Part shown: positions 1-64,000 of the stretch, one piece after another
Numbering within the stretch: the first letter of the stretch is position 1
Layout of the letters: every line of letters starts with the position of its first letter
Source: an uncultured Methanosarcinales archaeon
GTDB taxonomy: Archaea; Nanobdellota; Nanobdellia; Woesearchaeales; DSVV01
Length of the DNA: 64,000 bases
Assembly: GCA_964390375.1 (NCBI GenBank)
Contig: CAYMIF010000002.1
Location: 4,191 to 68,190, forward strand
Direction of reading: 5' to 3'
Program-made: the position numbers and the translations under genes
The notes under the pieces: generated by a model
The model's input: only the letters and a program-made list of their open reading frames with translations
Databases searched by the model: none
What the model was told of the DNA's origin: nothing

Positions 1-990
1 GAGATTAAGGAAGGCGGAGGAACATACATGTCCGGAGGATATGAAAAAGCCACAGGACTGTATGAGGAGTACAAGGACATTGATTCAGATGTCTATGAGA
101 ACAGGATAATATTCCTCACTGACGCGATGCCCAACATCGGCGAGACCTCAGAAGGTGGCCTGCTTGACATGACCAAGGACAATGCTGATGACGGCATCCA
201 CACGACATTCATAGGGATAGGTGTTGACTTCAATACTGAGCTGATCGAGTCGATCACGAAGATCCGCGGTGCGAACTACTACTCAGTCCACTCAGCCCCT
301 CAATTCAGGAAAAGGATGGATGATGAGTTCGAATACATGGTCACTCCCTTGGTATTCGACCTCAGGCTAAAGCTCGACGCTGACGGATTTGAGATCGAGA
401 AGGTATACGGCAGCCCAGAAGCAGATGAGGCCACAGGCGAGATCATGAAGGTCAACACCTTATTCCCTTCTTCCACAGAGGGTGGCCAGACAAAAGGAGG
501 CATTGTGCTTCTGAAACTAAGTAAGCTTGAGGAAGACGCAAGCCTTGTTCTGAAGACCACTTTTGAGGACAGGAACGGAAAAGAGGACTCAGATCAAAAA
601 GAGATTGTCTTTGACGATGTCAGCTCAGGCTACTACCAGAATACCGGAATCAGGAAAGGCATCCTCCTCTCGCGATATGCCAACCTCATGAAGAACTGGA
701 TAATAGATGAGCGCAGGAGCATAATCGACGAAGTCCCGATCGAGCCGGTCATCTACAGGTGCCCACCAGATGGCCGGGAAGATATTCCTCCAAGATGCGG
801 AATAATCGAGCCGCCGATGCCTGTCCTGAACAGGTGGGAGAGAAAGTCAGTCGACCTTGAGGTCTCTGGGCATTACAAGGATCTGTTCGACGAGTTCGCT
901 GATTATTTCGAGGAAGAGACAAAAGCCATCGGCGACGACACTCTTGATCAGGAGCTGGACATACTCAGGGATTTGGCAGGCTTCGACTGA
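1..990 (+). CDS. von Willebrand factor A (VWA) domain protein, 5'-partial (reading frame is open back to the window edge)
   Basis: The 28..990 ORF is in the same frame as an open frame from nt 1. VWA/MIDAS-like segments (IIFLTDAMPNIGETSEGG...TFIGIGVDFNTELIESIT) are followed by a long acidic C-terminal region. Confidence 0.5.
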   Translation, partial: EIKEGGGTYMSGGYEKATGLYEEYKDIDSDVYENRIIFLTDAMPNIGETSEGGLLDMTKDNADDGIHTTFIGIGVDFNTELIESITKIRGANYYSVHSAPQFRKRMDDEFEYMVTPLVFDLRLKLDADGFEIEKVYGSPEADEATGEIMKVNTLFPSSTEGGQTKGGIVLLKLSKLEEDASLVLKTTFEDRNGKEDSDQKEIVFDDVSSGYYQNTGIRKGILLSRYANLMKNWIIDERRSIIDEVPIEPVIYRCPPDGREDIPPRCGIIEPPMPVLNRWERKSVDLEVSGHYKDLFDEFADYFEEETKAIGDDTLDQELDILRDLAGFD

Positions 991-1040
991 TGTCTGCTTT
1001 TTTTGTTATTTTTTTTTTTATAAACAATTATATTTTTAAA
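991..1040 (+). terminator. oligo-T run (tttttttgttattttttttttt) immediately after the VWA gene stop; archaeal-type intrinsic terminator candidate
   Basis: A T-rich tract lies directly 3' of the stop codon at 990. Confidence 0.4.
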
Positions 1041-1062
1041 TCAACTCTGTTTTTGTCGGCAC

Positions 1063-2238
1063 ATGGACTTCAGGAAGCGAATCAGGGATAATCCTTCATT
1101 CCTGGCAACAAGCGAATATTTCGATTATGTATTGGATAATCAGAAGATTGATCGTCTGAATCTTCAGACCGGTCCGAACTGCAACCGAACCTGTAAGCAT
1201 TGTTATGGTGGGTTCGGAGAGCATAGAGAAGGTCTTCCGGATGCAGGAAGGCATGGTTCAGCTATTGAGCAGGCAGTTGACCTGGGATTCAGGTATTGTA
1301 TACTGACTGACGGGGAACCCATTCGTGAAGAGAACAGGGCACTTTTAAAAAAAGCATCAGAGTATTCTGACAGGCTTCCGGTAAGTATCCACACAAACGG
1401 ATTCTTTGCATCTTCTGAAGCTGAAGCGGTTTCCTGGATAGGTTTTCTCAAGGATTCAGGATATGATCTCAGGAGACCAGGAAACTGTATTCATATCAGT
1501 TACGGTACGACATATCAAGTTCCGATAGAATTCAGCGCAAATATGATCTCTGCATTAAGGCAGGTCTACGGTCATTTCAATATAGGCATGCATCTGGTCT
1601 TAAGAGGAATAACTGTAGGTGACCGAAAGGAACAGAAAATGACAGATTTTCTTGCAAGTTCGCTTGAGCAGGCTTTCGGCAAATGCTCTGAATCTATAAG
1701 AAAAGAGCACAAAACCGAATTGAGCTATACAGATGCGATTGTTTTTCCGCAAGGGTCATTCCCTGTTTATGTAAGATGGATACCTCCAAAACCCTGGGGT
1801 TCAGCTCTTTCTATGCCTCTTGTTCAGGATATGTATCCAAAAAAGGAGATCAGGCAGGAAGAAATTCCATTCCTCCCGAATGTCAAAGGAAAACCGATGT
1901 TTGTTGATCATAAGGAAAATGTATATTGGGGATCAACAAAAGAGCTTGTGAGAAAGGGAAGACTCGCAGGCAATCTGAGGTTAGAATCACTGGGACGCAT
2001 CAGGGACAGGGTACTTTCAGATCCGCTATATCTTGCATATCAGCTAGGTGGAAACAAGTTCATGCATTTTCTTGCGGAAGGTTTGAGGCCTGGCTACACG
2101 GTGGTCGGAAGGACACCTGGCCATGCCTCTACTCAATTCTTTGAGGACACTTGTCTGGTATCAGATTCAAGAGTGAAATTGGATAGAGATGGTCTCAAAA
2201 AGACTTATTTTGAATTCGCAGAAAAAGTTCTGATATAA
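1063..2238 (+). CDS. radical SAM domain protein, function unknown
   Basis: CxxxCxxC motif near the N-terminus (GPNCNRTCKHCYGG) and a 391 aa ORF with no competing frame. Confidence 0.55.
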   Translation: MDFRKRIRDNPSFLATSEYFDYVLDNQKIDRLNLQTGPNCNRTCKHCYGGFGEHREGLPDAGRHGSAIEQAVDLGFRYCILTDGEPIREENRALLKKASEYSDRLPVSIHTNGFFASSEAEAVSWIGFLKDSGYDLRRPGNCIHISYGTTYQVPIEFSANMISALRQVYGHFNIGMHLVLRGITVGDRKEQKMTDFLASSLEQAFGKCSESIRKEHKTELSYTDAIVFPQGSFPVYVRWIPPKPWGSALSMPLVQDMYPKKEIRQEEIPFLPNVKGKPMFVDHKENVYWGSTKELVRKGRLAGNLRLESLGRIRDRVLSDPLYLAYQLGGNKFMHFLAEGLRPGYTVVGRTPGHASTQFFEDTCLVSDSRVKLDRDGLKKTYFEFAEKVLI

Positions 2239-2257
2239 GAAATAGCAGGGAACTAGG

Positions 2258-4039
2258 TCATATCCCCCAGAGGCTGTTCTCCTTTCTCATGATTTCAGCG
2301 ATCTCCTTGAGTATCTCGATCTCTTCGTTTGTCAGGAACTTCTTAAGTTCCCGAAGCTTGCGGAATTCGCTCTCGATGGTCCAGTTATAGAGAACGTCTC
2401 CTTCATGGATCTGTCTTCCGATTGTCGGCCCTTCGATCGACATCGCGACCTGCGCGCCGGCCTCTGCCGTACCGATCTCTTCCTTGTCCTTTTGTATAGA
2501 CTTCACCCTTCCGACATTCACACCTCCTCGCATGACCTCTGTTCCTGTAGAGATCTTGCCAGCGATTATCTCAACACCACATATTGCAGGATTGCTCTGT
2601 CGAAACACATAGTTCGGCATGATCTGAAACTTGCACGGCCTCCTCAGCGTCTCAAGTTCCTTTGCCTCAAGCTCCTTGCTCTTATCTTCTTTCCACTTCT
2701 CAAAATCCTCTAAAAGCTTGTAGATCACATCATTATGGATTGCCTTTGCCTCAGACTTCTCAAGAGCTTCTGCTGCATCAGATGAAGGCTTGACATTGAA
2801 TCCGAGTATGACTGCCATGAGGGGGTCTGTCTCCAGATTTGACTCGCAGTCTATGACATCCTTCTTCATGATATTTCCGATGCTCGCTTTCCTGATTGGG
2901 ATTTCCTTCTCAGACAGGAGTGTGATAAGCGCCTCAAGCGACCCCAGGCTGTCAGCTTTGATTATTATCCCTTCTTTCTCAGTCTCGATAAGCACCTCTT
3001 CGATCTCCTGTTTTATTTCCTCTTTCACATGCTCCTGGTTAGTTGGGTCTACCACGCTCAGCGGCATTCCTGCGACAACATCCTCCATTCCCGGAGCAGA
3101 GATCTTAACGCCTGTGGCGGCAGTTGCTTGTTTGATGCTGCAGAATTTCGACTTCTTGTCTCTCATCTCAGCCATCTCCTGCGGCTCGAACATCGCCTTG
3201 ACTTTTGTCACCACAGGCTCACCCAATGTTCCGATGACAATCGTGTCTCCTGTCCTCACCTTTCCATTGTATATTATGACATCTATTGTCTTTCCAAGTC
3301 CCTTCTCCTCCTTGACTTCCAGGATAGTTCCTTTCCCCTTCCCTTCTGTGTCGCATTCAAGGCATTTGTTCAGAAATCTTTGCGCAAGCCCTGTGATTGT
3401 CATGAGCACCTCAGGGATTCCTTCAGAGGTCTTTGCTGAAATAGGGATTATGCTGATCTGTTTGGTAAAATCGCTTACCCTGTCGAATCGTTCTGATCCG
3501 AATCCCATATCATGCAGCTTTCCGACAAGTTCATATATTTTTGTGTCAACAAGTTGCTTTACGTCATCGCTTTGTGAGTTTATGTTCTGGACAAGTCCCA
3601 GCTCTTTTCTTGAATTCCATCCAGGAAGAAGGTCTATTTTGTTTGCGCATAAGATGAAAGGGGTCTTGTATTTCTTGAGTATCTCTATTGCCTCTGCTGT
3701 CTGCGGCTTTATTCCTTCATTGACATCCACGACCACGATTGCGATGTCAGCAAGGTTCCCTCCCCTTCGTCTGAGATTCGAAAAAGCAGCGTGTCCTGGC
3801 GTGTCGATGAACAGGAGGCCAGGAAATGTGATCTCGAGCCTCAGTTTTGCCAAAAGCTCCCCGCATATCCTGTTTATGGTCTTGATGGGAACGATCGAGG
3901 CTCCGATTGCCTGAGTGATAGCTCCAGCTTCGCGTTCCAGGACAGAGCTATGCCTGATTGTATCCAGAAGCTGTGTCTTTCCATGATCAACATGACCCAT
4001 TATCGTGACGATAGGCTTTCGAAGCACCATTTGCATCAA
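2258..4039 (-). CDS. infB: translation initiation factor aIF5B (IF2-type GTPase)
   Basis: G1 motif VTIMGHVDHGKTQLLD, a DTPGH G3 motif, NKIDL G4, and a ~590 aa length typical of archaeal aIF5B; no intein. Confidence 0.9.
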   Translation of the reverse strand: MMQMVLRKPIVTIMGHVDHGKTQLLDTIRHSSVLEREAGAITQAIGASIVPIKTINRICGELLAKLRLEITFPGLLFIDTPGHAAFSNLRRRGGNLADIAIVVVDVNEGIKPQTAEAIEILKKYKTPFILCANKIDLLPGWNSRKELGLVQNINSQSDDVKQLVDTKIYELVGKLHDMGFGSERFDRVSDFTKQISIIPISAKTSEGIPEVLMTITGLAQRFLNKCLECDTEGKGKGTILEVKEEKGLGKTIDVIIYNGKVRTGDTIVIGTLGEPVVTKVKAMFEPQEMAEMRDKKSKFCSIKQATAATGVKISAPGMEDVVAGMPLSVVDPTNQEHVKEEIKQEIEEVLIETEKEGIIIKADSLGSLEALITLLSEKEIPIRKASIGNIMKKDVIDCESNLETDPLMAVILGFNVKPSSDAAEALEKSEAKAIHNDVIYKLLEDFEKWKEDKSKELEAKELETLRRPCKFQIMPNYVFRQSNPAICGVEIIAGKISTGTEVMRGGVNVGRVKSIQKDKEEIGTAEAGAQVAMSIEGPTIGRQIHEGDVLYNWTIESEFRKLRELKKFLTNEEIEILKEIAEIMRKENSLWGI

Positions 4040-4112
4040 AAACTAAGCCTTTCTTTAAAAAGCTTTTCCTGTGGCGCAATAATCCCTTTTTGATTTTGAA
4101 TTAAGAAACGAA

Positions 4113-4751
4113 ATGATTATTAATTATCATTCTATTCTTCAGAATATGATAAAAGCAGTGATTTTCGATTTCGGCGGAGTAGTGATAAGAGACACGCATC
4201 AGGAAGTCAAGGACTATATTGCAGATAATCTAGGACTAAAAAGATCAGTTGTCGAAGAGATAATAGAAATGACACTTCCATTATATCGCACAGGAAGGTT
4301 AAGCACTGAACAATACTGGAAAATATTCTCACAGCTTGCAGGAATATCTTTTCCCAGAGACTACAAACACCTATGGAGAGGCGGATATGAATCAGAAGAC
4401 AAACAGAATCTTCCGCTACTGGATCTGGTCCAAAGACTGAGAAACAATGGCTATATCACGCCTGTTCTTTCAAACACAATCCTTCCCCATGCAGACTTCA
4501 ATCGGTCTTCACATAATTATGATCTCTTCGAACCAGTTATCCTCTCATTCGAGGTCGGGATGGCAAAGCCCGACAAGAGAATATATGAGTTAATGTTAGA
4601 CAGGATTAATATGAGTGCAGATGAATGTGTCTTCATAGACAACACAAAGGAGAATGTTGATGCAGCGATAGATTCTGGATATCATGGGATAATATACAGA
4701 GGAATTGACCTTTTGCTCCAGAAATTGCAACGGCTTGGTGTTAAATTATAA
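4113..4751 (+). CDS. HAD-superfamily hydrolase (subfamily IA-like phosphatase)
   Basis: Motif I at AVIFDFGGVV (DxG), which may be the true start at 4146, and a C-terminal FIDN/D motif-IV-like region. Confidence 0.7.
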   Translation: MIINYHSILQNMIKAVIFDFGGVVIRDTHQEVKDYIADNLGLKRSVVEEIIEMTLPLYRTGRLSTEQYWKIFSQLAGISFPRDYKHLWRGGYESEDKQNLPLLDLVQRLRNNGYITPVLSNTILPHADFNRSSHNYDLFEPVILSFEVGMAKPDKRIYELMLDRINMSADECVFIDNTKENVDAAIDSGYHGIIYRGIDLLLQKLQRLGVKL

Positions 4752-4807
4752 AAGAAAAGTCAAAAAAGATCTCCCTTCAGCCTGATAAATAATTACTGGA
4801 AAAAAAA

Positions 4808-5302
4808 TCAGTTCACGCAGGATCTAAGTCCACTCATCTCGATTGCTTTATCCTTGCATTCCTTCTCTTCTTCTCCGACCATGATTATCGGGGTGAATTT
4901 CATCTTCTGAGGCTCGCCGTATTCTTCTACATCATAATCTATAGAAACAAGTTCTTCAGATTCCGGATCAATTGTGTCGTCCAGCTCCAAGTTCTTGAGG
5001 TTTGCCGAACCAGTGATCTCTGCTCGAAGGCCTAAAATCTCTGCCTTGCCTGAATTATTGAAATTCAGGAATATCTTGTCTTGGTTGTAGCATGTCGGCA
5101 TCTCATCGATTATTCTCAGGCTCACTGCCTCGCATTCCTCTGGTTGTCCGAAGAAACCGATCTCGAAGATATACATAAACAGCAGCAGTCCGACAATTAG
5201 TGTGATCAGAAGCTTAGCAAGCTTCAGCCCGAATTTCGCGAGCTTAAAGAACACTGCCAGCCCGATTATAACGATAGCCGCGATGATTATCTTGTCCATC
5301 AT
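4808..5302 (-). CDS. small membrane protein, hypothetical (two predicted N-terminal TM helices, extracytoplasmic C-terminal domain)
   Basis: Hydrophobic N-terminus (IIIAAIVIIGLAVFFKLAKFGL...LLITLIVGLLLFMYIF) and no recognisable family. Confidence 0.4.
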   Translation of the reverse strand: MMDKIIIAAIVIIGLAVFFKLAKFGLKLAKLLITLIVGLLLFMYIFEIGFFGQPEECEAVSLRIIDEMPTCYNQDKIFLNFNNSGKAEILGLRAEITGSANLKNLELDDTIDPESEELVSIDYDVEEYGEPQKMKFTPIIMVGEEEKECKDKAIEMSGLRSCVN

Positions 5303-5339
5303 TCTGGATAAGGGTTTGCACGGTTGGATATATAAAGTT

Positions 5340-5480
5340 TTGCATTGTTTTGGCTAATATGAAATCCTATGCGTCTGTGCCACGAGAGAGAATATTTATG
5401 AAATAAATATTCTCGGGGCCAGGCGAAGTTTTTACGCAGTAAAAACGTAGTAGTATAGGATTTCATATTAGCCCATTGTT
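5340..5480. repeat. structured palindromic intergenic element, copy A (long outer stem GGCTAATATGAAATCCTAT/ATAGGATTTCATATTAGCC enclosing two internal hairpins); possible small ncRNA or MITE-like repeat
   Basis: Nested inverted repeats are readable directly. A second copy with the same outer stem and first hairpin sits at 36413..36538. Confidence 0.55.
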
Positions 5481-5522
5481 TTTGGTTTTCCGAAAACCTT
5501 TTTTTAGAAAAAAGGAGCTTTC

Positions 5523-6887
5523 TTACTGTTCCCGCAGGTATCCCCAGGTATGCAGCTTGTCGCTGTCGCTGTACCATCTCTCTCCTATGTCATCGCGGTA
5601 GTACATGTGCGGTATGGATATCTGCCCTATCCTGTGGTATGCCTGCTTTCGGGCCTCCTGCATCGTGTGCCCGCATCCGCAGACGACCAAAACGACCCCG
5701 GATGAACCTGTAACCAGCCATTCGTTGTTGACCATCTTGACATCCTCAATATGCACGCCGTCTACAGGCTTTTTGAAGAATATTATAGAGTCCTTTGATT
5801 TAACATCAAAGGTCTCAGGATCATTGAAAGGGAACGGCGGGACCACGATTCTCACGCCTACCTGAAATCCAGACCTGGCCTTTAGGTTCGGCTTCTTGCC
5901 TTGCGCAAGCTCATACAAAAAATCGCCTATAGGCACAAGCATCCCCTCCTCCTGGATGAACAGGCAGGGATATCCGAACCTGCTGGTAAATTCCAGAGGG
6001 TATATCCCTTTATGGTTTACGATGCAGTTCAGGTCTATGTATCCGATATAGCCTTCCGAAGCAAGCTTCTGCTCCATCTTCTTGAGTGTCGCGTTGAATA
6101 TCCTGTTCGGCCCTGACCAAAACATCGATGTCCCCATCTCGCCGGTGGATGGTCCAAGGTTCCCGGGAAATAGTTTCTTGTGCTCGAAATTGACGTTTAT
6201 AGGATAAAGGAACTCATGGCCGTTGAAGAATGCTCCGACAGCGATCTCGACGCCAAATATCCTCTTCTGCAGCTGGAATGCAGGGATCTTCTTTGACCAG
6301 GCTTTTTTGTAATCTGCGAGCACCTGCATAACGTCCCGCCCGTCGTTCTCCTCGCCGATGAACAGCAGTCCTTTGAGGTTTGCTGCCTCGCCGCACGGTT
6401 TTAGCACGTACTTGCCAGGATTCTCCTTGACAAATGCGATAGCCTCGTCAAAATCATGGAATGTCCTGGAAGGAAGTATGTTGATTCCGGATTTTCGAAG
6501 CTCTTCCTGCCCAAAATCCCGATCATCCTCAAGGAGGTCTGTATATGGTGTCCCTCCGACGACTAGTTTACCTCTATTTCGAAGATCCTGCGCAAGCTTT
6601 CCTTGGCCGAGGACATCATCAAATACGATAACATCTGCCCATTCTTCCCATTTCTTCCACTCATCGACGATCTCAAAGAAACCTGAGCCAGTCTCTTTCA
6701 GTTTTTCATTTTTCACATAATACCTGACATCATGCCCTTCTTTTTTTATTCTCCATGCTATGTCTGCGATAAGGCTGTCGATAGTGATGAAAAGAAAGTT
6801 CTTCGGATTCTCAGTTTTCCGTGTCTTTTGGCTGTCACGGCCGTTGCTGCTTTTGGTTTCAGCACCGTTTCTGTTCGGATTTTCCAC
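5523..6887 (-). CDS. ATP-grasp protein, phosphoribosylamine-glycine ligase (PurD)-like; start codon uncertain (likely GTG at 6887, since the ATG-defined ORF to 7013 overlaps the upstream methyltransferase by ~110 nt)
   Basis: PurD-like motifs (GPSTGEMGTS, N-terminal Rossmann-like FLFITIDSLIADIAWRIKKEGHDV). The K-rich 5' extension has no internal ATG. Confidence 0.55.
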   Translation of the reverse strand: MENPNRNGAETKSSNGRDSQKTRKTENPKNFLFITIDSLIADIAWRIKKEGHDVRYYVKNEKLKETGSGFFEIVDEWKKWEEWADVIVFDDVLGQGKLAQDLRNRGKLVVGGTPYTDLLEDDRDFGQEELRKSGINILPSRTFHDFDEAIAFVKENPGKYVLKPCGEAANLKGLLFIGEENDGRDVMQVLADYKKAWSKKIPAFQLQKRIFGVEIAVGAFFNGHEFLYPINVNFEHKKLFPGNLGPSTGEMGTSMFWSGPNRIFNATLKKMEQKLASEGYIGYIDLNCIVNHKGIYPLEFTSRFGYPCLFIQEEGMLVPIGDFLYELAQGKKPNLKARSGFQVGVRIVVPPFPFNDPETFDVKSKDSIIFFKKPVDGVHIEDVKMVNNEWLVTGSSGVVLVVCGCGHTMQEARKQAYHRIGQISIPHMYYRDDIGERWYSDSDKLHTWGYLREQ

Positions 6888-6903
6888 AGCAGCAATTAAA
6901 GAT

Positions 6904-7710
6904 TCATCTTTTGTTTTTAATTCTTTTGTTTTTACGAGCTTCTTTGTCCTGTTTATTCTTTTTTGCCCGGATATACCAGTCCCACATCTCCGGATTGCCT
7001 TCAAAATCCTCAAAATCTCCGGTCTCCTCTCCCCAGGGATACCTGACCTTGTCTATTTTAATATCACAGAATCCTGCGCGCGAAAGCTCCTGGATGATTT
7101 CGAACCTGTAGAAGAATTTTTGCCTTTCTGAGCAGTCATCATAAACACCGGTCACATAATTGTATTTTCTCTCTTCCACCCTCCGCCTCATGTTCCTCAA
7201 TGCGGTTTTTTTCTTTTCTGACTGCTTCAGCTCCTGTTCCAGGACAAGCTTGTGGTTGTAGATAACAGATTCCATCGAGGGGAATATTCCGATGAGCTGC
7301 CCGCAGGGATTTATAGTCTTGTATATCTCACCAAGAGCTTTCCTCACGTCAGCTGTCTTAGAATGCAGGACTGAATTTATCGCAAAGACCATATCAAACC
7401 TCATCCCTGTGCTGCTCAGCGTTCTCATGTCAGCTCTCTTAAAGATTATATTCCCAGGATCAGCATTATTTTTCTTAGCCAGAGATATCATTTTGTCAGA
7501 GAAATCAAAAGCATGCACTTTTTTGAAATTTGATGACAGGACAGGCAATAGATCGCCCGGACCGCATCCGACATCAGCGCAGACCATTTTTTTCCTGCCT
7601 TTTATTTTTTTGATATCATCAAAAATTGGATTCTGCACATTCTTCTGCAGCGGGCTTATGATGTAACTGTGATAGTCATCAGAATACCAGTCCCATTCAG
7701 CCTTTTCCAT
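6904..7710 (-). CDS. class I SAM-dependent methyltransferase with lysine-rich C-terminal tail
   Basis: Motif I VCADVGCGPGDL, a post-I acidic residue (FDFSD) and a motif-II-like FDMVFAIN. Confidence 0.7.
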   Translation of the reverse strand: MEKAEWDWYSDDYHSYIISPLQKNVQNPIFDDIKKIKGRKKMVCADVGCGPGDLLPVLSSNFKKVHAFDFSDKMISLAKKNNADPGNIIFKRADMRTLSSTGMRFDMVFAINSVLHSKTADVRKALGEIYKTINPCGQLIGIFPSMESVIYNHKLVLEQELKQSEKKKTALRNMRRRVEERKYNYVTGVYDDCSERQKFFYRFEIIQELSRAGFCDIKIDKVRYPWGEETGDFEDFEGNPEMWDWYIRAKKNKQDKEARKNKRIKNKR

Positions 7711-7897
7711 GCTGTGTTCTTTTTTTTTGGACTATTTATATTTTTGGGACAGCGCCCGAAAATCACAAATTATAAAAACCCTGGCAGAATCTAAAAATCT
7801 ACTGGCTTTGGATTTTAGGTTTCTCAGAGTATAGACACAGGATCTAATTTGGATTCTGTGAAAAAGACACAAAAAACACAGATGAAGTGAAAAAAGG

Positions 7898-8587
7898 ATG
7901 GCAGAGACCATATACATAAAAAAGAAGGAGAAATACGAGATATACCAGACCGCAGCAGACATAATCGAAAAAGAGTTGGTTGACCTTGCAGTGGAAAAAG
8001 ATGATATTGTCCTTGCGCTTCCAGGCGGAAGGAGCATGCCTGGGATATACGAGGAGCTGATAAAACGGGACATCCCATGGGAAAAGGTCCACATCTTCAT
8101 GGTGGACGACCGGATGGTCCCGATAGACCACGAGCATTCTAATTTCAGGCTTGCAAACGAGTCTTTGATAAAGAAGATAGGGATTCCAAAAACAAATGTG
8201 CATCCATTTGTAGTAGGAGATGACGAAGAAGACTCTTTGGCATTATACGAAAAAGAGCTCAAGAGCCTTGGTGGAGCATTCGATCTGGTGGTGCTAAGCT
8301 CAGGTGAGGACGGCCATATAGCAGCGCTCTATCCGAACCATCATTCCATAAGCGACGAGGAAGGCCTCTTCATCGGCATGCATGATTCCCCGAAGATGCC
8401 GAAGGACAGGATGAGTTCATCAACATCTCTTCTGACTAAATCAGGCATATGTCTTCTTCTGTTTTCCGGACAACAAAAGAAGGAAGCATTCGAAAGGTTC
8501 ATGGATCCTGACATAGAGTTTTCAGACTGCCCAGCAAAACTGGCCAAGATAATAGAGAAGTCATACGTGCTGACTGATATAGAATAA
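7898..8587 (+). CDS. 6-phosphogluconolactonase / glucosamine-6-P deaminase family protein (Pgl-like)
   Basis: LALPGGRSM, FMVDDRMVP...HEHSNF and LSSGEDGHIAALYP match the Pgl/NagB fold signatures. Confidence 0.55.
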   Translation: MAETIYIKKKEKYEIYQTAADIIEKELVDLAVEKDDIVLALPGGRSMPGIYEELIKRDIPWEKVHIFMVDDRMVPIDHEHSNFRLANESLIKKIGIPKTNVHPFVVGDDEEDSLALYEKELKSLGGAFDLVVLSSGEDGHIAALYPNHHSISDEEGLFIGMHDSPKMPKDRMSSSTSLLTKSGICLLLFSGQQKKEAFERFMDPDIEFSDCPAKLAKIIEKSYVLTDIE

Positions 8588-8589
8588 TT

Positions 8590-11442
8590 CTATTGTTGTT
8601 CTATCTTTCTGACAACACCCTGGTTTCCGTCTATCTCTATCAGTTCTCCGTCCTTGATGTTTTTGGTTCCTGACTTGACTCCGACCACACAAGGTATCCC
8701 TGCCTCTCTGGCAAGTATTGCCGGATGCGCGGTGATTCCAGTCCCACCATCGCATACCACTCCTGCTGCATTCTCAAGAGCCGGTGCAAAAGACGGAACG
8801 ATCTGGGTGGTCACGATGATCTCTCCTTTTTTGACCCGTAATGATTCATCAGGATTCATGATGACTCTTGCCTTCCCTCTTGCTTTTCCTGATGATACTC
8901 CGAAGCCTTTCAGTTCTTTTTTCTCTTCCTTCTGCTCGACCAGCCGGTCATAGAGGAGTTCAGCCTCTTCGCCTGAGATGACTTCTGTCTCTTCGTCTCT
9001 GACAATATATGCGGATAATCTCATCCGTTCAGCAAGTTCGTTTTTGAGTTCATTGTTTCCTTTTGCATCAAGTATTCTCCCGATCTCCTCGGTTTTCAGG
9101 AACCTTACGTGGTTCACAGAGACCTTGGCTCTCCTTGCTGTCTCTTCCAGTACAGAATCGAAATAGAACAGGCTGATGGAAACATACTTTTTCCTCAGCT
9201 CTTTTAGGTATATGCCGTCCCTGAGTGCAGCAAATTCTCTTGAGATCTCCTTCCCAAGTGTTTTTCCGATATCCTCAAAATCTTTCTTGATCCTCTCATT
9301 CTCGTCCAGTCTGCTCTTCAGCTCTTTTTCAAATCCCACAGTCAGGATATCTCTTGTCCGTTGCACAAAATCATGATAACCAAGCACCGGGTCTTCATAG
9401 TCTCTTGTGATCCAGAAATATCTCTTGCAATGGTTAATGAACATAGCATCAAGCTCCTGGTCGCTCTTGATTTTCTTTACGGTTGTCTTCAGGTCATCCT
9501 CATCAAAAAATCTCTTCCATTTCTTCTTCTCAGATATCTTCTTTGCAAGCTTCAGCGCATCCAGCCTCTCGGTTCCATTGACCTTGGCCCTCGGTTCGTT
9601 GATCAGGGCAGAGAAAAGTTCTTCAGGATCTCTTTTGCTGAGCTCATCTGGCTTGGCATATTCTATTTTCTTTTCCAGCGCATTTTTCAGGTGTCCTACC
9701 AGTTTATGCTCGCAGCTTAGTATGGCAAAATAGTGCGAATAGATCTCCTTGTATCTTTGCTTGTACTCAGAAAAGACCTCTTTTAGCTCGCGAGAATCAA
9801 GCTTTCTGGCGCGCTTGCTGACATCCTCTATCCATGAGATGAACTCATCCCCCCTCTTCTTCACCTCTTTGCTCATCCTCGCAAAAAGTCCAGGATCATC
9901 GATGACTAAAGAGAAGACATGCTCTGCCACTTCCTCCTGGTCTTCTGAGTCGAAGAACCAGTTCGCGATCCTGTCGCGGAATATGATCATGGCAAAACTA
10001 TAGCCTTTTTTGACTACCTTTTCCATCTCTTTCATGATGCTTTCCATCGAGAAATAGTTCGGGAAAGGCGTCACCCTCTGCCTGGTTGACTTGTGTTCAA
10101 GGATTCTTTTCCTCACAGTCCCTTCCTTTGTCTCGATCCAGTCTCCTGTTTTGATGATTCTCGTTCCTTTGTCTGTTCCGACTATGCATGGCTTCTTCAT
10201 CTCCCTCGCGACAATCGCGGCATGGCAGAGGAGCCCGCCGTCATCAGTGATGAACGCTTTTGCCTTGTTCATGGCCGGCAGGAACTCAGGATTCGTCATC
10301 GGCGTGACAAGGATCTCTCCCTTTGAAAAGTTCTCGAAGTCTCGGGGATTGTTGACCACTCTTGCTATCCCGAAAAAATCCTGCTTCACTGAAGCTTGTT
10401 TCCCGCTCAGTTCCTTTTCATCTTCCTCGTCTGCTCTTTCCTTCTTCAGCTCTTCAGAATATATGTCTTCAGTGTCAAGAATTATCACGCCTGAATTATA
10501 CCAGAGCAGATGGTCCTTTCTTCTTCTTTCCAGCTCTTTTCCGGAGACTGTGCATCTGCCAATCTTTAGGGATTCCAGTAATTCGCAGTACCTCATGTTG
10601 CAGACATCTTCGTATTCTACTTTGAGTCTTTTCCCTATCCCCTGCCACATAGGCTGCAGGGTCTCGATCGCAAGGTTCACGGTCTCGTCTGCCTTGTTCG
10701 GAAAATCGCCGAATTCCCTGCAGGCATCGATCATCTTCTCATATTGTTCTGGTACTTTCAGCTTCAGCACTTTATCGGGTCTGCCTGCTTTCTCTTCAGC
10801 CTTCAGGTTCTTCTTCATCTCCTTTAGGTCTTCAGGGGTCAGCCCTTTTCCCCAGAAATAGTATCTGCCGAGGTGGCTGAACTTCTCGCTGAGTTTCTTT
10901 AGGTCATGTCCAGAATATAGATCGTCCACAAGCTCTGCCATCTCTGTCTTATGTTTCGGGCTTATGTACCTCAGAAGGTCATCTTTCTGATATCCTATAT
11001 CTTCCAGCTCTTCGACGATCTTAGGGATTATGTGCTCATCGATTATCACATAGCTGTATATGATGGGCCCTGCCCAGAACTTAGCTGCAAGTGAGCGAAA
11101 ATCCGTTATCAGTCCAGGCCAGTTGCTCTCCTTCTTCCATGGTCTTTTCGATTGCCATTCAAGGACAGTCTTTCGGAATTCTTTGATGAATCCTATTGCA
11201 GTGTTTGCTAGGTCATGGGCTTTCTGCGGGTCATTATGCATCCATTCATCGAGTGTTCCTTTGAGCATTTCATAGTCTTTAGCAGACAGCTCCCTTTTAT
11301 TTGCGAACTGGCGGTAATGCTTAAATGTCATGTCGATGCCATAATGCTTCTTGACTATTCTTTCCTTCATCGCCCACATAGGTATCTCTATTATCAGTAC
11401 CGCATGGTTGCGTCCTCTCCTGGTCAGGTTTCTCCATTCCAT
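8590..11442 (-). CDS. PEP-utilizing-enzyme family protein with two phosphohistidine 'mobile/swivel' domains (PpsA-like C-terminal modules), each preceded by a helical domain
   Basis: Two swivel-domain signatures are present: GGLLCHAAIVAREMKKPCIVG (aa ~410) and GGTGITAHPAILAREAGIPCVVG (C-terminus). No ATP-grasp signature was recognised. Confidence 0.6.
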   Translation of the reverse strand: MEWRNLTRRGRNHAVLIIEIPMWAMKERIVKKHYGIDMTFKHYRQFANKRELSAKDYEMLKGTLDEWMHNDPQKAHDLANTAIGFIKEFRKTVLEWQSKRPWKKESNWPGLITDFRSLAAKFWAGPIIYSYVIIDEHIIPKIVEELEDIGYQKDDLLRYISPKHKTEMAELVDDLYSGHDLKKLSEKFSHLGRYYFWGKGLTPEDLKEMKKNLKAEEKAGRPDKVLKLKVPEQYEKMIDACREFGDFPNKADETVNLAIETLQPMWQGIGKRLKVEYEDVCNMRYCELLESLKIGRCTVSGKELERRRKDHLLWYNSGVIILDTEDIYSEELKKERADEEDEKELSGKQASVKQDFFGIARVVNNPRDFENFSKGEILVTPMTNPEFLPAMNKAKAFITDDGGLLCHAAIVAREMKKPCIVGTDKGTRIIKTGDWIETKEGTVRKRILEHKSTRQRVTPFPNYFSMESIMKEMEKVVKKGYSFAMIIFRDRIANWFFDSEDQEEVAEHVFSLVIDDPGLFARMSKEVKKRGDEFISWIEDVSKRARKLDSRELKEVFSEYKQRYKEIYSHYFAILSCEHKLVGHLKNALEKKIEYAKPDELSKRDPEELFSALINEPRAKVNGTERLDALKLAKKISEKKKWKRFFDEDDLKTTVKKIKSDQELDAMFINHCKRYFWITRDYEDPVLGYHDFVQRTRDILTVGFEKELKSRLDENERIKKDFEDIGKTLGKEISREFAALRDGIYLKELRKKYVSISLFYFDSVLEETARRAKVSVNHVRFLKTEEIGRILDAKGNNELKNELAERMRLSAYIVRDEETEVISGEEAELLYDRLVEQKEEKKELKGFGVSSGKARGKARVIMNPDESLRVKKGEIIVTTQIVPSFAPALENAAGVVCDGGTGITAHPAILAREAGIPCVVGVKSGTKNIKDGELIEIDGNQGVVRKIEQQ

Positions 11443-11443
11443 C

Positions 11444-12913
11444 TTATTTCACTCTCCTGACTTTTCCTGCCTTTGTGTCTACTTCCACAATGTCGCCGTC
11501 TGAGAAGACCTGGGTTGCGTTCTTTGTTCCGACGATGCAGGGTATGCCCAGTTCTCTGGAGACGATAGCTGCGTGGCATGTTATCCCGCCTTCGTCAGTC
11601 ACGATTGCAGCGGCTTTCCTGATTGCGGGCATTAGGTCCGGGTTGGTTGCAGATGAGACAAGCACGTCGCCCTTCTCCATCTTTGCCATGTCTTGCGGAT
11701 AATTTACTATCTTCACTCTTCCTTTCGCATGGCCCATGCTGCTTGCATTTCCAGAGAGTTCATCATCGCTCTCGCGCGGCGGGTCTCCTATCTGTCTCTC
11801 ATACTCTTCTGCTTTCTCACCGCAGAATATGGTGATATTGCCTGAGTCGATGAGTACAGCCTGGAATCTTTCGCGATCCACTATGTCGTCTGTATTTTTG
11901 TCCCCTGCAAGCGCAGCCTGGATCTCTCGTTCGGTCATGGACTTCGCCTGCAGAGGACTTATATTGAGCCTGATTGCGATCTCAGAAAAAAGCGGGTAAG
12001 TGAGTCTTGCCACGCGAAAGACAATGTCTTTTCTGTATGCTTTCAGGAACATGAATTTCCTGGCTACCGAAAACCAGTATGACTCGTCCTTTGTAAGGCT
12101 CAGTTCCTTTCCCAACGCCTTTTGCTTTTTTTCTGTCTGCTTGTCTTTCTTCTGCATCTCCTGCAGCCGCATTTTATGGTCTATTCCTTCTTTTTTCTCT
12201 GAGATTATCTGGTTCCTGAAATATTCGAGGTCAGCGATTGCCGGCCCGTCGTATCTGAATTGTATCCAGTCATACTTCTGCTTATGTTCATACATCATTC
12301 TCGAAGTCTTCTCAGCAGGAGATTTCTCATACTCTGATGCGATCTCAAGGAAATCTAGTTCCTGTCTCTTGAATGGGTTCATCTCAGTATGTGTAGTCAG
12401 GATTGAGAATGCGTCGTTAGGATCGATGCTCTTGTCTTTGGTCTTCCACTTCAGTATTGACATGAGCCTCTTTGTGAGCATGAAATGGTCAAAATCCGCA
12501 GCATTGATCAGATGCCCCCATATGCTCATCTCAAGATATTTCTCATTCAGCTCTTTGACATGAGCCAGGAGCTGTTCATCTGAGCGCTGCTGCATGTTGG
12601 TCGCAAAGATTTTCAATGCTTCTGATTCTGTAATATCGATGGTCTTTAGGCTTTTTCTGACAACCATGCGGAAAAACTTCTCATCCTCAAGCTTCGAGAG
12701 GACCTTTTTTGCTTCAGCAACCCAGCTCTCCATCTGAAAGCCGATCTCGATTCTCCTGTCCCTGCTCATGATCAGCGCAGGTTTTGGCTGAAAATCTATA
12801 AGTTCAGAATACCTCCTGGATGTCGCAGCAGCGATATAATTTCCAAAATGAGGGAACAGCGAGCATTCGTCCCTTGCGACAATGGTCCATTTCTTCTGCT
12901 CCATGTATATCAC
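11444..12913 (-). CDS. PEP-utilizing-enzyme family protein, single C-terminal phosphohistidine swivel domain; paralogous to each half of the downstream 950-aa gene
   Basis: C-terminal GGITCHAAIVSRELGIPCIVG. Its N-terminal helical domain resembles the middle region of the 8590..11442 product. Confidence 0.6.
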   Translation of the reverse strand: MIYMEQKKWTIVARDECSLFPHFGNYIAAATSRRYSELIDFQPKPALIMSRDRRIEIGFQMESWVAEAKKVLSKLEDEKFFRMVVRKSLKTIDITESEALKIFATNMQQRSDEQLLAHVKELNEKYLEMSIWGHLINAADFDHFMLTKRLMSILKWKTKDKSIDPNDAFSILTTHTEMNPFKRQELDFLEIASEYEKSPAEKTSRMMYEHKQKYDWIQFRYDGPAIADLEYFRNQIISEKKEGIDHKMRLQEMQKKDKQTEKKQKALGKELSLTKDESYWFSVARKFMFLKAYRKDIVFRVARLTYPLFSEIAIRLNISPLQAKSMTEREIQAALAGDKNTDDIVDRERFQAVLIDSGNITIFCGEKAEEYERQIGDPPRESDDELSGNASSMGHAKGRVKIVNYPQDMAKMEKGDVLVSSATNPDLMPAIRKAAAIVTDEGGITCHAAIVSRELGIPCIVGTKNATQVFSDGDIVEVDTKAGKVRRVK

Positions 12914-12920
12914 TCTGCCC

Positions 12921-13622
12921 TCATCTTAGGTTTACGCACTCTCCTCGAAAATAGAGCTTGCTTTGAGGCCCAGAGTATTCCAGCCTGAATGCCTCGCCCT
13001 CGCGGAATCCTCCATGAAGTAGTTTTATGTCCTTTAAGCCAGGTTCCACAAGTTGCACAAGCGCAGCCTCGATTACAGGTCCGTGTGTCACGTTCTCTAT
13101 ATGCACTGCCTGTCCTGAAGATCTGTATCCTTCAAACATCCCCTCGCATTGCCTGATCCATTGTATGATTCTCTGGCCGCACTCTTCCATTGTCTCGGTC
13201 TGTCCTTTTGGGTCTGGGTTCTGAAGAAGGAAATTCATCATGGCGTCATATTCGCCGCATGCCCTCATCGCTTTCTCATAGTCAGGGTTTTTTGAAAAAT
13301 CATATGGATTGAGAGCTTCTGCGAGTCCGACTTTGTATGATCTGTCGAAAAGGACCTCATCTTGCACACCTGTCCAGTCATTGAATCCTGCTGCTATCGA
13401 TTCAGCAGTCTCTTTTGCTCTTGTCTCCTTGGAATGATATGCGAGGAGATTGAGAACAGGGCTATCCTTTGTGCAGTAGCCTCTTGGGATTTGCTCACCA
13501 TAATGGCGGGCTCTCGCAAAGCCTTCTTCTGTCAGATGCTCAAGTTTATTCCCTTCACTGTCTCTTTGCCTTTTCTCATGCCGCCTGACAGTGATCACGA
13601 ATTTTCCTGTTTCATGTTCCAT
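12921..13622 (-). CDS. histidine phosphatase superfamily (phosphoglycerate-mutase-like) protein, tentative
   Basis: RHG-like TVRRHEKR, LTEEGFARARHYG (an LTxxGxxQA-like motif) and a second-His region THGPVIEAAL. Confidence 0.4.
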   Translation of the reverse strand: MEHETGKFVITVRRHEKRQRDSEGNKLEHLTEEGFARARHYGEQIPRGYCTKDSPVLNLLAYHSKETRAKETAESIAAGFNDWTGVQDEVLFDRSYKVGLAEALNPYDFSKNPDYEKAMRACGEYDAMMNFLLQNPDPKGQTETMEECGQRIIQWIRQCEGMFEGYRSSGQAVHIENVTHGPVIEAALVQLVEPGLKDIKLLHGGFREGEAFRLEYSGPQSKLYFRGECVNLR

Positions 13623-13751
13623 AGATTGTCACCTCGATGAAAAATACTTTATGAATGATATTATCAATAAGTAGTAAAAGATAGCTATTAATATCTAACT
13701 GATATTATTAATATTAATAATATTAAAAACAGAAATACGGACTCGCCCAGT

Positions 13752-16457
13752 CTAGCAACCGTTCTTCCATTGAAGGATTACGGTGACCAACGAAGTAATG
13801 GTTCTCGAGCCGCTCTTCCATTCAGATATCGCGAAAAGCATATCCTGTTCATTGATGCAGTCTATATCAGATTCATACGGTCCGATGTCATGCAGCCCGA
13901 TTCTGGGATTGTTCTCGATATCAGAATAATATCCACTGTCCATGCCATTGTTTATGGCTGGACTTTCTGGCTCTAATGAGAAATCCCCGCCTGCTGGATC
14001 TGTTAGCATAGGGTCTGTGCCCAGCATGCTGTTGTCACCTTCCCCGCTCCACGCAGAATCTTCATCATGATTGTCATAATAGATGTTGTGATCAGTCACA
14101 GGATTGGTGTTCATTCCGAAACCTATAGATGAATAGCAGCATGATCCGTCATAGTCATTTCCATAGCCGTTGTGAAGGAAGATGCTGTTGTAGATCTCTA
14201 TGTTGTTGTCGATGCCTGAATTGAAGTCACGCGCAACTACACCATGCTCACCGTTGTCATAGAACAGCGAATTGTAGATCCTGATATTATATGAGCCAGA
14301 ATCAAGGGATTCTGGTGACGATATCTTGATCCCTGCCTCTTCATTATCATATGATATCACATTGACCAGGATATATTCGTTGCTAACTCCGTTTTCTCTT
14401 TTCCAGAGCTTTATCCCGCAGGCGTTATGTCCGCTGGACCGAAAATTGATAATAGAGCCGCTTGATGCCGTGAAATCAAGTCCGTCTTCGTCATTGTCTG
14501 TCGCAGTGCAGTCTATGATGTTGATGTTGTCGCCTGAGCTGACTGAAAATCCGTCAGCATCCCCTGATGCCCCGCAGCCGTCGTAGTTGTCATGGCTGGC
14601 AGTTTCCCTGATTGTGATATCTGATGAGGTCCTGACAGCGACCCCAGCATGGCCGTCATTATCGTCTCCGCAACCTGACGCAGAATCGCTTACAGCATAG
14701 GCTTCGCAGGATTCCACAGTAATATCAGATGAATCCCTGATATCGATTCCGCTCTTGCAGTCATGCACGACAAGGTCCCGGAGCACGATCTCATTCGATC
14801 CTGAACTGACAGGCACGCAGTCATAGAAATTCGAGATCTCGATTCCCTCGAGGATCACATGCTCTGTGCCAGAAAAAGAAAAGCCTCTGTCCCTGTTAGA
14901 GCTTCCAGGGCTCCAGCTGCTCCTGACATGCACTGCCTCATCCTGATAATTGCTGATCCAAATCCTGCTCCCTTCCACTCCGCTCGGAACAGCGATCGTT
15001 CCTGTATTGTAAATGCCTTCCCTGATATACAGTGTATCACCTGAATCAAGGTTTTCGACCGCGCTCTTTAGGCTGCAGAACGGGTTGTTCAGGCTTCCTG
15101 GGCCTGAATCGTCGCAGTTTATCTGACCCACATAAAAGACCTGCTGTTCATCCTCTGCATCGTGCTTGGTGCAGTCATCGCTCTCTATGAGGTCCAGGAT
15201 CTCCTGCTCTCTTGCGTTCTTATACCGCATGCCTGCAGTCTGGCTCAGCTGGCTGCAAAGAGAGGTCGCAGAAACCCGGTCGAGTTGTGCCCAGCTCGGC
15301 CTCGGCCGCTCGCTTGAGACTGTTGAATATACGTCACAGCTCTCCTGGGGTATGATGTTTCCGCTGATCCAGATTCTCCCCATATTGCTGTCAGTCACAA
15401 GCTCTCCCTGTGAAACGCATTGAGCCGGACCTCCATCATCCTCGTTTCCGTGGGTATCGCCATAGATAACTGCCCTGAGTTGTTCATTGTTGCTGCTGTG
15501 CATCGAGTAATAGTAGTTGTTTATGATGTTGACATCCTGCACAAGGTTTTCTGCATCACTGTACTTGATTCTGGTAACTGTATCTGTTGACCAAACGAAA
15601 TAGAAGTTGTACATAAGGTTGTTGATAACATCGACGTTCTTGGTGTTTGCCCGAAGGATCGGCTGTCTGTGGCTGACATTGTACCAGATATTGTTGTAGA
15701 TGCTGACCCCGTTGATATCTTCCGGACTCATCGCGGCCTGGTTCGTGCTGAGCTGCAGCCCTTTGTAGACATCATAGTAAAGGATGTTTGATACTGTTGC
15801 ATTGTCTGTATTCCACCAGAGGACCATCTTAGGGTTCTCTATCGACCTGGAAGTGGACGTGATTGTCATAGAATCAAAGACATAATTGTATAGGTCGCCA
15901 TGCTCTCCGTCGAGAGATAGGTCTATTGTTGTTCCGGTATATACGATTTTCAGGTTGTTGATGATTATATCATGCACCGCAGATGTAGGCTGGTTCCTTC
16001 CGACAAACACGATCTGGTGGTTCCCTATTATTGTGACCCCGGGAGATGGTGCAGAAAATCCGTCGAATGTAAGATAAGAATGCTCATCCCTGAGCCAGAG
16101 CTTCTCAGAAAGTTGTATCGTTCCGCCGGTCTTCACTTTCACGACCCGCGGCCCTGATGTCAAAAAAGCCTTTCGAAGCGAGCACGGATCACTATAGCTG
16201 CAGTCGTGATTATCTGTTGTCGGATCTCCAAGAGTAGCATCGATCCAGAGCAACTGCCCGTCCTCGCCTCCTTTTGTTCTGCTTCCATATCCATCGTAGT
16301 GGCACCCGCATTCTGTGTCTTCGCAGTCTGTCAGGCTGTCAGAATCATCATCAATGCCGTTGCCGCAGTCCTCTGTTTCAGTCTGGCTTTGTCCAAACGC
16401 AGAGCCAGACAGGATTATTAGGACCGCCAATGCCAGTATGCTATGCAATAATCTCAT
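13752..16457 (-). CDS. secreted right-handed parallel beta-helix (pectin-lyase-fold) repeat protein with N-terminal signal peptide
   Basis: Signal peptide MRLLHSILALAVLIILSGSAFGQSQ and many beta-helix repeat signatures (NxxIxNNxxxxN, GGDFSLEPESPAINNG). The product is 901 aa and Asp/Asn/Ser-rich. Confidence 0.6.
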   Translation of the reverse strand: MRLLHSILALAVLIILSGSAFGQSQTETEDCGNGIDDDSDSLTDCEDTECGCHYDGYGSRTKGGEDGQLLWIDATLGDPTTDNHDCSYSDPCSLRKAFLTSGPRVVKVKTGGTIQLSEKLWLRDEHSYLTFDGFSAPSPGVTIIGNHQIVFVGRNQPTSAVHDIIINNLKIVYTGTTIDLSLDGEHGDLYNYVFDSMTITSTSRSIENPKMVLWWNTDNATVSNILYYDVYKGLQLSTNQAAMSPEDINGVSIYNNIWYNVSHRQPILRANTKNVDVINNLMYNFYFVWSTDTVTRIKYSDAENLVQDVNIINNYYYSMHSSNNEQLRAVIYGDTHGNEDDGGPAQCVSQGELVTDSNMGRIWISGNIIPQESCDVYSTVSSERPRPSWAQLDRVSATSLCSQLSQTAGMRYKNAREQEILDLIESDDCTKHDAEDEQQVFYVGQINCDDSGPGSLNNPFCSLKSAVENLDSGDTLYIREGIYNTGTIAVPSGVEGSRIWISNYQDEAVHVRSSWSPGSSNRDRGFSFSGTEHVILEGIEISNFYDCVPVSSGSNEIVLRDLVVHDCKSGIDIRDSSDITVESCEAYAVSDSASGCGDDNDGHAGVAVRTSSDITIRETASHDNYDGCGASGDADGFSVSSGDNINIIDCTATDNDEDGLDFTASSGSIINFRSSGHNACGIKLWKRENGVSNEYILVNVISYDNEEAGIKISSPESLDSGSYNIRIYNSLFYDNGEHGVVARDFNSGIDNNIEIYNSIFLHNGYGNDYDGSCCYSSIGFGMNTNPVTDHNIYYDNHDEDSAWSGEGDNSMLGTDPMLTDPAGGDFSLEPESPAINNGMDSGYYSDIENNPRIGLHDIGPYESDIDCINEQDMLFAISEWKSGSRTITSLVTVILQWKNGC

Positions 16458-16540
16458 GTATCTGATACTTGATTGTTTTATTTATAAAATTTCTCCAACC
16501 AAAACCTTAATAAACCCACTAACCCAGCAAGATCCTTGTC

Positions 16541-17587
16541 ATGATATCATTCATAAGCATCGCTCTCATGGTACTGATCATGCTGCTTCTCCTTTGGCTG
16601 GCAGCATGGTTCTCTGGGACAGAGACTGCATTGACAAACCTGCAGGCCCACGAGATCGCGCTCATGAGGCGCAACAAGGCGAAGAATATCGACTACATAG
16701 TCAAGCTCAGAGGCGACATGGACCGCACTTTGATCACGATCCTGATAGGAAACGACCTTGTAAACATCCTGCTCTCATCCATAGCAGCATTGTTTGCTGA
16801 AGCGCTCTTCGGAAGCTTCGGAATCTCTCTGACAATAGGTATTGTCACGTTCATCTTCATAATTCTCGGAGATATTGTCCCGAAATCCAACGCGATCCTC
16901 CACAACAGGAAGGTCTCAAGCAACAACGCAAAAGCAATATACTACATAACAAGGATATTCTATCCGATAATAGTCATATTCGTATTCCTCTCGAAGCTTG
17001 TGCTGAGGATTGGCGGGGTGAAGCAGGAGCCGCCCAAGATGGTGATATCTGACGAGCACATAAAGAGCCTGATTACGATCCAGGAAGAAAGCGGTCTTAT
17101 AAAAAAGATTGAAAAGGACATAATCTATAAGGTGTTTTCCTTCGGCGACCGTAAGATAGAGGGTATAATGGTGCCAATGAAGAAGGTCTTTGCCTTAAAG
17201 AAGAACTACTCTGTTGCAAAGGCCAGGAAGATGATAGCAGAGCACGGGTTCACGCGTGTTCCAGTCATGCTGAAGGCAAGGGTGGTTGGCCTTGTATATT
17301 CTAAGGATCTTCTGAAGAGCCATCCAAGAAAAAAGATTACAGACATAATGAGGGTGACATTCGTCGTGCCTAAATATTATGATATAACAGTCCTCTTCAA
17401 GCTCATGAAGAAGGTCCGGATACACATGGCGATTGTAAAAGACAGAAAAGACAACCATATCGGAATCGCCACAATGGAAGATATCTTAGAAGAACTCGTA
17501 GGTGAGATCTACGATGAATTCGAGGACAACAAATACGTAGAGGTCGAAAAGCTAGGGGATGCGCCTGCAGATCTTCCTAAGGATTGA
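16541..17587 (+). CDS. CNNM/CorC-family transporter (DUF21 transmembrane domain plus a CBS pair), putative Mg2+/Co2+ efflux
   Basis: The N-terminal DUF21 TM region (WFSGTETALT) is followed by CBS-like segments. Confidence 0.75.
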   Translation: MISFISIALMVLIMLLLLWLAAWFSGTETALTNLQAHEIALMRRNKAKNIDYIVKLRGDMDRTLITILIGNDLVNILLSSIAALFAEALFGSFGISLTIGIVTFIFIILGDIVPKSNAILHNRKVSSNNAKAIYYITRIFYPIIVIFVFLSKLVLRIGGVKQEPPKMVISDEHIKSLITIQEESGLIKKIEKDIIYKVFSFGDRKIEGIMVPMKKVFALKKNYSVAKARKMIAEHGFTRVPVMLKARVVGLVYSKDLLKSHPRKKITDIMRVTFVVPKYYDITVLFKLMKKVRIHMAIVKDRKDNHIGIATMEDILEELVGEIYDEFEDNKYVEVEKLGDAPADLPKD

Positions 17588-17607
17588 TCTCACCATATGC
17601 TGTTTGC

Positions 17608-19302
17608 TCAATTATGCCCATACCAGAATTTATAACCCTGCCCATCTGCAGAGTCCAGCCTGCAGAACCCGAATCTCTCGAACTGTATCACGTCCCCTTC
17701 TTTGAGCATATTGACGTTCTTTTCGCATATGCCCAAGATCCTTCTGCAGTCAGGCATCATGACCTCGCATGGCTCACTCTCGTTGTACGGCAGCCAGTGG
17801 ATGATTCTCTTGCCCCGTTTTCGAAACTCATCCACCTCAAGGGAATCAAACAAGAACCCATCGCCTTTCTTTACTGCATTGCAGCAGTCCATGAGCCTGA
17901 AAAGTTCGCCTTCTTTTATTTCTGACATGTCTGACTTGGATACATAGAATCTCTCATCCAAAGAGAATTTTCTTCCTCCTTTGTGCAGGTGCGGATGCAG
18001 GTTTAGCTCCACCTCTCGCTGAGGTGCGCCTTCAACCTTTATCTCTTCGGGTTCGCCTATAAAAAAGAACCTCAATGCCTTTGCGTCCAGAAGCTTCCTG
18101 TTTATGGCAGCGATCACTGAGAAATCAAGATTGGATGTGGTCTTGGACATGCCCACGACCTTAGCGAGCTCATAGAATGCCTCCTTGACTATCCCTCTTC
18201 GTTTCAGCGCGCGCAGTGTCACAAGTCTCGGGTCATCCCAGCCGATATACTTTCCTGACTCGATAAGTTCCCTGATCTCTCTGCCTTTAGTTACTGCGCC
18301 TGTGATGTTGAATCTCGCATACTGCCGGACATGAGGATTAGGTAGTCCAAAAAGCCCTCTTATATGGTCCTGAAGCTCGATTCTGGTCTGGAACTCATTG
18401 CTGCGGAGTACGTGGGTGATGCCCAGAAGGCCTTCTTCAATAGCGTTCTCAAAATCATACATCGGCCAGACATTGTATTTCTCGCCTTGCCTGTAATGCG
18501 GGGAATAGCAGAGCCGAAATATTACAGGGTCCCGCATGACTGCGTTCTTATGCTGCATTGATATCTTAAGTCTCAGTGTGATTGACCCTGTCTCGGGCTC
18601 TCCTTTTTTCATCCTTTCCCATTCAGAGAGGACAACGTCTGATGATTTTTTCCTGCAAGAGCATTCTTTCATCTCCCTTCTTTTTTTCGAGATATCAGAG
18701 CTGTCACACGTGCAGGTGTATGCCCGGCCCTCGCTGATAAGCTTGTTTGCATATTCATAATATTTCTCCATGTGATCAGACACAAAGACTATATCTGATG
18801 GTTTTATGTCAAGATATTTCAGCACGTCCTCCCCCATCGCATCTACGTATTCCTGTGCAGACTTCTCAGGATTAGTATCCTCGAACCGAAGTATGCATCT
18901 GCCATCGTATTTGTTTGCATACATATAATTCAGAAGAAAGCTCATAGCATGCCCAAGGTGATTATATTTGGACGGCTCCGGAGCGATTCTTGTCACGACC
19001 TTGCCCTGCTCTGCGTCCTTTAGTGGGGGGAGCTCCTGCCTCTCTTCCTTTCTCTTCTCCGCAAGTTCCTTCTGCTGGTCAAAGTAATCCGGCTCAAGCT
19101 CAAGCAGCTTCTGTTTTTGCTCATCAGGGCTCATGGAATTGACCTTCTTTATGGTATCCATGACCTTGCTGCGCACTTCTGCCATCTCTTTCTTTGCCTC
19201 CGGAAACTCAGATAATATCTTTCCTATAACTGCCCCTGGATTTGCCTTTCCAGAGAACTTAAAGGCGTTTGCTAAAGCGTATTTTTCTATCTTCTCTTCC
19301 AT
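17608..19302 (-). CDS. gltX: glutamyl-tRNA synthetase (archaeal type, class I)
   Basis: HIGH motif as HLGHAMSF and a KMSKS-like VVGMSKT. The N-terminal GatB/YqeY-like extension and ~560 aa length fit archaeal GluRS. Confidence 0.85.
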   Translation of the reverse strand: MEEKIEKYALANAFKFSGKANPGAVIGKILSEFPEAKKEMAEVRSKVMDTIKKVNSMSPDEQKQKLLELEPDYFDQQKELAEKRKEERQELPPLKDAEQGKVVTRIAPEPSKYNHLGHAMSFLLNYMYANKYDGRCILRFEDTNPEKSAQEYVDAMGEDVLKYLDIKPSDIVFVSDHMEKYYEYANKLISEGRAYTCTCDSSDISKKRREMKECSCRKKSSDVVLSEWERMKKGEPETGSITLRLKISMQHKNAVMRDPVIFRLCYSPHYRQGEKYNVWPMYDFENAIEEGLLGITHVLRSNEFQTRIELQDHIRGLFGLPNPHVRQYARFNITGAVTKGREIRELIESGKYIGWDDPRLVTLRALKRRGIVKEAFYELAKVVGMSKTTSNLDFSVIAAINRKLLDAKALRFFFIGEPEEIKVEGAPQREVELNLHPHLHKGGRKFSLDERFYVSKSDMSEIKEGELFRLMDCCNAVKKGDGFLFDSLEVDEFRKRGKRIIHWLPYNESEPCEVMMPDCRRILGICEKNVNMLKEGDVIQFERFGFCRLDSADGQGYKFWYGHN

Positions 19303-22300
19303 CAGAAAAACCTTTCCATCTCTTGTTCTACCTTGTTTTCTTTCTTTTTCTTCTTGATTATCGTAAACACCGGAACTATCAGGACGATGATGAGGATCAT
19401 GAGCACAAATACAAGTATGGTCTTGACTGCAGACCCGCCTTTCTCTTTATCGATTTCCTCTGCGACTGCAGACGCTGCCTGTCCAGAGAGATCAGATGCT
19501 GGCTCCTCCTCCCTGGTTATGGTCCTTGTCCTTTCTGCTGAAGAGGAAAGCTCAGACTCTTCAGCCACGATGACAAAATTCCCTAGCTTTTCAGAATCGA
19601 TCTTATATGTAGCGTGTCTTGAATCTTCGCTTATCAGTGAAATCCCTACCTCTTTCCACTCCTCGTCATCCAGCATATAAGCCCTGATGCTGTCTAGGTC
19701 TGAATGGCTGTTCTCGATCCATCTTTTGTTGACATTCAAAGAGAACTCTACATCTAGGACCAAATCGTCGCTGATCTCATCTGCGCTCAGCTCGATATAA
19801 TTATATACTGATGAGCCGGGCTTCATGTAGAATACATCACCATCTGGTTCTTCAGACACAGAGATTTCCACATAAGGGTTTTTCATTGTCTCAGACAGCT
19901 TTATATCGACACTGTCTATTGAATATTCGTCTGGCCTGACAGTGATTTTGTCTGTGTACTCAGGCATGACCATCTTGTCATCGTAGCTTTTCGTGTCTAC
20001 CTTGACATCCCTCCTTGGAGCGAAGTTTGATGGGCCGCCTGAACTTGAACCGGAGCTTCTGCTCGAGCCTGAGTTATCATCCTCATCTTCTTCCTCTTCA
20101 TCGACCGGAGCGGTGATTTGGCACGCGCCGCAGTCTTCCTCGCATGTGTTGCAGTCTTCAGAAGAATCGCAGTTGCCGTCTCCGCAGAAAGGCAGTTCTG
20201 CGCCTGTGTCTACGACAAAACTATGTTCATCAGACACTGTCTCTGCCCCGGACATGTCTTCAGAGATGACCTTCCAGTGATACCTTGTGTTGTCAGCTAG
20301 GCTAAGTGTTTTTGAACTCGCTGCAATCTCCTGCTCGTACACGGTTGAGCTTTCATTTCTGACGATCAGTCTGGTGGTCACAGAATCACCTGCATCAATG
20401 TCTGAGCCAGGCATCCACGAGAAATACACTGTTGTGCTGTTTCTCACCGAATTGTCTGATGGCTGTGAAAGTGATGGTTTGGTCGGTGGATCGTTCACAT
20501 TCGTGACAGTCAGCCTGAACGTGTCTGTCGCTGTATTCATTCCATCGCTGATGGTTATTGTTATGTCATGTGAGCCGACCTTGTTGTTGCTCGGGACAAA
20601 TGAGATCATCCCAGAATCCCTGTTTATGTTGAACAGGTTCGTGTTGTCGCTGAACACGACATTATCTCCGTCATCATCAACTGCATTGATGTCATATGTG
20701 AACTGGCTATCTTCTGCCGCTGTCTTGTCTGTCAGCGGTGGTGAGAAATAAGGCGCAGATCCTGCATCAATCTCTCCTGCTATTCTGATTTTCGCGTCTC
20801 CAGATATTCCGCTGATTAAGACGAGTTTGTTTGAGTAGCCGAAGCTCTTGCTGGCTCCGTTTACATATACTTTTGAGGGTTCTGTCTCAGAATATATCTG
20901 GACATTCGTGGAGGAACCTGCACTGATCTTTGCTTCTTTGTAGCCTTCTCTTTGCCTGAGTATTCCTGACGCTTCCTTATTGAACAACATCAGGTTTTGT
21001 CCATTGTAGCTCATTTCTGTTCCGTATGAGACACCGAACATATCATATCTTCCAGTATGTAGATTGGTGCGGAGCATGCACTGCATTCCATTGCACGTAA
21101 CCCCTTCTCCTGCAAAGCTTCCGCTCTCTGTGGTCCTGATGATCACGATGTCCTGATATTCATCTGTCTGGATTCTTGCGCCGTTGTGATTTGCGCCAGA
21201 TATTTTTGTGACTTCCTTGGCATTTTCAAACCCTCCGGTATTTGGGATGTCCAGTTCATCATCTCCATAGTTTGCGACAGATAATATAACTATCTTACCC
21301 TCGACATCAGAGCCGATGATAATCTCTTTATTTTCATCGTCATCCAGATATCCTGTTGCGATACCTGAGAATGAATCTCCGAATTCTCTGTTCTCCAATT
21401 CCTTTCTGTAGTTACTATAGCCAAGGTCATAGATCTCGACCATTGACCACACTGACTGTGACCCTGTCTTGATTATATCCAGCCTTCCTGAACCATCGAC
21501 ATCAGCAAGTTCGATATTAGTAAGAGCATAGGAGCTTATCTCCCCTTCCTTTGATATCGAGCTGCCGTCATATTGATAGATCTCCTCATCGCAGGTTATC
21601 TCAAGATAATCGTCGAAATCAAGATTGCCGGTCTTAATATTATTGCATGCAACGCTTGCCTGCCTCTCTATTCCCAGATCAGTATTGATCACCCTTATCC
21701 TTGAGTCAGATGCAAGCACGATCTCCACAGCGCCGTCCTGGTCAACATCTCCTACATCAAGGTCATTTATCCCTTCTCCCAGGTCAGATGATTTTATAAC
21801 ATTATATCCTCCCTGCGAGAAGTCGATTATCTTTACATATCCTGAATTATCTCCTATCACGATTTCAGGAACTGTATCGTGATCAATGTCTTCCACAGCG
21901 ATGCCTTTGACTATCATCCTTCCAGGATTGAGAGTCGCCTCATGTATATACTGCGATCCGGAATAACCTACGATATTGATCTGGTTATTATCATTTACTG
22001 GGCAAATGATTTCATTGTATCCGTCGTTGTCTATATCGCCTGCAGCGATTTTCGGACCAGTACAGATATCTCCCTGTGTGATTGTTGTGTAATCCCCTCC
22101 GCTGTAGTCGATTATCCGAAGGCCGTTCCTGTTCACAGCGATCTCATCTCTTCCGTCGGAATCAAAGTCCCCTGTTGTGATTGTCTTTGAGCCGCTCATA
22201 CTTTTCTCGACTGTCAGTCCTGATGCCCTGCCGGACGTTTGGATGTCCAGCACTGACAGGAATCTGGCAGAGGTCTTGGCGCCGTTCTGAAATATCTCCA

Positions 22301-25190
22301 TATATGGGCCCGTGACTGGGTCGGATAGCAGGTCATGGCCGTTCCAGCTTGTCTTCACATTGTAGTTGAAATCAGCCGGCTCCAGCACGTTGTATATGAC
22401 TTCGCCTCTGTATCCTGAAGATTGAAGCTTGATCTTGTTTTCTTGTTTTTCGAACCTCTCGGATACTGGTTCGCTTCCCCCCCTCAGATGGTGAAGAATC
22501 TTAAGATCTCTTGCGTTTCCGTCAGTCTTGATGTCATCGAAGACCACCAGATAATCCGGCTTGACAAATACAAGGTGCCTGTCGAACCTTTCGAGCTCAG
22601 GGTCTCCGTTTTCATGATATGGTTCTTTTGCATCCCCTACGATATAATCAAAAAAGTCGGATCCAAAATATGCTTCATTATAGCAGTGGGGACTTCCTGA
22701 ATAAAGCTTTTGGCTGTCTTCGTCATTGTCTACTATAAGAGTGTTATGTCCGATAGTGCTTGCCTTATAAGATGCAGTGCTTCCGAGATGCTTTCCCTGG
22801 TCTGATGCCAGCCAGTCGCCTCCAACATTCAGGATGTAGTGGTTGCAGTCATTTTGGCTTCCGTGGTTGACATCGTCGTGGTCATCTTTCATGCCTAGTA
22901 GTATATCATAGCTCCTCCAGCCAGATCTTGAAAACTGCCATGATACATCTCTAAAATTCCTGGAATATGGTAGGGTGCTGAAATCTTCATGGTCGCTGTC
23001 TTTTTCATACCAAACAAAATCAAGAACATTTGTTCCGACATTGTTCTCTTTCAGCACGTTTCCGGATATTGTATTTTCGTTCTGGCTTGAGAGATAGTTG
23101 GCAAGATGTGAGAAGGAATGTTTTGTGCTGTATAGCGTCTCTCCGAAATTGGCATTCCCGCCTCCGTCTGGAGTTGTCTGGTACACAGAAAAAAGTTGAA
23201 GGTTGTTCAGTCTTTCGTGGTCTGAATAATCGAAGTTCATGACATTCTTCAGCCCATATACTGGCGGCAGGAGCCAGTTTATTGAGCTGGTGCCGTATTG
23301 GAGTCCTTCACGCCATCCTCCATTCTCTCCTATATTGTCTAAAATGTCTTCTACAAGAAGCCTTCCTGTCTCTCCCCATTCCGAAGAATGTTCGTCCTCG
23401 TTATAGACTGCAAGGGCAGGAATCAGGAATCCTCCTACATAATTCACATGGAAATTATTGTTTCTCTTAGCACTCGAGACAGAGAAATATCCCTCTCTGT
23501 CCTTTGCATCGCTATATAGCGGGATTATGCACTTGTCAATCAACGCCTGCCTGATTTCGCCTTGCTTCTGTTCAGAGAATTCCAAAAAAAGCATGTCATA
23601 TGCATAAGCCATTCCCCTGCATATAGATTTGTGGCCAAAATAATAGGTTCCTTCCCAGTTTTCCCACGAGAGGATTGTGTTCACGGAGCTTTTTGCAGGA
23701 GTAAGATATTTGTCGTCTTCTGTCATGACATAAGCGAATGAGAGAGTAAGTAACCTCTCTTCCTCATCCCTCATGCTGTATTCATCATATGAAGGATTTC
23801 CCTGATTAGCATATGAATCTGCTTTGTTTTTTATATCATTCCATATTTCGTTTGGAGATGTACCTAGGTTCCCCTGATCTGTGTCTGTTGTCTTCTGCTT
23901 GAGAGTATTGATTTGCCCTGCACTGAAGAAAAGCTTTGGATGGATATAGAACATAGGAGAATAATCCCTTGTCATGATTGTCGCATGGTTCTTATGTGAT
24001 TTGGTGAAATCGTCCATGGTATTTGCAGCATAAGAACTGGTTTTTCCTGCAATATTCCTGAAGAAAAAATAATAGTCTGCTCCATTGACATTGGACTGCC
24101 ACATATAGATTAGGTCTTCTCCATTATAGTTGTTGTATGTATGGAAATCAGTTTCAGGAATGCCATGGTCCAGTATGCATCCGCCGAAGAAATCTTTCGA
24201 GCCAGTGTCAATGACAGAGAACCATCCATGAGATACATGACCGGAGTTGCTTGCTCCGGAACCAAAAGACCAGGATTGGCTGTCTGTATCTGTCCAGAAA
24301 CTGTCTCCGTCCAGAGAGTCCCCGCCGACATTGACAAGCAGGTATTTGTAATCGTTCATGTTATGTATATCATTTATCTGCAGGAAATTCTCATGGTAGA
24401 TTGTATTTGTGACGCTTTTTGAACCTGATGAAAAATCAATCACTATTCGCACAGGACCTGCAGCCCTGACTGTTGGGCTCAGGCTTCCTCCATCATCAAA
24501 TATTCTGAATTCCTCGATCTGTTCCCTGCCCGAGACCTTTACAGATGTAGGCTGACCGTCCTTGAGCTTTATTATTGTGCTGTCGCCTGCATCGATAGTG
24601 AATTCTTCTGTTGCCTGATTGAATGAATAGCTGAGTCCCTGATAATTAGGTGGTTGATGAGGATTGTCGATAGTGTCAAAATATATATAGAAGTATCTGA
24701 TAGAATTTTGGCTGGTTTCCCCGTCCATTATCCAGACCACCTTGCCTTTTGCATTTGTGTCTGGATCGAAGTCCTCATCAGGCTCAAATTGGGAAGGCAG
24801 TCCAAGATTTGCATCTCCTGCATCGAAAACATATCCTACAGGGTCGTGCTCAATGACCCTGACGGAGTTTAAATCAAACCCCTGGTTTGAGCCAAGCCTT
24901 TGCAGTTCTTCAGTGAAATCGACATCTAGCTCAATAGGATAATCATTCCTGTCAACGCCTCCTGATGACACATTGACAGATATCCTGTACCTGTAATCGT
25001 CATTCCACCATGTCTCATTATAGGGATAATATGCCATATAGCCGGTTATTCCTACAGCATTCTCTTTTCCGAGCATACCTATGATGAAAGATAGCCCGAA
25101 GATTGCGCAGATCAAGGTCATGGCAAGGTAGACTATTACTAGGTTTTTCTTGGTCTCTTGCATTTTCCAAAGACTGATTCTGTATATCAT
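19302..25190 (-). CDS. giant (1962 aa) cell-surface protein: N-terminal signal-anchor, heparinase II/III-like (polysaccharide lyase-like) region, FG-GAP/VCBS beta-propeller repeats, cadherin-like and FN3-like domains, Cys-rich module, acidic linker, C-terminal TM anchor with poly-Lys tail
   Basis: FG-GAP repeats such as DFDSDGRDEIAV, GDIDNDGYNEIICP and GDVDQDGAVEIVLAS. Cadherin-like DDDGDNVVFSDNTNLFNINRDSGMISFVP...ITITISDG. Heparinase_II_III-like block ...GGDWLASDQGKH...GHNTLIVDNDED...LVVFDDIKTDG. C-terminus KTILVFVLMILIIVLIVPVFTIIKKKKKENK. Confidence 0.7.
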   Translation of the reverse strand: MIYRISLWKMQETKKNLVIVYLAMTLICAIFGLSFIIGMLGKENAVGITGYMAYYPYNETWWNDDYRYRISVNVSSGGVDRNDYPIELDVDFTEELQRLGSNQGFDLNSVRVIEHDPVGYVFDAGDANLGLPSQFEPDEDFDPDTNAKGKVVWIMDGETSQNSIRYFYIYFDTIDNPHQPPNYQGLSYSFNQATEEFTIDAGDSTIIKLKDGQPTSVKVSGREQIEEFRIFDDGGSLSPTVRAAGPVRIVIDFSSGSKSVTNTIYHENFLQINDIHNMNDYKYLLVNVGGDSLDGDSFWTDTDSQSWSFGSGASNSGHVSHGWFSVIDTGSKDFFGGCILDHGIPETDFHTYNNYNGEDLIYMWQSNVNGADYYFFFRNIAGKTSSYAANTMDDFTKSHKNHATIMTRDYSPMFYIHPKLFFSAGQINTLKQKTTDTDQGNLGTSPNEIWNDIKNKADSYANQGNPSYDEYSMRDEEERLLTLSFAYVMTEDDKYLTPAKSSVNTILSWENWEGTYYFGHKSICRGMAYAYDMLFLEFSEQKQGEIRQALIDKCIIPLYSDAKDREGYFSVSSAKRNNNFHVNYVGGFLIPALAVYNEDEHSSEWGETGRLLVEDILDNIGENGGWREGLQYGTSSINWLLPPVYGLKNVMNFDYSDHERLNNLQLFSVYQTTPDGGGNANFGETLYSTKHSFSHLANYLSSQNENTISGNVLKENNVGTNVLDFVWYEKDSDHEDFSTLPYSRNFRDVSWQFSRSGWRSYDILLGMKDDHDDVNHGSQNDCNHYILNVGGDWLASDQGKHLGSTASYKASTIGHNTLIVDNDEDSQKLYSGSPHCYNEAYFGSDFFDYIVGDAKEPYHENGDPELERFDRHLVFVKPDYLVVFDDIKTDGNARDLKILHHLRGGSEPVSERFEKQENKIKLQSSGYRGEVIYNVLEPADFNYNVKTSWNGHDLLSDPVTGPYMEIFQNGAKTSARFLSVLDIQTSGRASGLTVEKSMSGSKTITTGDFDSDGRDEIAVNRNGLRIIDYSGGDYTTITQGDICTGPKIAAGDIDNDGYNEIICPVNDNNQINIVGYSGSQYIHEATLNPGRMIVKGIAVEDIDHDTVPEIVIGDNSGYVKIIDFSQGGYNVIKSSDLGEGINDLDVGDVDQDGAVEIVLASDSRIRVINTDLGIERQASVACNNIKTGNLDFDDYLEITCDEEIYQYDGSSISKEGEISSYALTNIELADVDGSGRLDIIKTGSQSVWSMVEIYDLGYSNYRKELENREFGDSFSGIATGYLDDDENKEIIIGSDVEGKIVILSVANYGDDELDIPNTGGFENAKEVTKISGANHNGARIQTDEYQDIVIIRTTESGSFAGEGVTCNGMQCMLRTNLHTGRYDMFGVSYGTEMSYNGQNLMLFNKEASGILRQREGYKEAKISAGSSTNVQIYSETEPSKVYVNGASKSFGYSNKLVLISGISGDAKIRIAGEIDAGSAPYFSPPLTDKTAAEDSQFTYDINAVDDDGDNVVFSDNTNLFNINRDSGMISFVPSNNKVGSHDITITISDGMNTATDTFRLTVTNVNDPPTKPSLSQPSDNSVRNSTTVYFSWMPGSDIDAGDSVTTRLIVRNESSTVYEQEIAASSKTLSLADNTRYHWKVISEDMSGAETVSDEHSFVVDTGAELPFCGDGNCDSSEDCNTCEEDCGACQITAPVDEEEEDEDDNSGSSRSSGSSSGGPSNFAPRRDVKVDTKSYDDKMVMPEYTDKITVRPDEYSIDSVDIKLSETMKNPYVEISVSEEPDGDVFYMKPGSSVYNYIELSADEISDDLVLDVEFSLNVNKRWIENSHSDLDSIRAYMLDDEEWKEVGISLISEDSRHATYKIDSEKLGNFVIVAEESELSSSAERTRTITREEEPASDLSGQAASAVAEEIDKEKGGSAVKTILVFVLMILIIVLIVPVFTIIKKKKKENKVEQEMERFF

Positions 25191-25442
25191 TCTTAATATA
25201 AAAAACCATTTATAAATGCTTTGCTGAAAAAGTCTACAAATCCTGTTGAAAGAAACATTTTATTGTAGTCTGGCATTATAATACGATTTAAGTTCTCTTC
25301 CTACCCCTTTTTTGAGCAAGTCTTAGCTCCATTAAAATATATTACCATTCATAAATTTTTTGATTTTTGAAATTCTGGCATTTCAAGGCTTCTGGGTCAT
25401 TTTGGTAACTTTTTTAAACATTCAAGATATTTTCACAATCAC

Positions 25443-27530
25443 ATGGCAGAAAAGCAGGTAATTAGGAACCTTGTATCCAGGAAGAGAAGCCTTCAGAGGA
25501 TAATTGACCGAAAGAAGCTTTCCAGGAAGGAAAAGGGATTGATATTAGGAGAATTCTTAGAGATTTCTGCTTTTCTTGATAAATACAGGGAGGAAATAGA
25601 GGGATTATCTAAAAAAAAGATACAAGATTATCTGAGAGCCAGGAAAAGATCATTGCATGGCTCAAAAAATCATAAAGACATAGGCGCTCTGAATGCCCTG
25701 GATTATATCAGGAACCAGATTCAGTTGGAGAAATCAGGAAATGATGAAGAGGTAGTAAAAATAATGAGTCAGGAGGAGACAAAGGATCGTTTTTTCAGGC
25801 TTAAGTCTATGTTTGCACGGTTTCACAGGAAAGAATTCGGTGAGAAAAGTCCGGTTTTCAAGAAAAGACTGACTGTTTCAAAAAAACAGATAATCTTTCT
25901 TTTCCTGATACTAATCTCCTTGAACATCCTCATCCGGCTGCCAAATTTTCCGCATGAATACGGTGTCGACAGCTTCTTCATCCATTATCATTCTCAGGAT
26001 ATCATCGAAAAAGGATACGCAGAATGGGTCCAGCATCCTGCATCATTGATAGGTGTTTATCCGATAAACATATCATATCCTGCATTTGTGCCGTACCTTC
26101 TTGCTTATCTGTCTCAGATGACTGGTATTGGTCTTGAGTTCATAATACTTATTCAGTCCATACTGATTGGTATATTGGGAAGCATCACTTCATTTATGTT
26201 TGCAAAGGAGTTCTCTAAGAGTGATTTGGTGGGTTTCTTCTGCGCTTTCTCATTCTCATTATCTCCGATATTTTTGAAGTTCACTATGTGGACTACATCA
26301 TCTCGTGCTCTTTTTGTGGCCTTAATGCCGTTGGTTCTTTATTTTCTAATACGTTTTGAAAACACAAGGCAGTGGAGATATCTTATGTTTTTCTTCATAT
26401 TCGCAGCAGTCGAGGCGATGACTCACCGTCTGTTCCTGTTCATAGTGGTATTTCTTATCCCTTCATATGTTCTGGCCAAGCTTTTTATTGCGATAAGGAA
26501 CAGGATATCTCATTTTTTTGTGCGCCAGCTCTACATCTATCTATTCCTGATTATGATCTTCCTGTTCTTCATTCAGTTCTCCAACATAAGTTTCTTCGCA
26601 GACCAGCAGTATGATTATGCTTCAGGATATTTTTTCGATCAGGCAGAGGACGGGACATTCGAGCGAAGCTCGGCAAATCCTTTCCTTTTGTTCCTGAACC
26701 TTGTGATAGATTATGCATCAAGGCTTGGTATAATGTCGATATTCATGCTTATTGGTTTGTTCATACTGATCTCCAAGATGAAGAACCTTAATTTCACTTT
26801 CAACGACCTATTCCTCTTGTTCTTCATAACCATAGGAATTACCCTTTTCATCAAGGGCAAGTATATCAACATGTTCTATCTGATAATATTCTCTCTTCTG
26901 TCCGGGATAGGTTTTGAGAAGCTCATCATATATCTCTATCACAAGAAAAGTTTTTATGCAAAAGCCGTGCCATTATTGATAGTGGTAGTCCTGACATCTT
27001 CATTGATTTTCACGATCTTCATGTTTCAGCACTGGCTCGGTGTAAGTATCGATGAAGGCGAAGGCATGAGCTATCCCTGGAAGCAGGAGCGGACAGTAAG
27101 GGGATATAACTATCTTGATACAATCAATCAGCAGGACCTTTTGATACAAATATCCGAGAATCCGTTGAGTTATCATTTCTTCTCGATGTCAACATTGAAT
27201 GAATTTCTTCCAAAGGAAATTGATTATGAAAATTTGGATGCGGAAATTGAATTTGACCTTTCATCTAAGCTTCCATTCTACTACACCATTTCAAATCCAG
27301 AAGAGTCTATAAGAGTAAAGGAAGGAGTTCATCAAAGATGGGGTTTGATACAGGCAGACCCCCGGGATTACAGGTTGGATAGCAGAATCAATTCCCTGGG
27401 TCTTGGTTATATCTATATGAATCCTGAAAACAACAGGTATTATAAGGGCTGGTCTTTTTACAATGAGCTCCCAAACTTCTATGACAAGATATATGACAAT
27501 TCGCACGAGCAGGCGTGGCAGATATATTAA
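25443..27530 (+). CDS. polytopic integral membrane protein (~12 TM) with soluble N- and C-terminal domains; possible GT-C-type glycosyltransferase / glycan polymerase, family not assignable
   Basis: Hydropathy pattern is readable from the sequence. It is divergently transcribed from the giant surface protein and adjacent to the flippase. No WWDYG (AglB) motif was found. Confidence 0.4.
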   Translation: MAEKQVIRNLVSRKRSLQRIIDRKKLSRKEKGLILGEFLEISAFLDKYREEIEGLSKKKIQDYLRARKRSLHGSKNHKDIGALNALDYIRNQIQLEKSGNDEEVVKIMSQEETKDRFFRLKSMFARFHRKEFGEKSPVFKKRLTVSKKQIIFLFLILISLNILIRLPNFPHEYGVDSFFIHYHSQDIIEKGYAEWVQHPASLIGVYPINISYPAFVPYLLAYLSQMTGIGLEFIILIQSILIGILGSITSFMFAKEFSKSDLVGFFCAFSFSLSPIFLKFTMWTTSSRALFVALMPLVLYFLIRFENTRQWRYLMFFFIFAAVEAMTHRLFLFIVVFLIPSYVLAKLFIAIRNRISHFFVRQLYIYLFLIMIFLFFIQFSNISFFADQQYDYASGYFFDQAEDGTFERSSANPFLLFLNLVIDYASRLGIMSIFMLIGLFILISKMKNLNFTFNDLFLLFFITIGITLFIKGKYINMFYLIIFSLLSGIGFEKLIIYLYHKKSFYAKAVPLLIVVVLTSSLIFTIFMFQHWLGVSIDEGEGMSYPWKQERTVRGYNYLDTINQQDLLIQISENPLSYHFFSMSTLNEFLPKEIDYENLDAEIEFDLSSKLPFYYTISNPEESIRVKEGVHQRWGLIQADPRDYRLDSRINSLGLGYIYMNPENNRYYKGWSFYNELPNFYDKIYDNSHEQAWQIY

Positions 27531-29029
27531 ACAAATTTTATTCTTCTCCTCATTTTTTGAAATATATTATGAATGAGTTCCTTTTCTTCAGTATTCAAAA
27601 TTATATACTCAAGACCAATTAGGCTAATGCACATCCCTATCCCGAGAAGAAAAGAAGTGATCATTTCTGTTTGTATTATAAGATATCCTGCTGCTGAAAA
27701 TATAATCGATAGTATGAATACCTTTGAGAAATTTGATATTGATACATCATACCATTTCTTAAGGAAGCTGAGTTTGAGTGCGAAGATGACGATAGAGCTG
27801 AGAAGGTAGGTGTAACCAAGCCCCAAAAGTCCGAAGTATCCGATGAAAAAGAATCCGAAAAGGACGAATAGCAATGCCCAGATGACATCCAGGGTTAGAA
27901 TAGTCCATGTTCTGCCTGTTGCGACAAAATAGGTGGATGTGATGGGTGAAAGGGAATCTACATAAGCCGCCAGGAGAAAAAAATAGGTTATCTGTGCAGC
28001 ACCAAGATAGGCTCCGCCAAAAAGCAGCCATATAAGGAATTTTGAGGAAACACCGATACCTAGTGCAACAGGTAATACAAGTATCATTATCACTCTGAGT
28101 ATTTTTGTTACTGTCCGTGATGCTTTTGATTTATCTTTCCCCTGTATCTCAGAGATCATTGGCAGGAGGGGAACAGCAAGTATCTGAGGTATCGAAAGGA
28201 ACAGGTTATATAGATTTCTTCCTATTTTGCTCAGCCCAAGCTGTGCAAAACCTATTGATATTGCAAGAAAAGTGTTCATGGCCCAATAGGCAGGAAGTAG
28301 AACAAAGCCAGAAATAAATATGGGAGTTGAGAACTTGATTACCTTGAAAAGATACTTCCTTTCGAACCTGAATGGTCGTATTTTTACCTTTTCTTCTTTA
28401 AACTTGCTCCATACCACTTGCAGCGACATTATTGTGACAACAGCTCCGGTAATGGCAAGCGACAGGAAAACTCCTAAAGCCTGGTATTTCAGTATAAGAA
28501 AATAAGCAATGGGAAGACCAACTAGGCTGTTCAAAACACCAAGTATGGAATGCATCTTTATGTCCTGGAATCCCCTTATGATTGCTCTTAGCATATCGAA
28601 TATCGAGATTATTAGGATTGAAAGGGCGTTGACTTTGATGAGCAGGCTGATTGTAGGATCATCATATAGCCTGTTCGATATGAAATCAGAAAATAGGGCG
28701 TAAAGTGATGTTGACAGAATTGTAAGAAAGAACAGGAGGTTCACTATGGTGGTAATGTACTTGTCCCTCTCCTTCTTGTCGCCTTTGTGTTCAGATATGA
28801 ATTTGGTGGCTGCGATTGGTAGTGCAAATATTGCGATTGTGCCGACAATGCCTCCCAGGTTTTGAACGATTGCAATCTTTCCAAGTGGCTCAGGATCGTT
28901 TAGAATCCTGGCAACTATCATAGATCGGATTATGCTGAATATTGTGACCAGCACGACCGCTAAGAAAGAATAGCTTACGTTTTTTAGGAATCTTCTTCTG
29001 AAATCGGACATCTTTGCCTCCAAGATCAC
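27527..29029 (-). CDS. Wzx-like oligosaccharide flippase / polysaccharide biosynthesis protein (MOP superfamily)
   Basis: 500 aa with ~12-14 TM segments and N-terminal RRRFLKNVSYSFLAVVLVTIFSIIRSMIVARIL, typical of Wzx/RfbX. Confidence 0.65.
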   Translation of the reverse strand: MILEAKMSDFRRRFLKNVSYSFLAVVLVTIFSIIRSMIVARILNDPEPLGKIAIVQNLGGIVGTIAIFALPIAATKFISEHKGDKKERDKYITTIVNLLFFLTILSTSLYALFSDFISNRLYDDPTISLLIKVNALSILIISIFDMLRAIIRGFQDIKMHSILGVLNSLVGLPIAYFLILKYQALGVFLSLAITGAVVTIMSLQVVWSKFKEEKVKIRPFRFERKYLFKVIKFSTPIFISGFVLLPAYWAMNTFLAISIGFAQLGLSKIGRNLYNLFLSIPQILAVPLLPMISEIQGKDKSKASRTVTKILRVIMILVLPVALGIGVSSKFLIWLLFGGAYLGAAQITYFFLLAAYVDSLSPITSTYFVATGRTWTILTLDVIWALLFVLFGFFFIGYFGLLGLGYTYLLSSIVIFALKLSFLKKWYDVSISNFSKVFILSIIFSAAGYLIIQTEMITSFLLGIGMCISLIGLEYIILNTEEKELIHNIFQKMRRRIKFV

Positions 29030-29988
29030 ATCCTGAATATTTTTTTTATTAATGGTATCCTTTTACGGTTATCCTTAGTGCATATGAAGTATTGATTAAG
29101 TTCAGGATTGAATCCGGATTTGTATCTTGCGATTGCCTCTACATTGCAGCCCATCAGGTCCATGGTCTTCACTTGTCTTTTATGGAGTTCTTTGGCAACA
29201 TACCAGATAAGGCTTTGCGGAACCTTGTAATGCCAGTACCTTTCATCAGACGCGGCCTGCCAATAGTATGCCGCTTCCTTGGATTTTAGGACTACTGCAT
29301 ATGCAGCAGGATTTTTTTCATGGTCTGCCCTAAATATCATGAAATCTTTTCCTAATTCTCGTGAGATTTTCAAGAGACAATCATCTATGCGTGGAACACC
29401 TATACCTGATCTTTCATGGGTATGCCTCCACATCTCAAAGAAATGTTCTATCTCTTTCGAAGAGCTATTCACTTCGCTAATCTTCACCTGCTTGTAGCTT
29501 TCTCCCTTTCTGAGGATGTTTCTTGTCTTTTTCTCAAAACTTTCAAACATCTTTTCGGGTTTCTTGATTCTTAAGAGATACGTATATGAAGGATTAGCTG
29601 AAAAACCAAGCCATTTCAGTGGTCTTGCATCAGTCTCTCCTGGATTTGTAGCGATCTGTATAGACCTGCAGCCAGAGAAGAAATCGCTTATACATTGATA
29701 GATATCTGATTTGAAAGAGTAACCTTTACTTAGAAAATCTTCCTTGATTATGATGCCTGAGTAGGTTGACAAAGGTGACAGGCCGGGGTTTTTCTTGCTA
29801 TAGTTGAAAATGGGTTGTATCGCGATTAATTGGGAATTCTGATATATTCCCAAAGGAACAAATTCGCATGAATTATTTGAATTCGCAGCAATCCTGGCAA
29901 CATTGAACTTATGAAAAACACTTCCTCCATTAGACTCAACAAATTCATCCCATTCTTTCTTTTCTACTTCCCTGCAGTCGAGTTTCAT
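29026..29988 (-). CDS. FemAB/CelD-like GNAT-fold acyltransferase (Acetyltransf_6-like), paralog 1 (likely start at the second Met, 29988)
   Basis: ~320 aa with an N-terminal EWDEFVESNGGSVFH block and C-terminal YWQAAS...LIWYVAKELHKRQVKTMDLMG typical of the FemAB/BioF2-like family. Confidence 0.5.
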   Translation of the reverse strand: MKLDCREVEKKEWDEFVESNGGSVFHKFNVARIAANSNNSCEFVPLGIYQNSQLIAIQPIFNYSKKNPGLSPLSTYSGIIIKEDFLSKGYSFKSDIYQCISDFFSGCRSIQIATNPGETDARPLKWLGFSANPSYTYLLRIKKPEKMFESFEKKTRNILRKGESYKQVKISEVNSSSKEIEHFFEMWRHTHERSGIGVPRIDDCLLKISRELGKDFMIFRADHEKNPAAYAVVLKSKEAAYYWQAASDERYWHYKVPQSLIWYVAKELHKRQVKTMDLMGCNVEAIARYKSGFNPELNQYFICTKDNRKRIPLIKKIFRM

Positions 29989-31040
29989 CTTTCCCTCTTG
30001 AATGTCTTCTTGATCTTCCTTTTGTATACCCGCCACGGGTGCTTTATAGCAAGCCTGTACCAGGGCGCCTCAAACTTCTCAGGGCACCATCCCATCTTGA
30101 ACCGATATACGCCGGAATCATCGTCCTTGGGAATCCCTCCGAGGTCCAGTAGCCTGTATCCTTTCTCATGGAATTCTCTGATTATATGCCATTTGAAAAG
30201 GTTGTTTTGCCTGTATTTCAGCATACTTCTTGGAGAAGCGTTGTGTTCTGCGCATACTATCCCGTTGTAGCATGTGACAAGTTGAAATCCAATTTTTTTT
30301 CCTTTCAGCTCTGCATAATACACCTTTCCGTTGCCCTTGTCCACGACAATATCCCAAAAGGCGTGGTAATAATCTCTCGGATTGAGTGCAAAACCTTTCC
30401 TGTGTGTGATCTCAGACTCGAATTCGTCATAGAAAAGGTCGATGTCTTTTGATGATTTTGCTTCTTTTATCTCCACACCATGTTTTTCAGCCTGCCGTAT
30501 CGCCTTTCTGTGCTCTTTCTTCATGTCTTTTAATAGCACTTCAGGTTCTTTTCGTAGGTCAAGATAGCCTGAATATCTGTCAACCTTAGTCCATCGATTC
30601 TTGAATTTTTCTTCGAGTATTTTCCTGATTATCCCGGACATCTCATCTTTAAGACAACTTATCCTGAGGTCCACGAGCTTATGCTCCGATGAAAGCCTGT
30701 TCTTCACAAAATCTATGAACTTGATGCAGATCTCTTCGGTTATTTTTTTATCATTTGCTTCAGGAGAAACCAATGGACCGCCATACCCCCAAACACCAGG
30801 ATGCGGAGACCATGCGATATTGCCCTGGATTAGCTTACCGGGCCTTTTGATTATGAAAACCGGCATGATTCCAAGCATTTTCCCATTCTCCACAAAGAGG
30901 AGTTTCACTGCCTTGTCACCAAAACCTCTCTCGATCATCCTGCACCATTCCCAAGTCCAATATATCATGCCACCGGATTTCTTGATCAGGTTATTCCACT
31001 CCCCCCGGTCCCCTTCATGCGCCAGTCTCACTTGTCCCAT
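29985..31040 (-). CDS. FemAB/CelD-like GNAT-fold acyltransferase, paralog 2
   Basis: N-terminal GEWNNLIKKSGGMIYWTWEW and a C-terminal FRFKMGW block; same length class as its neighbour. Confidence 0.5.
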   Translation of the reverse strand: MGQVRLAHEGDRGEWNNLIKKSGGMIYWTWEWCRMIERGFGDKAVKLLFVENGKMLGIMPVFIIKRPGKLIQGNIAWSPHPGVWGYGGPLVSPEANDKKITEEICIKFIDFVKNRLSSEHKLVDLRISCLKDEMSGIIRKILEEKFKNRWTKVDRYSGYLDLRKEPEVLLKDMKKEHRKAIRQAEKHGVEIKEAKSSKDIDLFYDEFESEITHRKGFALNPRDYYHAFWDIVVDKGNGKVYYAELKGKKIGFQLVTCYNGIVCAEHNASPRSMLKYRQNNLFKWHIIREFHEKGYRLLDLGGIPKDDDSGVYRFKMGWCPEKFEAPWYRLAIKHPWRVYKRKIKKTFKRER

Positions 31041-32320
31041 TTTATCAGAAACCTTCCCTTGTTCAGCTGTGCTTTGTGTCTTTTTACGCCTATGTCTATC
31101 ACCACAGGCATCCAGTCGCTGGATTCACCTCTGATGTTTCCCCTAGAGGTGAACTCGATGTCTATCCTGCATCTCTCCCTTTTTGACCACCATCGGTATA
31201 GCTCTGTTCCGGTAGCTTTCCAGTATTTGTGCTTATTTACATAATCCACCAGGAAATCCAGGCTTTTCATTATCTGTCGAAATCCGCTTTTGTTGAAATA
31301 TTCATTATGGAAATTGACAACATAGCAGCCATAGAACCTCTCCACGTATTTGATGGTCTCGTACATCTTATTGCGGATATCATTATAGCTCATGTTTTTA
31401 TTGATAGCTGTCCAGTCCATGAAAAGCGTAGGTATCTCAAAAAGCTTTGAGAACCTCCCCTCGACCATCGGATGGAATGGATAGCACAGTCCTGCCCTGT
31501 ATCCGAACCTCTCGTTCTTGTAGAATGACATGTCATATTTCAGATTCTTCTCCATCTCTGACCAGCTTTGCGGGACCTTGAATTTCAGAAGGTGCATCCT
31601 CACGCCTTTTATGTCGCAGTCTGTCTTCTCACGAAGCTTGCGGATCTCCGCGACCAGCTCTCTTTCGCAGTTGGATATGGAGTGCAGCCCTATCTCGTGC
31701 TTAAGATCAGCCAGCACATCGATCATCTTTGAAAAATAGTTCTTGTCCTGATAATCAGAGAAGAAGAAGAAAGTGGACCTAATCTTGTGCTTGTCCAGGT
31801 ATTTCAGCATTGAATGGAAATAGCCTTTGTCGAATCTCGGCAGGATGTTCTTCATCTTCAGATATGCCTTGCTTCTGAGGCTTGCGTTCTTGTGCCACGA
31901 ATGCTTCTCGAAAATGGAGTCTATGTCATGTGTGCAGACGAATGCAGCTTTCTTGAACTTAGGCCAGTACCATTTTCTCACTATCGGAAGGTCCTGGTTA
32001 TGGAAGATCTCTGTTATATTCTTTACAAGCACCTCTTCATAGAAATTCAGCACAGGTATAGTGACATTGTCCTTGCAGTATCCGGACAGGTAGTTGATTG
32101 CGTTTATCTGCAGGAAATTCGTAAGGATGTAAAGCTTGTTCTTCTTGCGTTTAAGTCCGGTGAAGCTGTCCACGATCTCTATCTCGCAGGCATAATCCCT
32201 ATTGGCTTTTTTTTTCTCGAATATTATCCCCTGGTGGTTCAGCATCTCTGACAGTACTGCGATGTGCGGATTCCCTCCTTTGATGGATACCATCAGGCTC
32301 TTATTTTGATTTTTTCCCAT
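31028..32320 (-). CDS. divergent polysaccharide deacetylase-like protein (CE4/NodB-related?), tentative
   Basis: FVCTHDIDS (a TFDDG-like motif), STFFFF and EIGLHS segments. It is adjacent to the FemAB-like gene, as in bacterial EPS loci. Confidence 0.35.
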   Translation of the reverse strand: MGKNQNKSLMVSIKGGNPHIAVLSEMLNHQGIIFEKKKANRDYACEIEIVDSFTGLKRKKNKLYILTNFLQINAINYLSGYCKDNVTIPVLNFYEEVLVKNITEIFHNQDLPIVRKWYWPKFKKAAFVCTHDIDSIFEKHSWHKNASLRSKAYLKMKNILPRFDKGYFHSMLKYLDKHKIRSTFFFFSDYQDKNYFSKMIDVLADLKHEIGLHSISNCERELVAEIRKLREKTDCDIKGVRMHLLKFKVPQSWSEMEKNLKYDMSFYKNERFGYRAGLCYPFHPMVEGRFSKLFEIPTLFMDWTAINKNMSYNDIRNKMYETIKYVERFYGCYVVNFHNEYFNKSGFRQIMKSLDFLVDYVNKHKYWKATGTELYRWWSKRERCRIDIEFTSRGNIRGESSDWMPVVIDIGVKRHKAQLNKGRFLIKWDK

Positions 32321-33458
32321 CTTTTCTTTGATCTTTCTTTTTTCTCCTGATCAGCTTCTTTATGCTTCCATATGTTTTTGGAAATCTTTTCTTCATCCTC
32401 CTTTTCGGCTGAACAAGTTCCCTGAAGTTCTTCAGCACGTGCACCCTGTTTCTGAGATTCTTTCTCATGATTACTATACGGTAGTTCTTGTTCTCTGAAG
32501 CACCCCATTGGCTTTTGTATCCATGCGCGCCTCTAAGAAAATCAAATATGTCGTCTTTTTTTGATATTGCATCCTGAATCGAGAACCTGAAACTGAGATT
32601 GCCGACTGAATACTCATAGTATTCTGGGTCAAGTCCTGTAAGATAGCAGTATACCCTGTTTTCATACTCAAAGCAGTAGTTGCATGCAGCAGGCTTTTTG
32701 TTTATGATCAGGAACTCAAGCTTGAGAAACCCATGTTCAAAAAGGATGTTTGCAATCCTTTTATGGAACTCTTTATATTTCTCATCCTCTGCAGGAGTGT
32801 CCATGTCGCAGTCTTTTATCCGCCTCAGGTGCAGCCTCAGGAAATCGTTCATGTCATGCTCTATCTTTTCTGGATCTTGGGTCCTGTAGTAAGACATCTC
32901 AAGTCTGTCCTCTTCCAGCTTCCTCAGGCTTCTTCTTATGCTGCGTCTAAGTCTTCTGTTCATATTGTTCTTTTCCATCTCCTCAAAGCTTCCTGCAAGC
33001 CTGGCAGGGTATGTCGTGTTCTGATGGTTCTTGATGCAAATGAATCTCTTGTCTTTCTTGATTATCCTGTAGTTTCTGGCTAGGATTGAGTTTTCAGGAA
33101 GTTCCTCCAGGTCCATAATGCAGTCTGGATATCTCTCATGGATGTGGTCGATAAAGCTCAGTATCACCGGCTCTTCCATCCCCTGCCTGATGATGAAAGA
33201 GAGATAGTCGCAGTGCGGGACCCCGATAAAGCTCAGGACATTATTCTCAAGCTTCAGGGGAATTATCCCGACAAGCTCTTCTTCAGAATATATTGTGAAT
33301 ATCCGAAAGTCATGTGTCTGAAAGACTATTGTCCAGTTGTAGGCCCACTCATGCCTCATGAAGATATAATTGTCCCGGCATTCTGAGAGGAGCTGGTTCC
33401 ATTCCTCTTTAATCTCCCTGAATCTGTCCAGTGTCTTGATCTCTTTTATCTGAATCAT
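32301..33458 (-). CDS. CelD/FemAB-like GNAT-fold acyltransferase, paralog 3, with basic C-terminal tail
   Basis: N-terminal EEWNQLLSECRDNYIFMRHEWAYNW and C-terminal FDFLRGAHGYKSQWG, the CelD/BcsL-like signature. Confidence 0.5.
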   Translation of the reverse strand: MIQIKEIKTLDRFREIKEEWNQLLSECRDNYIFMRHEWAYNWTIVFQTHDFRIFTIYSEEELVGIIPLKLENNVLSFIGVPHCDYLSFIIRQGMEEPVILSFIDHIHERYPDCIMDLEELPENSILARNYRIIKKDKRFICIKNHQNTTYPARLAGSFEEMEKNNMNRRLRRSIRRSLRKLEEDRLEMSYYRTQDPEKIEHDMNDFLRLHLRRIKDCDMDTPAEDEKYKEFHKRIANILFEHGFLKLEFLIINKKPAACNYCFEYENRVYCYLTGLDPEYYEYSVGNLSFRFSIQDAISKKDDIFDFLRGAHGYKSQWGASENKNYRIVIMRKNLRNRVHVLKNFRELVQPKRRMKKRFPKTYGSIKKLIRRKKKDQRKDGKKSK

Positions 33459-34258
33459 ATTACTGCCTTTTCAAATATCTCTCTGTTCTTTCCGCTTATA
33501 TTTAAATAAAATGAATCTTCAGAACCTTTTTTGCTTCTGATCCTATGGATTGTGAATCTCGAAGCAGGCTTTCCATAATCATATTTCGGAAGACTCCTGA
33601 ACCTCTCATCAAAAAGAAATGTCTTTACCAGTATGTCTTCCTTGTTCTGGGAATGATAGCATCTGAGCATCTTTTTTTTGAGCTCTTTTTCATCTTGGCT
33701 GAGTTTTGCGGTGATTACCTTGTTTTTCGAGTTCTTCAGGAACCTGGGCGCTCGAAATCCAGGCTTCTTTCCGGTCACTTTCTTCTTGACATGCTTAAGG
33801 GCAAGCTCAACCGCACTAATCTCATTGTTATACATGGGATATTCAAAAATCTTTGCATTTCCGGTGATTGCTCTTGCGACTGCAGCATTGCAGATGTCAT
33901 GGTCAAGGTGTCCGCCTTCATAAGCAGGTACATAGATCTCTTCAGGCATTATTTTTGCGAACAAAAGCTCAAGCTCTTCGACCAGAGAATCGAACTTTTC
34001 TTTTGTGTCTATCCCAAGCTCACGATGTCCGAGAAACACAAGTTCCTTTGCCCCTCCGATTTCCATGGCTTTCCTGGCCTCTGCTCTTCGAACCTCTGCT
34101 TTGGCATAATAGGCGCTCAGCTTGTTCTCGCCGGAAAAAACATAGATAACATGCATGTCTTTTCTGCCCTTTGCCCGAAGAAGCACACTGGAGCATCCGC
34201 AGGCCTCGTCATCAGGATGAGGCGCGATGATGACTTTTCTATTTTTCCTTGAATTCAT
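33455..34258 (-). CDS. PIG-L/LmbE-family N-acetylglucosaminyl deacetylase (start probably at the internal Met, 34258)
   Basis: The VIIAPHPDDEACGC zinc-binding motif and a ...HxDH segment (GGHLDHD). Confidence 0.7.
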   Translation of the reverse strand: MNSRKNRKVIIAPHPDDEACGCSSVLLRAKGRKDMHVIYVFSGENKLSAYYAKAEVRRAEARKAMEIGGAKELVFLGHRELGIDTKEKFDSLVEELELLFAKIMPEEIYVPAYEGGHLDHDICNAAVARAITGNAKIFEYPMYNNEISAVELALKHVKKKVTGKKPGFRAPRFLKNSKNKVITAKLSQDEKELKKKMLRCYHSQNKEDILVKTFLFDERFRSLPKYDYGKPASRFTIHRIRSKKGSEDSFYLNISGKNREIFEKAVI

Positions 34259-35135
34259 TGGCAATATCTCCCACCTTTTTGAAGTTGAATTCTTTTTTGA
34301 TCTTCTGGAAAAACGATTCCAGCTGTCCAAAATCATCCCTGCAAAGCTCCTTTACCCATCCTTTTAGTCCTGGATGATGTTTGCCCAGCTCCACAAGCTC
34401 CCATGGATGCATAAGAAACATGACATACCCAGGGCCAGTATCCTTTCCAGCCATCCTGCATAGATTGATCATCTTGTCCTTTCCGAACTTGTTCAGCCCG
34501 CCTGCGCCGATCGGATGCCCTTTCACAGGAGACTTTGTCAGCGGGATCTCAAGCACGTCAGAATCTCCTTTTTTCTTCACGTCTTTTTTCGAGGGATAAT
34601 ATGGCCGGCTCGGCGCACCTGCAAGCGAATGCACCTTGTACATCTTCTTGAATATCCTTGTCTCGACATCCGGCATGACAGATGAGTCCACAGTATATCC
34701 CAGCTCTTCCAGGACAGTTATGGTCTTGCCTGACACCCCGAATTTAGGCGTGCGGAACATTTTGCACCTGATTCCTGTTACCTTTTCGATAACATTTGTC
34801 GCGTCAGCGATCTCTTTTCTTTGGGCTCTTTTTGATTTGAACCAGAACATCTTATGGTCAAGTCCGTGGCATCCAAGCTCATGCCCTTCTTCTGCTATCC
34901 TTCTGGCAGTATCCGGATATCTTAGGCATACATCTGCGGTCACAAAGAAAGTTGCCGGAAGTTTCAATCTTCCAAGAAGATCCAGGAATTTCGGCAGAGC
35001 TTTCTCGACTCCAAGATAGCTTCCTTTAAGTTTCGAGCTTATGTCCTGCTCTACGTCCATTGTGATGATAAAATCCGGCTTCATTTTGTAACTTCTCTCG
35101 GGATTGGATAATAAGACTATGCATATACCCCTCAC
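34239..35135 (-). CDS. polysaccharide deacetylase (NodB homology domain, CE4)
   Basis: FIITMDVEQD, ATFFVTADV and the HELGCHGLDH His-His motif. Confidence 0.75.
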   Translation of the reverse strand: MRGICIVLLSNPERSYKMKPDFIITMDVEQDISSKLKGSYLGVEKALPKFLDLLGRLKLPATFFVTADVCLRYPDTARRIAEEGHELGCHGLDHKMFWFKSKRAQRKEIADATNVIEKVTGIRCKMFRTPKFGVSGKTITVLEELGYTVDSSVMPDVETRIFKKMYKVHSLAGAPSRPYYPSKKDVKKKGDSDVLEIPLTKSPVKGHPIGAGGLNKFGKDKMINLCRMAGKDTGPGYVMFLMHPWELVELGKHHPGLKGWVKELCRDDFGQLESFFQKIKKEFNFKKVGDIANEFKEK

Positions 35136-35247
35136 ATCCAGGATGAATGGCGCTTTGTTTATATATATTTTTATGTTTTTTCTGATTTAGATTAAGAAAA
35201 AACAGGTCCATGGCATTGGTTTTGTCTGATATGATTAGATGCCTGTT

Positions 35248-35781
35248 TCAATCCAGGATTAATCTTATTTTTTGAATAAATTTTCTTGCATTATCGAATA
35301 TCTCTTCGACCTGCCTTTCAGTGTATCTTTTTATTGCAGAGTATCTTGCAGCATGGCTCTCGACTCTTGCGTCTTCGAAATATTTGACATATTCATCTTC
35401 GAATATCTTATAAGACTGATTGAGCAGTTCTAGGTCTTCCTTTTCCATCTCATTTGGGACCAGAAGATGTCCTAGTGCAATTTGAGCAGCCATATGGTCT
35501 TTTACCTCATAGCCTTTTGAAAGGATTGCAGCTTTTGCACTATAGAGCATTGAATAATATGATATTGTGATAGCCCAATAATTCCAATGAAGTTTTGTCG
35601 GTTCATCGATTCTTGGCTCGATTTCTTTATGGTGGTTGGCTATCATCAGGCTGTTTTCTGCTTTATCAATAAAAAGCTTGATTTTGAAACTGTTCGAAGA
35701 TCGGACAATCCTTTTTTCATCTAGATATTCTTCAAATCTTTTTTGATATTCCTCTTTGTTATATTGCATCGAGTACCACAT
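35248..35781 (-). CDS. HEPN-domain protein (toxin-like partner of adjacent nucleotidyltransferase)
   Basis: ~177 aa helical protein that overlaps the upstream MNT-like gene by 23 nt. The HEPN assignment rests on the pairing and an R..H-like segment (RVESHAARY). Confidence 0.45.
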   Translation of the reverse strand: MWYSMQYNKEEYQKRFEEYLDEKRIVRSSNSFKIKLFIDKAENSLMIANHHKEIEPRIDEPTKLHWNYWAITISYYSMLYSAKAAILSKGYEVKDHMAAQIALGHLLVPNEMEKEDLELLNQSYKIFEDEYVKYFEDARVESHAARYSAIKRYTERQVEEIFDNARKFIQKIRLILD

Positions 35782-36331
35782 TCCAGAAATGGTTTGGATT
35801 ATTTAAGACTATATGGTTCCTCAATGCCTGTTTTCCGACATTCTCTTCATTATCTTTTATCATCTCTTGAAACTCAGGGATCTTTAAGAAAACAGGATTG
35901 ATCTGCTTGTCAAAGATTAACTCGTATTTTGAGAAGGATATCGTCTTATTGCCGGATTTATTGATTATCATAAGATCAATATCGCTTTTTTTTCCTTCTT
36001 CTCCTTTTGCGTAGCTTCCAAATAAGAGTACAATATCTTCTACCCTTAAATCCTTTGATATCTCTCTTATCATTGGATTTCTTTCTAAAAAAGATCTCTT
36101 TTCTTCTTCTGATGAAATTGCAAGGTATGACTGGATTACTGGATTTTGTAGATTAAGTTTTAGTGTCTTGGCTTTTCCTATTTCCTTGATTGCCAGAAGC
36201 TCTTTCATCTTATTTATTGTCCTGTAAAATGAAGCATAAGGAATATGGAGTTTCTTTGAAAGCTCGTGCATAGTAAATTCTTTGTCAAACTCTTTTCCAA
36301 GATGGTTTATGATCATCAATCTATTATCCAT
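35759..36331 (-). CDS. nucleotidyltransferase-domain protein (MNT-like, with N-terminal wHTH)
   Basis: Minimal NTase motif LLFGSYAKGEEGKKSDIDLMII and an N-terminal HTH-like segment. Confidence 0.7.
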   Translation of the reverse strand: MDNRLMIINHLGKEFDKEFTMHELSKKLHIPYASFYRTINKMKELLAIKEIGKAKTLKLNLQNPVIQSYLAISSEEEKRSFLERNPMIREISKDLRVEDIVLLFGSYAKGEEGKKSDIDLMIINKSGNKTISFSKYELIFDKQINPVFLKIPEFQEMIKDNEENVGKQALRNHIVLNNPNHFWNVVLDAI

Positions 36332-36392
36332 ATTTGGATAATGTTATTCATAATTGATATATAAATGTTATGGTCTTCACCTGTTTTTAGAT

Positions 36393-36600
36393 TCTGGACG
36401 TCTGTGCCAGGAGGGCTATTATGAAATCCTAGCCGTCTGTGCCATGAGAGAGAATATTTACAATAGTAAATATTCTCGTGGCCAGGCGGAACCGATGTGA
36501 AACATCGGTGAAGTAGGATAGGATTTCATAATAGCCCATGGCCAGGCAAAACCTATATGTACCAGGGCTGGACTATTATAGGATTTAATAATGGCAGGAA
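36393..36600. repeat. structured palindromic intergenic element, copy B, with flanking partial duplications of its arms
   Basis: 36413..36538 aligns to 5352..5474 (TATGAAATCCTA..GTCTGTGCCA.GAGAGAGAATATTTA..TAAATATTCTC.GGCCAGGCG..[hairpin]..ATAGGATTTCATA.TAGCCC). The second internal hairpin differs in sequence but still pairs (CCGATGtgaaaCATCGG versus GTTTTTAcgcagTAAAAAC). Confidence 0.55.
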
Positions 36601-36689
36601 TCATTTTTCATTTTAAGGGACTTGGAGTTGAAGAAAGGATCTGTCAGGTTATGTCGATTATCAGAAGAGATACAAGTTGTTCATTGCCC

Positions 36690-37355
36690 TCAATCGCGCT
36701 TTTTCCGCGTCTTAATAAACTTCGCAGGAACTCCGCCCCAGACCTCGCCTTTGGGAATGTTCTTGGTCACTACAGAATTAGCTCCGACTATCGCCTGGTC
36801 TCCGATCGACACTCCTCTGGTCACAGTCACCTTTGCGCAAAGCCATGTATCCTTTCCGATGGATACAGGAGCAGCCACTAGTGGTGCATCATGCAAGAGC
36901 TTTCCTGACGAATAGTCCTTGTCATTGTCCCTGATGCTCACCATCTCTCCGACAGAGGAGAAATCGTCTATCGTGATCTTCTTGTGAGCATGAAGCATGC
37001 TGTACCTGTTCAGTATGATGTTCTTGCCGATCATAAGCTCCGCACCTGAGCTGACCTCGAAAGACACGCCCTCGTATATCACAGACAGCTCGCCGATCCT
37101 GGCCTTTCCTCCGCCTTCCACAAGGAACTCGCATCCCAGTCCGATGACACAGTTTCTTTTGAGGACAAGCTCAGAACCTTTATGGAGCCCGAACCTCACG
37201 TCTTTCCCGATCTCGACGCCTTTTTCTATCTTGAGTCTTATCCCTGCGCCCAGCATGTTTCTGATGCCTATCTTAAGCAGAAGCCTGTTCTTTGCCCAGA
37301 TTGACTTAATCTTTCTTGTAGCTTTCATGATATCTGTAGCTTCCTCCTGATCCAC
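36690..37355 (-). CDS. hexapeptide-repeat (left-handed beta-helix) sugar O/N-acetyltransferase
   Basis: Repeated [LIV]G..xx[LIV] hexapeptide pattern through the C-terminal half (IGDQAIVGANSVVTKNIPKGEVWGGVPAK). Confidence 0.7.
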   Translation of the reverse strand: MDQEEATDIMKATRKIKSIWAKNRLLLKIGIRNMLGAGIRLKIEKGVEIGKDVRFGLHKGSELVLKRNCVIGLGCEFLVEGGGKARIGELSVIYEGVSFEVSSGAELMIGKNIILNRYSMLHAHKKITIDDFSSVGEMVSIRDNDKDYSSGKLLHDAPLVAAPVSIGKDTWLCAKVTVTRGVSIGDQAIVGANSVVTKNIPKGEVWGGVPAKFIKTRKKRD

Positions 37356-38686
37356 GCTCTCCTGAACTTTTTGTCAGTGAATATCTTGTAGGATTTAAAG
37401 CTTCTCTCGATCCGTCTCTTTGCCTGCAGTAGTTTTCTCGGGCTCAGCTTCCTGGTCCGGACAACCGGAAGGAAAGAAGTATACTTGGTCCAGTCTTGCT
37501 CGACGATCAGCTTCTTCTCTTTGAGTATGTCATTGATTTTCGTTCCGACATAAGGCGTCAGTATATTGACATCTATGTCATCTGGTCTTGTCTCCCTGAT
37601 GAACTTGATAGTATCAGCGATGCTCGACTCATCTTCTCCAACAAGCCCGACGATCAGGTGGAGGTTCACGATTATTCCATGTTTCTTGGTAAGGGCTATT
37701 GCATCCTTGAGCTTCTGTATGGTCATCCCGGGCTTTCCTATGCTTTTTAGTATCCTCTCAGAACCAGACTCAAGACCGTAGTCGATCTTTACGCAACCGG
37801 CCTTCTTTGCAAGCTGCAGGAATTCATCATCGACAATGTCTGCCCTGGTCTCAAAGAAGATCTTAGCTCCAAGCTTTTCCTGGATGATCTTGTTCAGCAG
37901 TTCTTTCGACAGCTTCTTGTTCATCCCAAACACTACATCTCTCAGCAGGAATCCCTCGAATCCGTACTTCTCTTTGAGAAGCTTCATCTCCTTTATTGTC
38001 TTTGGCACTGTCTTATAGAAGACCTTGTTGCCGTAGGCCAGGGGATACGGGCAGTATGGACAGGAGAATGGGCAGCCCACAGCATTCTGCAGCGGAAAAT
38101 AGACACATCCTTCATCCTTTATTCTGTATCTGTCCATCCTGAAGCTTTCATATACAGAGAAGTCAAGGCGGTCAAGCGGATTGATATCATTCCCGCAGCA
38201 GATTTCCTTTTTTTTCGGCTGCTTGATGATCTCGATGGTCTCATTGAAATAAGGATAATATCCCTTGACAAATGTGTCTGCTTTGACCTCTGATTTCACT
38301 TGTTTGTATATAGCATTCACTAATCCTCCAAGGACAGCTATCCTGGTGTTCGGCAGATTCTTCTTAAGCTCCAGTATCAGCTCCCTGTCGCCTTCATAGG
38401 ATGGCTGTGAGATCAGGGTGATGATGGTCTTAGGGTTAATCTCAGACACTCTTTTTATCAGTTGTCGCTTTGTCAGGTCCTCTGCCTGTCCGTCGACAAC
38501 ACCGAAACTCCTGTTCAGGAACCTGGCTGCTGATGCTGCATATGCCATCCAGTTCTGGAATATCTCCTGTCCGTTATGGCCGAATGAATCCCTATTGTTA
38601 GGGTATCCTACTCCGAAGGTCCCTGCCCATTCCCTGGACACGTTCAGTCTCGGCGGGCTCGGCAGGTTCAGTATCAGGTAGTCCAT
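37325..38686 (-). CDS. B12-binding domain / radical SAM protein (class B radical SAM)
   Basis: N-terminal cobalamin-binding-like region followed by CPFSCPYCPY (CxxxCxxC). Confidence 0.7.
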   Translation of the reverse strand: MDYLILNLPSPPRLNVSREWAGTFGVGYPNNRDSFGHNGQEIFQNWMAYAASAARFLNRSFGVVDGQAEDLTKRQLIKRVSEINPKTIITLISQPSYEGDRELILELKKNLPNTRIAVLGGLVNAIYKQVKSEVKADTFVKGYYPYFNETIEIIKQPKKKEICCGNDINPLDRLDFSVYESFRMDRYRIKDEGCVYFPLQNAVGCPFSCPYCPYPLAYGNKVFYKTVPKTIKEMKLLKEKYGFEGFLLRDVVFGMNKKLSKELLNKIIQEKLGAKIFFETRADIVDDEFLQLAKKAGCVKIDYGLESGSERILKSIGKPGMTIQKLKDAIALTKKHGIIVNLHLIVGLVGEDESSIADTIKFIRETRPDDIDVNILTPYVGTKINDILKEKKLIVEQDWTKYTSFLPVVRTRKLSPRKLLQAKRRIERSFKSYKIFTDKKFRRAWIRRKLQIS

Positions 38687-39816
38687 TTTAAAAATCTCAT
38701 CATCTCCCTTTGGTACTTTTCCTCATCAAACCTCTTGACATTTTTCTGCAGCTTTTTGCGGTATTCGTCGCAGAGTTTCTTGTCATGGCTAAGTCTTTTT
38801 ATGATGTCTTTTGCCTCGCTGTCCTTTCTGTATCTCAGTTCAGCTATCGGCACGATCTCCTTTTGCCCTCCTGAATCATGCGTCACTGGTATAAGACCGC
38901 ACGCGATCGCCTCTGCTGTCGTGATCCCGAAAGGCTCGTTGTGCATGCCGTGGATATATATCAGGCTCTTCTCCATGATCTTCCTGAATCTCTCGACAGA
39001 TATATCTGGGTATAGCCTGACATTCTTTAGTTTTTTGTTTTTTACATAGTTTTCAATCTTTTTATAATAATCCAAAAAGCTTTCGGTACCGCCGCCGATA
39101 TGAAATATTATCTTCTCGCCTTCCTGCTCCAGCTTTTCAGAGATCTTTACGATCTCAAGCTGTCTTTTATAGTCAGCGAACCTGCCGAACGACACGGCGC
39201 CTGATCTTTTGCCCTTGTAGCTGCTCGAAAAAAAAGAGGTATTGACCCCTGGATAGACCACCGGGATCTCGATATTGAACATCTTCATGGTCTTGTCTTT
39301 TGAATATTTGGAATTTATGACCTTGTGGAACCGGTCGCTCAGAAAATTTCTTCGGTATATTCCGCTCATGATTGCTTTTGGAACAAAGAACAAGATATTC
39401 TTCAGTGCGCTTTTGCTCTTTTTCACGCGCAGCACGTCATAGGAGAATGCATTGCAGTATTTCAGGTACCTGCCCTTGTTGAAGAAATATATAGGCCCTT
39501 CCTGGAAATCATATATGAAGTCATACCTTTTTTTGAAGGCAAGCTCCAGCGCGATGAATATGCCTATGTTCTTTTTGAAGGCAGCAGGCAAAATCCTTGA
39601 TCTGTCGATTGCAAACGTCTTCTTGTTGATCCGGATTTTTTTATGGAACCTCGAATACACCTCTTTTTCCATCGACTCCTCTTCTCCAGGATAGTTGACC
39701 CTGGTATATACATCCGGGATGATGCCTGTCTTGTTCAGAGCCTCGATAAGTGAGTATGCAAGCATCTCATTGCCTCCATGTATCCTGAAATGCTGCATGA
39801 TTATTGCTATTCTCAT
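38674..39816 (-). CDS. glycosyltransferase family 4 (GT-B, Glycos_transf_1)
   Basis: EPFGITTAEAIACGLIPVTHDSGG (E-x7-E region). Confidence 0.75.
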   Translation of the reverse strand: MRIAIIMQHFRIHGGNEMLAYSLIEALNKTGIIPDVYTRVNYPGEEESMEKEVYSRFHKKIRINKKTFAIDRSRILPAAFKKNIGIFIALELAFKKRYDFIYDFQEGPIYFFNKGRYLKYCNAFSYDVLRVKKSKSALKNILFFVPKAIMSGIYRRNFLSDRFHKVINSKYSKDKTMKMFNIEIPVVYPGVNTSFFSSSYKGKRSGAVSFGRFADYKRQLEIVKISEKLEQEGEKIIFHIGGGTESFLDYYKKIENYVKNKKLKNVRLYPDISVERFRKIMEKSLIYIHGMHNEPFGITTAEAIACGLIPVTHDSGGQKEIVPIAELRYRKDSEAKDIIKRLSHDKKLCDEYRKKLQKNVKRFDEEKYQREMMRFLKWTT

Positions 39817-39824
39817 TTTTTGTC

Positions 39825-41156
39825 TTATACCATTGATTGGAAAAGTACTCTTTTCTTGTTCTTTAGCCTCAGTGTCCCTTTTGAATATTTGACAGATACC
39901 TCGACGTTTTTCCCGAACACCTTCTTGATTTTTTTCAGTGCGGTATTGAATCTCTTCTCAGAAAAATCTTTATCCTTGATAAGGGTTATCTCTATCTTTT
40001 TTTGGCTGGGCTGCACTATCTTGAACTCTTTTATTCCAGTTACCTTGGATATATGCCTCTTTAGAAGCAATGGAGATACCATGGTTTTATCAGGTCTAAA
40101 AAATAATGTGTTCTTCCGTCCGACAAATGATGCCATGACAGGAAGGTTCAGTCCGCAATCGCATCCTTTTTTTGTATATGTTCCAAAATCGCCCAGCTGA
40201 TATCTGATAATAGGAAAACCATAGTTCTCAAGGTCAGTGATCAGGATTTCTCCTATATTTCCAGGCCCAACATCCTTGCCGTCTTTTGTGAATTCTATCA
40301 CCTGATTTCCAGTCATCATGTGCAGGTTTTTATGTGTGCATTCCCCTGCCACTAGATAGATTTCCATGCATCCATATTCTGAGTAGACCGGGCATCTGAA
40401 GACCTTTTCTACAAATTCACGTTCATTATCAGTCATCGCCTCTCCTGTGAAGCATACGAACTTGGGTTTGATGCAGATTCCGTATTCATACATCTTTCTT
40501 GCTATATGATAGATAGATAGTCCGAATCCGAATACTGCTTCAGGGCGAAATGAACTGATTCTTCTGCATAATGTCTCTGACTCTTTTTCAGATATGGTGT
40601 AACCGTCTATTACCATAACGTTCTTGAGCCAGTATTTGAAACTTTTGTACCTGCTTTTCTCGGCAGGCTTGATTATTGAATCATTCCATATCATGAGACA
40701 TCTGTCGCAGTCAGAGAATCCATACTGTCTGTATAGCCAGGTCTTCTTTGCCTTATGTATCATTTCTGCCTCTGGGGTCTTATAGAAATAGAGTTTTCTT
40801 GTGGTAGAGCCGCTGGTGTTCCTTTTCATAAGGTCATGTCTTTTTGGGGCCTTGAAGCTTTTCCTGTTCTTGTTTATGATCTCTTTGCTCAGCAGCGGGA
40901 TCTTCTCTAGGTCTTTTATAGAACGGATGTCTCCTGGCTTGATACCAAGGCTTTTGAACAATTTTTTATAGTATGGAATATTCTCATAAGAATAGGATAT
41001 CAGTTTCCTGAGTTTTTCATTTTGTATCTCCTTTATTTTCCGAAGAGGAAGATGCGCGATCCTGTCAACCTCTTTCACATGAGTGTCAATTTTCTCGTTT
41101 TTCTTTTTTCTGAGCTGTCCTACCCTGTAGGCTGCTCTCTTGAGTATCTTCACCAT
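39825..41156 (-). CDS. adenylate-forming enzyme, phenylacetate-CoA ligase / CapK-like (coenzyme F390 synthetase family)
   Basis: P-loop-like NTSGSTTRK (TSGTTG-like) and a ~440 aa length typical of PaaK/CapK. Confidence 0.55.
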   Translation of the reverse strand: MVKILKRAAYRVGQLRKKKNEKIDTHVKEVDRIAHLPLRKIKEIQNEKLRKLISYSYENIPYYKKLFKSLGIKPGDIRSIKDLEKIPLLSKEIINKNRKSFKAPKRHDLMKRNTSGSTTRKLYFYKTPEAEMIHKAKKTWLYRQYGFSDCDRCLMIWNDSIIKPAEKSRYKSFKYWLKNVMVIDGYTISEKESETLCRRISSFRPEAVFGFGLSIYHIARKMYEYGICIKPKFVCFTGEAMTDNEREFVEKVFRCPVYSEYGCMEIYLVAGECTHKNLHMMTGNQVIEFTKDGKDVGPGNIGEILITDLENYGFPIIRYQLGDFGTYTKKGCDCGLNLPVMASFVGRKNTLFFRPDKTMVSPLLLKRHISKVTGIKEFKIVQPSQKKIEITLIKDKDFSEKRFNTALKKIKKVFGKNVEVSVKYSKGTLRLKNKKRVLFQSMV

Positions 41157-42229
41157 CTGACTATCTCTTCATACATATTGTCATAAAGATATGCGATGTG
41201 CTTCCAGTCATATTTCTCCTTTGCCTCGTTGTATGCCACGAATCCGAGCTCTGGACGATCCCATGCCTGATGAGCCTTCTCAAGAAGGTCAGCGAAGTCG
41301 TCAATGTCAAACAGTATCCCTGTCCTGTTATGGTCGATGAGCTCAGCAGGCCCCATGTGGTTTGTGGCGACGACAGTCTTCTTGCATGCCATGGCTTCTA
41401 TGATGACTGTTCCGAATGTCTCTCTTGAGCTGGTCAGCACAAAAACCCTGCATGCGGCAATAGCATCTGCGACAGTATCATGCAGCTGCACCCCTAGGCA
41501 GGTCAGGTTCGGCGGAAGCTTGCCGTATCTTTTCGTGAGTATCTTATGCGTTATATCATGTCCGATCATGACAAACCTTCTTCTGGGCATGTTCCGTGCA
41601 AGCTCGATGAAAAGGTTAGGCCGTTTTACTTCTGACGGATAGCCGATATAAAGATAGAAATCCTCATCTATGTTGAATTTCTTCTTGAAATGGTCCCCTT
41701 TGGCTTTTTCGAATTTATCAAAATCTATCCCGCATGGTATATAGACAGAATCTATATTATATCGCATCTTCAGGAATTTCTGGTACATCCTGGTCTTTGA
41801 GACAACAACATCCACGTTCCTGCAGTGCTCTATCAGCAGCTTGTTCTGGTTCTGTTGATATGCCCAGTTCTTCTTGTTTGATGAATCCTCCTCAAAATAG
41901 ATCTGCGTGACAGAATGCACGTATTTTGTTTTGCTTTTTCTGGGTGTCTTATAGACATCCCTCCAGTAAGGGTGCCCAAGGGTGTGCACGATGTCATATT
42001 TCTTGTACTTGAAATTTGTGATGGCAAAGCCATAGGGGTCGACCAGAGGCAGATTCTTCCTGACCAGGAATCCAGAACCCAGATATCTGGGATAGAACAA
42101 TGAAAGTGGTGAGTATTTTAGTATCTTGAGATTGTGTTTTGAGAATTTGACTAGGTCAAGAGTCTGCCTTTTGACTCCTCCGACCCATGGTATCGGGCCT
42201 ATCAGCACGTTTATCTTGTTTTCAGCCAT
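41150..42229 (-). CDS. glycosyltransferase family 4
   Basis: FVLTSSRETFGTVIIEAMACKKTVVATNHMGPAELI. The N-terminal region is paralogous to the 43368..44414 gene. Confidence 0.7.
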   Translation of the reverse strand: MAENKINVLIGPIPWVGGVKRQTLDLVKFSKHNLKILKYSPLSLFYPRYLGSGFLVRKNLPLVDPYGFAITNFKYKKYDIVHTLGHPYWRDVYKTPRKSKTKYVHSVTQIYFEEDSSNKKNWAYQQNQNKLLIEHCRNVDVVVSKTRMYQKFLKMRYNIDSVYIPCGIDFDKFEKAKGDHFKKKFNIDEDFYLYIGYPSEVKRPNLFIELARNMPRRRFVMIGHDITHKILTKRYGKLPPNLTCLGVQLHDTVADAIAACRVFVLTSSRETFGTVIIEAMACKKTVVATNHMGPAELIDHNRTGILFDIDDFADLLEKAHQAWDRPELGFVAYNEAKEKYDWKHIAYLYDNMYEEIVRW

Positions 42230-43371
42230 TTGTCATAGATCCTTTCATATTTAGGTATGATTATGCTGTTGTCGAACTCAGCGAGCACTTTTTCTCTTGC
42301 TTTCTTCGAGACCATCTTCAGCCACTTCTTGTCCTTTCGGATTTCTTTGATAAGTTCAAGAAGCCTGTTGATATCATCTTTGATTAAAAATCCGGTTGTC
42401 CTGTCTATAACAGGATACCTGTTTCCGATATCAAGCATGATGACTGGATTCCCTGAAGCCATCGCCTCAAGGGTGACTCTTGATATCCCCTCAGCCATCA
42501 CAGGATTGAAAAGAATATCGAATTGTTTATAAAATTTAGGCATCATGTCATAAGAGAAGTTCTTGAACAGTATTATGTCATCCAGGTCCACCTGCGACTC
42601 GAATCTCGAGAAGTCGAGGTGGTTGCCGGCGCCGAGCACCATTATCTCGCAGTCCTTCGGCCTGTTCAGGATAAGCTCTATCAGAAGATGTATCCCTCTT
42701 GATTTCTCGAGCCTGCCGATGAATCCGATAATGAGCTTCTTCTTGATCTTCGGCTGGTTGTATGAGAAATCCCTGCAGTTGATAGAGTTTGGGATGAAAT
42801 GGATCTTCCTTGATGTCAGTTTATCTCCCATTAGTTCTTCCCGCAGGTATTCATGCAGTCTCTTGTCGATGCATATGATCTCGTCGAACTGCCTGATGAA
42901 ATGCATCTCGAATTCCTTGATAAGTGGGTTGTCGACAAGAAGGTGCGAAAGCCCGTGCACAGTCAATATCTTGTTTGGAAGAAATGAGAAATCCGAGTAT
43001 TTCTTCATGAGGCTCATGTCTTTACGGATAAGGCAGTACTTGTACAACGCCCCGCCTATTCCAGCAGAGTGGAAATGCACGACATCATAATCCTTCTTCT
43101 GCAGAAGTTTTCGTTTTTTCTTTATCCTTTTGATATCATTTTTCAGCCTGAGAAGGAAGCTTGCCTTTGACCTGAAGCTGGAAATCTTCTTGCTGATCGG
43201 GCTGTTCTTCGGCCCCACCCTGATGACATTCTCTTCGTCTTTTGGAAATTCCGGGAATGCATCAGTTATGATCTCGAACTGATATGGAAGAGTCTTCACA
43301 AGTTCTTTGATATGGGTCTGTATCCCTCCCGAGCCGGGATAATACCCTCCATAGAAGATTCCGATGGTCAT
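42211..43371 (-). CDS. glycosyltransferase family 4
   Basis: FNPVMAEGISRVTLEAMASGNPVIMLDIG. Confidence 0.7.
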   Translation of the reverse strand: MTIGIFYGGYYPGSGGIQTHIKELVKTLPYQFEIITDAFPEFPKDEENVIRVGPKNSPISKKISSFRSKASFLLRLKNDIKRIKKKRKLLQKKDYDVVHFHSAGIGGALYKYCLIRKDMSLMKKYSDFSFLPNKILTVHGLSHLLVDNPLIKEFEMHFIRQFDEIICIDKRLHEYLREELMGDKLTSRKIHFIPNSINCRDFSYNQPKIKKKLIIGFIGRLEKSRGIHLLIELILNRPKDCEIMVLGAGNHLDFSRFESQVDLDDIILFKNFSYDMMPKFYKQFDILFNPVMAEGISRVTLEAMASGNPVIMLDIGNRYPVIDRTTGFLIKDDINRLLELIKEIRKDKKWLKMVSKKAREKVLAEFDNSIIIPKYERIYDKWLKTR

Positions 43372-44414
43372 TTGCAGATTTCCTCATATTCTGAATCGAT
43401 CTTTTTCACGATATCCTTCCAGTCATAGTTCTCTTTTACTGTCTTATGGCCATTTTCCCCGATATCTGGGTTGTTCCAGGCCATGTCTGCTTTCCTTATC
43501 ATATCTTTTATATCGTCATGTTTAAAAAGATATCCATTTTCACCGTCAGACACTAGTTCTTTCATGCCGGTGCTGTTTGTTGCGCATACTGGCTTTTTGC
43601 ATGCCATCGCCTCCAGAAGCACCGAACCGAAAGCCTCTTTTGAGCTGGGCAGGACAAACGCCCTGCAGGCTTTCATCGCGCTCAGTGTCTCTTTGTATGG
43701 CAGCTGGCCTAGTTTCAACACGTTTTTGGGCGCGCTTAGTTTTTCTGTGCCTGTACCGCACATGACAAAAAGCCTTTTTGGGAATTCCTCTGCCAGTCTT
43801 ATAAAATAATCTGGTCGCTTGAGCCTGGAGGCATTTCCTGCAAATAAGAAAAAGTCTGGGTTGACAGAATACTTTTTTCGAAACATCATCGGGTCGGTTC
43901 TATTGCACATCTCAAGATCAACGCCATTGGGTATGTATTTGCATTTTATTCCTTTCTTCTCCATTATGAAGCAAAGCCATTTCGAGACTCCTACGACGAG
44001 GTCCATCTTTCGGCAGACAGAAAAAAGCCTTTTGTTCAGTGCATTTTCAGTCTTCCACCTTTTCAGGTTCGCAGAATCTTCCTTGAAATATATCTGGTGT
44101 ACTGTATGTATCCTTTTAGGCAGCCTGTTCCTTCTTGTCTTCAGGTATAAGTTCCACCAGTAAGGATGTCCATGTGTATGGACTACATCATGTTCTCTGA
44201 AAAGGATTGATCTGGCGTACCAGGCATAAGGGTCCGGAAGAGTGATGCTTTTTCTTATAAGATATCCTCTACCTGCATAGATCATGGAATAGGGAGAGAA
44301 TTTCGAGTAATGTAACAATCTTACTTCATTTTCCGAATGTTTCTTGATATTCAGTATATGGGTCTTTGTTCCTGAGACTTGGGGCAAAGGCCCGACAAGC
44401 GCTTTTAGTTTCAT
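43368..44414 (-). CDS. glycosyltransferase family 4 (paralog of 41150..42229)
   Basis: FVLPSSKEAFGSVLLEAMACKKPVCATNSTGMKELV. Confidence 0.7.
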   Translation of the reverse strand: MKLKALVGPLPQVSGTKTHILNIKKHSENEVRLLHYSKFSPYSMIYAGRGYLIRKSITLPDPYAWYARSILFREHDVVHTHGHPYWWNLYLKTRRNRLPKRIHTVHQIYFKEDSANLKRWKTENALNKRLFSVCRKMDLVVGVSKWLCFIMEKKGIKCKYIPNGVDLEMCNRTDPMMFRKKYSVNPDFFLFAGNASRLKRPDYFIRLAEEFPKRLFVMCGTGTEKLSAPKNVLKLGQLPYKETLSAMKACRAFVLPSSKEAFGSVLLEAMACKKPVCATNSTGMKELVSDGENGYLFKHDDIKDMIRKADMAWNNPDIGENGHKTVKENYDWKDIVKKIDSEYEEICK

Positions 44415-44433
44415 TTTGATATGCCTTGATGCT

Positions 44434-45534
44434 CTAGAATGATTGCTTGTACAGTTCTGTGGTCTTCTCTGCGCAGATGCTCCATCTGAAATTCATTGCC
44501 TTGAGTTTTCCGAACTGCACAGTATTTTCCCTGAATTTTTTGTCTTTTAAGAACTTTCTGATAGCTTTTGCGATTTGTTCTGGAGAATAAGGATTGCACA
44601 ATATTCCCTCTTTTTCGATTATTGAGGGAATACCGCCGACTCTTGATGCGATTATCGGTTTTCCGACAGCCATTGCCTCATAAAGCACTATTGGATTTGA
44701 TTCATAGGTGCTGACAAGAGCAACAGCAGTGCAGTTGCGGTAATATTTAAGCAGTGTCTTGTCAGCGACTGCCTTTTCAGAGAAGAAAACCTTGCTGTAT
44801 TTGTTTTTTATAGCTGTTGCTTTGAGTTCGTCAAGATAAGCCTGATCATTGCAGGGACCTATTATCTTCAGGTCTATCCTGGCCAGCTCGCATGCACGGA
44901 TCATTGTTCTTAGGTTCTTGACACGCACGACTCTTCCGACGAAAAGTACGTATCTATCATCCTTAAGCTTCCCTTTGAAATACTCATCATCAATCCCGTT
45001 TGGGATGACTGTGATATCCTTTGCACCTCTTTTCTTCAGTTGAGGCACCAGATTCTCAGATACTGATATTATCCTCTTGATTCTCTTTAGCTGGATATCC
45101 TCGAGATAGGCCCATATTGTATCATGGATCTTTGCAGAGATACTGGTCTCTGCATCCTTTCGATGGGATATCAGTGAATGTACTGTCAGGATGACTGGGT
45201 AGCTGTTTGCAAGTTTTTGTGCAGCATGTCCGTATGGTGCGCCGATCATATGTGCATGCACCACATCCGGTTTGATCGATTTGACTTTCTTGATAATCCT
45301 GCTGGAATCTGTCGTGATTCCGGATATGGTTCTCGGAAGCATTGATTCCTTAAGCATGTGGACCCTCAGGTTCTTTTTTCTTTTCCTGGCATCTGACTTA
45401 TGGTTGAATATAGAGATTAAATGCACCTCCCATTTCGGATTTCGTTCAGAGATAGATTTAGCAAGATGATGCACATGTCTCTCCACTCCGCCGGTGAATA
45501 CATCTGTCCATGGTCCGAGTATCGCGACTTTCAT
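44434..45534 (-). CDS. glycosyltransferase family 4
   Basis: ALVSTYESNPIVLYEAMAVGKPIIASRVGGIPSII. Confidence 0.75.
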   Translation of the reverse strand: MKVAILGPWTDVFTGGVERHVHHLAKSISERNPKWEVHLISIFNHKSDARKRKKNLRVHMLKESMLPRTISGITTDSSRIIKKVKSIKPDVVHAHMIGAPYGHAAQKLANSYPVILTVHSLISHRKDAETSISAKIHDTIWAYLEDIQLKRIKRIISVSENLVPQLKKRGAKDITVIPNGIDDEYFKGKLKDDRYVLFVGRVVRVKNLRTMIRACELARIDLKIIGPCNDQAYLDELKATAIKNKYSKVFFSEKAVADKTLLKYYRNCTAVALVSTYESNPIVLYEAMAVGKPIIASRVGGIPSIIEKEGILCNPYSPEQIAKAIRKFLKDKKFRENTVQFGKLKAMNFRWSICAEKTTELYKQSF

Positions 45535-47549
45535 ATGATCTCCTCATATATCTTTTTGGTCTCTTCAGAAGTCTGATCAAACGAGAATCCGTAAGCAGCT
45601 GACCTACATTCCCTTTCTGCCTGGTCTTTAGGAATTTGAAGTACCTCCAGGATTGCAGATGAAAATGCTGCAACATCAGGTTTGACGATCCTGCCGCAGT
45701 ACTTGTTCCTGACAAACTCTCGAACCCTGCCGACAGGTACAGTCACAACAGGCGTTCCGCAGGCCATGGCCTCCTGCACAACAAGAGGTCCTGACTCATA
45801 CTCGCTGAAAAGCACGACTGCATCTGCCATGTTATACAGATCGACCAGATTTTCCCTGCTCTGTGAACCTAGATAATAAATTCCCTCACTATGCGCAAGA
45901 TTATCCTTCTCAGCCCCTTCGCCAGCGATTAGCAGTTTCAGTCCTTTCTCTTTTTCTTTTGCAAGCTGGAAAGCTTCGATGATCCTGTCTACGTTCTTGT
46001 CTTTCCTGAGTCTTCCGCAATACAGCAGGATCTTGTCCTTTTTGCTTATTTTTATTTTGTGCTTATCAGTTATCGTCTTGTGATCGATGTTCTTTGGTTT
46101 GAACGTCTCAGTATCTACGCCTATATGTATCACTCTTGCCTTGTCTTTTAATGCCGGATACCTCTTGAGGTATCTCTTCTTGATATCATCAGACACGAAT
46201 ATCACGCGCCTGGCTCTGGAAAGTACCATTCGCTCGATGATTGAATACACCCATCCCACGACCTTTCCCTTCTTGCGCTTGATTGCTGTTCTATCATCGC
46301 CGTGTATTGTCACGACTAGTTTTTTTGAGAATATGAACCTAAGCGCGTAGAGTACGTTTTGGGCAGCTATTATGCCTTCTGGCTTTGAAGAAAACAGGCT
46401 CAGAAAATATCTCATACTTGAGCGGCAGTCTCCTGGCACTATGTTTATTTTCATATGTTTTTTCAGATCAAGTATATAGCTTGACGTGCCTCCGAGATTA
46501 TTCTTGCCCTCTTTTGTATGATAGACGATATTTATCCGCTCTTCTTTCCTGGTCGCAAGCTCGATCATGAAACTTGTCAGATCGATTTTGTCCTCGAAAA
46601 GCTTTTTCCTGCGCTTTTCCCATGTAGCCTGGGCATCCTTGTCGGTCACAAGCGCCAGAGCCTTCGCAAGCGCTTTTTTAGGGTCTTTTATAGAGAACAT
46701 AAGCTTGTATTTTCTTTCAAGCTCATCGAAGTTGCTCATCTGTCCGACAAACTCATTGCACCTGACAACAGGCACTCCCAGGCACGCACCCTCCGTTGCC
46801 ATGGTCTGCGAGTCGCCGACATAAAGCTTTGCTCCTTTCATGACAGAGTGCATTTTCTCAGGAGCAAGCTTCAGCCTGAATCTCTCAAGTTCCTTTGGCA
46901 TCTCTGCCTCAGAGGTGATATAGACATGAGCGTGTTTTGCCAGTTCCTTTGCGAACTTGATTTTCCACTCCAGGCTGAATCCTCCTTTGCCAGCATCATG
47001 CTGTGCAGCAAAGTTCACGAACCTCATGACAACATATGGCTTTTTAAGTCCTTTGATCTTATCTTCGTAGAACCATTTCGGATGCAGGTATGAAAGTTCC
47101 TTGAATCCGTTATACCGCACATGTTTCTTTCCGAGGTCGATAGAGAATCCTTTAGGTGTGACTATTTGGTTTGCGAATGGTTTCATGAGCCTAAACTGCC
47201 AGATCATAAGATCAGTGTCTTCGAATATTATTGACTTGACACCCAAAAGCCATGCTACCTGTGCGATATAGCAGTTGCCTGACGCCCCAATCATCAAATC
47301 CGGTTTGAATCGCTTCGCGATCTTGATGATTTTCCAGTCGATTGCGAACATTCCGATGGCTTTCTTTATCCCAGAGTACCCTTTTCCTCTTTTCTCATAG
47401 GGCAGGCTGTAAGCATCCAGAAGCTTTATCGCGACATCTTTGTCCCGCGCAGAGAAAAGCACAGCATGCCCGTTCTTCATCATCTCTTTTGCGAAATTCT
47501 TGAATAAGTGCACGTGCGCAGGATGCCCTATATCTATTAGTATTCTCAT
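45531..47549 (-). CDS. fusion protein: N-terminal DUF354 (epimerase/GT28-like Rossmann domain) + C-terminal GT4 glycosyltransferase
   Basis: The N-terminus MRILIDIGHPAHVHLFKN is characteristic of DUF354. The C-terminal half carries LFSEYESGPLVVQEAMACGTPVVTVPVG. Confidence 0.6.
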   Translation of the reverse strand: MRILIDIGHPAHVHLFKNFAKEMMKNGHAVLFSARDKDVAIKLLDAYSLPYEKRGKGYSGIKKAIGMFAIDWKIIKIAKRFKPDLMIGASGNCYIAQVAWLLGVKSIIFEDTDLMIWQFRLMKPFANQIVTPKGFSIDLGKKHVRYNGFKELSYLHPKWFYEDKIKGLKKPYVVMRFVNFAAQHDAGKGGFSLEWKIKFAKELAKHAHVYITSEAEMPKELERFRLKLAPEKMHSVMKGAKLYVGDSQTMATEGACLGVPVVRCNEFVGQMSNFDELERKYKLMFSIKDPKKALAKALALVTDKDAQATWEKRRKKLFEDKIDLTSFMIELATRKEERINIVYHTKEGKNNLGGTSSYILDLKKHMKINIVPGDCRSSMRYFLSLFSSKPEGIIAAQNVLYALRFIFSKKLVVTIHGDDRTAIKRKKGKVVGWVYSIIERMVLSRARRVIFVSDDIKKRYLKRYPALKDKARVIHIGVDTETFKPKNIDHKTITDKHKIKISKKDKILLYCGRLRKDKNVDRIIEAFQLAKEKEKGLKLLIAGEGAEKDNLAHSEGIYYLGSQSRENLVDLYNMADAVVLFSEYESGPLVVQEAMACGTPVVTVPVGRVREFVRNKYCGRIVKPDVAAFSSAILEVLQIPKDQAERECRSAAYGFSFDQTSEETKKIYEEII

Positions 47550-47793
47550 TCTAATATTTACCTTTTTTTAGTGGGACTAAGTGAACGAAGTGAACGCATG
47601 TCGCACATCGCTTACAATTGGCGAAAGAATTGTGCACGTGCGCAGGATGCCCTATATCTATTAGTATTCTCATTCTAAGATTTACCCTTTTTTAGTGGGA
47701 CTAAGTGAACGCATGTCGCACATCGCTTACAATTGGCGAAAGAATTGTGCACGTGCGCAGGATGCCCTATGTCTATTAGTATTCTCATCCTAA
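47508..47793. repeat. tandem direct repeat, ~2.4 copies of a 115-124 bp unit, each containing the start codon and first 14 codons (MRILIDIGHPAHVH) of the DUF354-GT4 gene plus ~75 bp of its upstream region
   Basis: Copy boundaries are 47508, 47632 and 47747. Copy 1 carries an internal 9-bp duplication (aagtgaacg). Copy 3 is truncated and has a single mismatch (tatgtct vs tatatct). Confidence 0.85.
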
Positions 47794-47839
47794 AATTCCA
47801 CCTTCTATGAGTCTCCTCATTCTCAGATCTCACCTTGAT

Positions 47840-48886
47840 TCATTTCAGATATCTGATAATGATATCTGCGATACGCTCTGCAGTCTTTCCGTTGCCGTAT
47901 ATCTTCTTTGAAAAGTCGATCTTCTTGTTTTCCATCTTCTTGACTTTCCTCACGATATCGTCCGGATCTGCCTTGCACAGAACGTTCCACTTTCCCAGCG
48001 ATTCCACCCATTCTGTATGTTCCCTGACTGTCACGCAGGCTTTTTTTGAGAAATACGCCTCTTTTTGGACTCCTCCTGAATCAGTGAGCACAAGCCTGCA
48101 CGAATTTAGGAGCTTTTGGAATTCCGCTCTTCCGACAGGGATTATGAGCTTGACGTTCTTTGGCTTGATATTGTATTCTGCGACTTTTGTCTTTGTCCTT
48201 GGATGTATAGGGAAGACAACTGGTCTGCAAAGCCTGGCAAAGCCTTCAAATATGTTCTGAAGCTTCTTCTTATCGTCAGTATTAGCTGCCCTGTGGATTG
48301 TCGCGAGATAGAAATCCCCATGATCAAGCAAAATAGGCACTCTGATCAGTGAATTGATATATCTATAAGAGTCATACATGATGTCTCCTGTCTTATATAC
48401 TCCTTTTTTGATGCCTTCATTTGCGAGATTCTCTATCGCTGAATTAGTCGAACAGAAATGAAGCGATGAAAGATGGTCTGTCACGACCCTGTTCACCTCT
48501 TCGGGCATCCTTCTGTCGAATGATCTCATCCCTGCCTCGACATGTGCTATAGGGATATTCAGTTTTGCTGCAGCAAGCGCTCCGGCTGCAGTCGAGTTCG
48601 TGTCTCCATAGACTATAACCAGGTCTGGTTTGGTCCGAATCATCAGCTCTTCAAGTTTGTCGAGCATAAGCCCAGTCATCTTCCCATGCGAAAGAGAGGA
48701 TATCCCCAGATTGTGGTTTGGGCTTTTGAGTTTCAGCTCAGAAAAGAACAACTCAGACATGTTCTTGTCGAAATGCTGTCCTGTATGCACGAGCACCTCT
48801 TTTATTTTCCGTTTGCGCAATGCTTTTGATACCATCGCAGCCTTGACGAATTGCGGTCTTGCTCCGACAATGTTCATGATCTTCAT
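47840..48886 (-). CDS. wecB: UDP-N-acetylglucosamine 2-epimerase (non-hydrolysing)
   Basis: MKIMNIVGARPQFVKAAMVSKAL..., HTGQHFD, DSGGVQKEA and a ~350 aa length. Confidence 0.85.
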   Translation of the reverse strand: MKIMNIVGARPQFVKAAMVSKALRKRKIKEVLVHTGQHFDKNMSELFFSELKLKSPNHNLGISSLSHGKMTGLMLDKLEELMIRTKPDLVIVYGDTNSTAAGALAAAKLNIPIAHVEAGMRSFDRRMPEEVNRVVTDHLSSLHFCSTNSAIENLANEGIKKGVYKTGDIMYDSYRYINSLIRVPILLDHGDFYLATIHRAANTDDKKKLQNIFEGFARLCRPVVFPIHPRTKTKVAEYNIKPKNVKLIIPVGRAEFQKLLNSCRLVLTDSGGVQKEAYFSKKACVTVREHTEWVESLGKWNVLCKADPDDIVRKVKKMENKKIDFSKKIYGNGKTAERIADIIIRYLK

Positions 48887-49896
48887 GATAGATACACCAC
48901 TTTCTCAAATATCAGCGCCAGCGTCCCGAAGAGGATTACAAGAGCATAATTGATGATGACTGTCTGTTTTTCAGTGAGCCTCCAGTAATATGGGAAAAGG
49001 AATTTCATCTTAAGAGGATTTGGAGCGATTATTGTTCCATCCTTTCTGATTCCTCCGAACTTGACAAACTCTTTTTTGGTTACGAGGATATAGACATACA
49101 TCAGGAAATCGACGATATGAGGTATGAATATGATTACACCGAACCAATAGGCTTTTGTCATTATGATAAATGCCCCTATCGCGCTTCCGACCATGAGACA
49201 CCCAACATTGCCCCAGATCATCTTCGATGGGAACCTGTCATACAAAAAATATGCGACAGTAGCGCCGAATATTGGTATCAGCAGAAGAAGATGCATGTAT
49301 TCTCCGTACATGATCGATCGAATGCCCAGGAATGTCATGATGATTATGCTCATGCCAGAGGCAAGGCCGTTGAAACCCGAATGCATGTTGACAAGATTGG
49401 CGATTACCATGACATACATCGGAGCGAGTATAAAAGACATCACCCATCCGAAATCATATTGGAAAAAAAAGAAATCCACGACGCGGTCCTGCAGGAGGAA
49501 CATGACCGGAACCGCCATGAACATAGTGGCAAGGATCTTCGCAAGATGATTTATTTGTATCATGTCGTCTAGGAATCCGAATGTGCCGAAAGTGAGCACG
49601 ATAAAATAGAACACATAGAGCATTAGCATGAATCTTTCAAAGTCCAGCATCTCCATTGAGGATGAGAAGAAAAAAAGTACCTGTGTCAGAACGATCGAGA
49701 CCATAAGCCCGACAAATATCGCAAGTCCGCCCATGTTCGCGATCTTCGGTTTTTTCTTCTTGTACATGTCTGTACATGTAAGGCCTTTTTCATGGAACTT
49801 GTTTATCAGCCACTGTGCGATCCAGTAGCAGGTGAAGAAGCTGTAGCAGAATATGACCACGAGCTTGTAAAACACTCTCAGTTCTATCGGTTCCAT
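48883..49896 (-). CDS. GT4-family polyprenyl-phosphate N-acetylhexosamine-1-phosphate transferase (MraY/WecA/AglH-like)
   Basis: 10-11 TM protein with MraY/WecA-type loops (NMGGLAIFVG, NLVNMHSGFNGLASG). Confidence 0.7.
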   Translation of the reverse strand: MEPIELRVFYKLVVIFCYSFFTCYWIAQWLINKFHEKGLTCTDMYKKKKPKIANMGGLAIFVGLMVSIVLTQVLFFFSSSMEMLDFERFMLMLYVFYFIVLTFGTFGFLDDMIQINHLAKILATMFMAVPVMFLLQDRVVDFFFFQYDFGWVMSFILAPMYVMVIANLVNMHSGFNGLASGMSIIIMTFLGIRSIMYGEYMHLLLLIPIFGATVAYFLYDRFPSKMIWGNVGCLMVGSAIGAFIIMTKAYWFGVIIFIPHIVDFLMYVYILVTKKEFVKFGGIRKDGTIIAPNPLKMKFLFPYYWRLTEKQTVIINYALVILFGTLALIFEKVVYLS

Positions 49897-50642
49897 TTTC
49901 CTTCCCTGATGAGCTCCTCCTTCTTTTTCTCATTGGAATGCTCAACAGCATCAATATACTCGCTTTTGAAATTATCTTTCAGGATCTTTATATTAGGCAT
50001 TAGGCAGTGCCCCCCGATATATCCCGGGAACATGGCCGGCCTTGGGATCTTCTGGTCGATATCGATTGTGCAGGTCTCTGAGAACCTGGTCGCTGCTTCT
50101 TCAAAATCAGCCCCTGCCTCTCGGCACAGCCTCTCCATCTCCTGGTGCCATCCGATCATGACTGCGTAGTAAGAGGTTGACAGGAGTTTTCCTATCTCGC
50201 TGTTCACTGCCTTGGACAATACCTCAGTATTCACTCCGAGCTTTTCAAAATGCTGTTTTGCAAGCTCTGCTGCCTCTGGTGTTGCGCCTCCGATGAACTT
50301 CACGTACTTCTTGAGTCCCTCCACAAGATTGGGGTGCCTGCCGCGCACAGGAGAATGTGCGACCTGTTTTTTGGTATTCTCGTATATCCTCATCGTAGTA
50401 CCTGGCGCAACAGTCGAGTTTATTATGGTTATCCCAGGGTCATATTGTTTTATATAATCAGTGACTATTGTCTCGAATTTGTCTGAATAAGGGATGCAGA
50501 CATGGCAGACATCGATCGAATCATTGACCTCTATGTCCTCTATGTCTTTCTTGAAAAGTTTCGCATCAGGCATCTTCTCTTCAATGATCTTGATGATTGA
50601 GCTTCCGATTTCTCCTGTACCGATCACGATTATGTTTGTCAT
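49884..50642 (-). CDS. NAD-binding dehydrogenase resembling the N-terminal and central domains of UDP-sugar 6-dehydrogenases (WbpA-like?), unusually short (252 aa)
   Basis: N-terminal GxGxxG (IIVIGTGEIGSSI) and a catalytic-Cys-like GYIGGHCLMPNIKIL (compare GGSCFPKD). No C-terminal UDP-binding domain is present. Confidence 0.35.
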   Translation of the reverse strand: MTNIIVIGTGEIGSSIIKIIEEKMPDAKLFKKDIEDIEVNDSIDVCHVCIPYSDKFETIVTDYIKQYDPGITIINSTVAPGTTMRIYENTKKQVAHSPVRGRHPNLVEGLKKYVKFIGGATPEAAELAKQHFEKLGVNTEVLSKAVNSEIGKLLSTSYYAVMIGWHQEMERLCREAGADFEEAATRFSETCTIDIDQKIPRPAMFPGYIGGHCLMPNIKILKDNFKSEYIDAVEHSNEKKKEELIREGKWNR

Positions 50643-51634
50643 ATGTTCACCGCCTTATGCTCTTTTTCAGATTCTATCAGCTTGTTTGCAAGAAGTATTG
50701 CCATCCTGCCGTCGAAAGGAGACACGATGTCAGCTTCGCCGGTCGATATGAATCTGGCAAACTCTGCAAGTTCCTCGCGCAGAGGCTCCTTTGAGTTGAT
50801 CAGGATCTTTGTCATGTTGCCTTCCAGGACGTTTTGTACGATGTCTGAATAGCTGTAGTCTTTCTCTGAGAGCGCCCTGTTCTCATAGAAATAAAGTGCC
50901 TGTGTGATATAGTCCGCAACAAACATCCCTTTCTCGCCAAGAACAGTCAGTTTCCTGATCTTCTTTGGTGTCAGCCAGTTCACGTTGAGGCTTCCGATGC
51001 AGCCTGATTCGAATTTCAGTGTTCCGCAAAGAAGGTCTTCATTGGAGGTGTGTATGTTCTGCTCGCATTCTGCATAGACCCTGACAACTTCGGATTCTGC
51101 GATGAATCTCATGATATCCAGGTCATGAACAGACAGGTCCCTGATCACTCCGACATCCCTGATCCTCGGAGGGAAAGGTCCTGCCCTGTCAGCGTGTATC
51201 TTGAATATCTTTCCGAGTTCGCCGTTCTTGACCCTTCTCTTCAGTTCCCGGATAGCAGGATTGAATCTCTCTATGTGTCCTATAGATATCCTGACTCCCT
51301 TTTCTTCGGATAGACTGATGATCTCGTCTGCTTCCTCGACAGTTGCAGAGATAGGTTTCTCTATAAGCGCAGATATTCCAGCATTGATGACGTCCTTTGC
51401 GGCCTGCAGGTGGAATGATGTCGGAACAACTATCGATACTGCATCCAGATCGACTGTTGATAGCATCTCATGATGGTTTGTGAATCCTTTTGTGTTGTAT
51501 CGCTTCGATATCAGATCGACCCTTTCCTGGTCAGTGTCACAAACTGCAGCAAGCTCAAAGTCTGAAAGGTCATTGTATATTCTTGCATGGTTCTTTCCCA
51601 TGTTTCCCAGCCCGATCACTGCTACCTTTATCAT
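50639..51634 (-). CDS. Gfo/Idh/MocA-family NAD-dependent oxidoreductase (WbpB-like UDP-GlcNAcA 3-dehydrogenase candidate)
   Basis: MIKVAVIGLGNMGKNHARIY Rossmann N-terminus and a Gfo/Idh/MocA C-terminal domain. Confidence 0.75.
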   Translation of the reverse strand: MIKVAVIGLGNMGKNHARIYNDLSDFELAAVCDTDQERVDLISKRYNTKGFTNHHEMLSTVDLDAVSIVVPTSFHLQAAKDVINAGISALIEKPISATVEEADEIISLSEEKGVRISIGHIERFNPAIRELKRRVKNGELGKIFKIHADRAGPFPPRIRDVGVIRDLSVHDLDIMRFIAESEVVRVYAECEQNIHTSNEDLLCGTLKFESGCIGSLNVNWLTPKKIRKLTVLGEKGMFVADYITQALYFYENRALSEKDYSYSDIVQNVLEGNMTKILINSKEPLREELAEFARFISTGEADIVSPFDGRMAILLANKLIESEKEHKAVNI

Positions 51635-52725
51635 TTGACCGCCTCTTTTACTGTCTCGATTATCTTGCTTATGTCCTCCTCAGACAGCCTCGGATGAACA
51701 GGAAGTGATATGCATCTTTTTGCGGTCTCCTCAGATACAGGAAAATCTCCTTCAGAATATCCCATATTTCCGAAATGTGGATGCAGATGCAGAGGCTTTG
51801 GGTAGAACACTGCGCAGCCGCATCCCTGCTCTTTGATCTTGTTCATGATCTCATCCCGCTTTTCTGGGTCGACAAGTATGGTATATTGATGGAAGACATG
51901 CTTTGCTTCTGGTGATGCAGCCGGCACAACCACTTCAGGTATATCTGCCAGCCCTTTGCTGAGTGCTTCTGCGTTCTTCTGTCTCTTTTCATTGTATTCA
52001 TCGATTTTTCCGAGCTGTACAAGCCCGATTGCAGCAGCGATGTTGGTCATCCTGTAGTTGTATCCTATATCATAGTATTGGTATCTTGTCTTCTCTGACT
52101 GGCCATGATGCCTAAATCTTCTGCAAAGCTCAGCATATTCATCATTGTTTGTCGTCACGACTCCTCCTTCTCCGCACATCAGGTTCTTTGTGGCATAGAG
52201 GGAGAATCCTGCGATATCAGCGACATTACCGGCTCGGCTGCCGGATATTTCTGCTCCGACTGCCTGAGCAGCATCCTCGACTACTTTCAGTCCGTGCTTC
52301 TGCGCGATGTTTAGGATAGCATCATAATCTGCCATCTGTCCGAACAGGTCCACCGCGACTATGGCTTTTGTCTTATCTGTTATCTTCTTCTCGATCTCTT
52401 TTGGGTCTATGTTGAAGCTATCTTTTTTTATGTCAGCGAACACGACCTTTGCATTCTGCATAAGGATTGCGTTTGCGCTGGCGACAAAAGTGAAAGGCGA
52501 GGTGATAACCTCATCCCCTTCTCTTATGCCTATTGCATAAAGAGCAGTATGAAGTGCGGCAGTGCCTGAGTTTACAGCAACAGCATTTCTGCACCCGCAA
52601 TACTCAGCGAATCTCTTCTCGAATTCTGCAACTTCCTTGCCCTGTGCTAGCATCCCTGAATCCAGGACCTCAAGCACAGCTTTCTTGTCTTCTTCAGTGA
52701 TTGTTGGTTTTACGACAGGAATCAT
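51631..52725 (-). CDS. DegT/DnrJ/EryC1/StrS-family PLP-dependent sugar aminotransferase (WbpE-like)
   Basis: Typical family layout, with a PLP-lysine region (FSLYATKNL) and N-terminal MIPVVKPTITEEDKKAV. Confidence 0.8.
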   Translation of the reverse strand: MIPVVKPTITEEDKKAVLEVLDSGMLAQGKEVAEFEKRFAEYCGCRNAVAVNSGTAALHTALYAIGIREGDEVITSPFTFVASANAILMQNAKVVFADIKKDSFNIDPKEIEKKITDKTKAIVAVDLFGQMADYDAILNIAQKHGLKVVEDAAQAVGAEISGSRAGNVADIAGFSLYATKNLMCGEGGVVTTNNDEYAELCRRFRHHGQSEKTRYQYYDIGYNYRMTNIAAAIGLVQLGKIDEYNEKRQKNAEALSKGLADIPEVVVPAASPEAKHVFHQYTILVDPEKRDEIMNKIKEQGCGCAVFYPKPLHLHPHFGNMGYSEGDFPVSEETAKRCISLPVHPRLSEEDISKIIETVKEAVK

Positions 52726-52732
52726 TTTATCA

Positions 52733-53326
52733 TCATTGTCTCATATTCAGTATATAGTCTTGTTTTGGGATTATCGCTTCCTCATGGCACTTGCTGCAGA
52801 CCATTACTGCATGATCAGCCCCTTCCTCTTTGAGTTCCAGCTTCTCCCCGCATTTGCATACAAATCCCTTGAGTCTTGCTGGATTACCCATCACAAGGCC
52901 GTGGTCAGGCACGTTTCGTGTCACGACAGAGCCGGCAGCGACCATTGCATATTCACCGATCACCCGATCACCGCAGATGATGGTCGAGTTTGCGCCGATT
53001 GACGCACCTCGTTTCACAAGTGTTGTTGCAACCCATGATTCGTCCCATGAGAATGCCCTTGGCCGAAGGTCGTTTGTGAACACGACAGAAGGACCGACAA
53101 AGACATCGTCCTCGATTGTCACGCCATGGTATACCGATACATTGTTTTGTATCTTTACCCCCGAGCCGACAGAAACCTCAAGATCTATGTATACGTTCTT
53201 TCCTATATTGCATCTGTCTCCGATCTTTGCATTCTCCCGCACCTGTGCCTGGTGCCAGATATTCGTATCTTTACCGATATCTGCATCTTTTGAGACCTCT
53301 GCTGAAGGATGTATCATTTTAGACAA
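52733..53326 (-). CDS. hexapeptide-repeat N-acetyltransferase (WbpD-like) with C-terminal Cys4 zinc-ribbon
   Basis: LbH repeats throughout, and a C-terminus CKCGEKLELKEEGADHAVMVCSKCHEE. Confidence 0.7.
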   Translation of the reverse strand: MSKMIHPSAEVSKDADIGKDTNIWHQAQVRENAKIGDRCNIGKNVYIDLEVSVGSGVKIQNNVSVYHGVTIEDDVFVGPSVVFTNDLRPRAFSWDESWVATTLVKRGASIGANSTIICGDRVIGEYAMVAAGSVVTRNVPDHGLVMGNPARLKGFVCKCGEKLELKEEGADHAVMVCSKCHEEAIIPKQDYILNMRQ

Positions 53327-53488
53327 TAGAATCGCGGTGTTTTTATATGATTTGTGGTTTTCAGGTCAGATCCTCAGGTGGCTTTGGCAGAATTCTTTCA
53401 TAAAAAGAGGATTTAAAAGAGCTAAAATGCGAAAAAACACGGAATAAGACCAATAACATTTAAAAACACTTATTTTTTCTCGCGTTTT

Positions 53489-54067
53489 ATGATAAGATCG
53501 AATAGATCTGATATTGCAGTCTACCATTTCACTACAGGTAGAAATGAGGAGCAGATAAAGGATGACGGCCTGCAGCCAAGATCAAATATGGTATGCGCAA
53601 CTTTAGCCGACTATCTGACAGATGGTTCATCCCGGATGCTTCCAGAAGAGGCTTATCAGGGAGTATGGTACGGCATTCTTCCAGATGATCTGGAGTTATG
53701 GAAAAACAGTCCACAACAATCCAGTGTTTGGGATTCTATGATGGAGCATATCCTTTCCAAGGAACGCTTGCGCTCAGGAAATGTATTTAAGATGCAGGCA
53801 ATGGCAGATCCTGACACTCTGGCTGTATTTGATTTCATTCATCTGGCAAGAGCCATGAGCAATAATGGTTATGAAAGAAAGGCTCGGGTGATTGATGAGG
53901 CTATAAAGGCATATTGGGATTCAGGAACTCCTTTGAAAAGATATGCAGGGGGATATTCGTTGCCAGAAACAGTGAGCTGGTCGCCGGTAGGCAGGGAGAA
54001 TCTCTTTACGAAAAGCAAGGTTACCTACACTTCTGGTCCAAGGCAGTTCCAGCCTCTGCAGAACTAG
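53489..54067 (+). CDS. hypothetical protein
   Basis: 192 aa ORF with no recognisable motif. Confidence 0.3.
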   Translation: MIRSNRSDIAVYHFTTGRNEEQIKDDGLQPRSNMVCATLADYLTDGSSRMLPEEAYQGVWYGILPDDLELWKNSPQQSSVWDSMMEHILSKERLRSGNVFKMQAMADPDTLAVFDFIHLARAMSNNGYERKARVIDEAIKAYWDSGTPLKRYAGGYSLPETVSWSPVGRENLFTKSKVTYTSGPRQFQPLQN

Positions 54068-54070
54068 TAT

Positions 54071-54736
54071 TCAGCTAACTATATTCATTATCTTGTTCTC
54101 AATTTTTCGAAGATGTTCGATCAATGTCGGTTTCGAAATACCTATTACTTCTGCAAGTTTTTTTCCGTCGATCTTTCTTGGGTATTGATAATAGCCCATC
54201 TCTTTTGCCATCCTGAAGACTTCCTTTTGCTTGGAAGTAAGTCCGGATAGGATATTATGTCCTTTATAATCAGCAGGGTTAAAACTGACGCTCAAGACTT
54301 TTCCGATCAGCCCTGAAAGCTTTACAAACTTTTCTAGGTCCTGGTCCTTTCCGATGCAGCTGAAGACAATTTCTCCTTTCTCAAGATAGGCTGGCTTTGT
54401 CCATATCAGGTCCATGTCAAACTTGGATGTCAGGCTACGCAAAGCTTTAGGAACACGTGATTTCATGATGATTGTGTAGGTATTTCCTTCCTGTCCCAGG
54501 ATGTCTATCATGACTGCATTATTCGGCCATTTCAGGTCTTCTATGTTGTATCCTTCTTTCATTGTAACTTTGGCTACGCCGACCTTTATGCCTCTTTTAT
54601 AGTCAAGCTTCAGCAGCTCTTCCAGTTCAACCATCTCGATCTTCTTTAGGACTTGTCCAAGGCCCATCTTCGCCAGGATATTTGGTTTGAGCCTGATTGT
54701 GGTCTTTCTCATGAGAATGAAGTATGCATCAATCAA
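54071..54736 (-). CDS. transcriptional regulator with C-terminal HTH_10 (Bat-type) DNA-binding domain
   Basis: The C-terminal LTSKQKEVFRMAKEMGYYQYPRKIDGKKLAEVIGISKPTLIEHLRKIENKI matches the HTH_10 pattern. Confidence 0.5.
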   Translation of the reverse strand: MIDAYFILMRKTTIRLKPNILAKMGLGQVLKKIEMVELEELLKLDYKRGIKVGVAKVTMKEGYNIEDLKWPNNAVMIDILGQEGNTYTIIMKSRVPKALRSLTSKFDMDLIWTKPAYLEKGEIVFSCIGKDQDLEKFVKLSGLIGKVLSVSFNPADYKGHNILSGLTSKQKEVFRMAKEMGYYQYPRKIDGKKLAEVIGISKPTLIEHLRKIENKIMNIVS

Positions 54737-54940
54737 TATTTATTTTTTCCCATTCATGAATGGGATAAATTACAAATAATCCAAATTCAGCTATGATATT
54801 CATGTTGTTTTTGATGCCCTGCTCACCATTATATTGTATATCATTATCAGTTAGGCTTAATTCTATGAAAAATAAAAGGAATAAAGAAGTAAAAGCAGCT
54901 AAAGTAGCTAAAAAACATGTTTGATCAGGACAAACTTTTC

Positions 54941-55849
54941 TTACCCATGCACATGCCCTGGCCCGTACATCTCCACAAGAACGATTATCGCGATGCCGAG
55001 GATTATCGCAAAGAGATGAAGCATTGTATCTTTCCATCTGCAGTGCCGGTGAAGCTGCGGTGTCAGGTTTGAAGCAGCGATATAGATGAAATTGCCTGCA
55101 GCAAAAGGTATGATGAATCTTGTGAATCCAGAGAATCTGCCGATCAGCAGTATCCCGACAATCGTTCCGATTATGGCTGTGATTGCAGAGAGCAGGTTGA
55201 ATATCAGCGCCTTTTTCTTGGATAGTCCTGAATATAGCAGCACTCCGAAGTCTGCGATCTCCTGAGGTATCTCATGGAATATTATGGATATCGTGGCGGT
55301 TATGCCGACAGTTATATTGACTGCAAACGCACCAGCAATGACGAGCCCGTCGATGAAATTATGCACTCCGTCTCCGATAAGGTTGATTGGCGCGAGGTTG
55401 TAGGCATGTCCATGCCCGCACTCCCTGCCTTCGCATTTTGCAGTATGATGGCAGTGCACGAATTTTTCTAGTATGAACATCACGATGAATCCCAGCAGTA
55501 TAAGAAGCGCAGGAGTGTATGCATCCTGATGCGCCTCATGCTCTTCTGCTTCTTCATGCTCTGGATGATGCTCTTCCTCGTGCTCGCCCATTTCCTCATC
55601 AGCATGTTCTGCCTCATGTCCATGCCCCAGGGATTCTGGTATGAGTTCGATAAAAGCAGTAGACAGGAGTACGCCTACAGAAAGGCTGAGAAGGAACAGC
55701 AGGCTCCTGTTCGAAAGCCGTTTCTTGATAAGGAAAGGTATGGCAACGATGACTGAGAGAAGCGAGATTATGATGACTGCGATTATTGCCCATATCGGAT
55801 TCATTTTCAATGAAATTGGATAAGCAGGGGGTTTATATATCTTTTTCAT
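54941..55849 (-). CDS. ZIP-family divalent metal (Zn/Fe) transporter with His/Glu-rich cytoplasmic loop
   Basis: 8 TM segments, the His-rich loop HGHEAEHADEEMGEHEEEHHPEHEEAEEHEAHQD, and conserved HEIPQEIADF in TM5. Confidence 0.8.
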   Translation of the reverse strand: MKKIYKPPAYPISLKMNPIWAIIAVIIISLLSVIVAIPFLIKKRLSNRSLLFLLSLSVGVLLSTAFIELIPESLGHGHEAEHADEEMGEHEEEHHPEHEEAEEHEAHQDAYTPALLILLGFIVMFILEKFVHCHHTAKCEGRECGHGHAYNLAPINLIGDGVHNFIDGLVIAGAFAVNITVGITATISIIFHEIPQEIADFGVLLYSGLSKKKALIFNLLSAITAIIGTIVGILLIGRFSGFTRFIIPFAAGNFIYIAASNLTPQLHRHCRWKDTMLHLFAIILGIAIIVLVEMYGPGHVHG

Positions 55850-55907
55850 TTAAAACCATAACAGATAACTACTAAATAGTAATAAAAAAACAAAACATTT
55901 AAATACC

Positions 55908-55926
55908 AGTGGCAATTATTGCCACT
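55908..55926. promoter_or_regulatory. perfect 9-1-9 palindrome AGTGGCAAT-t-ATTGCCACT ~60 bp upstream of the ZIP transporter start; candidate operator for a metal-responsive repressor
   Basis: Read directly from the sequence. It lies between the divergent ZIP and kinase genes. Confidence 0.3.
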
Positions 55927-56077
55927 ATACAATGATAAAAAAACACAAAATCAGCATATCTGTAGGAGAGGGCACCCTGGTTGCGATAAGGGAAGCTGTC
56001 CGCTCAGGCATGTTCCGCAGCAGGTCTCATGCTTTTGAATTCTCGCTGAATCATTTCCTGAATAGAGGTGATTCCCG

Positions 56078-57667
56078 ATGATTCCCCAGGCAGCATTGGA
56101 TATTTCAAAAGAAGAAACAGGACAAGAATACAGGCTCAGGGGCAATCGTTACAGGGTGCTCTCTGAGATCGGAAGAGGCTGCTGGGGAGTTGTCAGCAAG
56201 GCCCACGACACGCTCACAGGAGAGACTGTCGCACTAAAAGAGCATTCTCCTACAGAGTTGGCTTCTGAGCAGATGGTCAGGAGGAACCTCGATGAGCTGG
56301 CAGTCATGGTGCGTGAGGCAGGAAAGTTCACGGCCTGCTCCAACGTCGTGCCCAGATGGTTTGAACAGGACGGACAGGGGCCTTTCATAGTCATGCCAAT
56401 ATACAGGAGAAATCTTGAGGAGGTCATAACACAGGGCTCAACCGACCTTCATCTCGATTCAGGCCTGACAGCAAAACAGGTCATGTCATTTACAGCAGAT
56501 ATCGCAAACAGCATCATGGAGGCCCACGAAAGATACAGCAGGGCCCACGGAGACATTAAGCCGAACAACTATATGGTCTCAGATGACGGAAGGGTCCATC
56601 TGACTGATCTTGGTACATCGACAATAATATCCACAACACCCAGTCTGCATAATGGTGACCAGCACGGATTCATATACACAAGAGCGCCAGAGAGTTTCAG
56701 GACAGATTCAAAACCCACAAAAAGAGGTGACATATGGTCTTTCGGCTCATTGTTCTACAGGTTCATCACAGGAAGATACGTGCTCGGGGATTTCCCTGAT
56801 CCACAGCGCTTCATCGAATCAAAATCATCTGAAGAGTTCGACAGGCATGTAAGCAGGAAGGTGGACAAGAACATCCCGAAAGCCTGGAGGCCATTCCTGA
56901 AAAAATGTCTCAGATGGAGTCCGCTTGACCGCTTTTCAGACGGCCAGGAGCTCTATTCAGAATTTAAGGCAGCAAGAGACAAGAGCGATTATCTGACAAG
57001 GTTCAAGAAGAGCTTCTGGAACTGGACCTTGAAATTGTCCATACCTGCAGCATCTCTGGCATCTGTTTTCTTACTCAATAGCATCTATACCCCTCCTGAA
57101 GCAAACATCCCTGTGAGGGACTATAAGGCAACTGCTTCATATGTCAACGGCATACCTTTTGATTCAGATCCTGTCTTTGTAAGAGAGGACCTCGAACTGC
57201 CAGAAACAGATTATGATGTCACTATCGATAGGTCGAGGGCTTTCAAGCGTTTTACCCGCAGCAGGATAGTTGTTGCGCTGGCAAATAAGTATTTCACTGC
57301 TGTCGATCAGCTTGGCGGGCCGAGGAGGGTTTATACAACAGAAGGCCAGTCAAGGATATACGGAAGCTATGTAGGTCCTGATGAGAAGCAATTTATGTCT
57401 CAACCCAATATGTTTGCGGTCATAAGATCCATTGAGGTAGGCATCTCAAAGAGCAGGAATATCGACGGGAACTATGACCTCGAGGACACCTGTACCATAG
57501 GAAGGGTGGGCTTAGAGCTTTGGGAAGAGGCAAAAAGATATGCGAACAACGGCCAGGGAAGCTTTGAGTTCAGGGAATATATAAGATCTAAAAGAGCAGA
57601 CGGAAGTTATGTGATCCCAGAAAAAGAGCAGAGGTTCATCAGGACCTGGCTTTCCCATATCCGCTAA
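56078..57667 (+). CDS. Hanks-type Ser/Thr protein kinase with single TM helix and C-terminal extracytoplasmic domain
   Basis: GxGxxG-like IGRGCWGVV, VALKE lysine, catalytic HGDIKPNN, DLG activation-loop anchor, and a TM segment near aa 320. Confidence 0.8.
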   Translation: MIPQAALDISKEETGQEYRLRGNRYRVLSEIGRGCWGVVSKAHDTLTGETVALKEHSPTELASEQMVRRNLDELAVMVREAGKFTACSNVVPRWFEQDGQGPFIVMPIYRRNLEEVITQGSTDLHLDSGLTAKQVMSFTADIANSIMEAHERYSRAHGDIKPNNYMVSDDGRVHLTDLGTSTIISTTPSLHNGDQHGFIYTRAPESFRTDSKPTKRGDIWSFGSLFYRFITGRYVLGDFPDPQRFIESKSSEEFDRHVSRKVDKNIPKAWRPFLKKCLRWSPLDRFSDGQELYSEFKAARDKSDYLTRFKKSFWNWTLKLSIPAASLASVFLLNSIYTPPEANIPVRDYKATASYVNGIPFDSDPVFVREDLELPETDYDVTIDRSRAFKRFTRSRIVVALANKYFTAVDQLGGPRRVYTTEGQSRIYGSYVGPDEKQFMSQPNMFAVIRSIEVGISKSRNIDGNYDLEDTCTIGRVGLELWEEAKRYANNGQGSFEFREYIRSKRADGSYVIPEKEQRFIRTWLSHIR

Positions 57668-58578
57668 ACCTTCATCAAGAGAAGTTCAGACAGTACAGGG
57701 CTGCTTGCGATCTGCACCAGCCGAAAGATTTCCCTGATGTATGAATTGACCACCGAGTCCTTGCTGCCTGACCTGCTGATGGCGTTGATGCAGCTTCCGA
57801 ACTGATATCTTTTCTTGAGCACATTCAGCTTGTGTATATTATCGATCCTTTTCTTGTAGTAGCTGTCGTAGAGCAGCCCGAAATATTCATCAAGGTTTTT
57901 CATAAGTTCAAGGGTCCTGGGCTTGGCAGAATATTTGTTTGCCTTCATGTATTCATGCATGTATCTGTACGCATGCTCGATATGCATGAGAAAGCTCAGA
58001 AGCTCCCAGGAAGTGGCCTTGTCTGCATCCACCCTCTCCTTAGAAAGCATCCTTCTGCAGAACAGTACGTATCTGTCATGATTGACCATAAGATCATTGA
58101 TCTCTGCAGAGTTCTTATACCCTTCTTTCATGTCCGAGACGATCAGTTCATGCGTCTCCCTGATGATGAGAAACACCCTGCGCATCATAGAATCATACTT
58201 GTCCATATCTGGCTCAGAGATATTCTCGATTACGCAAGAGTCCCTGTTTTTTTCCACGATCTCAAAACCCAGCAGCATATCATTCACGACATCCTTTAGT
58301 TCCTTATGCAGCTTATTGTCCAGGCCATGTAAAGACAATATGTCAAATCCTTTCCTGTAGCAGTGCGTCAGGATATTCTTGAGGTCATGCCTGTTCTGTT
58401 CGGTTATCCTGATATCCTTTCTCCTCTTGCCATGCACCCTGGAAGAGATCACAAGCGACTCGTTCTCCTCTTCCACCCTGACACTGTCGCCTGCACCAAG
58501 CTTCTTTTGGTCCAGCCACTTCTTCGGAAGATACACTGTGCATCCCCCTATGCCCTGCTTGATGAGCTTTCTTTCCAT
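57664..58578 (-). CDS. PhoU-like regulator with N-terminal AbrB/SpoVT (swapped-hairpin) DNA-binding domain
   Basis: N-terminal KLIKQGIGGCTVYLPKKWLDQKKLGAGDSV resembles AbrB/SpoVT; the rest is helical and PhoU-like. Confidence 0.5.
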   Translation of the reverse strand: MERKLIKQGIGGCTVYLPKKWLDQKKLGAGDSVRVEEENESLVISSRVHGKRRKDIRITEQNRHDLKNILTHCYRKGFDILSLHGLDNKLHKELKDVVNDMLLGFEIVEKNRDSCVIENISEPDMDKYDSMMRRVFLIIRETHELIVSDMKEGYKNSAEINDLMVNHDRYVLFCRRMLSKERVDADKATSWELLSFLMHIEHAYRYMHEYMKANKYSAKPRTLELMKNLDEYFGLLYDSYYKKRIDNIHKLNVLKKRYQFGSCINAISRSGSKDSVVNSYIREIFRLVQIASSPVLSELLLMKV

Positions 58579-58666
58579 GCCCCGAGCATTGATTCACAGC
58601 TATTTAAATCTTTCGTTTTAATATGATTAATATTAATGATATCAGTTAAATATTAATTAAGGTATT

Positions 58667-59467
58667 TTGTCACTGCCAGATAATAAAATGACTCTCACTA
58701 TGGATATAATCGGGACCTGCAATGAGAGCTGTGAGTTCTGCTATCAGGACAATGACGGAACAACGCTCTCCGAAGAAGAGGTGATAGGGATAGCTGATGC
58801 CAACCCAGATCTTGATGTTGTTGAGATTGGAGGAGGCGAGCCATTTCTTCATGATGGCCTGGCCAGAATAGTATCGGTTCTATTAGGAACGGGAAGAAAG
58901 GTTCATCTATCTACAAACTGCACAATGATATCTGAAGAATTGGTTGATTCAGTCTCAGGACTTAATGATGGTCTTGAGCTGCAGGTGAGTCTCCATGCTG
59001 CTGATCCGAAAACCTATCAGGATATTACTGGAAAGGATTATTTCGATCTTGTCATGCATAACCTGGCAAAACTAAGTTCAGCTTTCAGGACATCTATCTC
59101 TACTACTGTCTACCAGAGAAATTATTGCTCAGTAGAAGGTGTGATAGACATAGCAAGTGGACTTGGACTCCCGGTGAGGGTCCTGCCTGTGCTGCCGATC
59201 GGAAAAGGGGCCGCGGTAAGGCTGCTTGAGCCTGCACAGTTGGACAAGTTGAGGGGGATGCTTCTCGCAGAGTCCCTTCAGAGGGGTATTGTTGTTGATT
59301 CCCCTTTGATTCACAGGAACAACTGCCAGGCATTGGAGGACGCATATGGAATACCCAAGCAAGCCCGGTGTCCTTTGGATTTAGGACAAAAAGTTTACTA
59401 TTCGCCCAGAGGCGAGCGATACTCATGCGAATTCTGCAGATACGATGTTTTAGGTGAAAGAAGATGA
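58667..59467 (+). CDS. small radical SAM enzyme with C-terminal Cys-rich auxiliary (SPASM/twitch-like) segment
   Basis: GTCNESCEFC (CxxxCxxC), a GGGEP SAM-binding motif, and C-terminal CQALED...ARCPLD...YSCEFCRY. Confidence 0.7.
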   Translation: MSLPDNKMTLTMDIIGTCNESCEFCYQDNDGTTLSEEEVIGIADANPDLDVVEIGGGEPFLHDGLARIVSVLLGTGRKVHLSTNCTMISEELVDSVSGLNDGLELQVSLHAADPKTYQDITGKDYFDLVMHNLAKLSSAFRTSISTTVYQRNYCSVEGVIDIASGLGLPVRVLPVLPIGKGAAVRLLEPAQLDKLRGMLLAESLQRGIVVDSPLIHRNNCQALEDAYGIPKQARCPLDLGQKVYYSPRGERYSCEFCRYDVLGERR

Positions 59468-61047
59468 ACCATCCTACAGCGATGAAGATAAAAGATAATC
59501 TAGGAAAAGGCAATAAGATAGCGCCTGTCAAGTCTGCTCTTGGTGAAGAGAGTTACTATATCAATCCAAAGCTCAAAGAGGGCCTTGATGGTGTGATTGC
59601 TACAATCGAGCATATCGATCGTTTCGGGACTGAGATGGGCCACAGGAACTATCTGTTCTACGGCCCTCCAGGAACAGGAAAGACGCTTGGTGTACAGTAT
59701 ATTGCCTCAAGGCTGGGAATAGACATATACGACGGCAAGTCGATCTCCAACCCCCAGCAGGTGGCAGAGACTTTCGGGCAGATGAGGCAGATAACAAAAG
59801 GTGGTGAGAATAAGGCCATTCTCATGCTGGATGAGGTTGACAGGTTCTCATCAAGGGACGATGTTGTCGATCCAGGTCAGAGGCAGACACTCAACCAGCT
59901 TCTGGTAGAGATGCAGGGTATGGAATCCAACCACGGTATATTCATATTCGGCATGTCCAACAAGGAGAACAGCATCGATTCTGCCTTAAGAAGGCCTGGA
60001 AGATTCTCAAAGGAGATAGAGTTCATGCCGCCTGACAAGGAAGGCCGTCTGAGGATACTTAAGATACATGCAGACCGGAAAGGCGGACACATGTTCAAAG
60101 TTGACGAAGATGACCTTGAATACGCGTCAACTAAGACTTTCGGCTATACTGGAGCAGACTTAAGAGGTCTCTTGGACGAGGCATTCACCTACAGTGTGCT
60201 CCGCGATGACAGATGCACTGTCACGACTGCTGACATAGAGAAGGCAATCAAGAATACCAAGCCGTCAGCCCTTCGTGATATGCCTTTCCGTGAGCCCCAG
60301 AAGACTTTTGCAGATGTCGGTGGATACGAATACCATGTGATGCTTGCAAGACGGATCTTCGCAAAACCGGATGGAAGCATGTCTTTGTTCTATGGGCCTC
60401 CTGGCACAGGCAAGACTGATTTTGCAGAAATTGTTGCAGGTAGCTTCGGATATAACCAGATAGTCGTCTCTGGTTCAGAACCTGAGGACAAGTTTGTCGG
60501 AGAGACTGGAAAGAAGATCGACAGGTATCTCAACCGCGCAAAGCAGCTGGCTCCATGTGTTCTGCTCTTCGATGAGATGGATGCACTTTTGGAGAAGAAG
60601 AACGTATCATCCCACAAGTCAAGCTGGACTGGCCTTCTTCAGAGCAGGCTGAGCAAGCCATTGGAAGGTGTCCATGTCATAGGTACGATGAACAGGCCGG
60701 ACCTGCTGAACCCAACATTCATCCAGAGATTTCCGCACAAGTTATATTTCGGGATGCCGGCAGCAGATGAGCTCTACAAAATCTGGCAGATATATCTTCC
60801 TGAGGGGATGGATGCGCAGGCTCTGGCAGAAGCGCATCCTGGGATCACAGGACGGACAATATCAGAGACTGTACTTAAGCTGAATGATTTCGGCATGGCA
60901 GATGATCCTGCTTTGTATCACAGGCTTTTGGACCAGTACAAAGCATTTGACCCAAAACCCTATGACAGCATGGTCGCAACAATCGGCGATTCAGTCAGGG
61001 ACTATAGGATGGTCGAGGCATACAGGAAGGAGATGGATGCAAGATGA
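59464..61047 (+). CDS. tandem-AAA+ ATPase (two classical AAA domains, Cdc48-like D1-D2 without N-domain)
   Basis: Two Walker A motifs (LFYGPPGTGKTL and LFYGPPGTGKTD), two Walker B motifs (ILMLDEVD and LLFDEMD), and an SRH ALRRPGRF. Its ATG overlaps the upstream stop (ATGA). Confidence 0.85.
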   Translation: MNHPTAMKIKDNLGKGNKIAPVKSALGEESYYINPKLKEGLDGVIATIEHIDRFGTEMGHRNYLFYGPPGTGKTLGVQYIASRLGIDIYDGKSISNPQQVAETFGQMRQITKGGENKAILMLDEVDRFSSRDDVVDPGQRQTLNQLLVEMQGMESNHGIFIFGMSNKENSIDSALRRPGRFSKEIEFMPPDKEGRLRILKIHADRKGGHMFKVDEDDLEYASTKTFGYTGADLRGLLDEAFTYSVLRDDRCTVTTADIEKAIKNTKPSALRDMPFREPQKTFADVGGYEYHVMLARRIFAKPDGSMSLFYGPPGTGKTDFAEIVAGSFGYNQIVVSGSEPEDKFVGETGKKIDRYLNRAKQLAPCVLLFDEMDALLEKKNVSSHKSSWTGLLQSRLSKPLEGVHVIGTMNRPDLLNPTFIQRFPHKLYFGMPAADELYKIWQIYLPEGMDAQALAEAHPGITGRTISETVLKLNDFGMADDPALYHRLLDQYKAFDPKPYDSMVATIGDSVRDYRMVEAYRKEMDAR

Positions 61048-62000
61048 ACCTTGAACAGAAGCTTAAGACAAGAAGGGTATTGAGAAGATTTCCCTCGCAG
61101 GAAGCCCTGCAGATGGTTGAGCAGGGAAGAAAGTTCGTGCCTGTTGAAGAGGATTTTGATACTGCTTACGTACCTCAGGGATACAGTCTGATTCGGATGA
61201 CCCATAGGGGAGATACATTCAGGACACTGATTCCCCAGTCGCTTCTTTTCTTCATGGCAAACCCTGGAGAAGGGGATCCTGACCAGGCCCTGGAAGAGAT
61301 AGCAGACTTCTATGGTGATGCAAAGGACTTTGAGGATGACATGATGGATGAGGCTGGCACGTCTGTTCAGGAGGCAAACTGGGCAGTCCTTGCGAAGAAC
61401 AGCTATACCACTTACCTGATCAACCGGTTGGTCAGCCACAAGATTGGTGCCAAGGATGAGATGGGCGAACCAGTCCCTGATTTCAGCTATGAAGGTACAA
61501 GACAGCTTGGACTGGGAGACAGGTATATAGAACAGTGTGTTCGTGCCATGGCCGCAGTGGCGCTTGGAAAGACAGTGAATGACATCCAGGCCCATGAGGT
61601 CTCTGATGTCCTCAAGCACGTCACATTCAAAAAGCAGGAAACCAGGCAGATGACAAGGCAGGAGTTCGACCAGGTGACCTGCTGGGCAGGTAGCCATTAC
61701 GAGCTGAAAAGTCAGTATAGAAATGACCCTGACAAAAAATATGATATTGTGATGAGACATGACAGGGAACTCAAGGAGGGCACAGTGACGATCAAGGCAC
61801 AAAAGGTAGCTTATCTTGATTCTGATATCTCAAAGTATGAGGATAGGATAGCTGAGCGCAGGAAAAGGCTTTCAGAGCAGGAATACACAAGACATGATCG
61901 TGCTCTGATACGCATGTATGCCAACCTGAAATACATTGCACCCGAGAATCCAAGAGCGCAGCTTTCGATTGAGCCTCCAAAAAAAGAGGTGAAAAAATGA
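61044..62000 (+). CDS. hypothetical protein (318 aa), translationally coupled to the AAA ATPase
   Basis: 4-bp ATGA overlap at both ends and no recognisable domain. Confidence 0.4.
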   Translation: MNLEQKLKTRRVLRRFPSQEALQMVEQGRKFVPVEEDFDTAYVPQGYSLIRMTHRGDTFRTLIPQSLLFFMANPGEGDPDQALEEIADFYGDAKDFEDDMMDEAGTSVQEANWAVLAKNSYTTYLINRLVSHKIGAKDEMGEPVPDFSYEGTRQLGLGDRYIEQCVRAMAAVALGKTVNDIQAHEVSDVLKHVTFKKQETRQMTRQEFDQVTCWAGSHYELKSQYRNDPDKKYDIVMRHDRELKEGTVTIKAQKVAYLDSDISKYEDRIAERRKRLSEQEYTRHDRALIRMYANLKYIAPENPRAQLSIEPPKKEVKK

Positions 62001-63610
62001 CAGGCCAGCCGCCTGCAGTGATAGACCTGGAACTATCAGACAGCGATGTCCAGCAGGATCTGGGAGCGATAGTCAGGGATATGTCTGCGCTTCGTGTTGA
62101 GACAATGACACAGAGGAAATTCTCAGACGAGCAGAAAGATGATTATCTTCATCTTGCATATAGGCTTGCATCAGGCTTAAAGGCACTGGCAGACGACTCG
62201 ACTGTCAGCAAGATGCAGTATGTTGCAGAGACTCTTAACTCTGTTCCGCAGTTGATGGAATATGATCCTCTTCAGGATGGTTTATGGAGAAGAAAGCAAA
62301 GAAGGTTCGTGGAGAACCTTGAGGATCTGCTCGTAGGTGTTGTGAGAGATGACTTCCGCACGGCAGATTCAAAGCATCACATATTGCAGGCAGTGAAATA
62401 TCTTGCTTCCGAGGACCTTGATCCTGAGGAACGGGAAGAGGTATATGATTCTATCGAGCCGTTCAAGGGTGCTCTGCCTCTCGAGAAGAGCCAGGGATTC
62501 TTCAACAGGCTTTTTGGCAGGCTTCTTGGCTGCAGCTACCAGGTCTGGGACGAAAACAGGCTTGTCATGGGTGTTGACATTTTAGGCAAGGGACATAATC
62601 CAAAGTTTAGAAAGATTGCTGAAGAAAGGGGTTATACAACATTGAAGATTGTCCTTGACGCTTTTGAATACAAGTATGAAAAAGATGCTATTGGTCCTCA
62701 TCAGGCAGTTGATGTCAGTGATATACCTTTTGAGATGAGTAAAATGACAAGAGTATTGGACAAAATTATAAGATATACAAAACCGATCACCTATCCTGTT
62801 TTAGGCATGCTGCCCCGCAAGGTCCAGGAGCATCTGGAATTAAACACAGATTCCTTCGATGCTGAATCTGCATTCAAGGCTTCCTGGTGGACCCATCTAG
62901 CAGCTGGTGCAGCATTGATTTACTTTTCACCTTTCTATGGGATACCTGTATTAATCGATGTTGCAGCAAGAGGTTACAATACATATTTTCCTCAACATAC
63001 TGGAAATAAGTGGCATTATCAGGATCCGACCGGCTCCCTCATGCTCAAGCCTTTCTTCTGGCCAATAGGATCCGGGCTTGATACAAAAAAGACAGAATGG
63101 AGAGGTGCAGAGATAAGGGTAAGGCAGCCCGAGGAAGCAATAGACATCCCCAATGCAGCCGAATATCTCGATAAGCTGGCAAGGATCGAGCTTGCGCAGA
63201 ACGCAGAAGGTAACCTGAAATGGACTTCAAGGAACAATTTTCGATATGGAAAATATTTTCGCCAATGCCTGAATGCAAATGCGCCTAAGCACTCTCCTAA
63301 TATGAGTCTTAGTAAAGGGGCATACCGGGCCCAGCAGGCAGTTTCTTATGACCATGAGCATGAGAGCGGAGGCATAGTCAAGAACACCTCCCTGATATGC
63401 AGGTGTGGGGATAGGTATCTATTGACTGTGATAAGAAGAAAGGACAGCTCAGGAGAGGACCTGCCGAATTTCGCAAGATCAGTCCTGAAAGATACTGCCT
63501 CTCCAGACCAGGCAATACAGTCGATATCCGAACAGTTCAATCCGATATACTTGCGGCTGAGGAAATATTCAGGCGGAAAGTTGCAAAATGACCTCGAAGG
63601 GGTGGCCTAG
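61997..63610 (+). CDS. hypothetical protein (537 aa) with one hydrophobic segment, translationally coupled
   Basis: 4-bp start overlap. Hydrophobic stretch WWTHLAAGAALIYFSPFYGIPVLIDVAA and no recognisable domain. Confidence 0.4.
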   Translation: MTGQPPAVIDLELSDSDVQQDLGAIVRDMSALRVETMTQRKFSDEQKDDYLHLAYRLASGLKALADDSTVSKMQYVAETLNSVPQLMEYDPLQDGLWRRKQRRFVENLEDLLVGVVRDDFRTADSKHHILQAVKYLASEDLDPEEREEVYDSIEPFKGALPLEKSQGFFNRLFGRLLGCSYQVWDENRLVMGVDILGKGHNPKFRKIAEERGYTTLKIVLDAFEYKYEKDAIGPHQAVDVSDIPFEMSKMTRVLDKIIRYTKPITYPVLGMLPRKVQEHLELNTDSFDAESAFKASWWTHLAAGAALIYFSPFYGIPVLIDVAARGYNTYFPQHTGNKWHYQDPTGSLMLKPFFWPIGSGLDTKKTEWRGAEIRVRQPEEAIDIPNAAEYLDKLARIELAQNAEGNLKWTSRNNFRYGKYFRQCLNANAPKHSPNMSLSKGAYRAQQAVSYDHEHESGGIVKNTSLICRCGDRYLLTVIRRKDSSGEDLPNFARSVLKDTASPDQAIQSISEQFNPIYLRLRKYSGGKLQNDLEGVA

Positions 63611-63611
63611 T

Positions 63612-64000
63612 ATGTCCAGGATGCTAGTATATGACTGGAAGGCGATACTGAAGAGGAGTGCGCTCAATATAAGCCTTGGAGCTGCCTTGATACTGGGATA
63701 TTCAGGTATCAGGCTTGCCGGTTCCCTGAGCGATCGTTATGCTGGCTGGCGCGAAAACAGCAGGAGCATAGGCGAGATTGAGACGCTTATCGAGGAGAAA
63801 GATTATGGCCCTGCACAGGAACTGCTTGTGCGATACGACAAGGGTGATAATATAACAGACGCAGATGCTGTCATCCTGCAGGAGAGGTTGACAAGCGAAA
63901 AGGAAGATTACGAGAGAATAGAGAGGAAGATAGATTTTGAGACCACGCTCCACGAGCTTAGAAGACAAGACCCAAACCAGGCATATGCATTTCTATCTGA
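63612..64000 (+). CDS. hypothetical membrane protein, 3'-partial (runs off window end); not in the supplied ORF track because no stop is reached
   Basis: The ATG at 63612 lies 1 nt after the stop of the previous gene. The open frame runs to nt 64000 (MSRMLVYDWKAILKRSALNISLGAALILGYSGIRLAG...). Confidence 0.35.
   Translation, partial: MSRMLVYDWKAILKRSALNISLGAALILGYSGIRLAGSLSDRYAGWRENSRSIGEIETLIEEKDYGPAQELLVRYDKGDNITDADAVILQERLTSEKEDYERIERKIDFETTLHELRRQDPNQAYAFLS

Follow-up and report, generated by a model that had tools for sequence, protein, structure and literature searches.

A palindromic repeat of an uncultured archaeon, very probably an IS5-like MITE, lies at a fixed distance from core promoters

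A palindromic element of about 125 nucleotides occurs twice in the 64-kb stretch of archaeal DNA analysed here (the window) and raised the question whether it is a functional RNA or a mobile element, the two readings named in the original prediction. Both copies were found where they had been placed: copy A, of 122 bp, at 5352..5473 and copy B, of 123 bp, at 36414..36536 (36413-36537 if one extra G-C pair is counted), no strand being assigned to either. The copies are complete, 77% identical over their whole length, and share a 26-nt core (GTCTGTGCCANGAGAGAGAATATTTA), which is present in these two places of the window and had no match in 100 shuffled windows. Together with one decayed copy they make up the census of the element in the 64 kb. 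They contain no genuine open reading frame, just spurious overlapping ones, and assemblies break within both of them, as expected of repeats. The window comes most likely from a DPANN-type archaeon, because its aIF5B is 59-63% identical to the best named matches, all of them from Woesearchaeota or Nanoarchaeota. Another repetitive region of the window, at 47461-47804, consists of three direct repeats of ~105 nt (spaced 115-124 nt, 64-93% identity), for which Tandem Repeats Finder made no call and which are probably a repeated protein segment.

In both copies a long terminal stem surrounds a conserved stem, a distal hairpin and a second hairpin. The predicted fold of copy A has -59.1 kcal/mol (z = -9.3 relative to shuffled sequences) and that of copy B with its flanks -86.9 kcal/mol (z = -14.4). 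The ends of the window-type element read GGCTAATATGAAATCCTA. A 19-bp outer stem had been described as common to the two copies. It is perfect in A, where the terminal inverted repeats (TIRs) GGCTAATATGAAATCCTAT (5352..5370, plus strand) and ATAGGATTTCATATTAGCC (5455..5473, plus strand) are 100% complementary over 19 bp, but the letters of the copy B stem (GGCTATTATGAAATCCTA / TAGGATTTCATAATAGCC; TIRs at 36414-36431 / 36519-36536) differ from those of A, and the inverted repeats of B comprise 22 bp with 95% complementarity. The inner stem of A, CGTCTGTGCCA / GGCCAGGCG (plus strand, 5372-5382 / 5417-5425, block 5372..5425), encloses hairpin 1, which consists of GAGAGAGAATATTTA, a loop and TAAATATTCTC (plus strand, 5384-5398 and 5404-5414); the inner stem of B is located at 36434-36444 / 36480-36488. 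Hairpin 2 is GTTTTTAcgcagTAAAAAC in copy A (5428..5446, plus strand, GTTTTTA cgcag TAAAAAC) and CCGATGtgaaaCATCGG in copy B (36492-36508). As originally observed, the two sequences are wholly different and each is a perfect palindrome.

Looking for target-site duplications had been recommended as a way to recognize a miniature transposable element with inverted repeats (MITE). Copy A is flanked by an exact duplication of 9 bp, CATTGTTTT, at 5343..5351 on the left and at 5474..5482 on the right (9/9 match, compared with 1-2/9 in shifted controls). This duplication was overlooked in the original prediction, as were the inner stem and degenerate end around copy B and the TATA box 15 nt from copy A, both described below. 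Among MITEs and full-length insertion sequences (IS) of the family, the duplication was exact in 15/27 cases and matched in 8/9 positions in five more, the maximum in comparisons shifted by 10-30 nt being 5/9. Two relatives from metagenomes (L073 and L075) have 8/9 duplications. In a set of short metagenome IS contigs (L076, L078, L081, L106-L111, L116, L117, L120 and L121) the left and right 9-mers differ, and the same flank is seen with different partners. Such mismatched and re-paired flanks result from chimeric assembly across a multi-copy IS, thus duplications read from single contigs of this type are not trustworthy.

The left-TIR 18 nt of copy A also form the terminus of many elements in metagenome-assembled genomes (MAGs) and of a 1023-bp IS (L060, 5119-6141), which has the same TIR as copy A, is bordered by the duplication CTTAATTTA and carries a single ORF of 318 aa. 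The encoded protein matched DDE_Tnp_1 (Pfam PF01609) with E = 1.4e-8 and 35.2 bits against a cut-off of 23. Among NCBIfam models transpos_IS5_2 was by far the best-scoring family, with 133.7 bits, which is below the cut-off of 140. The nearest annotated relatives are haloarchaeal and Methanomethylovorans proteins named "IS5 family transposase", with 28-29% identity. At E <= 1e-10 the transposase had 586 homologs, nearly all of 305-306 aa and mostly encoded on ~1-kb contigs, as is characteristic of an IS that is present in many copies and assembles by itself. Full IS copies with matching ends, 9-bp duplications and a DDE transposase (L079, L086, L118 and L119) are 1018-1022 bp long; IS copies of this size fall into three lineages, whose ends show small variations and whose 9-bp duplications are exact. 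In one MAG the exact window TIR motif was present at seven contig ends, and L050, the one contig among these to extend far enough, continues after the motif into the beginning of a homologous ORF. The left ends of the IS contain, about 25-40 nt in and ahead of the transposase ORF, a (T)AGAATATTTA-like motif. Sibling family F1 is clearly derived from the left end of the IS, and the arms of hairpin 1 (GAGAATATTTA) resemble this subterminal motif, hinting that part of the interior of the window element is IS-derived as well. No homolog of the transposase was found in the 64-kb window, indicating that the window copies are non-autonomous.

Very probably, therefore, we are dealing with a MITE from an IS5-like family, whose TIRs are the ends used by the DDE transposase of the ~1.02-kb IS. 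A much simpler account, that an immobile intergenic palindrome was copied by segmental duplication, could appeal to the fact that the window holds two full copies only. We consider it practically negligible: the flanks of A and B are unrelated, the 9-bp duplication at A is precise, and the same ends are found in other genomes on dozens of elements and on a transposase-encoding IS.

The distribution of the ends was surveyed by an exact scan for the 18-nt end motif GGCTAWTATGAAATCCTA with one genome per species, which yielded at least 52 loci. Among the matches listed, 40 were in archaeal MAGs labelled Woesearchaeota, Nanoarchaeota or "uncultured Methanosarcinales", many of them at contig ends, and 12 were bacterial solo matches that look like chance. 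The window-type interior was absent among the at least 52 loci listed. When few mismatches were allowed, the end motif occurred as inverted pairs 120-290 nt apart at most of the archaeal loci. About 22 sibling mini-elements were recognized in archaeal MAGs; they have common ends and several unrelated interiors, and most possess 9-bp duplications of their own. On viral contigs the end motif had 12 solo matches inside coding sequence, none of which was paired or had a TATA box, and the 19 viral matches to the inner-stem pattern with variable gap were all due to chance.

Many of the sibling MITEs have a conserved central module, GCGTTCCC-GTA-GGGAGC..CCCCTCGCGACG. It is carried by L024 (7243-7406), L025 (3530-3693), L034 (6480-6645), L033 (4567-4730), L055 (2974-3137), L058 (223-385), L051 (3677-3841), L059 and L065, and with extra inserts by L030, L037, L047 and L067. 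The subfamily arms flanking the module co-vary (e.g. GCTACTATC/GATAGTAGC, GCAAGCATC/GATGCTTGC and GGTCACTAAC/GTTAGTGACC), some siblings have additional palindromes in their loops, and a central-module sibling gave no Rfam match. At four loci of MAG CAZXTQ (L022 at ~1240-1278, L041 at ~7420-7457 and the flanks of L044 and L040) a second repeat, cactttatgYRGCnGACTTATTACATAC, adjoins the MITE end. This repeat may terminate a different mobile element, which would suggest nested insertions. IS and MITE ends are common to CAZXTQ, CAZKVI, CAYIZT, CAZDUE and CAZNUS, which are labelled Methanosarcinales, and to JAUUYB, JBBAAQ, JACOZR, JBKHAC and JAZDID, which are labelled Woesearchaeota or Nanoarchaeota; either the elements cross from one group to the other, DPANN archaea and methanogens, or some of the MAGs are mislabelled or misbinned.

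Relatives of the window-type interior came from a metagenome scan with the end/inner-stem junction, which found three loci only (L073, L074 and L075). All three retain the inner half of the end (GAAATCCTA / TAGGATTTC), the stem CGTCTGTGCCA / GGCCAGRCG and the motif AGTAG.A before the 3' arm, whereas the outer halves of their ends have the variant GGCwTTGTAG... and both hairpins are unrelated palindromes of other lengths. Across A, B, L073, L074 and L075 the inner-stem sequence thus does not vary, whereas the hairpin that it encloses does; at the position of hairpin 2, copy B, L073 and L075 have palindromes unrelated to that of copy A. The second hairpin had been called compensatory. The change is the swap of a whole palindromic module within a conserved foldback scaffold, not point covariation of paired bases, and the three metagenome relatives behave alike. 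The assumption that a MITE would show no structural conservation did not hold either, since the scaffold is kept across relatives in which both hairpins have changed. The persistence of the inner stem and the AGTAG motif, while the hairpins and the outer halves of the TIRs differ, is not predicted by a purely parasitic model.

This conservation is also an argument for the RNA half of the original prediction, according to which the element would be the gene of a structured small RNA: a three-way junction closed by GAAAUCCUA/UAGGAUUUC, with the repeat ends serving as terminal helix and the changes in the hairpins compensated. Besides the scaffold preserved in five relatives with differing hairpins, several details fit an RNA. 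By inspection, the conserved stem has one U-A to U-G change, and L073 differs from L075 at the foot of hairpin 2 by two double changes and one G-U pair. The plus strand of the window copies folds better, and in the window-type family it has an excess of G-U pairs of 11 to 4, a weak bias derived from four sequences. Furthermore, if the neighbouring TATA box fired inward, transcription would start near end position 9-10, where conservation across subfamilies begins. Against these stand the exact 9-bp duplications and the autonomous IS with identical ends. The strand bias is absent from the larger sibling families, where G-U pairs number 44 vs 44 in F1 and 58 vs 64 in F2-4, and the hairpins are perfect Watson-Crick palindromes. 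Between sibling subfamilies 9/36 predicted pairs showed double changes, but a DNA palindrome would yield the same. Elements occur in both orientations, and the promoter fires away from the element, its BRE being located between element and TATA box. Rfam searches gave no match in the whole window at the gathering score and none in the relatives; with copy A, a sibling MITE and a metagenome relative, relaxing the threshold to E = 10 returned sub-threshold generic hairpin models at most. We therefore regard an RNA gene as very improbable, and of the two readings originally offered the mobile element is the one that stood.

No tRNA or tmRNA was detected in the window. Motifs of bulge-helix-bulge stems, box C/D RNAs, retron RNA and group II intron fragments were absent from the sequence, and a leaderless mini-ORF starting from the ATG in the end motif was discarded because in copy B it stops after three codons.

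Copy B differs from copy A in its surroundings. No target-site duplication was found for it: the flanking 9-mers TGCCAGGAG and CATGGCCAG match in 2/9 positions, and alternative end positions gave none either. On the left, the segment 36379..36413 contains a very degenerate left end (~36379/36381-36399, about 10/19-21 matches), a second GTCTGTGCCA (36400-36409) and GGAG. On the right, the segment 36537..36595 contains CAT, GGCCAGGCA (36540-36548) and a degenerate right end, TAGGATTTAATAATGGC (36579-36595, 14/18 matches). The extra inner stem and the degenerate ends indicate that copy B occupies the hairpin-1 position of an older, decayed copy. A clean cut-and-paste event does not explain this nesting; copy B may have arisen by a second insertion, or by a rearrangement, inside the older copy. 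Downstream of copy B and its decayed host there is a nucleotidyltransferase/HEPN gene pair (35248-36331). A marine copy of the IS (L076, 277-1342) likewise adjoins a Polbeta/HEPN pair, and the similarity of the two neighbourhoods may be a coincidence or may reflect a favoured site.

A common arrangement was recognized in the DNA flanking the elements. Reading outward from the element, and on one side only, the 9-bp duplication is followed by an A-rich, BRE-like hexamer (consensus AWAAnn) and by TTTAWATA, a one-sided layout present at nearly every element or IS. To quantify it, octamers matching TTTAWATA in at least 7/8 positions were scored at offsets 0 to 44 from 88 non-redundant ends. The octamer started at offset 15 in 29/88 ends and at offset 17 in 13, other offsets being represented 0-3 times each. 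Altogether 42/88 ends had it at offsets 13-17, which is about one end per element, and in 35 of these 42 an outward ORF started within 10-150 nt. Several of these ORFs have their ATG about 22 nt past the TATA box, the distance expected for leaderless archaeal mRNAs. The layout was missing from the chance matches to the end motif, both bacterial (0/12) and viral (0/12). In two further IS lineages, for which the layout had been predicted beforehand, the octamer was at offset 15 in 8/20 distinct flanks and at none of the neighbouring offsets, and intact insertions had the TATA box on a single side. As the BRE-like hexamer lies between the element and the TATA box, the promoters fire away from the element. 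When orientations and flanks of F1 members were inspected, the promoter-proximal end was the left one in four cases and the right one in five, which suggests that in this family the orientation of the element relative to the promoter is random.

Both window loci conform to this arrangement. Next to copy A, the minus-strand promoter at 5329..5342 abuts the duplication and consists of CAAAAC (5342-5337) and TTTATATA (5336-5329); the TATA box is at offset 15 from the left end, and the ATG of the gene 4808-5302 is 26 nt beyond the promoter. The decayed copy is accompanied on the minus strand by ATAACA (36371-36366) and TTTATATA (36365-36358), a promoter (36358..36371) located upstream of the nucleotidyltransferase gene 35759-36316/36331 and 13-15 nt from the inferred old left end. 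The right flank of copy B reads CATGGCCAG GCAAAA CCTATATG, the last being a weak (5/8) TATA look-alike at the same offset, within the old copy. L073 and L075 have the promoter spacing, too. The element-to-TATA distance is thus equal in two window loci, at about 40 MITE ends from MAGs and metagenomes, and in three IS lineages. Selection alone would not be expected to fix the spacing to the nucleotide when spare intergenic DNA is available (about 50 nt beyond copy A), and the simplest reading, which we think likely, is that the fixed distance reflects targeted integration just upstream of the BRE.

A position next to a promoter could also mean that the MITE has been co-opted by the host in cis, as an insulator or terminator between genes of the same strand, or as an upstream module modifying the promoter. 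The element borders directly on the BRE of the downstream gene, and the TATA-like motif AGAATATTTA from the left end of the IS recurs on both strands of hairpin 1. Moreover, copy A was found at the orthologous site of a second genome (L090, ~90% nucleotide identity), where it is identical in 122/122 positions and the promoter is fully conserved as well. However, the copy in L090 sits in a block of ~500 nt with 99-100% identity, which reaches into both neighbouring genes and is not the only one of its kind: between 4146 and 15303 of the window, the comparison with L090 gave a mosaic in which blocks of 99-100% identity (e.g. 5203-5702 and 8702-9001) alternate with blocks of 68-90%, with a break near 4700-4800 where identity is 44%. 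This mosaic suggests frequent recombination between lineages, and recombination explains the conservation of copy A. Since the fixed offset is also seen with full-length IS, it points to integration and not to selection for a function of the MITE. On this evidence co-option is unlikely. No empty site was obtained for copy A, the single ortholog recovered (L090) being filled, nor for copy B, whose locus was recovered from the same sample only. L090 has also kept an AT-rich intergenic stretch with about 45 well-matching nucleotides (ATTAATATYTAACTGATATYATTAATATTAATMATATTAAAA), which occurs in the window at 13659-13728 and, inverted, at 58616-58685 and is not a tRNA.

Targeted integration could proceed as follows. 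Transposase supplied in trans would bind both ends of the element, cut the target with a 9-bp stagger and integrate the element, the site being chosen through the BRE/TATA sequence or through a promoter bent by bound TBP/TFB. In the more specific version, which we put forward tentatively and hold to be possible rather than probable, the transposase recognizes the bound, bent BRE/TATA and integrates exactly 6 bp, the width of one BRE, upstream of the TATA box. It is equally possible that, in a weaker variant, the transposase reads the BRE/TATA sequence directly. A one-sided signal combined with random orientation of the element fits a symmetric transposition complex acting on an asymmetric target. 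Guided by promoters, the element would land in a harmless gap between the terminator of one gene and the next core promoter. The foldback could act at the DNA level, as a palindromic scaffold made of the conserved stem and two exchangeable hairpins; it may help to join the two ends, or it may persist through intrastrand template switching.

For annotation, the repeat should be masked as mobile DNA rather than entered as an RNA gene, and taken alone it is a routine MITE. What gives it interest is the spacing shared across loci and lineages, according to which the insertion site is likely to be chosen relative to the archaeal core promoter. Confirmation would make this one of the rare examples of promoter-directed DNA transposition in Archaea. 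The insertions would then mark real promoters within the genomes of uncultured DPANN archaea, and a transposase docking beside BRE/TATA could serve as a handle for studying or engineering archaeal transcription units. Tethering by TBP/TFB, if true, would represent the archaeal DNA-transposon counterpart of the Ty3-TFIIIB system and a safe-haven strategy in compact DPANN genomes. Each such insertion parts the promoter from the DNA upstream of the BRE and could rewire regulation.

MITEs as a kind of element are already known, and the family appears to be undescribed. The full-text literature consulted, whose coverage was incomplete and which included PMC10969869 and PMC13343696 among reviews on MITEs and IS, contained no description of the family or of promoter-adjacent targeting by an archaeal IS. 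Archaeal MITEs are listed for Sulfolobus, Halobacterium, Haloquadratum and Desulfurococcus, and Correia elements are described as lying upstream of genes and carrying promoters (PMC10969869). The present element resembles prokaryotic MITEs such as the Correia elements of Neisseria, SM1-SM4 of Sulfolobus and those of Haloquadratum and Halobacterium in being short, non-coding and intergenic, in having TIRs, target-site duplications and a strong foldback, and in depending on an IS transposase acting in trans. It differs from them in its DPANN-type hosts, its ~1.02-kb parent of the IS5 family, the several interiors found with one pair of ends, and the fixed position relative to BRE/TATA. To our knowledge, no fixed offset from the host core promoter is known for Correia elements.

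Within IS5, elements of the IS903 group (ISfinder) produce 9-bp duplications and have ends starting with GGC. The parent of the present family is a candidate member of this group, which it resembles in its length of about 1 kb, its single DDE_Tnp_1 transposase of ~305 aa, its GGC ends and its 9-bp duplication; on the other side, its nearest annotated relatives are only 28-29% identical and its IS5_2 score falls just below the cut-off. The target preference of IS903 is a symmetric pattern around the duplication, whereas the signal of this family is one-sided. Parallels to the choice of site come from elements directed to promoters. In yeast, TFIIIB directs the retroelement Ty3, and two constituents of TFIIIB, TBP and a TFIIB-like factor, are homologous to the TBP and TFB of archaea. 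IS5 inserts upstream of the E. coli promoters glpFK, bgl and flhDC. In contrast to Ty3, the archaeal element moves as a DNA transposon (cut-or-copy), its insertions lie upstream of the BRE and not at the start site, and its tethering protein is hypothetical. Like Ty3, other promoter-tethered retroelements and IS5 in E. coli, it takes a defined place beside a core promoter, which offers a safe haven where the genome is compact.

Follow-up and report, generated by a model that had tools for sequence, protein, structure and literature searches.

An experimental precedent for Fem-like transfer of an amino acid to a sugar amine comes from the pathway of BD-12, a streptothricin-type antibiotic, in which a Fem-like enzyme uses Gly-tRNA to attach glycine to the C2 amine of the streptothrisamine amino sugar (PMC10156733, PMC12945691). 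The streptothricin pathway also includes an N-acetyl-gulosamine deacetylase, as the title of a paper listed in PMC10156733 (Guo 2015) indicates. Among archaea, two decorations are known from methanogen N-glycans: a threonine joined to a uronic acid through an amide bond, and a 2,3-diaminoglucuronic acid whose N-acyl group is glyceroyl (PMC11407970). The earlier note on the DNA described here had called re-acylation with amino acids unusual for an archaeal glycan. This holds in part: an amino-acid amide and an unusual N-acyl group are already represented in methanogen N-glycans, and what stands is the N-aminoacyl group on an amino sugar, of which the review PMC11407970 makes no mention.

We analyzed a 64-kb stretch of DNA (the window), whose encoded proteins mark the host as an archaeon: GluRS scores 541 on TIGR00463 gltX_arch (cut-off 402) and aIF-2 scores 747 on TIGR00491 (cut-off 555). 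The window contains a surface-sugar cluster in which amino-sugar deacetylases are interleaved with relatives of bacterial Fem enzymes, and its sequence suggests that the archaeon decorates its surface glycan with unusual acyl groups, which may be amino acids. We propose, granting the idea about an even chance of being correct, that the operon performs N-acyl exchange on the acetamido sugars of glycan precursors in the cytoplasm. An LmbE, CE4 or CE4-fold protein would strip the N-acetyl group to leave a free sugar amine, and a Fem-type double-GNAT transferase would then re-acylate the exposed amine, both on the cytoplasmic side and ahead of flipping by Wzx. The families, folds, motif conservation, overlaps and synteny behind this proposal are observed, and from them we infer the reaction order, acceptor sugars, donors and product.

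The operon and its glycan island

The unit comprises seven minus-strand genes. The first encodes a CE4 polysaccharide deacetylase whose C-terminus is DUF3473-like (34239-35135, 298 aa). It is followed by an LmbE/PIG-L family de-N-acetylase (33455-34258, 267 aa, with the start set by gene callers; the open frame reaches 34336), the CelD/BcsL-type double-GNAT protein Fem3 (COG5653, PF13480; 32301-33458, 385 aa), a divergent CE4-fold protein (31028-32320, 430 aa), and the FemX-like double-GNAT transferases Fem2 (29985-31040, 351 aa) and Fem1 (29026-29988, 320 aa). The last gene encodes a Wzx/MOP-family flippase (27527-29029, 500 aa) with 12 hydrophobic segments and scores of 61 bits on PF13440, 37 bits on MurJ and 74 bits on a WzxE-like profile. 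The earlier note had listed the six genes at 29026-35135; all were found, and its assignment of three GNATs and three deacetylases proved correct, with Pfam scores above gathering cut-offs and, for the CE4-fold protein, structure prediction and a Foldseek search. None of these six proteins has a hydrophobic segment, and profile searches of the window returned no further Fem/CelD-like genes. Neighboring genes, from CE4 at one end to Wzx at the other, share 4-20 nt, the overlap being 4 nt between Fem1 and Fem2, Fem1 and Wzx, and LmbE and Fem3. As these genes overlap and their pairings recur in unrelated loci, the arrangement is not due to chance. The six genes and the flippase gene form a single, tightly coupled operon within an archaeal Wzx-dependent surface-glycan locus.

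The surrounding island encodes GT4-type glycosyltransferases, a B12 radical-SAM protein and a PF00132 hexapeptide-repeat acyltransferase (36690-37355, minus strand, 221 aa), homologs of which (E 1e-8 to 1e-12) are found in loci L003, L006, L007 and L022 immediately downstream of the Fem2-like gene and convergent with it. According to Pfam matches, the nucleotide-sugar and priming genes at 47840-53326 (minus strand) encode a WecB-like 2-epimerase, a PF00953 phosphosugar priming transferase, a short UDP-sugar dehydrogenase-like protein, a GFO/IDH/MocA oxidoreductase, a DegT aminotransferase and a hexapeptide N-acetyltransferase. From established pathway knowledge, we take the oxidoreductase, aminotransferase and acetyltransferase to form a route of the WbpB/E/D type that leads to 2,3-diacetamido uronic acids. 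The island is thus predicted to supply acetamido and, probably, diacetamido sugars. Divergent from the operon, a plus-strand gene (25443-27530) encodes a 695-aa membrane protein with 11 hydrophobic segments and a soluble C-terminal part; it has no Pfam or NCBIfam match and could be the enzyme that polymerizes or ligates the glycan. Its homologs occur in L006, L016, L022 and L028, all of which contain the CE4-fold/Fem pair described below.

Fem-type transferases and their possible donors

Fem1 scores 59.6 bits on PF13480 and 49.9 bits on PF02388 FemAB (cut-offs 22 and 24), Fem2 scores 58.0 and 59.2 bits on the same profiles, and Fem3 scores 81.8 bits on PF13480 and does not match PF02388. In BLASTP, Fem1 and Fem2 align over their full length at 20% identity (E 1e-7) and Fem3 displays no similarity to either, so that the term "paralogs", used earlier in the sense of duplicates, overstates their relationship; on sequence, they are not recent paralogs.

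The affinity of Fem1 and Fem2 to the Fem clade is apparent at the profile level. Fem1 scores 277 bits on a Fem1/2-family profile (A4), a value inflated by the presence of Fem1 in the underlying alignment, and 36 bits on an archaeal-only profile (A5) that leaves it out. The only PDB matches of the Fem2 sequence are FemX, and an archaeal-only profile of the Fem2 family matched FemX (6e-17), Sba18/Sbb17 (3e-13), FmhB (5e-13) and FemA (6e-6) in the PDB, all of which are aminoacyl-tRNA-dependent transferases, and no CoA-dependent GNAT. The catalytic lysine of FemX, K305 (PMC12945691), aligns with K315, which is invariant in the Fem2 family, and F314-K315 of Fem2 corresponds to the FemX FK motif. 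Fem1 carries a YK motif in its sequence, and a Y314-K315 motif is conserved in the Fem3 family.

Fem3, which also has a Lys/Arg-rich C-terminal helix, was compared by structure. Its AlphaFold2 model (pLDDT 93.7) is closest in Foldseek to the aminoacyl-tRNA-dependent peptide synthases Sbb17/Sba18 in their streptothrisamine-bound form, followed by 2hqy, FemA and FemX, with TM scores of 0.62-0.68 for most top matches and 0.50 for FemA. Neighbors at lower TM include tandem GNATs that take acetyl-CoA as donor (VipF, the clavulanate tandem GNAT and glucosamine N-acetyltransferase), which counts against the proposal. The GNATs are unlike ordinary small-molecule GNATs, since the Fem2-family profile and the Fem3 model both match aminoacyl-tRNA-dependent transferases best.

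The donor of Fem1 and Fem2 is probably aminoacyl-tRNA, which would make the product an N-aminoacyl sugar, comparable to the glycine transfer of the BD-12 pathway. Fem3 might likewise use aminoacyl-tRNA, or else an activated acyl group; the island encodes an adenylate-forming enzyme that could activate it, of the CapK/PaaK/F390-synthetase-like type (39825-41156, minus strand, 443 aa). This protein carries a TSGSTT motif, and its NCBIfam matches (AMP-dependent ligase families, PaaK and F390 synthetase) are below cut-off; it is a candidate for the enzyme that activates an acyl group or amino acid. Its homologs stand beside two CelD-like genes in the exosortase locus L040 (3.7e-55) and in L054 (6e-67). 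Deacetylation and re-acylation could thus take place with an acyl group other than an amino acid, at least Fem3 moving a hydroxy-acyl or glyceroyl-type acid that the CapK-like enzyme activates as acyl-AMP or acyl-CoA. In keeping with this, the Fem3-family profile found nothing significant among PDB sequences, solved Fem enzymes included, leaving the family without a sequence-level tie to proven tRNA-dependent enzymes; its fold is common to CoA-using tandem GNATs, and the glyceroyl group of the methanogen N-glycan (PMC11407970) is an acyl of this kind. We nevertheless regard such a donor as unlikely, considering (i) that Fem1 and Fem2 belong by sequence to the Fem clade, whose PDB representatives found here all use aminoacyl-tRNA, (ii) that CapK-like genes are present in only one of 43 metagenome loci with a CelD-like gene (each at least 8 kb), plus L040, and (iii) that the CapK-like enzyme might just as well work apart from the GNATs and attach an amino acid, as an amide, to the carboxyl of a uronic acid, as might be expected from the threonine-amide glycans of Methanococcus.

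Deacetylases and their transferase partners

The CE4 protein scores 84.7 bits on PF01522, and its HGLDH and RTP motifs match those of solved CE4 enzymes in an alignment with 3rxz. The LmbE frame (33455-34336) scores 75.3 bits on PF02585 PIG-L; its HPDDE and HLDH motifs align with the zinc-site motifs of 2ixd, and its top NCBIfam matches, BshB2 and BshB1, are both far under cut-off.

The third protein, of NodB homology and "WbmS-like", reaches 24.0 bits on PF01522 (cut-off 23.1) over profile positions 12-67 only. Its AlphaFold2 model (pLDDT 86.8) has a CE4 fold, with HP0310 PgdA 3qbu (E 8e-10), 3rxz, 3s6o and PuuE as the top Foldseek matches. The protein has an extra N-terminal domain and an atypical metal site, and we describe it as a putative de-N-acetylase. 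Its family comprises 1971 cluster representatives at E ≤ 1e-3. In a 40-sequence alignment, D132, D134, H213, R241, D263, D302, H338, W377 and W378 are invariant, and H243 is nearly so (it is invariant in a 28-sequence alignment). Whereas CE4 and LmbE thus possess their catalytic motifs, the CE4-fold protein has only part of the catalytic set: D132, D134, H213, R241, H243, D302 and H338 are kept, but the second His of HxxxH, a canonical metal ligand, is missing. The CE4 pseudoenzyme BA3943 is among its structural matches, which counts against activity. Judging by motifs and models, the deacetylases are plausibly active.

The coupling of deacetylases to GNATs put forward in the earlier note finds support in conserved synteny. 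A FemX-like gene directly follows the CE4-fold gene in seven other archaeal loci, being Fem2-like in L003 (Methanosarcina siciliae T4/M), L006, L007, L016, L022 and L028 and Fem1-like in L034; in every euryarchaeal-type locus examined, the two genes are on the same strand with gaps of -8 to +13 nt. L006 also has a CE4 deacetylase homolog (3e-109) directly upstream of the pair. Homologs of the LmbE of the window are found near CelD-like relatives of Fem3 in 16 of the 43 metagenome loci, usually in the order LmbE-GT4-CelD-like. In support of this second coupling, a search with LmbE through the loci gathered around the CE4-fold gene gave homologs in the window's own lineage (L001, L002) and nowhere else. 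Against it, the remaining 27 metagenome loci contain no LmbE homolog. CelD-like genes sometimes lie outside glycan loci (L038, L041). The cluster resembles a mosaic in which deacetylases are coupled to transferases. One couple, conserved in archaea, joins the CE4-fold protein to Fem2 (and Fem1); another, frequent in metagenome loci and usually accompanied by a GT4 glycosyltransferase, joins LmbE to Fem3; the CE4/DUF3473 deacetylase makes up the third part.

The two enzyme types might instead act independently, the deacetylases providing the finished glycan with cationic, free-amine sugars, for which partially de-N-acetylated bacterial exopolysaccharides are a model, and the Fem-like enzymes aminoacylating another nucleophile, such as a 3-amino group made by an aminotransferase, a lipid or a peptide. 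In Nitrososphaerota and Asgard loci, the CE4-fold gene is accompanied by glycosyltransferases and an ABC transporter but lacks a Fem partner, and therefore re-acylation need not follow deacetylation. Conversely, a Fem enzyme does not strictly need a deacetylase, because 2,3-diamino sugars gain a free amine from the aminotransferase step, and the DegT aminotransferase of the island would yield 3-amino sugars. Known Fem-type and MprF-type enzymes also accept varied nucleophiles (PMC12945691). Independent action is improbable all the same, given the invariable placement of the Fem-like gene behind its euryarchaeal CE4-fold partner, the overlap of LmbE with Fem3 and the proximity of LmbE to CelD-like genes elsewhere; three deacetylases matching three transferases in one overlapping unit would also be hard to explain.

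In staphylococcal peptidoglycan, the paralogs FemX, FemA and FemB act serially, an established mode which, if adopted here, would have the three Fem-like enzymes build a short peptide branch on one exposed sugar amine rather than acylate three different sugars. Fem1 and Fem2 are indeed neighboring and related, and L028 has two tandem Fem2-like genes behind a single CE4-fold gene. Three different deacetylases, however, are more easily reconciled with three sites than with one, Fem3 is from another subfamily and has a deacetylase partner of its own, and Pfam profiles detected no transpeptidase-like gene for cross-linking within the window, all of which makes a serial mode very unlikely.

Comparison with exosortase loci and origin of the genes

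The likeness to bacterial PEP-CTERM exopolysaccharide loci claimed in the earlier note extends to the gene kit, and not to PEP-CTERM family membership or an exosortase. The three GNATs score 20-55 bits on the PEP-CTERM FemAB equivalog TIGR03019 (cut-off 260). For the CE4 protein, the nearest NCBIfam model is TIGR03006 (XrtA polysaccharide deacetylase), which aligns over profile positions 30-268 of 272 and yields 98.2 bits (cut-off 276). Exosortase homologs are absent from the window. A real exosortase locus with a Fem3 relative, L040, contains EpsH and EpsI, two CE4 proteins, a GT4 glycosyltransferase, two CelD-like proteins, a CapK-like ligase and a Wzx, a kit similar to that of the island.

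Lateral acquisition from bacteria, at which the earlier note had hinted, is not supported as a blanket statement. Among species-representative genomes, 28 of the 29 loci of the CE4-fold family are archaeal, and this gene was seen paired with a FemX-like gene in archaeal-type loci only. In a composition check run on the window, neither GC3 nor codon usage set the six genes apart from the range spanned by their flanking genes, and there was no sign of recent transfer. For the LmbE/CelD-like part, a bacterial origin is possible, because its named relatives are bacterial.

An overlapping operon that ends in a flippase gene

Seven consecutive minus-strand ORFs occupy positions 27527–35135 of the window. 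They encode a 298-residue polysaccharide deacetylase (CE4, 34239–35135), a PIG-L-type deacetylase (LmbE, 33455–34336, with the start placed at 34258 by gene callers), the double-GNAT protein Fem3 (32301–33458), a divergent 430-residue putative de-N-acetylase that we call the CE4-fold protein (31028–32320), two further double-GNAT proteins, Fem2 (29985–31040) and Fem1 (29026–29988), and a MOP/Wzx flippase (27527–29029). From CE4 to Wzx, neighbouring genes share overlaps of 4–20 nt, and no hydrophobic segments were found in any of the six enzymes. The six enzymes are soluble and are encoded in one overlapping unit whose last gene is the flippase gene. Profile searches found no further Fem/CelD-like genes in the 64-kb window.

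The family assignments made for the GNATs and deacetylases in the earlier note hold, with all Pfam scores above the gathering cut-offs. CE4 scores 84.7 bits on PF01522 (NodB; cut-off 23.1), LmbE 75.3 bits on PF02585 (PIG-L; cut-off 28.2), and Fem3, Fem1 and Fem2 score 81.8, 59.6 and 58.0 bits on PF13480 (Acetyltransf_6; cut-off 22). PF02388 (FemAB; cut-off 24) is matched by Fem2 (59.2) and Fem1 (49.9) only, leaving Fem3 unmatched. The assignment of the CE4-fold protein to PF01522 is borderline (24.0 bits against 23.1, profile positions 12–67 only) and is supported by its structural model.

The operon lies in a glycan island that encodes five GT4-type glycosyltransferases, a B12 radical-SAM enzyme, a hexapeptide acyltransferase, a CapK/PaaK-like adenylate-forming enzyme, a WecB-like epimerase, a PF00953 priming transferase and a set of oxidoreductase, aminotransferase and acetyltransferase genes. 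There are no murein genes in view around the Fem genes. The host is archaeal by its GluRS (541 bits on TIGR00463 gltX_arch, cut-off 402) and aIF-2 (747 bits on TIGR00491, cut-off 555). The window contains no tRNA genes or RNA family matches, which is neutral as to an aminoacyl-tRNA donor.

Predicted deacetylases and Fem-type transferases

Two of the three deacetylase-type proteins have recognisable active-site motifs. In CE4, HGLDH and RTP align with the solved CE4 enzyme 3rxz, and TMDVEQD and MHPWE, identified by eye, are the likely first and last motifs. The PHPDDE and HLDH motifs of LmbE align with the AHADDV and HPDH zinc site of 2ixd, and these zinc-binding and catalytic motifs, combined with the PF02585 score, place the protein in the LmbE/PIG-L family.

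The CE4-fold protein represents a family of about 430–450 residues for which a threshold of E ≤ 1e-3 gives 1971 cluster representatives. Its AlphaFold2 model (pLDDT 86.8) best matches the HP0310/PuuE-like branch of CE4 enzymes (E 8e-10 to 3e-8), while matches to CE4 structures overall range from 8e-10 to 1e-5, with TM scores of 0.61–0.66 to the top targets. The conserved motifs of the family are THDID, R241-x-H243, D302 and NFH338N. Residues D132, D134, H213, R241, D263, D302, H338, W377 and W378 are invariant in a 40-sequence alignment, in which H243 is nearly invariant; in a 28-sequence alignment H243 is invariant as well. The HxxxH motif reads HSISN, and as the family lacks the second His of this motif, deacetylase activity of the CE4-fold protein is plausible but not assured. 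H243 might stand in for the missing His. Eight of 28 family members match PF01522 and five match PF22537 ('WbmS-like'). WbmS of the Bordetella O-antigen locus resembles the CE4-fold family in being a CE4-superfamily protein encoded in a surface-glycan locus, whereas the window protein has no PF22537 match and its family is almost wholly archaeal and carries an extra N-terminal domain. The Bordetella literature that we found gives no function for WbmS.

The three GNATs, called paralogs in the earlier note, are not recent duplicates: Fem1 and Fem2 are 20% identical (BLASTP E 1e-7), and Fem3 displays no BLASTP similarity to either. A single-sequence PDB search with Fem2 returned FemX as the sole match. 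The PDB matches of a profile built from Fem2 and its archaeal neighbours only were FemX (6e-17), the aminoacyl-tRNA-dependent peptide synthases Sba18/Sbb17 (3e-13), FmhB (5e-13) and FemA (6e-6), with no CoA-dependent GNATs among them. The alignment of this archaeal-only profile is restricted to FemX residues 141–309; when bacterial Fem-like sequences are added, the alignment of the Fem1/2 family spans FemX positions 13–309. Fem1 and Fem2 share with FemX-type enzymes a double-GNAT architecture and an aromatic-Lys motif, which is Y-K in Fem1. In Fem2 this motif is F314-K315, invariant across the archaeal family and aligned with the FK motif of FemX (F304-K305), in which K305 is the catalytic Lys (PMC12945691).

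None of the three GNATs is an equivalog of FemX. On the FemX equivalog model NF047883 (UDP-MurNAc-pentapeptide-lysine alanyltransferase; cut-off 500 bits), Fem2 scores 32.5 bits, and Fem1 and Fem3 have no match. FemX Arg211, which we take to be a UDP-MurNAc-pentapeptide-binding residue, is by our reading not conserved in the alignment of the Fem1/2 family with FemX, and the acceptor of Fem1/2-type enzymes must therefore differ from that of FemX. The donor of Fem1 and Fem2 is most likely aminoacyl-tRNA, as all solved relatives that we found use it. Fem1 and Fem2 resemble peptidoglycan FemX, FemA, FemB and FmhB in PF02388 score and in profile matches to FemX, FmhB and FemA, but they are found in an archaeal host and a Wzx-type glycan locus, and have deacetylase partners, which are no feature of the peptidoglycan enzymes. 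All three Fem-like proteins (29026–33458, minus strand) end in Lys/Arg-rich tails, and a basic C-terminal stretch is common to archaeal Fem2-like proteins; such tails could bind tRNA, or a membrane bearing a lipid-linked acceptor.

Fem3 is of the CelD/BcsL type, a label that its metagenome relatives carry in JGI. It has the PF13480 match of that family, but here its host is an archaeon and its partner an LmbE deacetylase. Its family profile gave no significant sequence match in the PDB. The AlphaFold2 model (pLDDT 93.7) best matches Sbb17/Sba18 with streptothrisamine, followed by 2hqy, FemA and FemX; target-normalised TM scores are mostly 0.62–0.68, with 0.50 for FemA, and the double-GNAT fold is common to FemX, FemA, FmhB and Sbb17 (0.50–0.68). 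CoA-using tandem GNATs such as VipF rank below these Fem-type matches. Y314-K315 of Fem3, whose Lys is almost invariant across the family, is found at the equivalent C-terminal position, a correspondence with the FK motif of FemX that is one of motif position without significant sequence alignment. Residues ~345–385 of the Fem3 model are helical and predicted with lower confidence.

Related loci and a putative N-acyl exchange

In a scan of species-representative genomes, 28 of the 29 loci with a CE4-fold gene were archaeal, their hosts belonging to Nitrososphaerota, Asgard lineages, Brockarchaeota, Bathyarchaeota, 'Methanobacteriota' MAGs and Methanomassiliicoccales; the remaining one was from an Anaerolineales bacterium. 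One named member of the family is Methanosarcina siciliae MSSIT_3778. A Fem2-like gene directly follows the CE4-fold gene on the same strand in M. siciliae T4/M (locus L003 of those fetched for comparison) and in the other euryarchaeal-type loci L006, L007/L008, L016, L022 and L028, the last with two Fem2-like genes in tandem, and a Fem1-like gene follows it in the Bathyarchaeota locus L034. Often, a convergent hexapeptide acyltransferase gene comes next. The CE4-fold/FemX-like cassette is conserved in archaea, including M. siciliae T4/M, and the adjacency of deacetylase and transferase recurs across unrelated loci, which lends support to the previously proposed idea of deacetylation followed by re-acylation. 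The CE4-fold loci of Nitrososphaerota and Asgard archaea encode glycosyltransferases and an ABC transporter, and contain no Fem genes. Deacetylases and transferases that act independently of one another would be in keeping with these latter loci; considering the adjacency elsewhere, we find such independence improbable.

LmbE and Fem3 point to a second association. A metagenome scan with the Fem3 family gave 80 loci, of which the 43 of at least 8 kb were counted. A GT4 gene is located near the CelD-like gene in 34 of these 43, mostly adjacent to it, and 16 contain a gene homologous to that of LmbE in the window (E 5e-16 to 2e-5), typically in the order LmbE-GT4-CelD-like. One such operon (L055:4124-9035) encodes a GT-like protein, a nucleotidyltransferase, PIG-L, GT4 and Acetyltransf_6 proteins. 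The LmbE-GT4-CelD-like operon is compact and widespread on metagenome contigs (loci L043–L119); among the loci collected for the CE4-fold family, LmbE homologs were absent outside the window's own lineage (L001, L002). We know of no described pathway for a PIG-L/GT4/CelD-like operon. In mycothiol and bacillithiol synthesis, the GT4 enzymes MshA/BshA and the LmbE-type enzymes MshB/BshB act before the amine is acylated. By analogy, the operon would follow the same order of chemistry, in which a GlcNAc-type sugar is added and deacetylated and its amine acylated. The acylating enzyme is a CysRS-like ligase in the thiol pathways and a Fem/CelD-type double GNAT in the operon. Furthermore, BshB2 and BshB1 are the best NCBIfam matches of LmbE, yet its scores (33.1 bits against 182.5 on TIGR04001 and 45.0 against 195.25 on TIGR04000) are far below the equivalog cut-offs.

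A Fem3 relative with 27% identity (P0008) is encoded in L040, an exosortase locus with EpsH and EpsI that also contains two CE4 genes, a GT4 gene, two CelD-like genes, a gene for a CapK-like ligase (3.7e-55 to that of the window) and Wzx. The gene set of L054 resembles that of L040. EpsH and EpsI (L040:787-2267) adjoin a polyketide synthase gene. In L006, a CE4/DUF3473 gene is found upstream of the CE4-fold/Fem pair, together with an exosortase-family gene (L006:2106-2999). The resemblance to bacterial PEP-CTERM exopolysaccharide loci that the earlier note had proposed therefore stands at the level of a gene kit seen in L040 and L006: XrtA/PEP-CTERM loci and the window have in common CE4 deacetylase(s), Acetyltransf_6 proteins and a flippase. 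The best-scoring NCBIfam models are also those of the PEP-CTERM system, TIGR03006 for CE4 and TIGR03019 for all three GNATs. It does not stand at the level of equivalent proteins. CE4 scores 98.2 bits on TIGR03006 (profile positions 30–268 of 272) against a cut-off of 276.2, and Fem1, Fem2 and Fem3 score 20.3, 55.1 and 20.6 bits on TIGR03019 against a cut-off of 260.35. Moreover, when the window was searched by phmmer with the exosortase-family protein of L006, no exosortase or archaeosortase homolog turned up, nor was any PEP-CTERM-type protein recognised there.

The closest mechanistic analogue is the Fem-like system of the antibiotic BD-12. Its Fem-like enzyme transfers glycine from Gly-tRNA to the C2 amine of streptothrisamine (PMC10156733, PMC12945691), and the title of Guo 2015, cited in PMC10156733, names an N-acetyl-gulosamine deacetylase in the streptothricin pathway. 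Orf11/Sba18/Sbb17 thus place an amino acid from aminoacyl-tRNA on an amino-sugar C2 amine within a pathway family that has an N-acetyl-hexosamine deacetylase, and the Sba18/Sbb17 structures head the fold matches to Fem3 and are also matched significantly by the Fem2-family profile. However, the BD-12 system is a small-molecule antibiotic pathway in Streptomyces, whereas the window holds a flippase-linked glycan locus, and structural-alignment identity to Orf11/Sba18/Sbb17 is low (13–14%).

Combining these comparisons, we propose that N-acetyl groups would be stripped on the cytoplasmic side from sugars of a lipid- or nucleotide-linked precursor, and that the freed amines would be re-acylated prior to flipping, with aminoacyl-tRNA as the putative donor for Fem1 and Fem2 and the BD-12 pathway as the precedent on an amino sugar. 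We put forward this N-acyl exchange as a hypothesis that has good experimental precedent, its donor, acceptor and product all being putative. Tentatively, it is possible that some archaea employ charged tRNAs in a role other than translation, to decorate their surface glycans, the CE4-fold/FemX-like cassette exposing the amine of an acetamido sugar and attaching at least one amino acid to it. Were Fem1 and Fem2 to act one after the other, they could produce a short peptide branch, a serial mode that we regard as very doubtful.

Acyl groups other than amino acids would be another product of the exposed amines. Since CapK-like ligases co-occur with Fem3 relatives in L040 and L054, the evidence allows an acyl group activated by adenylation as the donor for Fem3, and in Methanoculleus a glyceroyl N-acyl group is found on 2,3-diaminoglucuronic acid (PMC11407970). 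Set against the probable tRNA dependence of Fem1 and Fem2, non-amino-acid products seem to us rather unlikely as a general account. The decoration had also been called unusual for an archaeal glycan. Amino acids on archaeal glycans do have precedent, as threonine is amide-linked to mannuronic acid in Methanococcus glycans; an N-aminoacyl amino sugar, by contrast, is absent from the review that describes this linkage (PMC11407970).

The protein families involved are all known already. In the literature searched, there appears to be no description of the pairing of CE4-fold and FemX-like genes in archaea, of the LmbE-GT4-CelD-like operon, or of the two brought together in a single archaeal operon. 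The known roles of Fem-type enzymes are in peptidoglycan branching and in the synthesis of a few antibiotics, and many relatives reside in polysaccharide loci. In the literature, we found no demonstrated reaction for CelD/BcsL (COG5653, PF13480 'BioF2-like acetyltransferase'), no reaction or function for the bacterial PEP-CTERM FemAB/deacetylase pair, and no functional study of FemAB/PF13480-type enzymes in glycan loci. In the window and related loci, Fem-type enzymes are repeatedly wired to de-N-acetylases, which therefore offers a concrete, testable scheme: acetyl off, acyl or aminoacyl on. M. siciliae T4/M, in which MSSIT_3778 is followed by a Fem-like gene, is a culturable organism for such a test. 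If the charged-tRNA reading is true, peptidoglycan-style chemistry would operate on an archaeal non-murein glycan, and the LmbE-GT4-CelD-like operon would encode, in parallel, a pathway of like logic that has not been described. We know of no earlier tRNA-dependent glycan modification in archaea, and an aminoacyl-tRNA donor would make this the first, a new source of surface-glycan diversity. N-aminoacyl amino sugars have long been known in bacterial O-antigens, and such a donor would help to account for them. With ordinary acyl-CoA as the donor, the system would add only modestly to the N-acyl diversity already known. AglU (MMP1084), which attaches threonine in M. maripaludis, is probably an F390-synthetase-like enzyme, and no argument here rests on this likeness.

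Composition of the cluster and neighbouring genes

Lateral acquisition from bacteria, which the earlier note had suggested, is not borne out by the archaeal distribution of the CE4-fold/Fem pair or by the composition of the six genes: their GC, GC3 (0.41–0.62) and codon-usage distance (0.07–0.12) are within the range of the flanking genes. Recent horizontal transfer of the six genes was rejected on account of this composition. The named relatives of the LmbE/CelD-like part are bacterial (Anaeromyxobacter, Acidobacteria), and this part could represent an older transfer. The largest codon-usage distance among the six genes is that of Fem1 (0.119). The genes of Fem1, Wzx and a 695-residue membrane protein (25443–29988) have a GC content of 0.39, compared to 0.42–0.46 in the remaining operon, and the history of the cluster may be a different one at this end.

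The only clearly deviant composition (GC, GC3 and codon usage) is that of a HEPN/nucleotidyltransferase (MNT-type) toxin-antitoxin-like pair (35248–36331, minus strand) between the hexapeptide acyltransferase and CE4 genes. Its GC of 0.33–0.36 is the lowest in the window (about 0.44 overall), and the pair occupies the corresponding position in locus L002, which is 80% identical. The pair resembles a selfish module that was inserted into the glycan operon and splits it.

The 695-residue protein (25443–27530, plus strand) combines 11 hydrophobic segments with a soluble C-terminal part and matches no Pfam or NCBIfam model. Its homologs (E 1e-8 to 2e-46) are present in L006, L016, L022 and L028, which carry the CE4-fold/Fem pair, and it is possibly a glycan polymerase, a ligase or an oligosaccharyltransferase-like protein that has gone unrecognised. 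A UDP-sugar dehydrogenase-like gene (49884–50642, minus strand), with a 13-nt overlap with the PF00953 transferase gene, encodes 252 residues, with the central domain as its sole Pfam match (residues 148–238). UDP-sugar dehydrogenases have about 420–440 residues and a C-terminal UDP-binding domain, which is seemingly absent here, and the gene may be truncated or split.

At the border of the glycan island, the gene of a 1962-residue surface protein adjoins the archaeal GluRS gene (both within 17608–25190, minus strand). The proximity of the GluRS gene to three Fem-like genes (about 8 kb) is probably coincidental. No homolog of the surface protein is found beside the related locus L006. The protein begins with a hydrophobic segment, contains a DUF4962/heparinase-like region, FG-GAP repeats and Ig-like domains, and carries at the C-terminus a transmembrane anchor and a Lys-rich tail in which no sorting motif is obvious; it could serve as a target of glycosylation or be an enzyme that processes glycans.

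Follow-up and report, generated by a model that had tools for sequence, protein, structure and literature searches.

A glycosyltransferase gene of a DPANN archaeon was found to carry its translation start in three head-to-tail copies, and the number of copies differs between close relatives. The array was located on the minus strand within a stretch of 64,000 nucleotides, here called the window. As judged from the sequence, the duplicated element is a translation initiation region and not a promoter. We consider it fairly likely that the start of this gene, which codes for a DUF354-GT4 fusion protein, was duplicated repeatedly and recombined unequally to give the array, and that the effect of the array is neutral or mild.

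Flanking genes

The array is situated between two genes of the minus strand. Upstream lies wecB (47840-48886), coding for a non-hydrolysing UDP-GlcNAc 2-epimerase (Pfam Epimerase_2, 2e-101; TIGR00236, 280 bits at a cutoff of 210). Downstream follows the gene of the DUF354-GT4 fusion glycosyltransferase (45531-47549; 672 aa), with Pfam DUF354 at residues 2-309 and Glycos_transf_1 at residues 494-644. The domains of both proteins agree with the names that the original prediction had given to the flanks, and the N-terminus MRILIDIGHPAHVH is the conserved family start of the DUF354-GT4 protein. wecB is the final gene of a nucleotide-sugar and priming-transferase module, and the array marks the border between this sugar-synthesis module and a glycosyltransferase module within roughly 25 kb of clustered glycan genes, in a neighbourhood of surface-structure genes. 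Since neighbouring genes overlap by 4-20 nt, the DUF354-GT4 gene is operon-internal.

Exact look-ups of wecB, of the window glycosyltransferase and of the peptides of the two short upstream open reading frames (uORFs) described below matched no record. Among genome contigs no close relative of the glycosyltransferase was found (best 38%, a Cellulophaga), and in metagenome contigs the protein has relatives of 22-35% only. Matches to "DUF354" in a literature search were limited to unrelated DUF354x. Informative relatives were obtained via members of the protein cluster, and three related contigs in databases (L005, L006 and L007) were compared with the window.

Structure of the repeat array

The 42-nt string ATGAGAATACTAATAGATATAGGGCATCCTGCGCACGTGCAC, which encodes MRILIDIGHPAHVH, occurs three times on the minus strand, where none would be expected by chance. 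The proximal copy (47508-47549) is an exact match and is the true gene start; the middle copy (47632-47673) is identical to it. The distal copy (47747-47788), again an ATG with 13 further codons, has a single mismatch, the synonymous exchange GAT>GAC. A repeat search gave start-to-start spacings of 124 and 115 nt. The next 42 nt after the repeat are also present in two exact occurrences, at 47590-47631 and 47705-47746. Three copies comprising the start codon and the first 14 codons, as well as the point difference in the third of them, had been proposed for this region and were found as described.

The copies are separated by two spacers, both on the minus strand. X73 (47674-47746) has no second copy in the window and is missing in the unduplicated allele described below. 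X82 (47550-47631) contains the 9-bp micro-duplication that had been noted before, two copies of AAGTGAACG at 47579-47596, and has a weak Shine-Dalgarno sequence, AAGGTA, directly 5' of the real ATG. Two further differences between the proximal and the middle unit were found at the 3' end of the spacer. The junction GTGCAC/AATTC is constant across all units of the window and of L007, and the units are thus arranged head to tail. The differences that are private to the distal copy, one in the window and two in L007, are all synonymous and in third positions.

Tandem Repeats Finder missed the large repeat at every threshold that was applied. We also searched upstream of the other gene starts of the window for a copy of the start itself. 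None of the 47 starts had one, the best match (16/24) being at background level. A palindrome at the end of the repeat, GCACGTGC, was considered as a breakpoint signal and rejected, as it is not conserved (L005-L007 carry CATGTG).

Copy number in related alleles

In L006, wecB is followed by 51 nt (U51) and then by the ATG of the glycosyltransferase gene. No trace of X is present, and this allele therefore has 0 extra units, compared with 2 in the window allele. L007 consists of U51, 42 nt, X82, 42 nt, X82 and 42 nt, where the contig ends. L005, from the same sample as L007, begins 5 nt inside X82 and continues into the gene; the copy number of L007/L005, at least 2 extra units, is a lower bound. 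The 0-unit and the multi-unit alleles belong to separate JGI samples (3300035633 and 3300034152). The length variation among related strains that the original prediction had suggested looking for does exist.

The flanks of L006 and L007/L005 are 98.9-99.3% identical: the 790 nt leading up to the array differ at one position, and the initial 228 nt of the gene at none. The window lineage shows 84-92% identity overall to these relatives, yet its junctions are identical to theirs. X82 and the spacer 5' of the gene in L005 agree in 76 of 77 nt (98.7%). Across lineages that have diverged by about 10% this value might suggest a special conservation of X, an idea that we rejected since identity is distributed as a mosaic and the block containing the array is itself at about 97%. 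Identity between the lineages varies along the cluster in blocks of 70-100%, and from this mosaic we conclude that recombination is frequent in the cluster.

The window comes from a metagenome-assembled contig and assemblies of another sample broke at the array, as might happen if the repeats were an assembly artefact. The same junctions were, however, obtained from different sources in an independent assembly of other data, which speaks against an artefact, and the units are distinguished by variants of their own. As another explanation of this kind the repeated region could be a cis-regulatory structured RNA, a leader or riboswitch. The predicted folds were no better than those of shuffled sequences (z-scores of -0.74, -0.33, +0.80 and -0.24) and an Rfam search of the region gave no match. 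We regard an artefact or a structured RNA as a very improbable explanation.

The array had further been expected to confuse automated start-site calling. This is borne out by the JGI gene call in L006, which places the start at a GTG that precedes the ATG by 45 nt.

An older duplicate in the native spacer

U51 (47789-47839, minus strand) is present in every allele, the unduplicated one included. Its sequence is the same in L006 and L007, and the window differs from them at 3 positions. Two Shine-Dalgarno-like sites are found in it, AAGGTGA at 47830-47836 and AAGGTGG at 47798-47804. Inspection of this spacer uncovered a decayed 32-nt tandem duplicate, u1 (47805-47836, minus strand), comprising a Shine-Dalgarno site, a spacer, an ATG and the first 5 codons. 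Its partner u2 (47773-47804) is made up of the last 16 nt of U51 and the first 16 nt of the distal copy. The two match at 24 of 32 positions at a lag of 32, a value reached by none of 2000 shuffles (maximum 21), and u1 is found in L006 and L007 as well. This older layer consists of native contiguous sequence, as a simple tandem duplication should. As the native 51-nt spacer already holds a duplicate, the start region has been duplicated repeatedly.

u1 opens a mini-ORF of 11 codons (47785-47820, minus strand), with the translation MRRLIEGGILG, whose TGA overlaps the distal ATG (ATGA). The counterpart in L006 and L007 reads MRRLIEGGISG.

Origin of the spacer X

The extra unit consists of the 42-nt gene start and X, and the second part is not native to the unduplicated allele, since X is missing in L006. 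The 3'-terminal 16 nt of X, AAGGGTAAATCTTAGA, represent the translation initiation region in a third version (12/16 matches to u1, 11/16 to u2). A search for X in the rest of the window by blastn-short gave chance 8-12-mers only. The first 26 or so nt of X show a weak likeness to codons 18-23 of the gene, with p about 0.01-0.07 for the L006 allele and no significance for the window allele; when X was aligned locally to U51 and to the gene, the outcome was non-significant or marginal. A 22-mer of X had 0 matches in metagenome contigs, a collection from which the X-bearing JGI contigs are evidently missing; viral contigs, phages and plasmids likewise yielded 0 matches to X. The frame-2 peptide of X, ILSPIVSDVRHAFT, matched only itself in the six frames of the sequences examined. 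A functional Cys-rich micro-protein (CKRCATC) was likewise considered for X and dropped, as no evidence supports it. As no source of X was detected, the unit is not explained by native sequence having simply been duplicated in tandem. Were X a decayed copy, the 98-100% identity of the 42-nt core would be hard to account for unless gene conversion were assumed.

As an alternative, X and 42 nt could have been imported together with a foreign DUF354 gene by homologous recombination within the gene combined with illegitimate joining behind codon 14, unequal crossing-over between the 42-nt copies having followed later. Such an allelic replacement would agree with the absence of X from the unduplicated allele and of a source for it in the window, and also with the end of X, which, homologous to the native initiation region but diverged (69-75%), is what one would expect of the orthologous spacer of another lineage. 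It would further fit the frequent recombination of the mosaic cluster, the position at the border of the two modules and the restriction of distal-copy differences to synonymous sites, as is seen between two functional alleles. The mechanism and comparable scars are known from bacteria (PMC3240628, PMC5361080). Against an import stands the lack of a donor, given that X was not matched in metagenome contigs, viral contigs, phages or plasmids. Moreover, with a spacer that had diverged by 30%, a donor would be expected to show more than 1-2 differences in the 42 nt of coding sequence. We know of no demonstration of homology-facilitated illegitimate recombination in archaea. Overall we hold an allelic replacement to be a possible, tentative explanation of the unit.

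X is flanked by exact 42-nt direct repeats, and 42 nt is a typical length for the att sites of archaeal integrases. The repeats could therefore be read as attL/attR-like sites and X as the residue of a mobile element. With its 73-82 nt X contains neither an integrase gene nor any other gene, though, and neither X nor the 42-mer has a match in viral contigs, phages or plasmids. The identical tandem units favour unequal crossing-over and X ends in 16 nt akin to the native initiation region, so that we give a mobile-element remnant hardly any credit.

Absence of a promoter motif

The unit had originally been described as a duplicated promoter of the glycosyltransferase gene. Transcription-unit starts of the window are marked by TTTAWAWA (at most 1 mismatch), mostly 26-34 nt before the start codon. 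Between 47450 and 47900 this motif, again with at most 1 mismatch, is absent from both strands, and the unit contains no archaeal promoter with TATA/BRE about 25-30 nt before a transcript start. A scan for sigma-70 promoters and terminators found none; it uses a bacterial model that is inapplicable to archaea.

A promoter duplication, in which copy number would act as dosage or as a transcriptional switch, could be argued from the position of the variable array directly upstream of the gene and from A/T-rich stretches in X (CTAAAAAAAGGTAAATATTAGA) that are loosely TATA-like at two mismatches. The A/T-rich stretch lies at -22 to -2, too close for a transcript that includes the adjacent ATG. The operon-internal position of the gene also argues against a promoter, as does the unduplicated allele, where X is missing and so is not native upstream sequence; this allele retains the 51-nt spacer with Shine-Dalgarno sites only. 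The promoter claim thus failed, and we consider a promoter duplication very improbable. As the unit is devoid of a promoter, transcription should start from the upstream operon promoter.

Short open reading frames and translation

Both surplus copies of the 42-nt repeat open a short ORF in the window, as had been predicted with a length of about 37 aa. The first uORF (47675-47788, minus strand; MRILIDIGHPAHVHNSFANCKRCATCVHLVPLKKGKS) comprises 37 codons and its TAG ends 1 nt before the middle ATG. The second (47551-47673, minus strand) has 40 codons and ends with a TAG 1 nt before the real ATG. Together with the mini-ORF the stop-start distances are -4 (ATGA, 47785-47788) and +1 nt (TAG-A-ATG, 47671-47677 and 47547-47553). 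Coupling by termination-reinitiation in archaea requires overlaps or very short distances (PMC10666635, PMC6728339), and the stops and starts of the array lie at such distances. Since every short ORF either overlaps the next ATG with its stop or terminates 1 nt ahead of it, the real ORF stays intact and ribosomes could be handed on.

Pairing of the Shine-Dalgarno sites with an anti-Shine-Dalgarno sequence that was assumed to be canonical, the window containing no 16S rRNA gene, is predicted at -8.5 and -7.7 kcal/mol for the sites in U51 before the first two ATGs, at -4.7 for X73 and at -4.0 for X82. The median of the operon genes is -7.1 kcal/mol.

All three alleles keep the ORF of the real gene and its start undamaged, and a change of copy number alters neither the frame nor the promoter spacing. 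Of the length-variable expression switch that had been envisaged, the variable length therefore holds (0, 2 and at least 2 extra units) and the switch does not, as the ORF is intact and no promoter is present. On these grounds the array could at most tune translation in a graded manner.

It could be argued that the chain of ORFs is kept by selection, as a relay that depends on the copy number and sets the amount of glycosyltransferase relative to the sugar-synthesis enzymes encoded upstream; as recombination added and removed units, the surface glycan would vary in a heritable and reversible way. Several observations fit this idea. Both duplication layers end their ORFs exactly at the next start (ATGA; TAG-A-ATG), and the Shine-Dalgarno site before the real ATG is weaker in the array alleles. 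Alleles with 0 and with several units occur in 99%-identical backgrounds, the array is retained in two lineages that have diverged by about 10%, other gene starts of the window are free of such duplications and the coupling mechanism is established in archaea (PMC6728339, PMC10666635). However, each ATG owes the stop in front of it to the native initiation region. TTAG is already found at the same position in U51 of the window, and for this reason the arrangement of stop and start need not be selected. A stop at the next start would occur in two of three reading frames anyway, the intact gene in every allele means that there is no OFF state, and the related contigs number three only. A selected relay thus appears rather unlikely to us.

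Discussion

We favour repeated duplication and unequal recombination of the gene start, and from the alleles at hand we infer the following course. A Shine-Dalgarno site, the ATG and the first codons would have been duplicated repeatedly within a long cell-surface glycan operon. The first layer would be the old 32-nt duplicate, which is fixed in all known alleles, and the second the younger units of 115/124 nt, each consisting of the 42-nt gene start and 73/82 nt of X. Homologous recombination between the 42-nt repeats would expand, contract or remove the younger array. A slipped-strand or unequal-recombination origin had been proposed at the outset and is consistent with the head-to-tail units and the varying copy number. 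The surplus ATGs open ORFs of 11, 37 and 40 codons, from which ribosomes may be passed to the next start through termination-reinitiation. The real ATG of array alleles would lie behind a weaker Shine-Dalgarno site and may depend in part on this relay. Translation of the glycosyltransferase would then be unchanged or moderately lowered, with no on/off behaviour; the array is probably neutral or mildly lowers translation.

Reversible tandem duplications are known from the pneumococcal capsule genes cap3A and wchA (serotype 8), as cited in a passage of PMC4022640. Like the array described here, they lie in a surface-polysaccharide locus, duplicate tens to hundreds of bases in tandem and are made and removed by recombination or slippage between direct repeats, and duplicated and unduplicated alleles occur in near-identical genomes. 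The cap3A/wchA duplications reportedly turn the capsule off, and their precise removal restores it. The pneumococcal duplication disrupts the ORF within which it is situated (ON/OFF), whereas in the array the last copy always restores the intact gene; there is no OFF state because the unit includes the start codon and the ribosome-binding site. The archaeal host and the 73-82 nt in each unit that are foreign to the unduplicated allele are further differences.

The array also resembles bacterial contingency loci (PMC4235727), where a repeat tract lies at the 5' end of a surface-glycan gene and the copy number differs among close relatives. Contingency loci have units of 1-9 nt, in contrast to a few copies of 115-124 nt in the array, where a change in copy number leaves the reading frame and the promoter spacing unshifted. 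Another likeness is with the orphan immunity-gene arrays of the Vibrio cholerae T6SS (PMC5361080; mechanism PMC3240628), in which short duplicated pieces of conserved gene ends are found at the border of a conserved and a variable module in a frequently recombining locus. Here the host is an archaeon and no donor was found. The repeated units are identical to each other, which argues for amplification rather than successive imports.

With known termination-reinitiation coupling in archaea and bacteria (PMC6728339, PMC10666635) the array shares the position inside an operon and an ATGA (-4) or TAG-A-ATG spacing in the working range. Unlike those of known coupled pairs, the upstream ORFs are no genes but 11-40-codon by-products of duplicating the start of the downstream gene; three of them are arranged in series, and coupling at the array is a prediction.

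If only recombination is at work, the array is a clean natural case of direct repeats of only 42 nt that grow, shrink and disappear in the glycan cluster of an archaeon. It is also an example of how gene callers and assemblers fail at such structures, since contigs were broken in one sample and the start codon was mis-called in another. DPANN symbionts live attached to host cells and are exposed to viruses, and to our knowledge almost no repeat-based phase variation has been documented in archaea. A further reading, which we likewise hold to be rather unlikely, would be a recombination-driven "uORF ladder". Each duplicated start would add an ORF that passes ribosomes on, unequal crossing-over would alter the number of rungs between near-identical cells, and this number would set the ratio of glycosyltransferase to sugar-precursor enzymes in a heritable, reversible and graded way. 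If this were true, tuning would be brought about by uORFs stacked from the gene's own start, as opposed to frameshifting repeats or invertible promoters. Should copy number indeed tune translation, the array would represent a new archaeal route to surface-glycan variation.

Genomic context of the array

The source sequence is a metagenome-assembled contig. Its genes in the window include an aIF5B-type IF2 and a class-I GluRS, and since the named relatives of this GluRS are Woesearchaeota/Nanobdellota, the host is a DPANN archaeon. The array is located inside a long run of co-oriented, mostly overlapping genes that starts near 53,326 and continues to 36,690 or lower. Upstream of it are found an acetyltransferase, a DegT aminotransferase, an archaeal-type UDP-GlcNAc 3-dehydrogenase, a short dehydrogenase-like gene, a PF00953 priming transferase and wecB; a series of GT4 glycosyltransferases follows downstream. 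The array thus sits where a precursor module meets a transferase module, and it occupies the sole sizeable gap in this part of the operon.

A 252-aa ORF of the precursor module (49884-50642, minus strand), equally long in the related contig L006, aligns solely with the middle of nucleotide-sugar dehydrogenases, which are about 410 aa at full length; a dehydrogenase gene may have been truncated or split here. Near the glycan cluster, two products are possibly surface or adhesion proteins: that of a very large, 1962-aa ORF (19302-25190, minus) and a protein of 901 aa (13752-16457, minus) carrying a right-handed beta-helix and DUF5123. Inside the cluster, an NTP_transf_2 nucleotidyltransferase and HEPN gene pair with its own TATA box (35248-36331, minus) looks like a putative toxin-antitoxin module. 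The pair adjoins copy B of an element of about 125 nt that is present twice in unrelated intergenic gaps (5352-5476 and 36414-36539; partial copy 36379-36425). Its fold is a three-way structure of very high stability with a closing stem of 19-20 bp (plus-strand MFE -59 and -73 kcal/mol; z -9.5 and -12.5). One of its hairpins differs wholly in sequence between the copies with the pairing kept (GUUUUUAC/GUAAAAAC versus ACCGAUGU/ACAUCGGU). Rfam gave no match for it even at E<=1, and the element is a candidate for a new small RNA or a MITE.

Anatomy of the array

The gap between wecB (47840-48886) and the gene for the DUF354+GT4 fusion glycosyltransferase (45531-47549), both on the minus strand like all array parts, comprises 290 nt. 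Read in gene orientation, the stretch up to and including the gene start (47508-47839) begins with a 51-nt spacer, U51 (47789-47839). There follow a distal 42-mer (47747-47788, ATG...CAC, encoding MRILIDIGHPAHVH, one synonymous difference), the 73-nt spacer X73 (47674-47746), a middle 42-mer (47632-47673), the 82-nt spacer X82 (47550-47631), which equals X73 except for two point differences and an added 9-bp micro-duplication, and the proximal 42-mer (47508-47549), the real gene start. In pattern searches the 42-mer was found three times and the adjacent 42 nt twice, with none expected by chance. A repeat search gave periods of 124 and 115 nt; TRF reported only the micro-duplication here. The surplus ATGs begin two ORFs, 37 and 40 codons long, both ending with a TAG 1 nt before the next ATG. 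The original prediction had described the repeat correctly.

The 14 codons of the 42-mer encode the N-terminal motif that is best conserved in the DUF354 family. The DUF354 profile and the homologues show that the gene truly starts at the ATG. The reading frame stays open 5' of this ATG as far as a GTG in the spacer (L006 4827-5174; window 47675-47833); JGI placed its gene call in L006 at this GTG, 45 nt too far upstream, and an ORF of 52 aa starts from the same GTG in the window.

The repeated part is an initiation region

The array had been interpreted as a promoter duplication. Transcription units in the window carry a TTTAWAWA box (at most one mismatch), mostly 26-34 nt before the start codon, for example upstream of the starts 5302, 7710, 16457, 25190, 25443, 36331, 53489 and 58578. 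This position indicates that most mRNAs of the DPANN host are leaderless or have a very short leader. Operon-internal genes have GAGGTGA-like Shine-Dalgarno (SD) sites instead. No TTTAWAWA match was found in 47450-47900 on either strand at the same threshold, and the A/T-rich end of X (-22 to -2) is too near the adjacent ATG to serve as TATA. Moreover, X cannot be the native promoter region of the gene, because the unduplicated allele lacks it. What is repeated is the translation initiation region with the first 14 codons.

An older duplication lies in U51, where a decayed 32-nt tandem duplicate, u1 (AAGGTGAGATCTGAGAATGAGGAGACTCATAG, 47805-47836) and u2 (AAGGTGGAATTTTAGGATGAGAATACTAATAG, 47773-47804), matches at 24 of 32 positions (maximum of 21 in 2000 shuffles). 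It covers SD, spacer, ATG and five codons, and is common to the window, L006 and L007. The duplicate gives rise to a mini-ORF of 11 codons with a TGA that overlaps the following ATG (ATGA); lacking the duplicate, the ancestral spacer between wecB and the gene would have measured 19 nt. The last 16 nt of X, AAGGGTAAATCTTAGA, are yet another version of the initiation region, the third (12/16 versus u1, 11/16 versus u2). At least two duplications, differing in unit length, have therefore affected the start region. No such upstream self-copy was found at other gene starts in the window (n=47).

Length variation among related alleles

No close relative was found in species-representative genomes or the metagenome contig collection; three JGI contigs were reached via protein clusters. 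In L006 (sample 3300035633) wecB and a near-identical U51 are followed directly by the gene ATG, with a single 42-mer and no X. L007 (sample 3300034152) reads wecB-U51-42-X82-42-X82 and ends 19 nt into a third 42-mer. L005, from the same sample, starts 5 nt inside X82 and runs into the gene (protein 91% identical to that of the window). The alleles thus have 0 units (L006), two units with X73 and X82 (window) and at least two units with X82 (L007/L005), the last being a lower bound since both contigs break within a perfect 124-nt repeat. The predicted length variability was borne out.

The flanks of L006 and L007/L005 are 98.9-99.3% identical, with one mismatch in 790 nt before the array, an identical U51 and no mismatch over 228 nt from the gene start. 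The window lineage is 84-92% identical to both overall, strongly mosaic (69% to 100% across 100-nt windows), with the same array junctions and 98.7% identity in X. This conservation is unexceptional, because the array is situated in a block of about 97% identity. In the sugar-precursor module (47200-52660 versus L006), stretches of 95-100% identity are interspersed with others of 69-80%, e.g., 48312-48460 and 51311-51610. The mosaic suggests that the cluster recombines often. Most simply, the array originated once and was lost in L006 via recombination between 42-mers; transfer of the array block between lineages is also possible.

We considered two alternatives for the origin of X, whose source was not found in the rest of the window, the related loci, or viral, phage and plasmid collections. 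The first 26 nt or so of X share TTTCGCCAA...AAG.GATG with codons 18-23 at a roughly colinear position, a marginal similarity in the L006 allele (p about 0.01-0.07) that is not significant in the window allele. First, about -16 to +99 may have been duplicated in tandem in the distant past, the non-functional parts having decayed and the 42-nt core being held identical by conversion with the functional start. Second, another strain could have supplied X plus 42 nt, with homologous recombination acting in the gene and illegitimate joining behind codon 14 (the mechanism is described in PMC3240628, similar scars in PMC5361080); unequal crossing-over would have followed. The mosaic cluster fits import, as does the finding that the distal copy differs at synonymous sites only. 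Related initiation regions would be expected under both alternatives, and both remain.

Predicted translation through the array

The operon promoter would drive read-through transcription across the array; the gap contains no sense-strand oligo-T tract, and folding and Rfam did not indicate a structured RNA. Assuming a canonical anti-SD, the predicted SD pairing is -8.5 kcal/mol 3 nt past the wecB stop, -7.7 at the gene ATG of the 0-unit allele and -4.0 in X82 (operon median -7.1). In the 0-unit allele a ribosome leaving wecB would meet a good SD, read the 11-codon mini-ORF and terminate on the gene ATG, which also has its own SD. In array alleles the same arrangement would feed a 37-codon and then a 40-codon uORF, with only the weak X82 SD and a stop 1 nt upstream preceding the real ATG. 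Archaeal termination-reinitiation is limited to overlaps or very short distances (PMC6728339, PMC10666635); the stop-start distances in the array are -4 and +1. Translation of the gene would be expected to persist, possibly lowered and falling with unit number.

Repeat-based contingency loci and duplications in pneumococcal capsule genes are the closest known cases. The latter are reported to be reversible tandem duplications (PMC4022640). A surface-glycan locus and a presence/absence polymorphism are common to these systems and the array, whereas here the unit is long and partly without a traced origin, the host is archaeal, the gene is never interrupted and no promoter is involved. The promoter-switch interpretation is not supported. 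The array is a real, somewhat unusual structural polymorphism and might, less probably, act as a translational rheostat.
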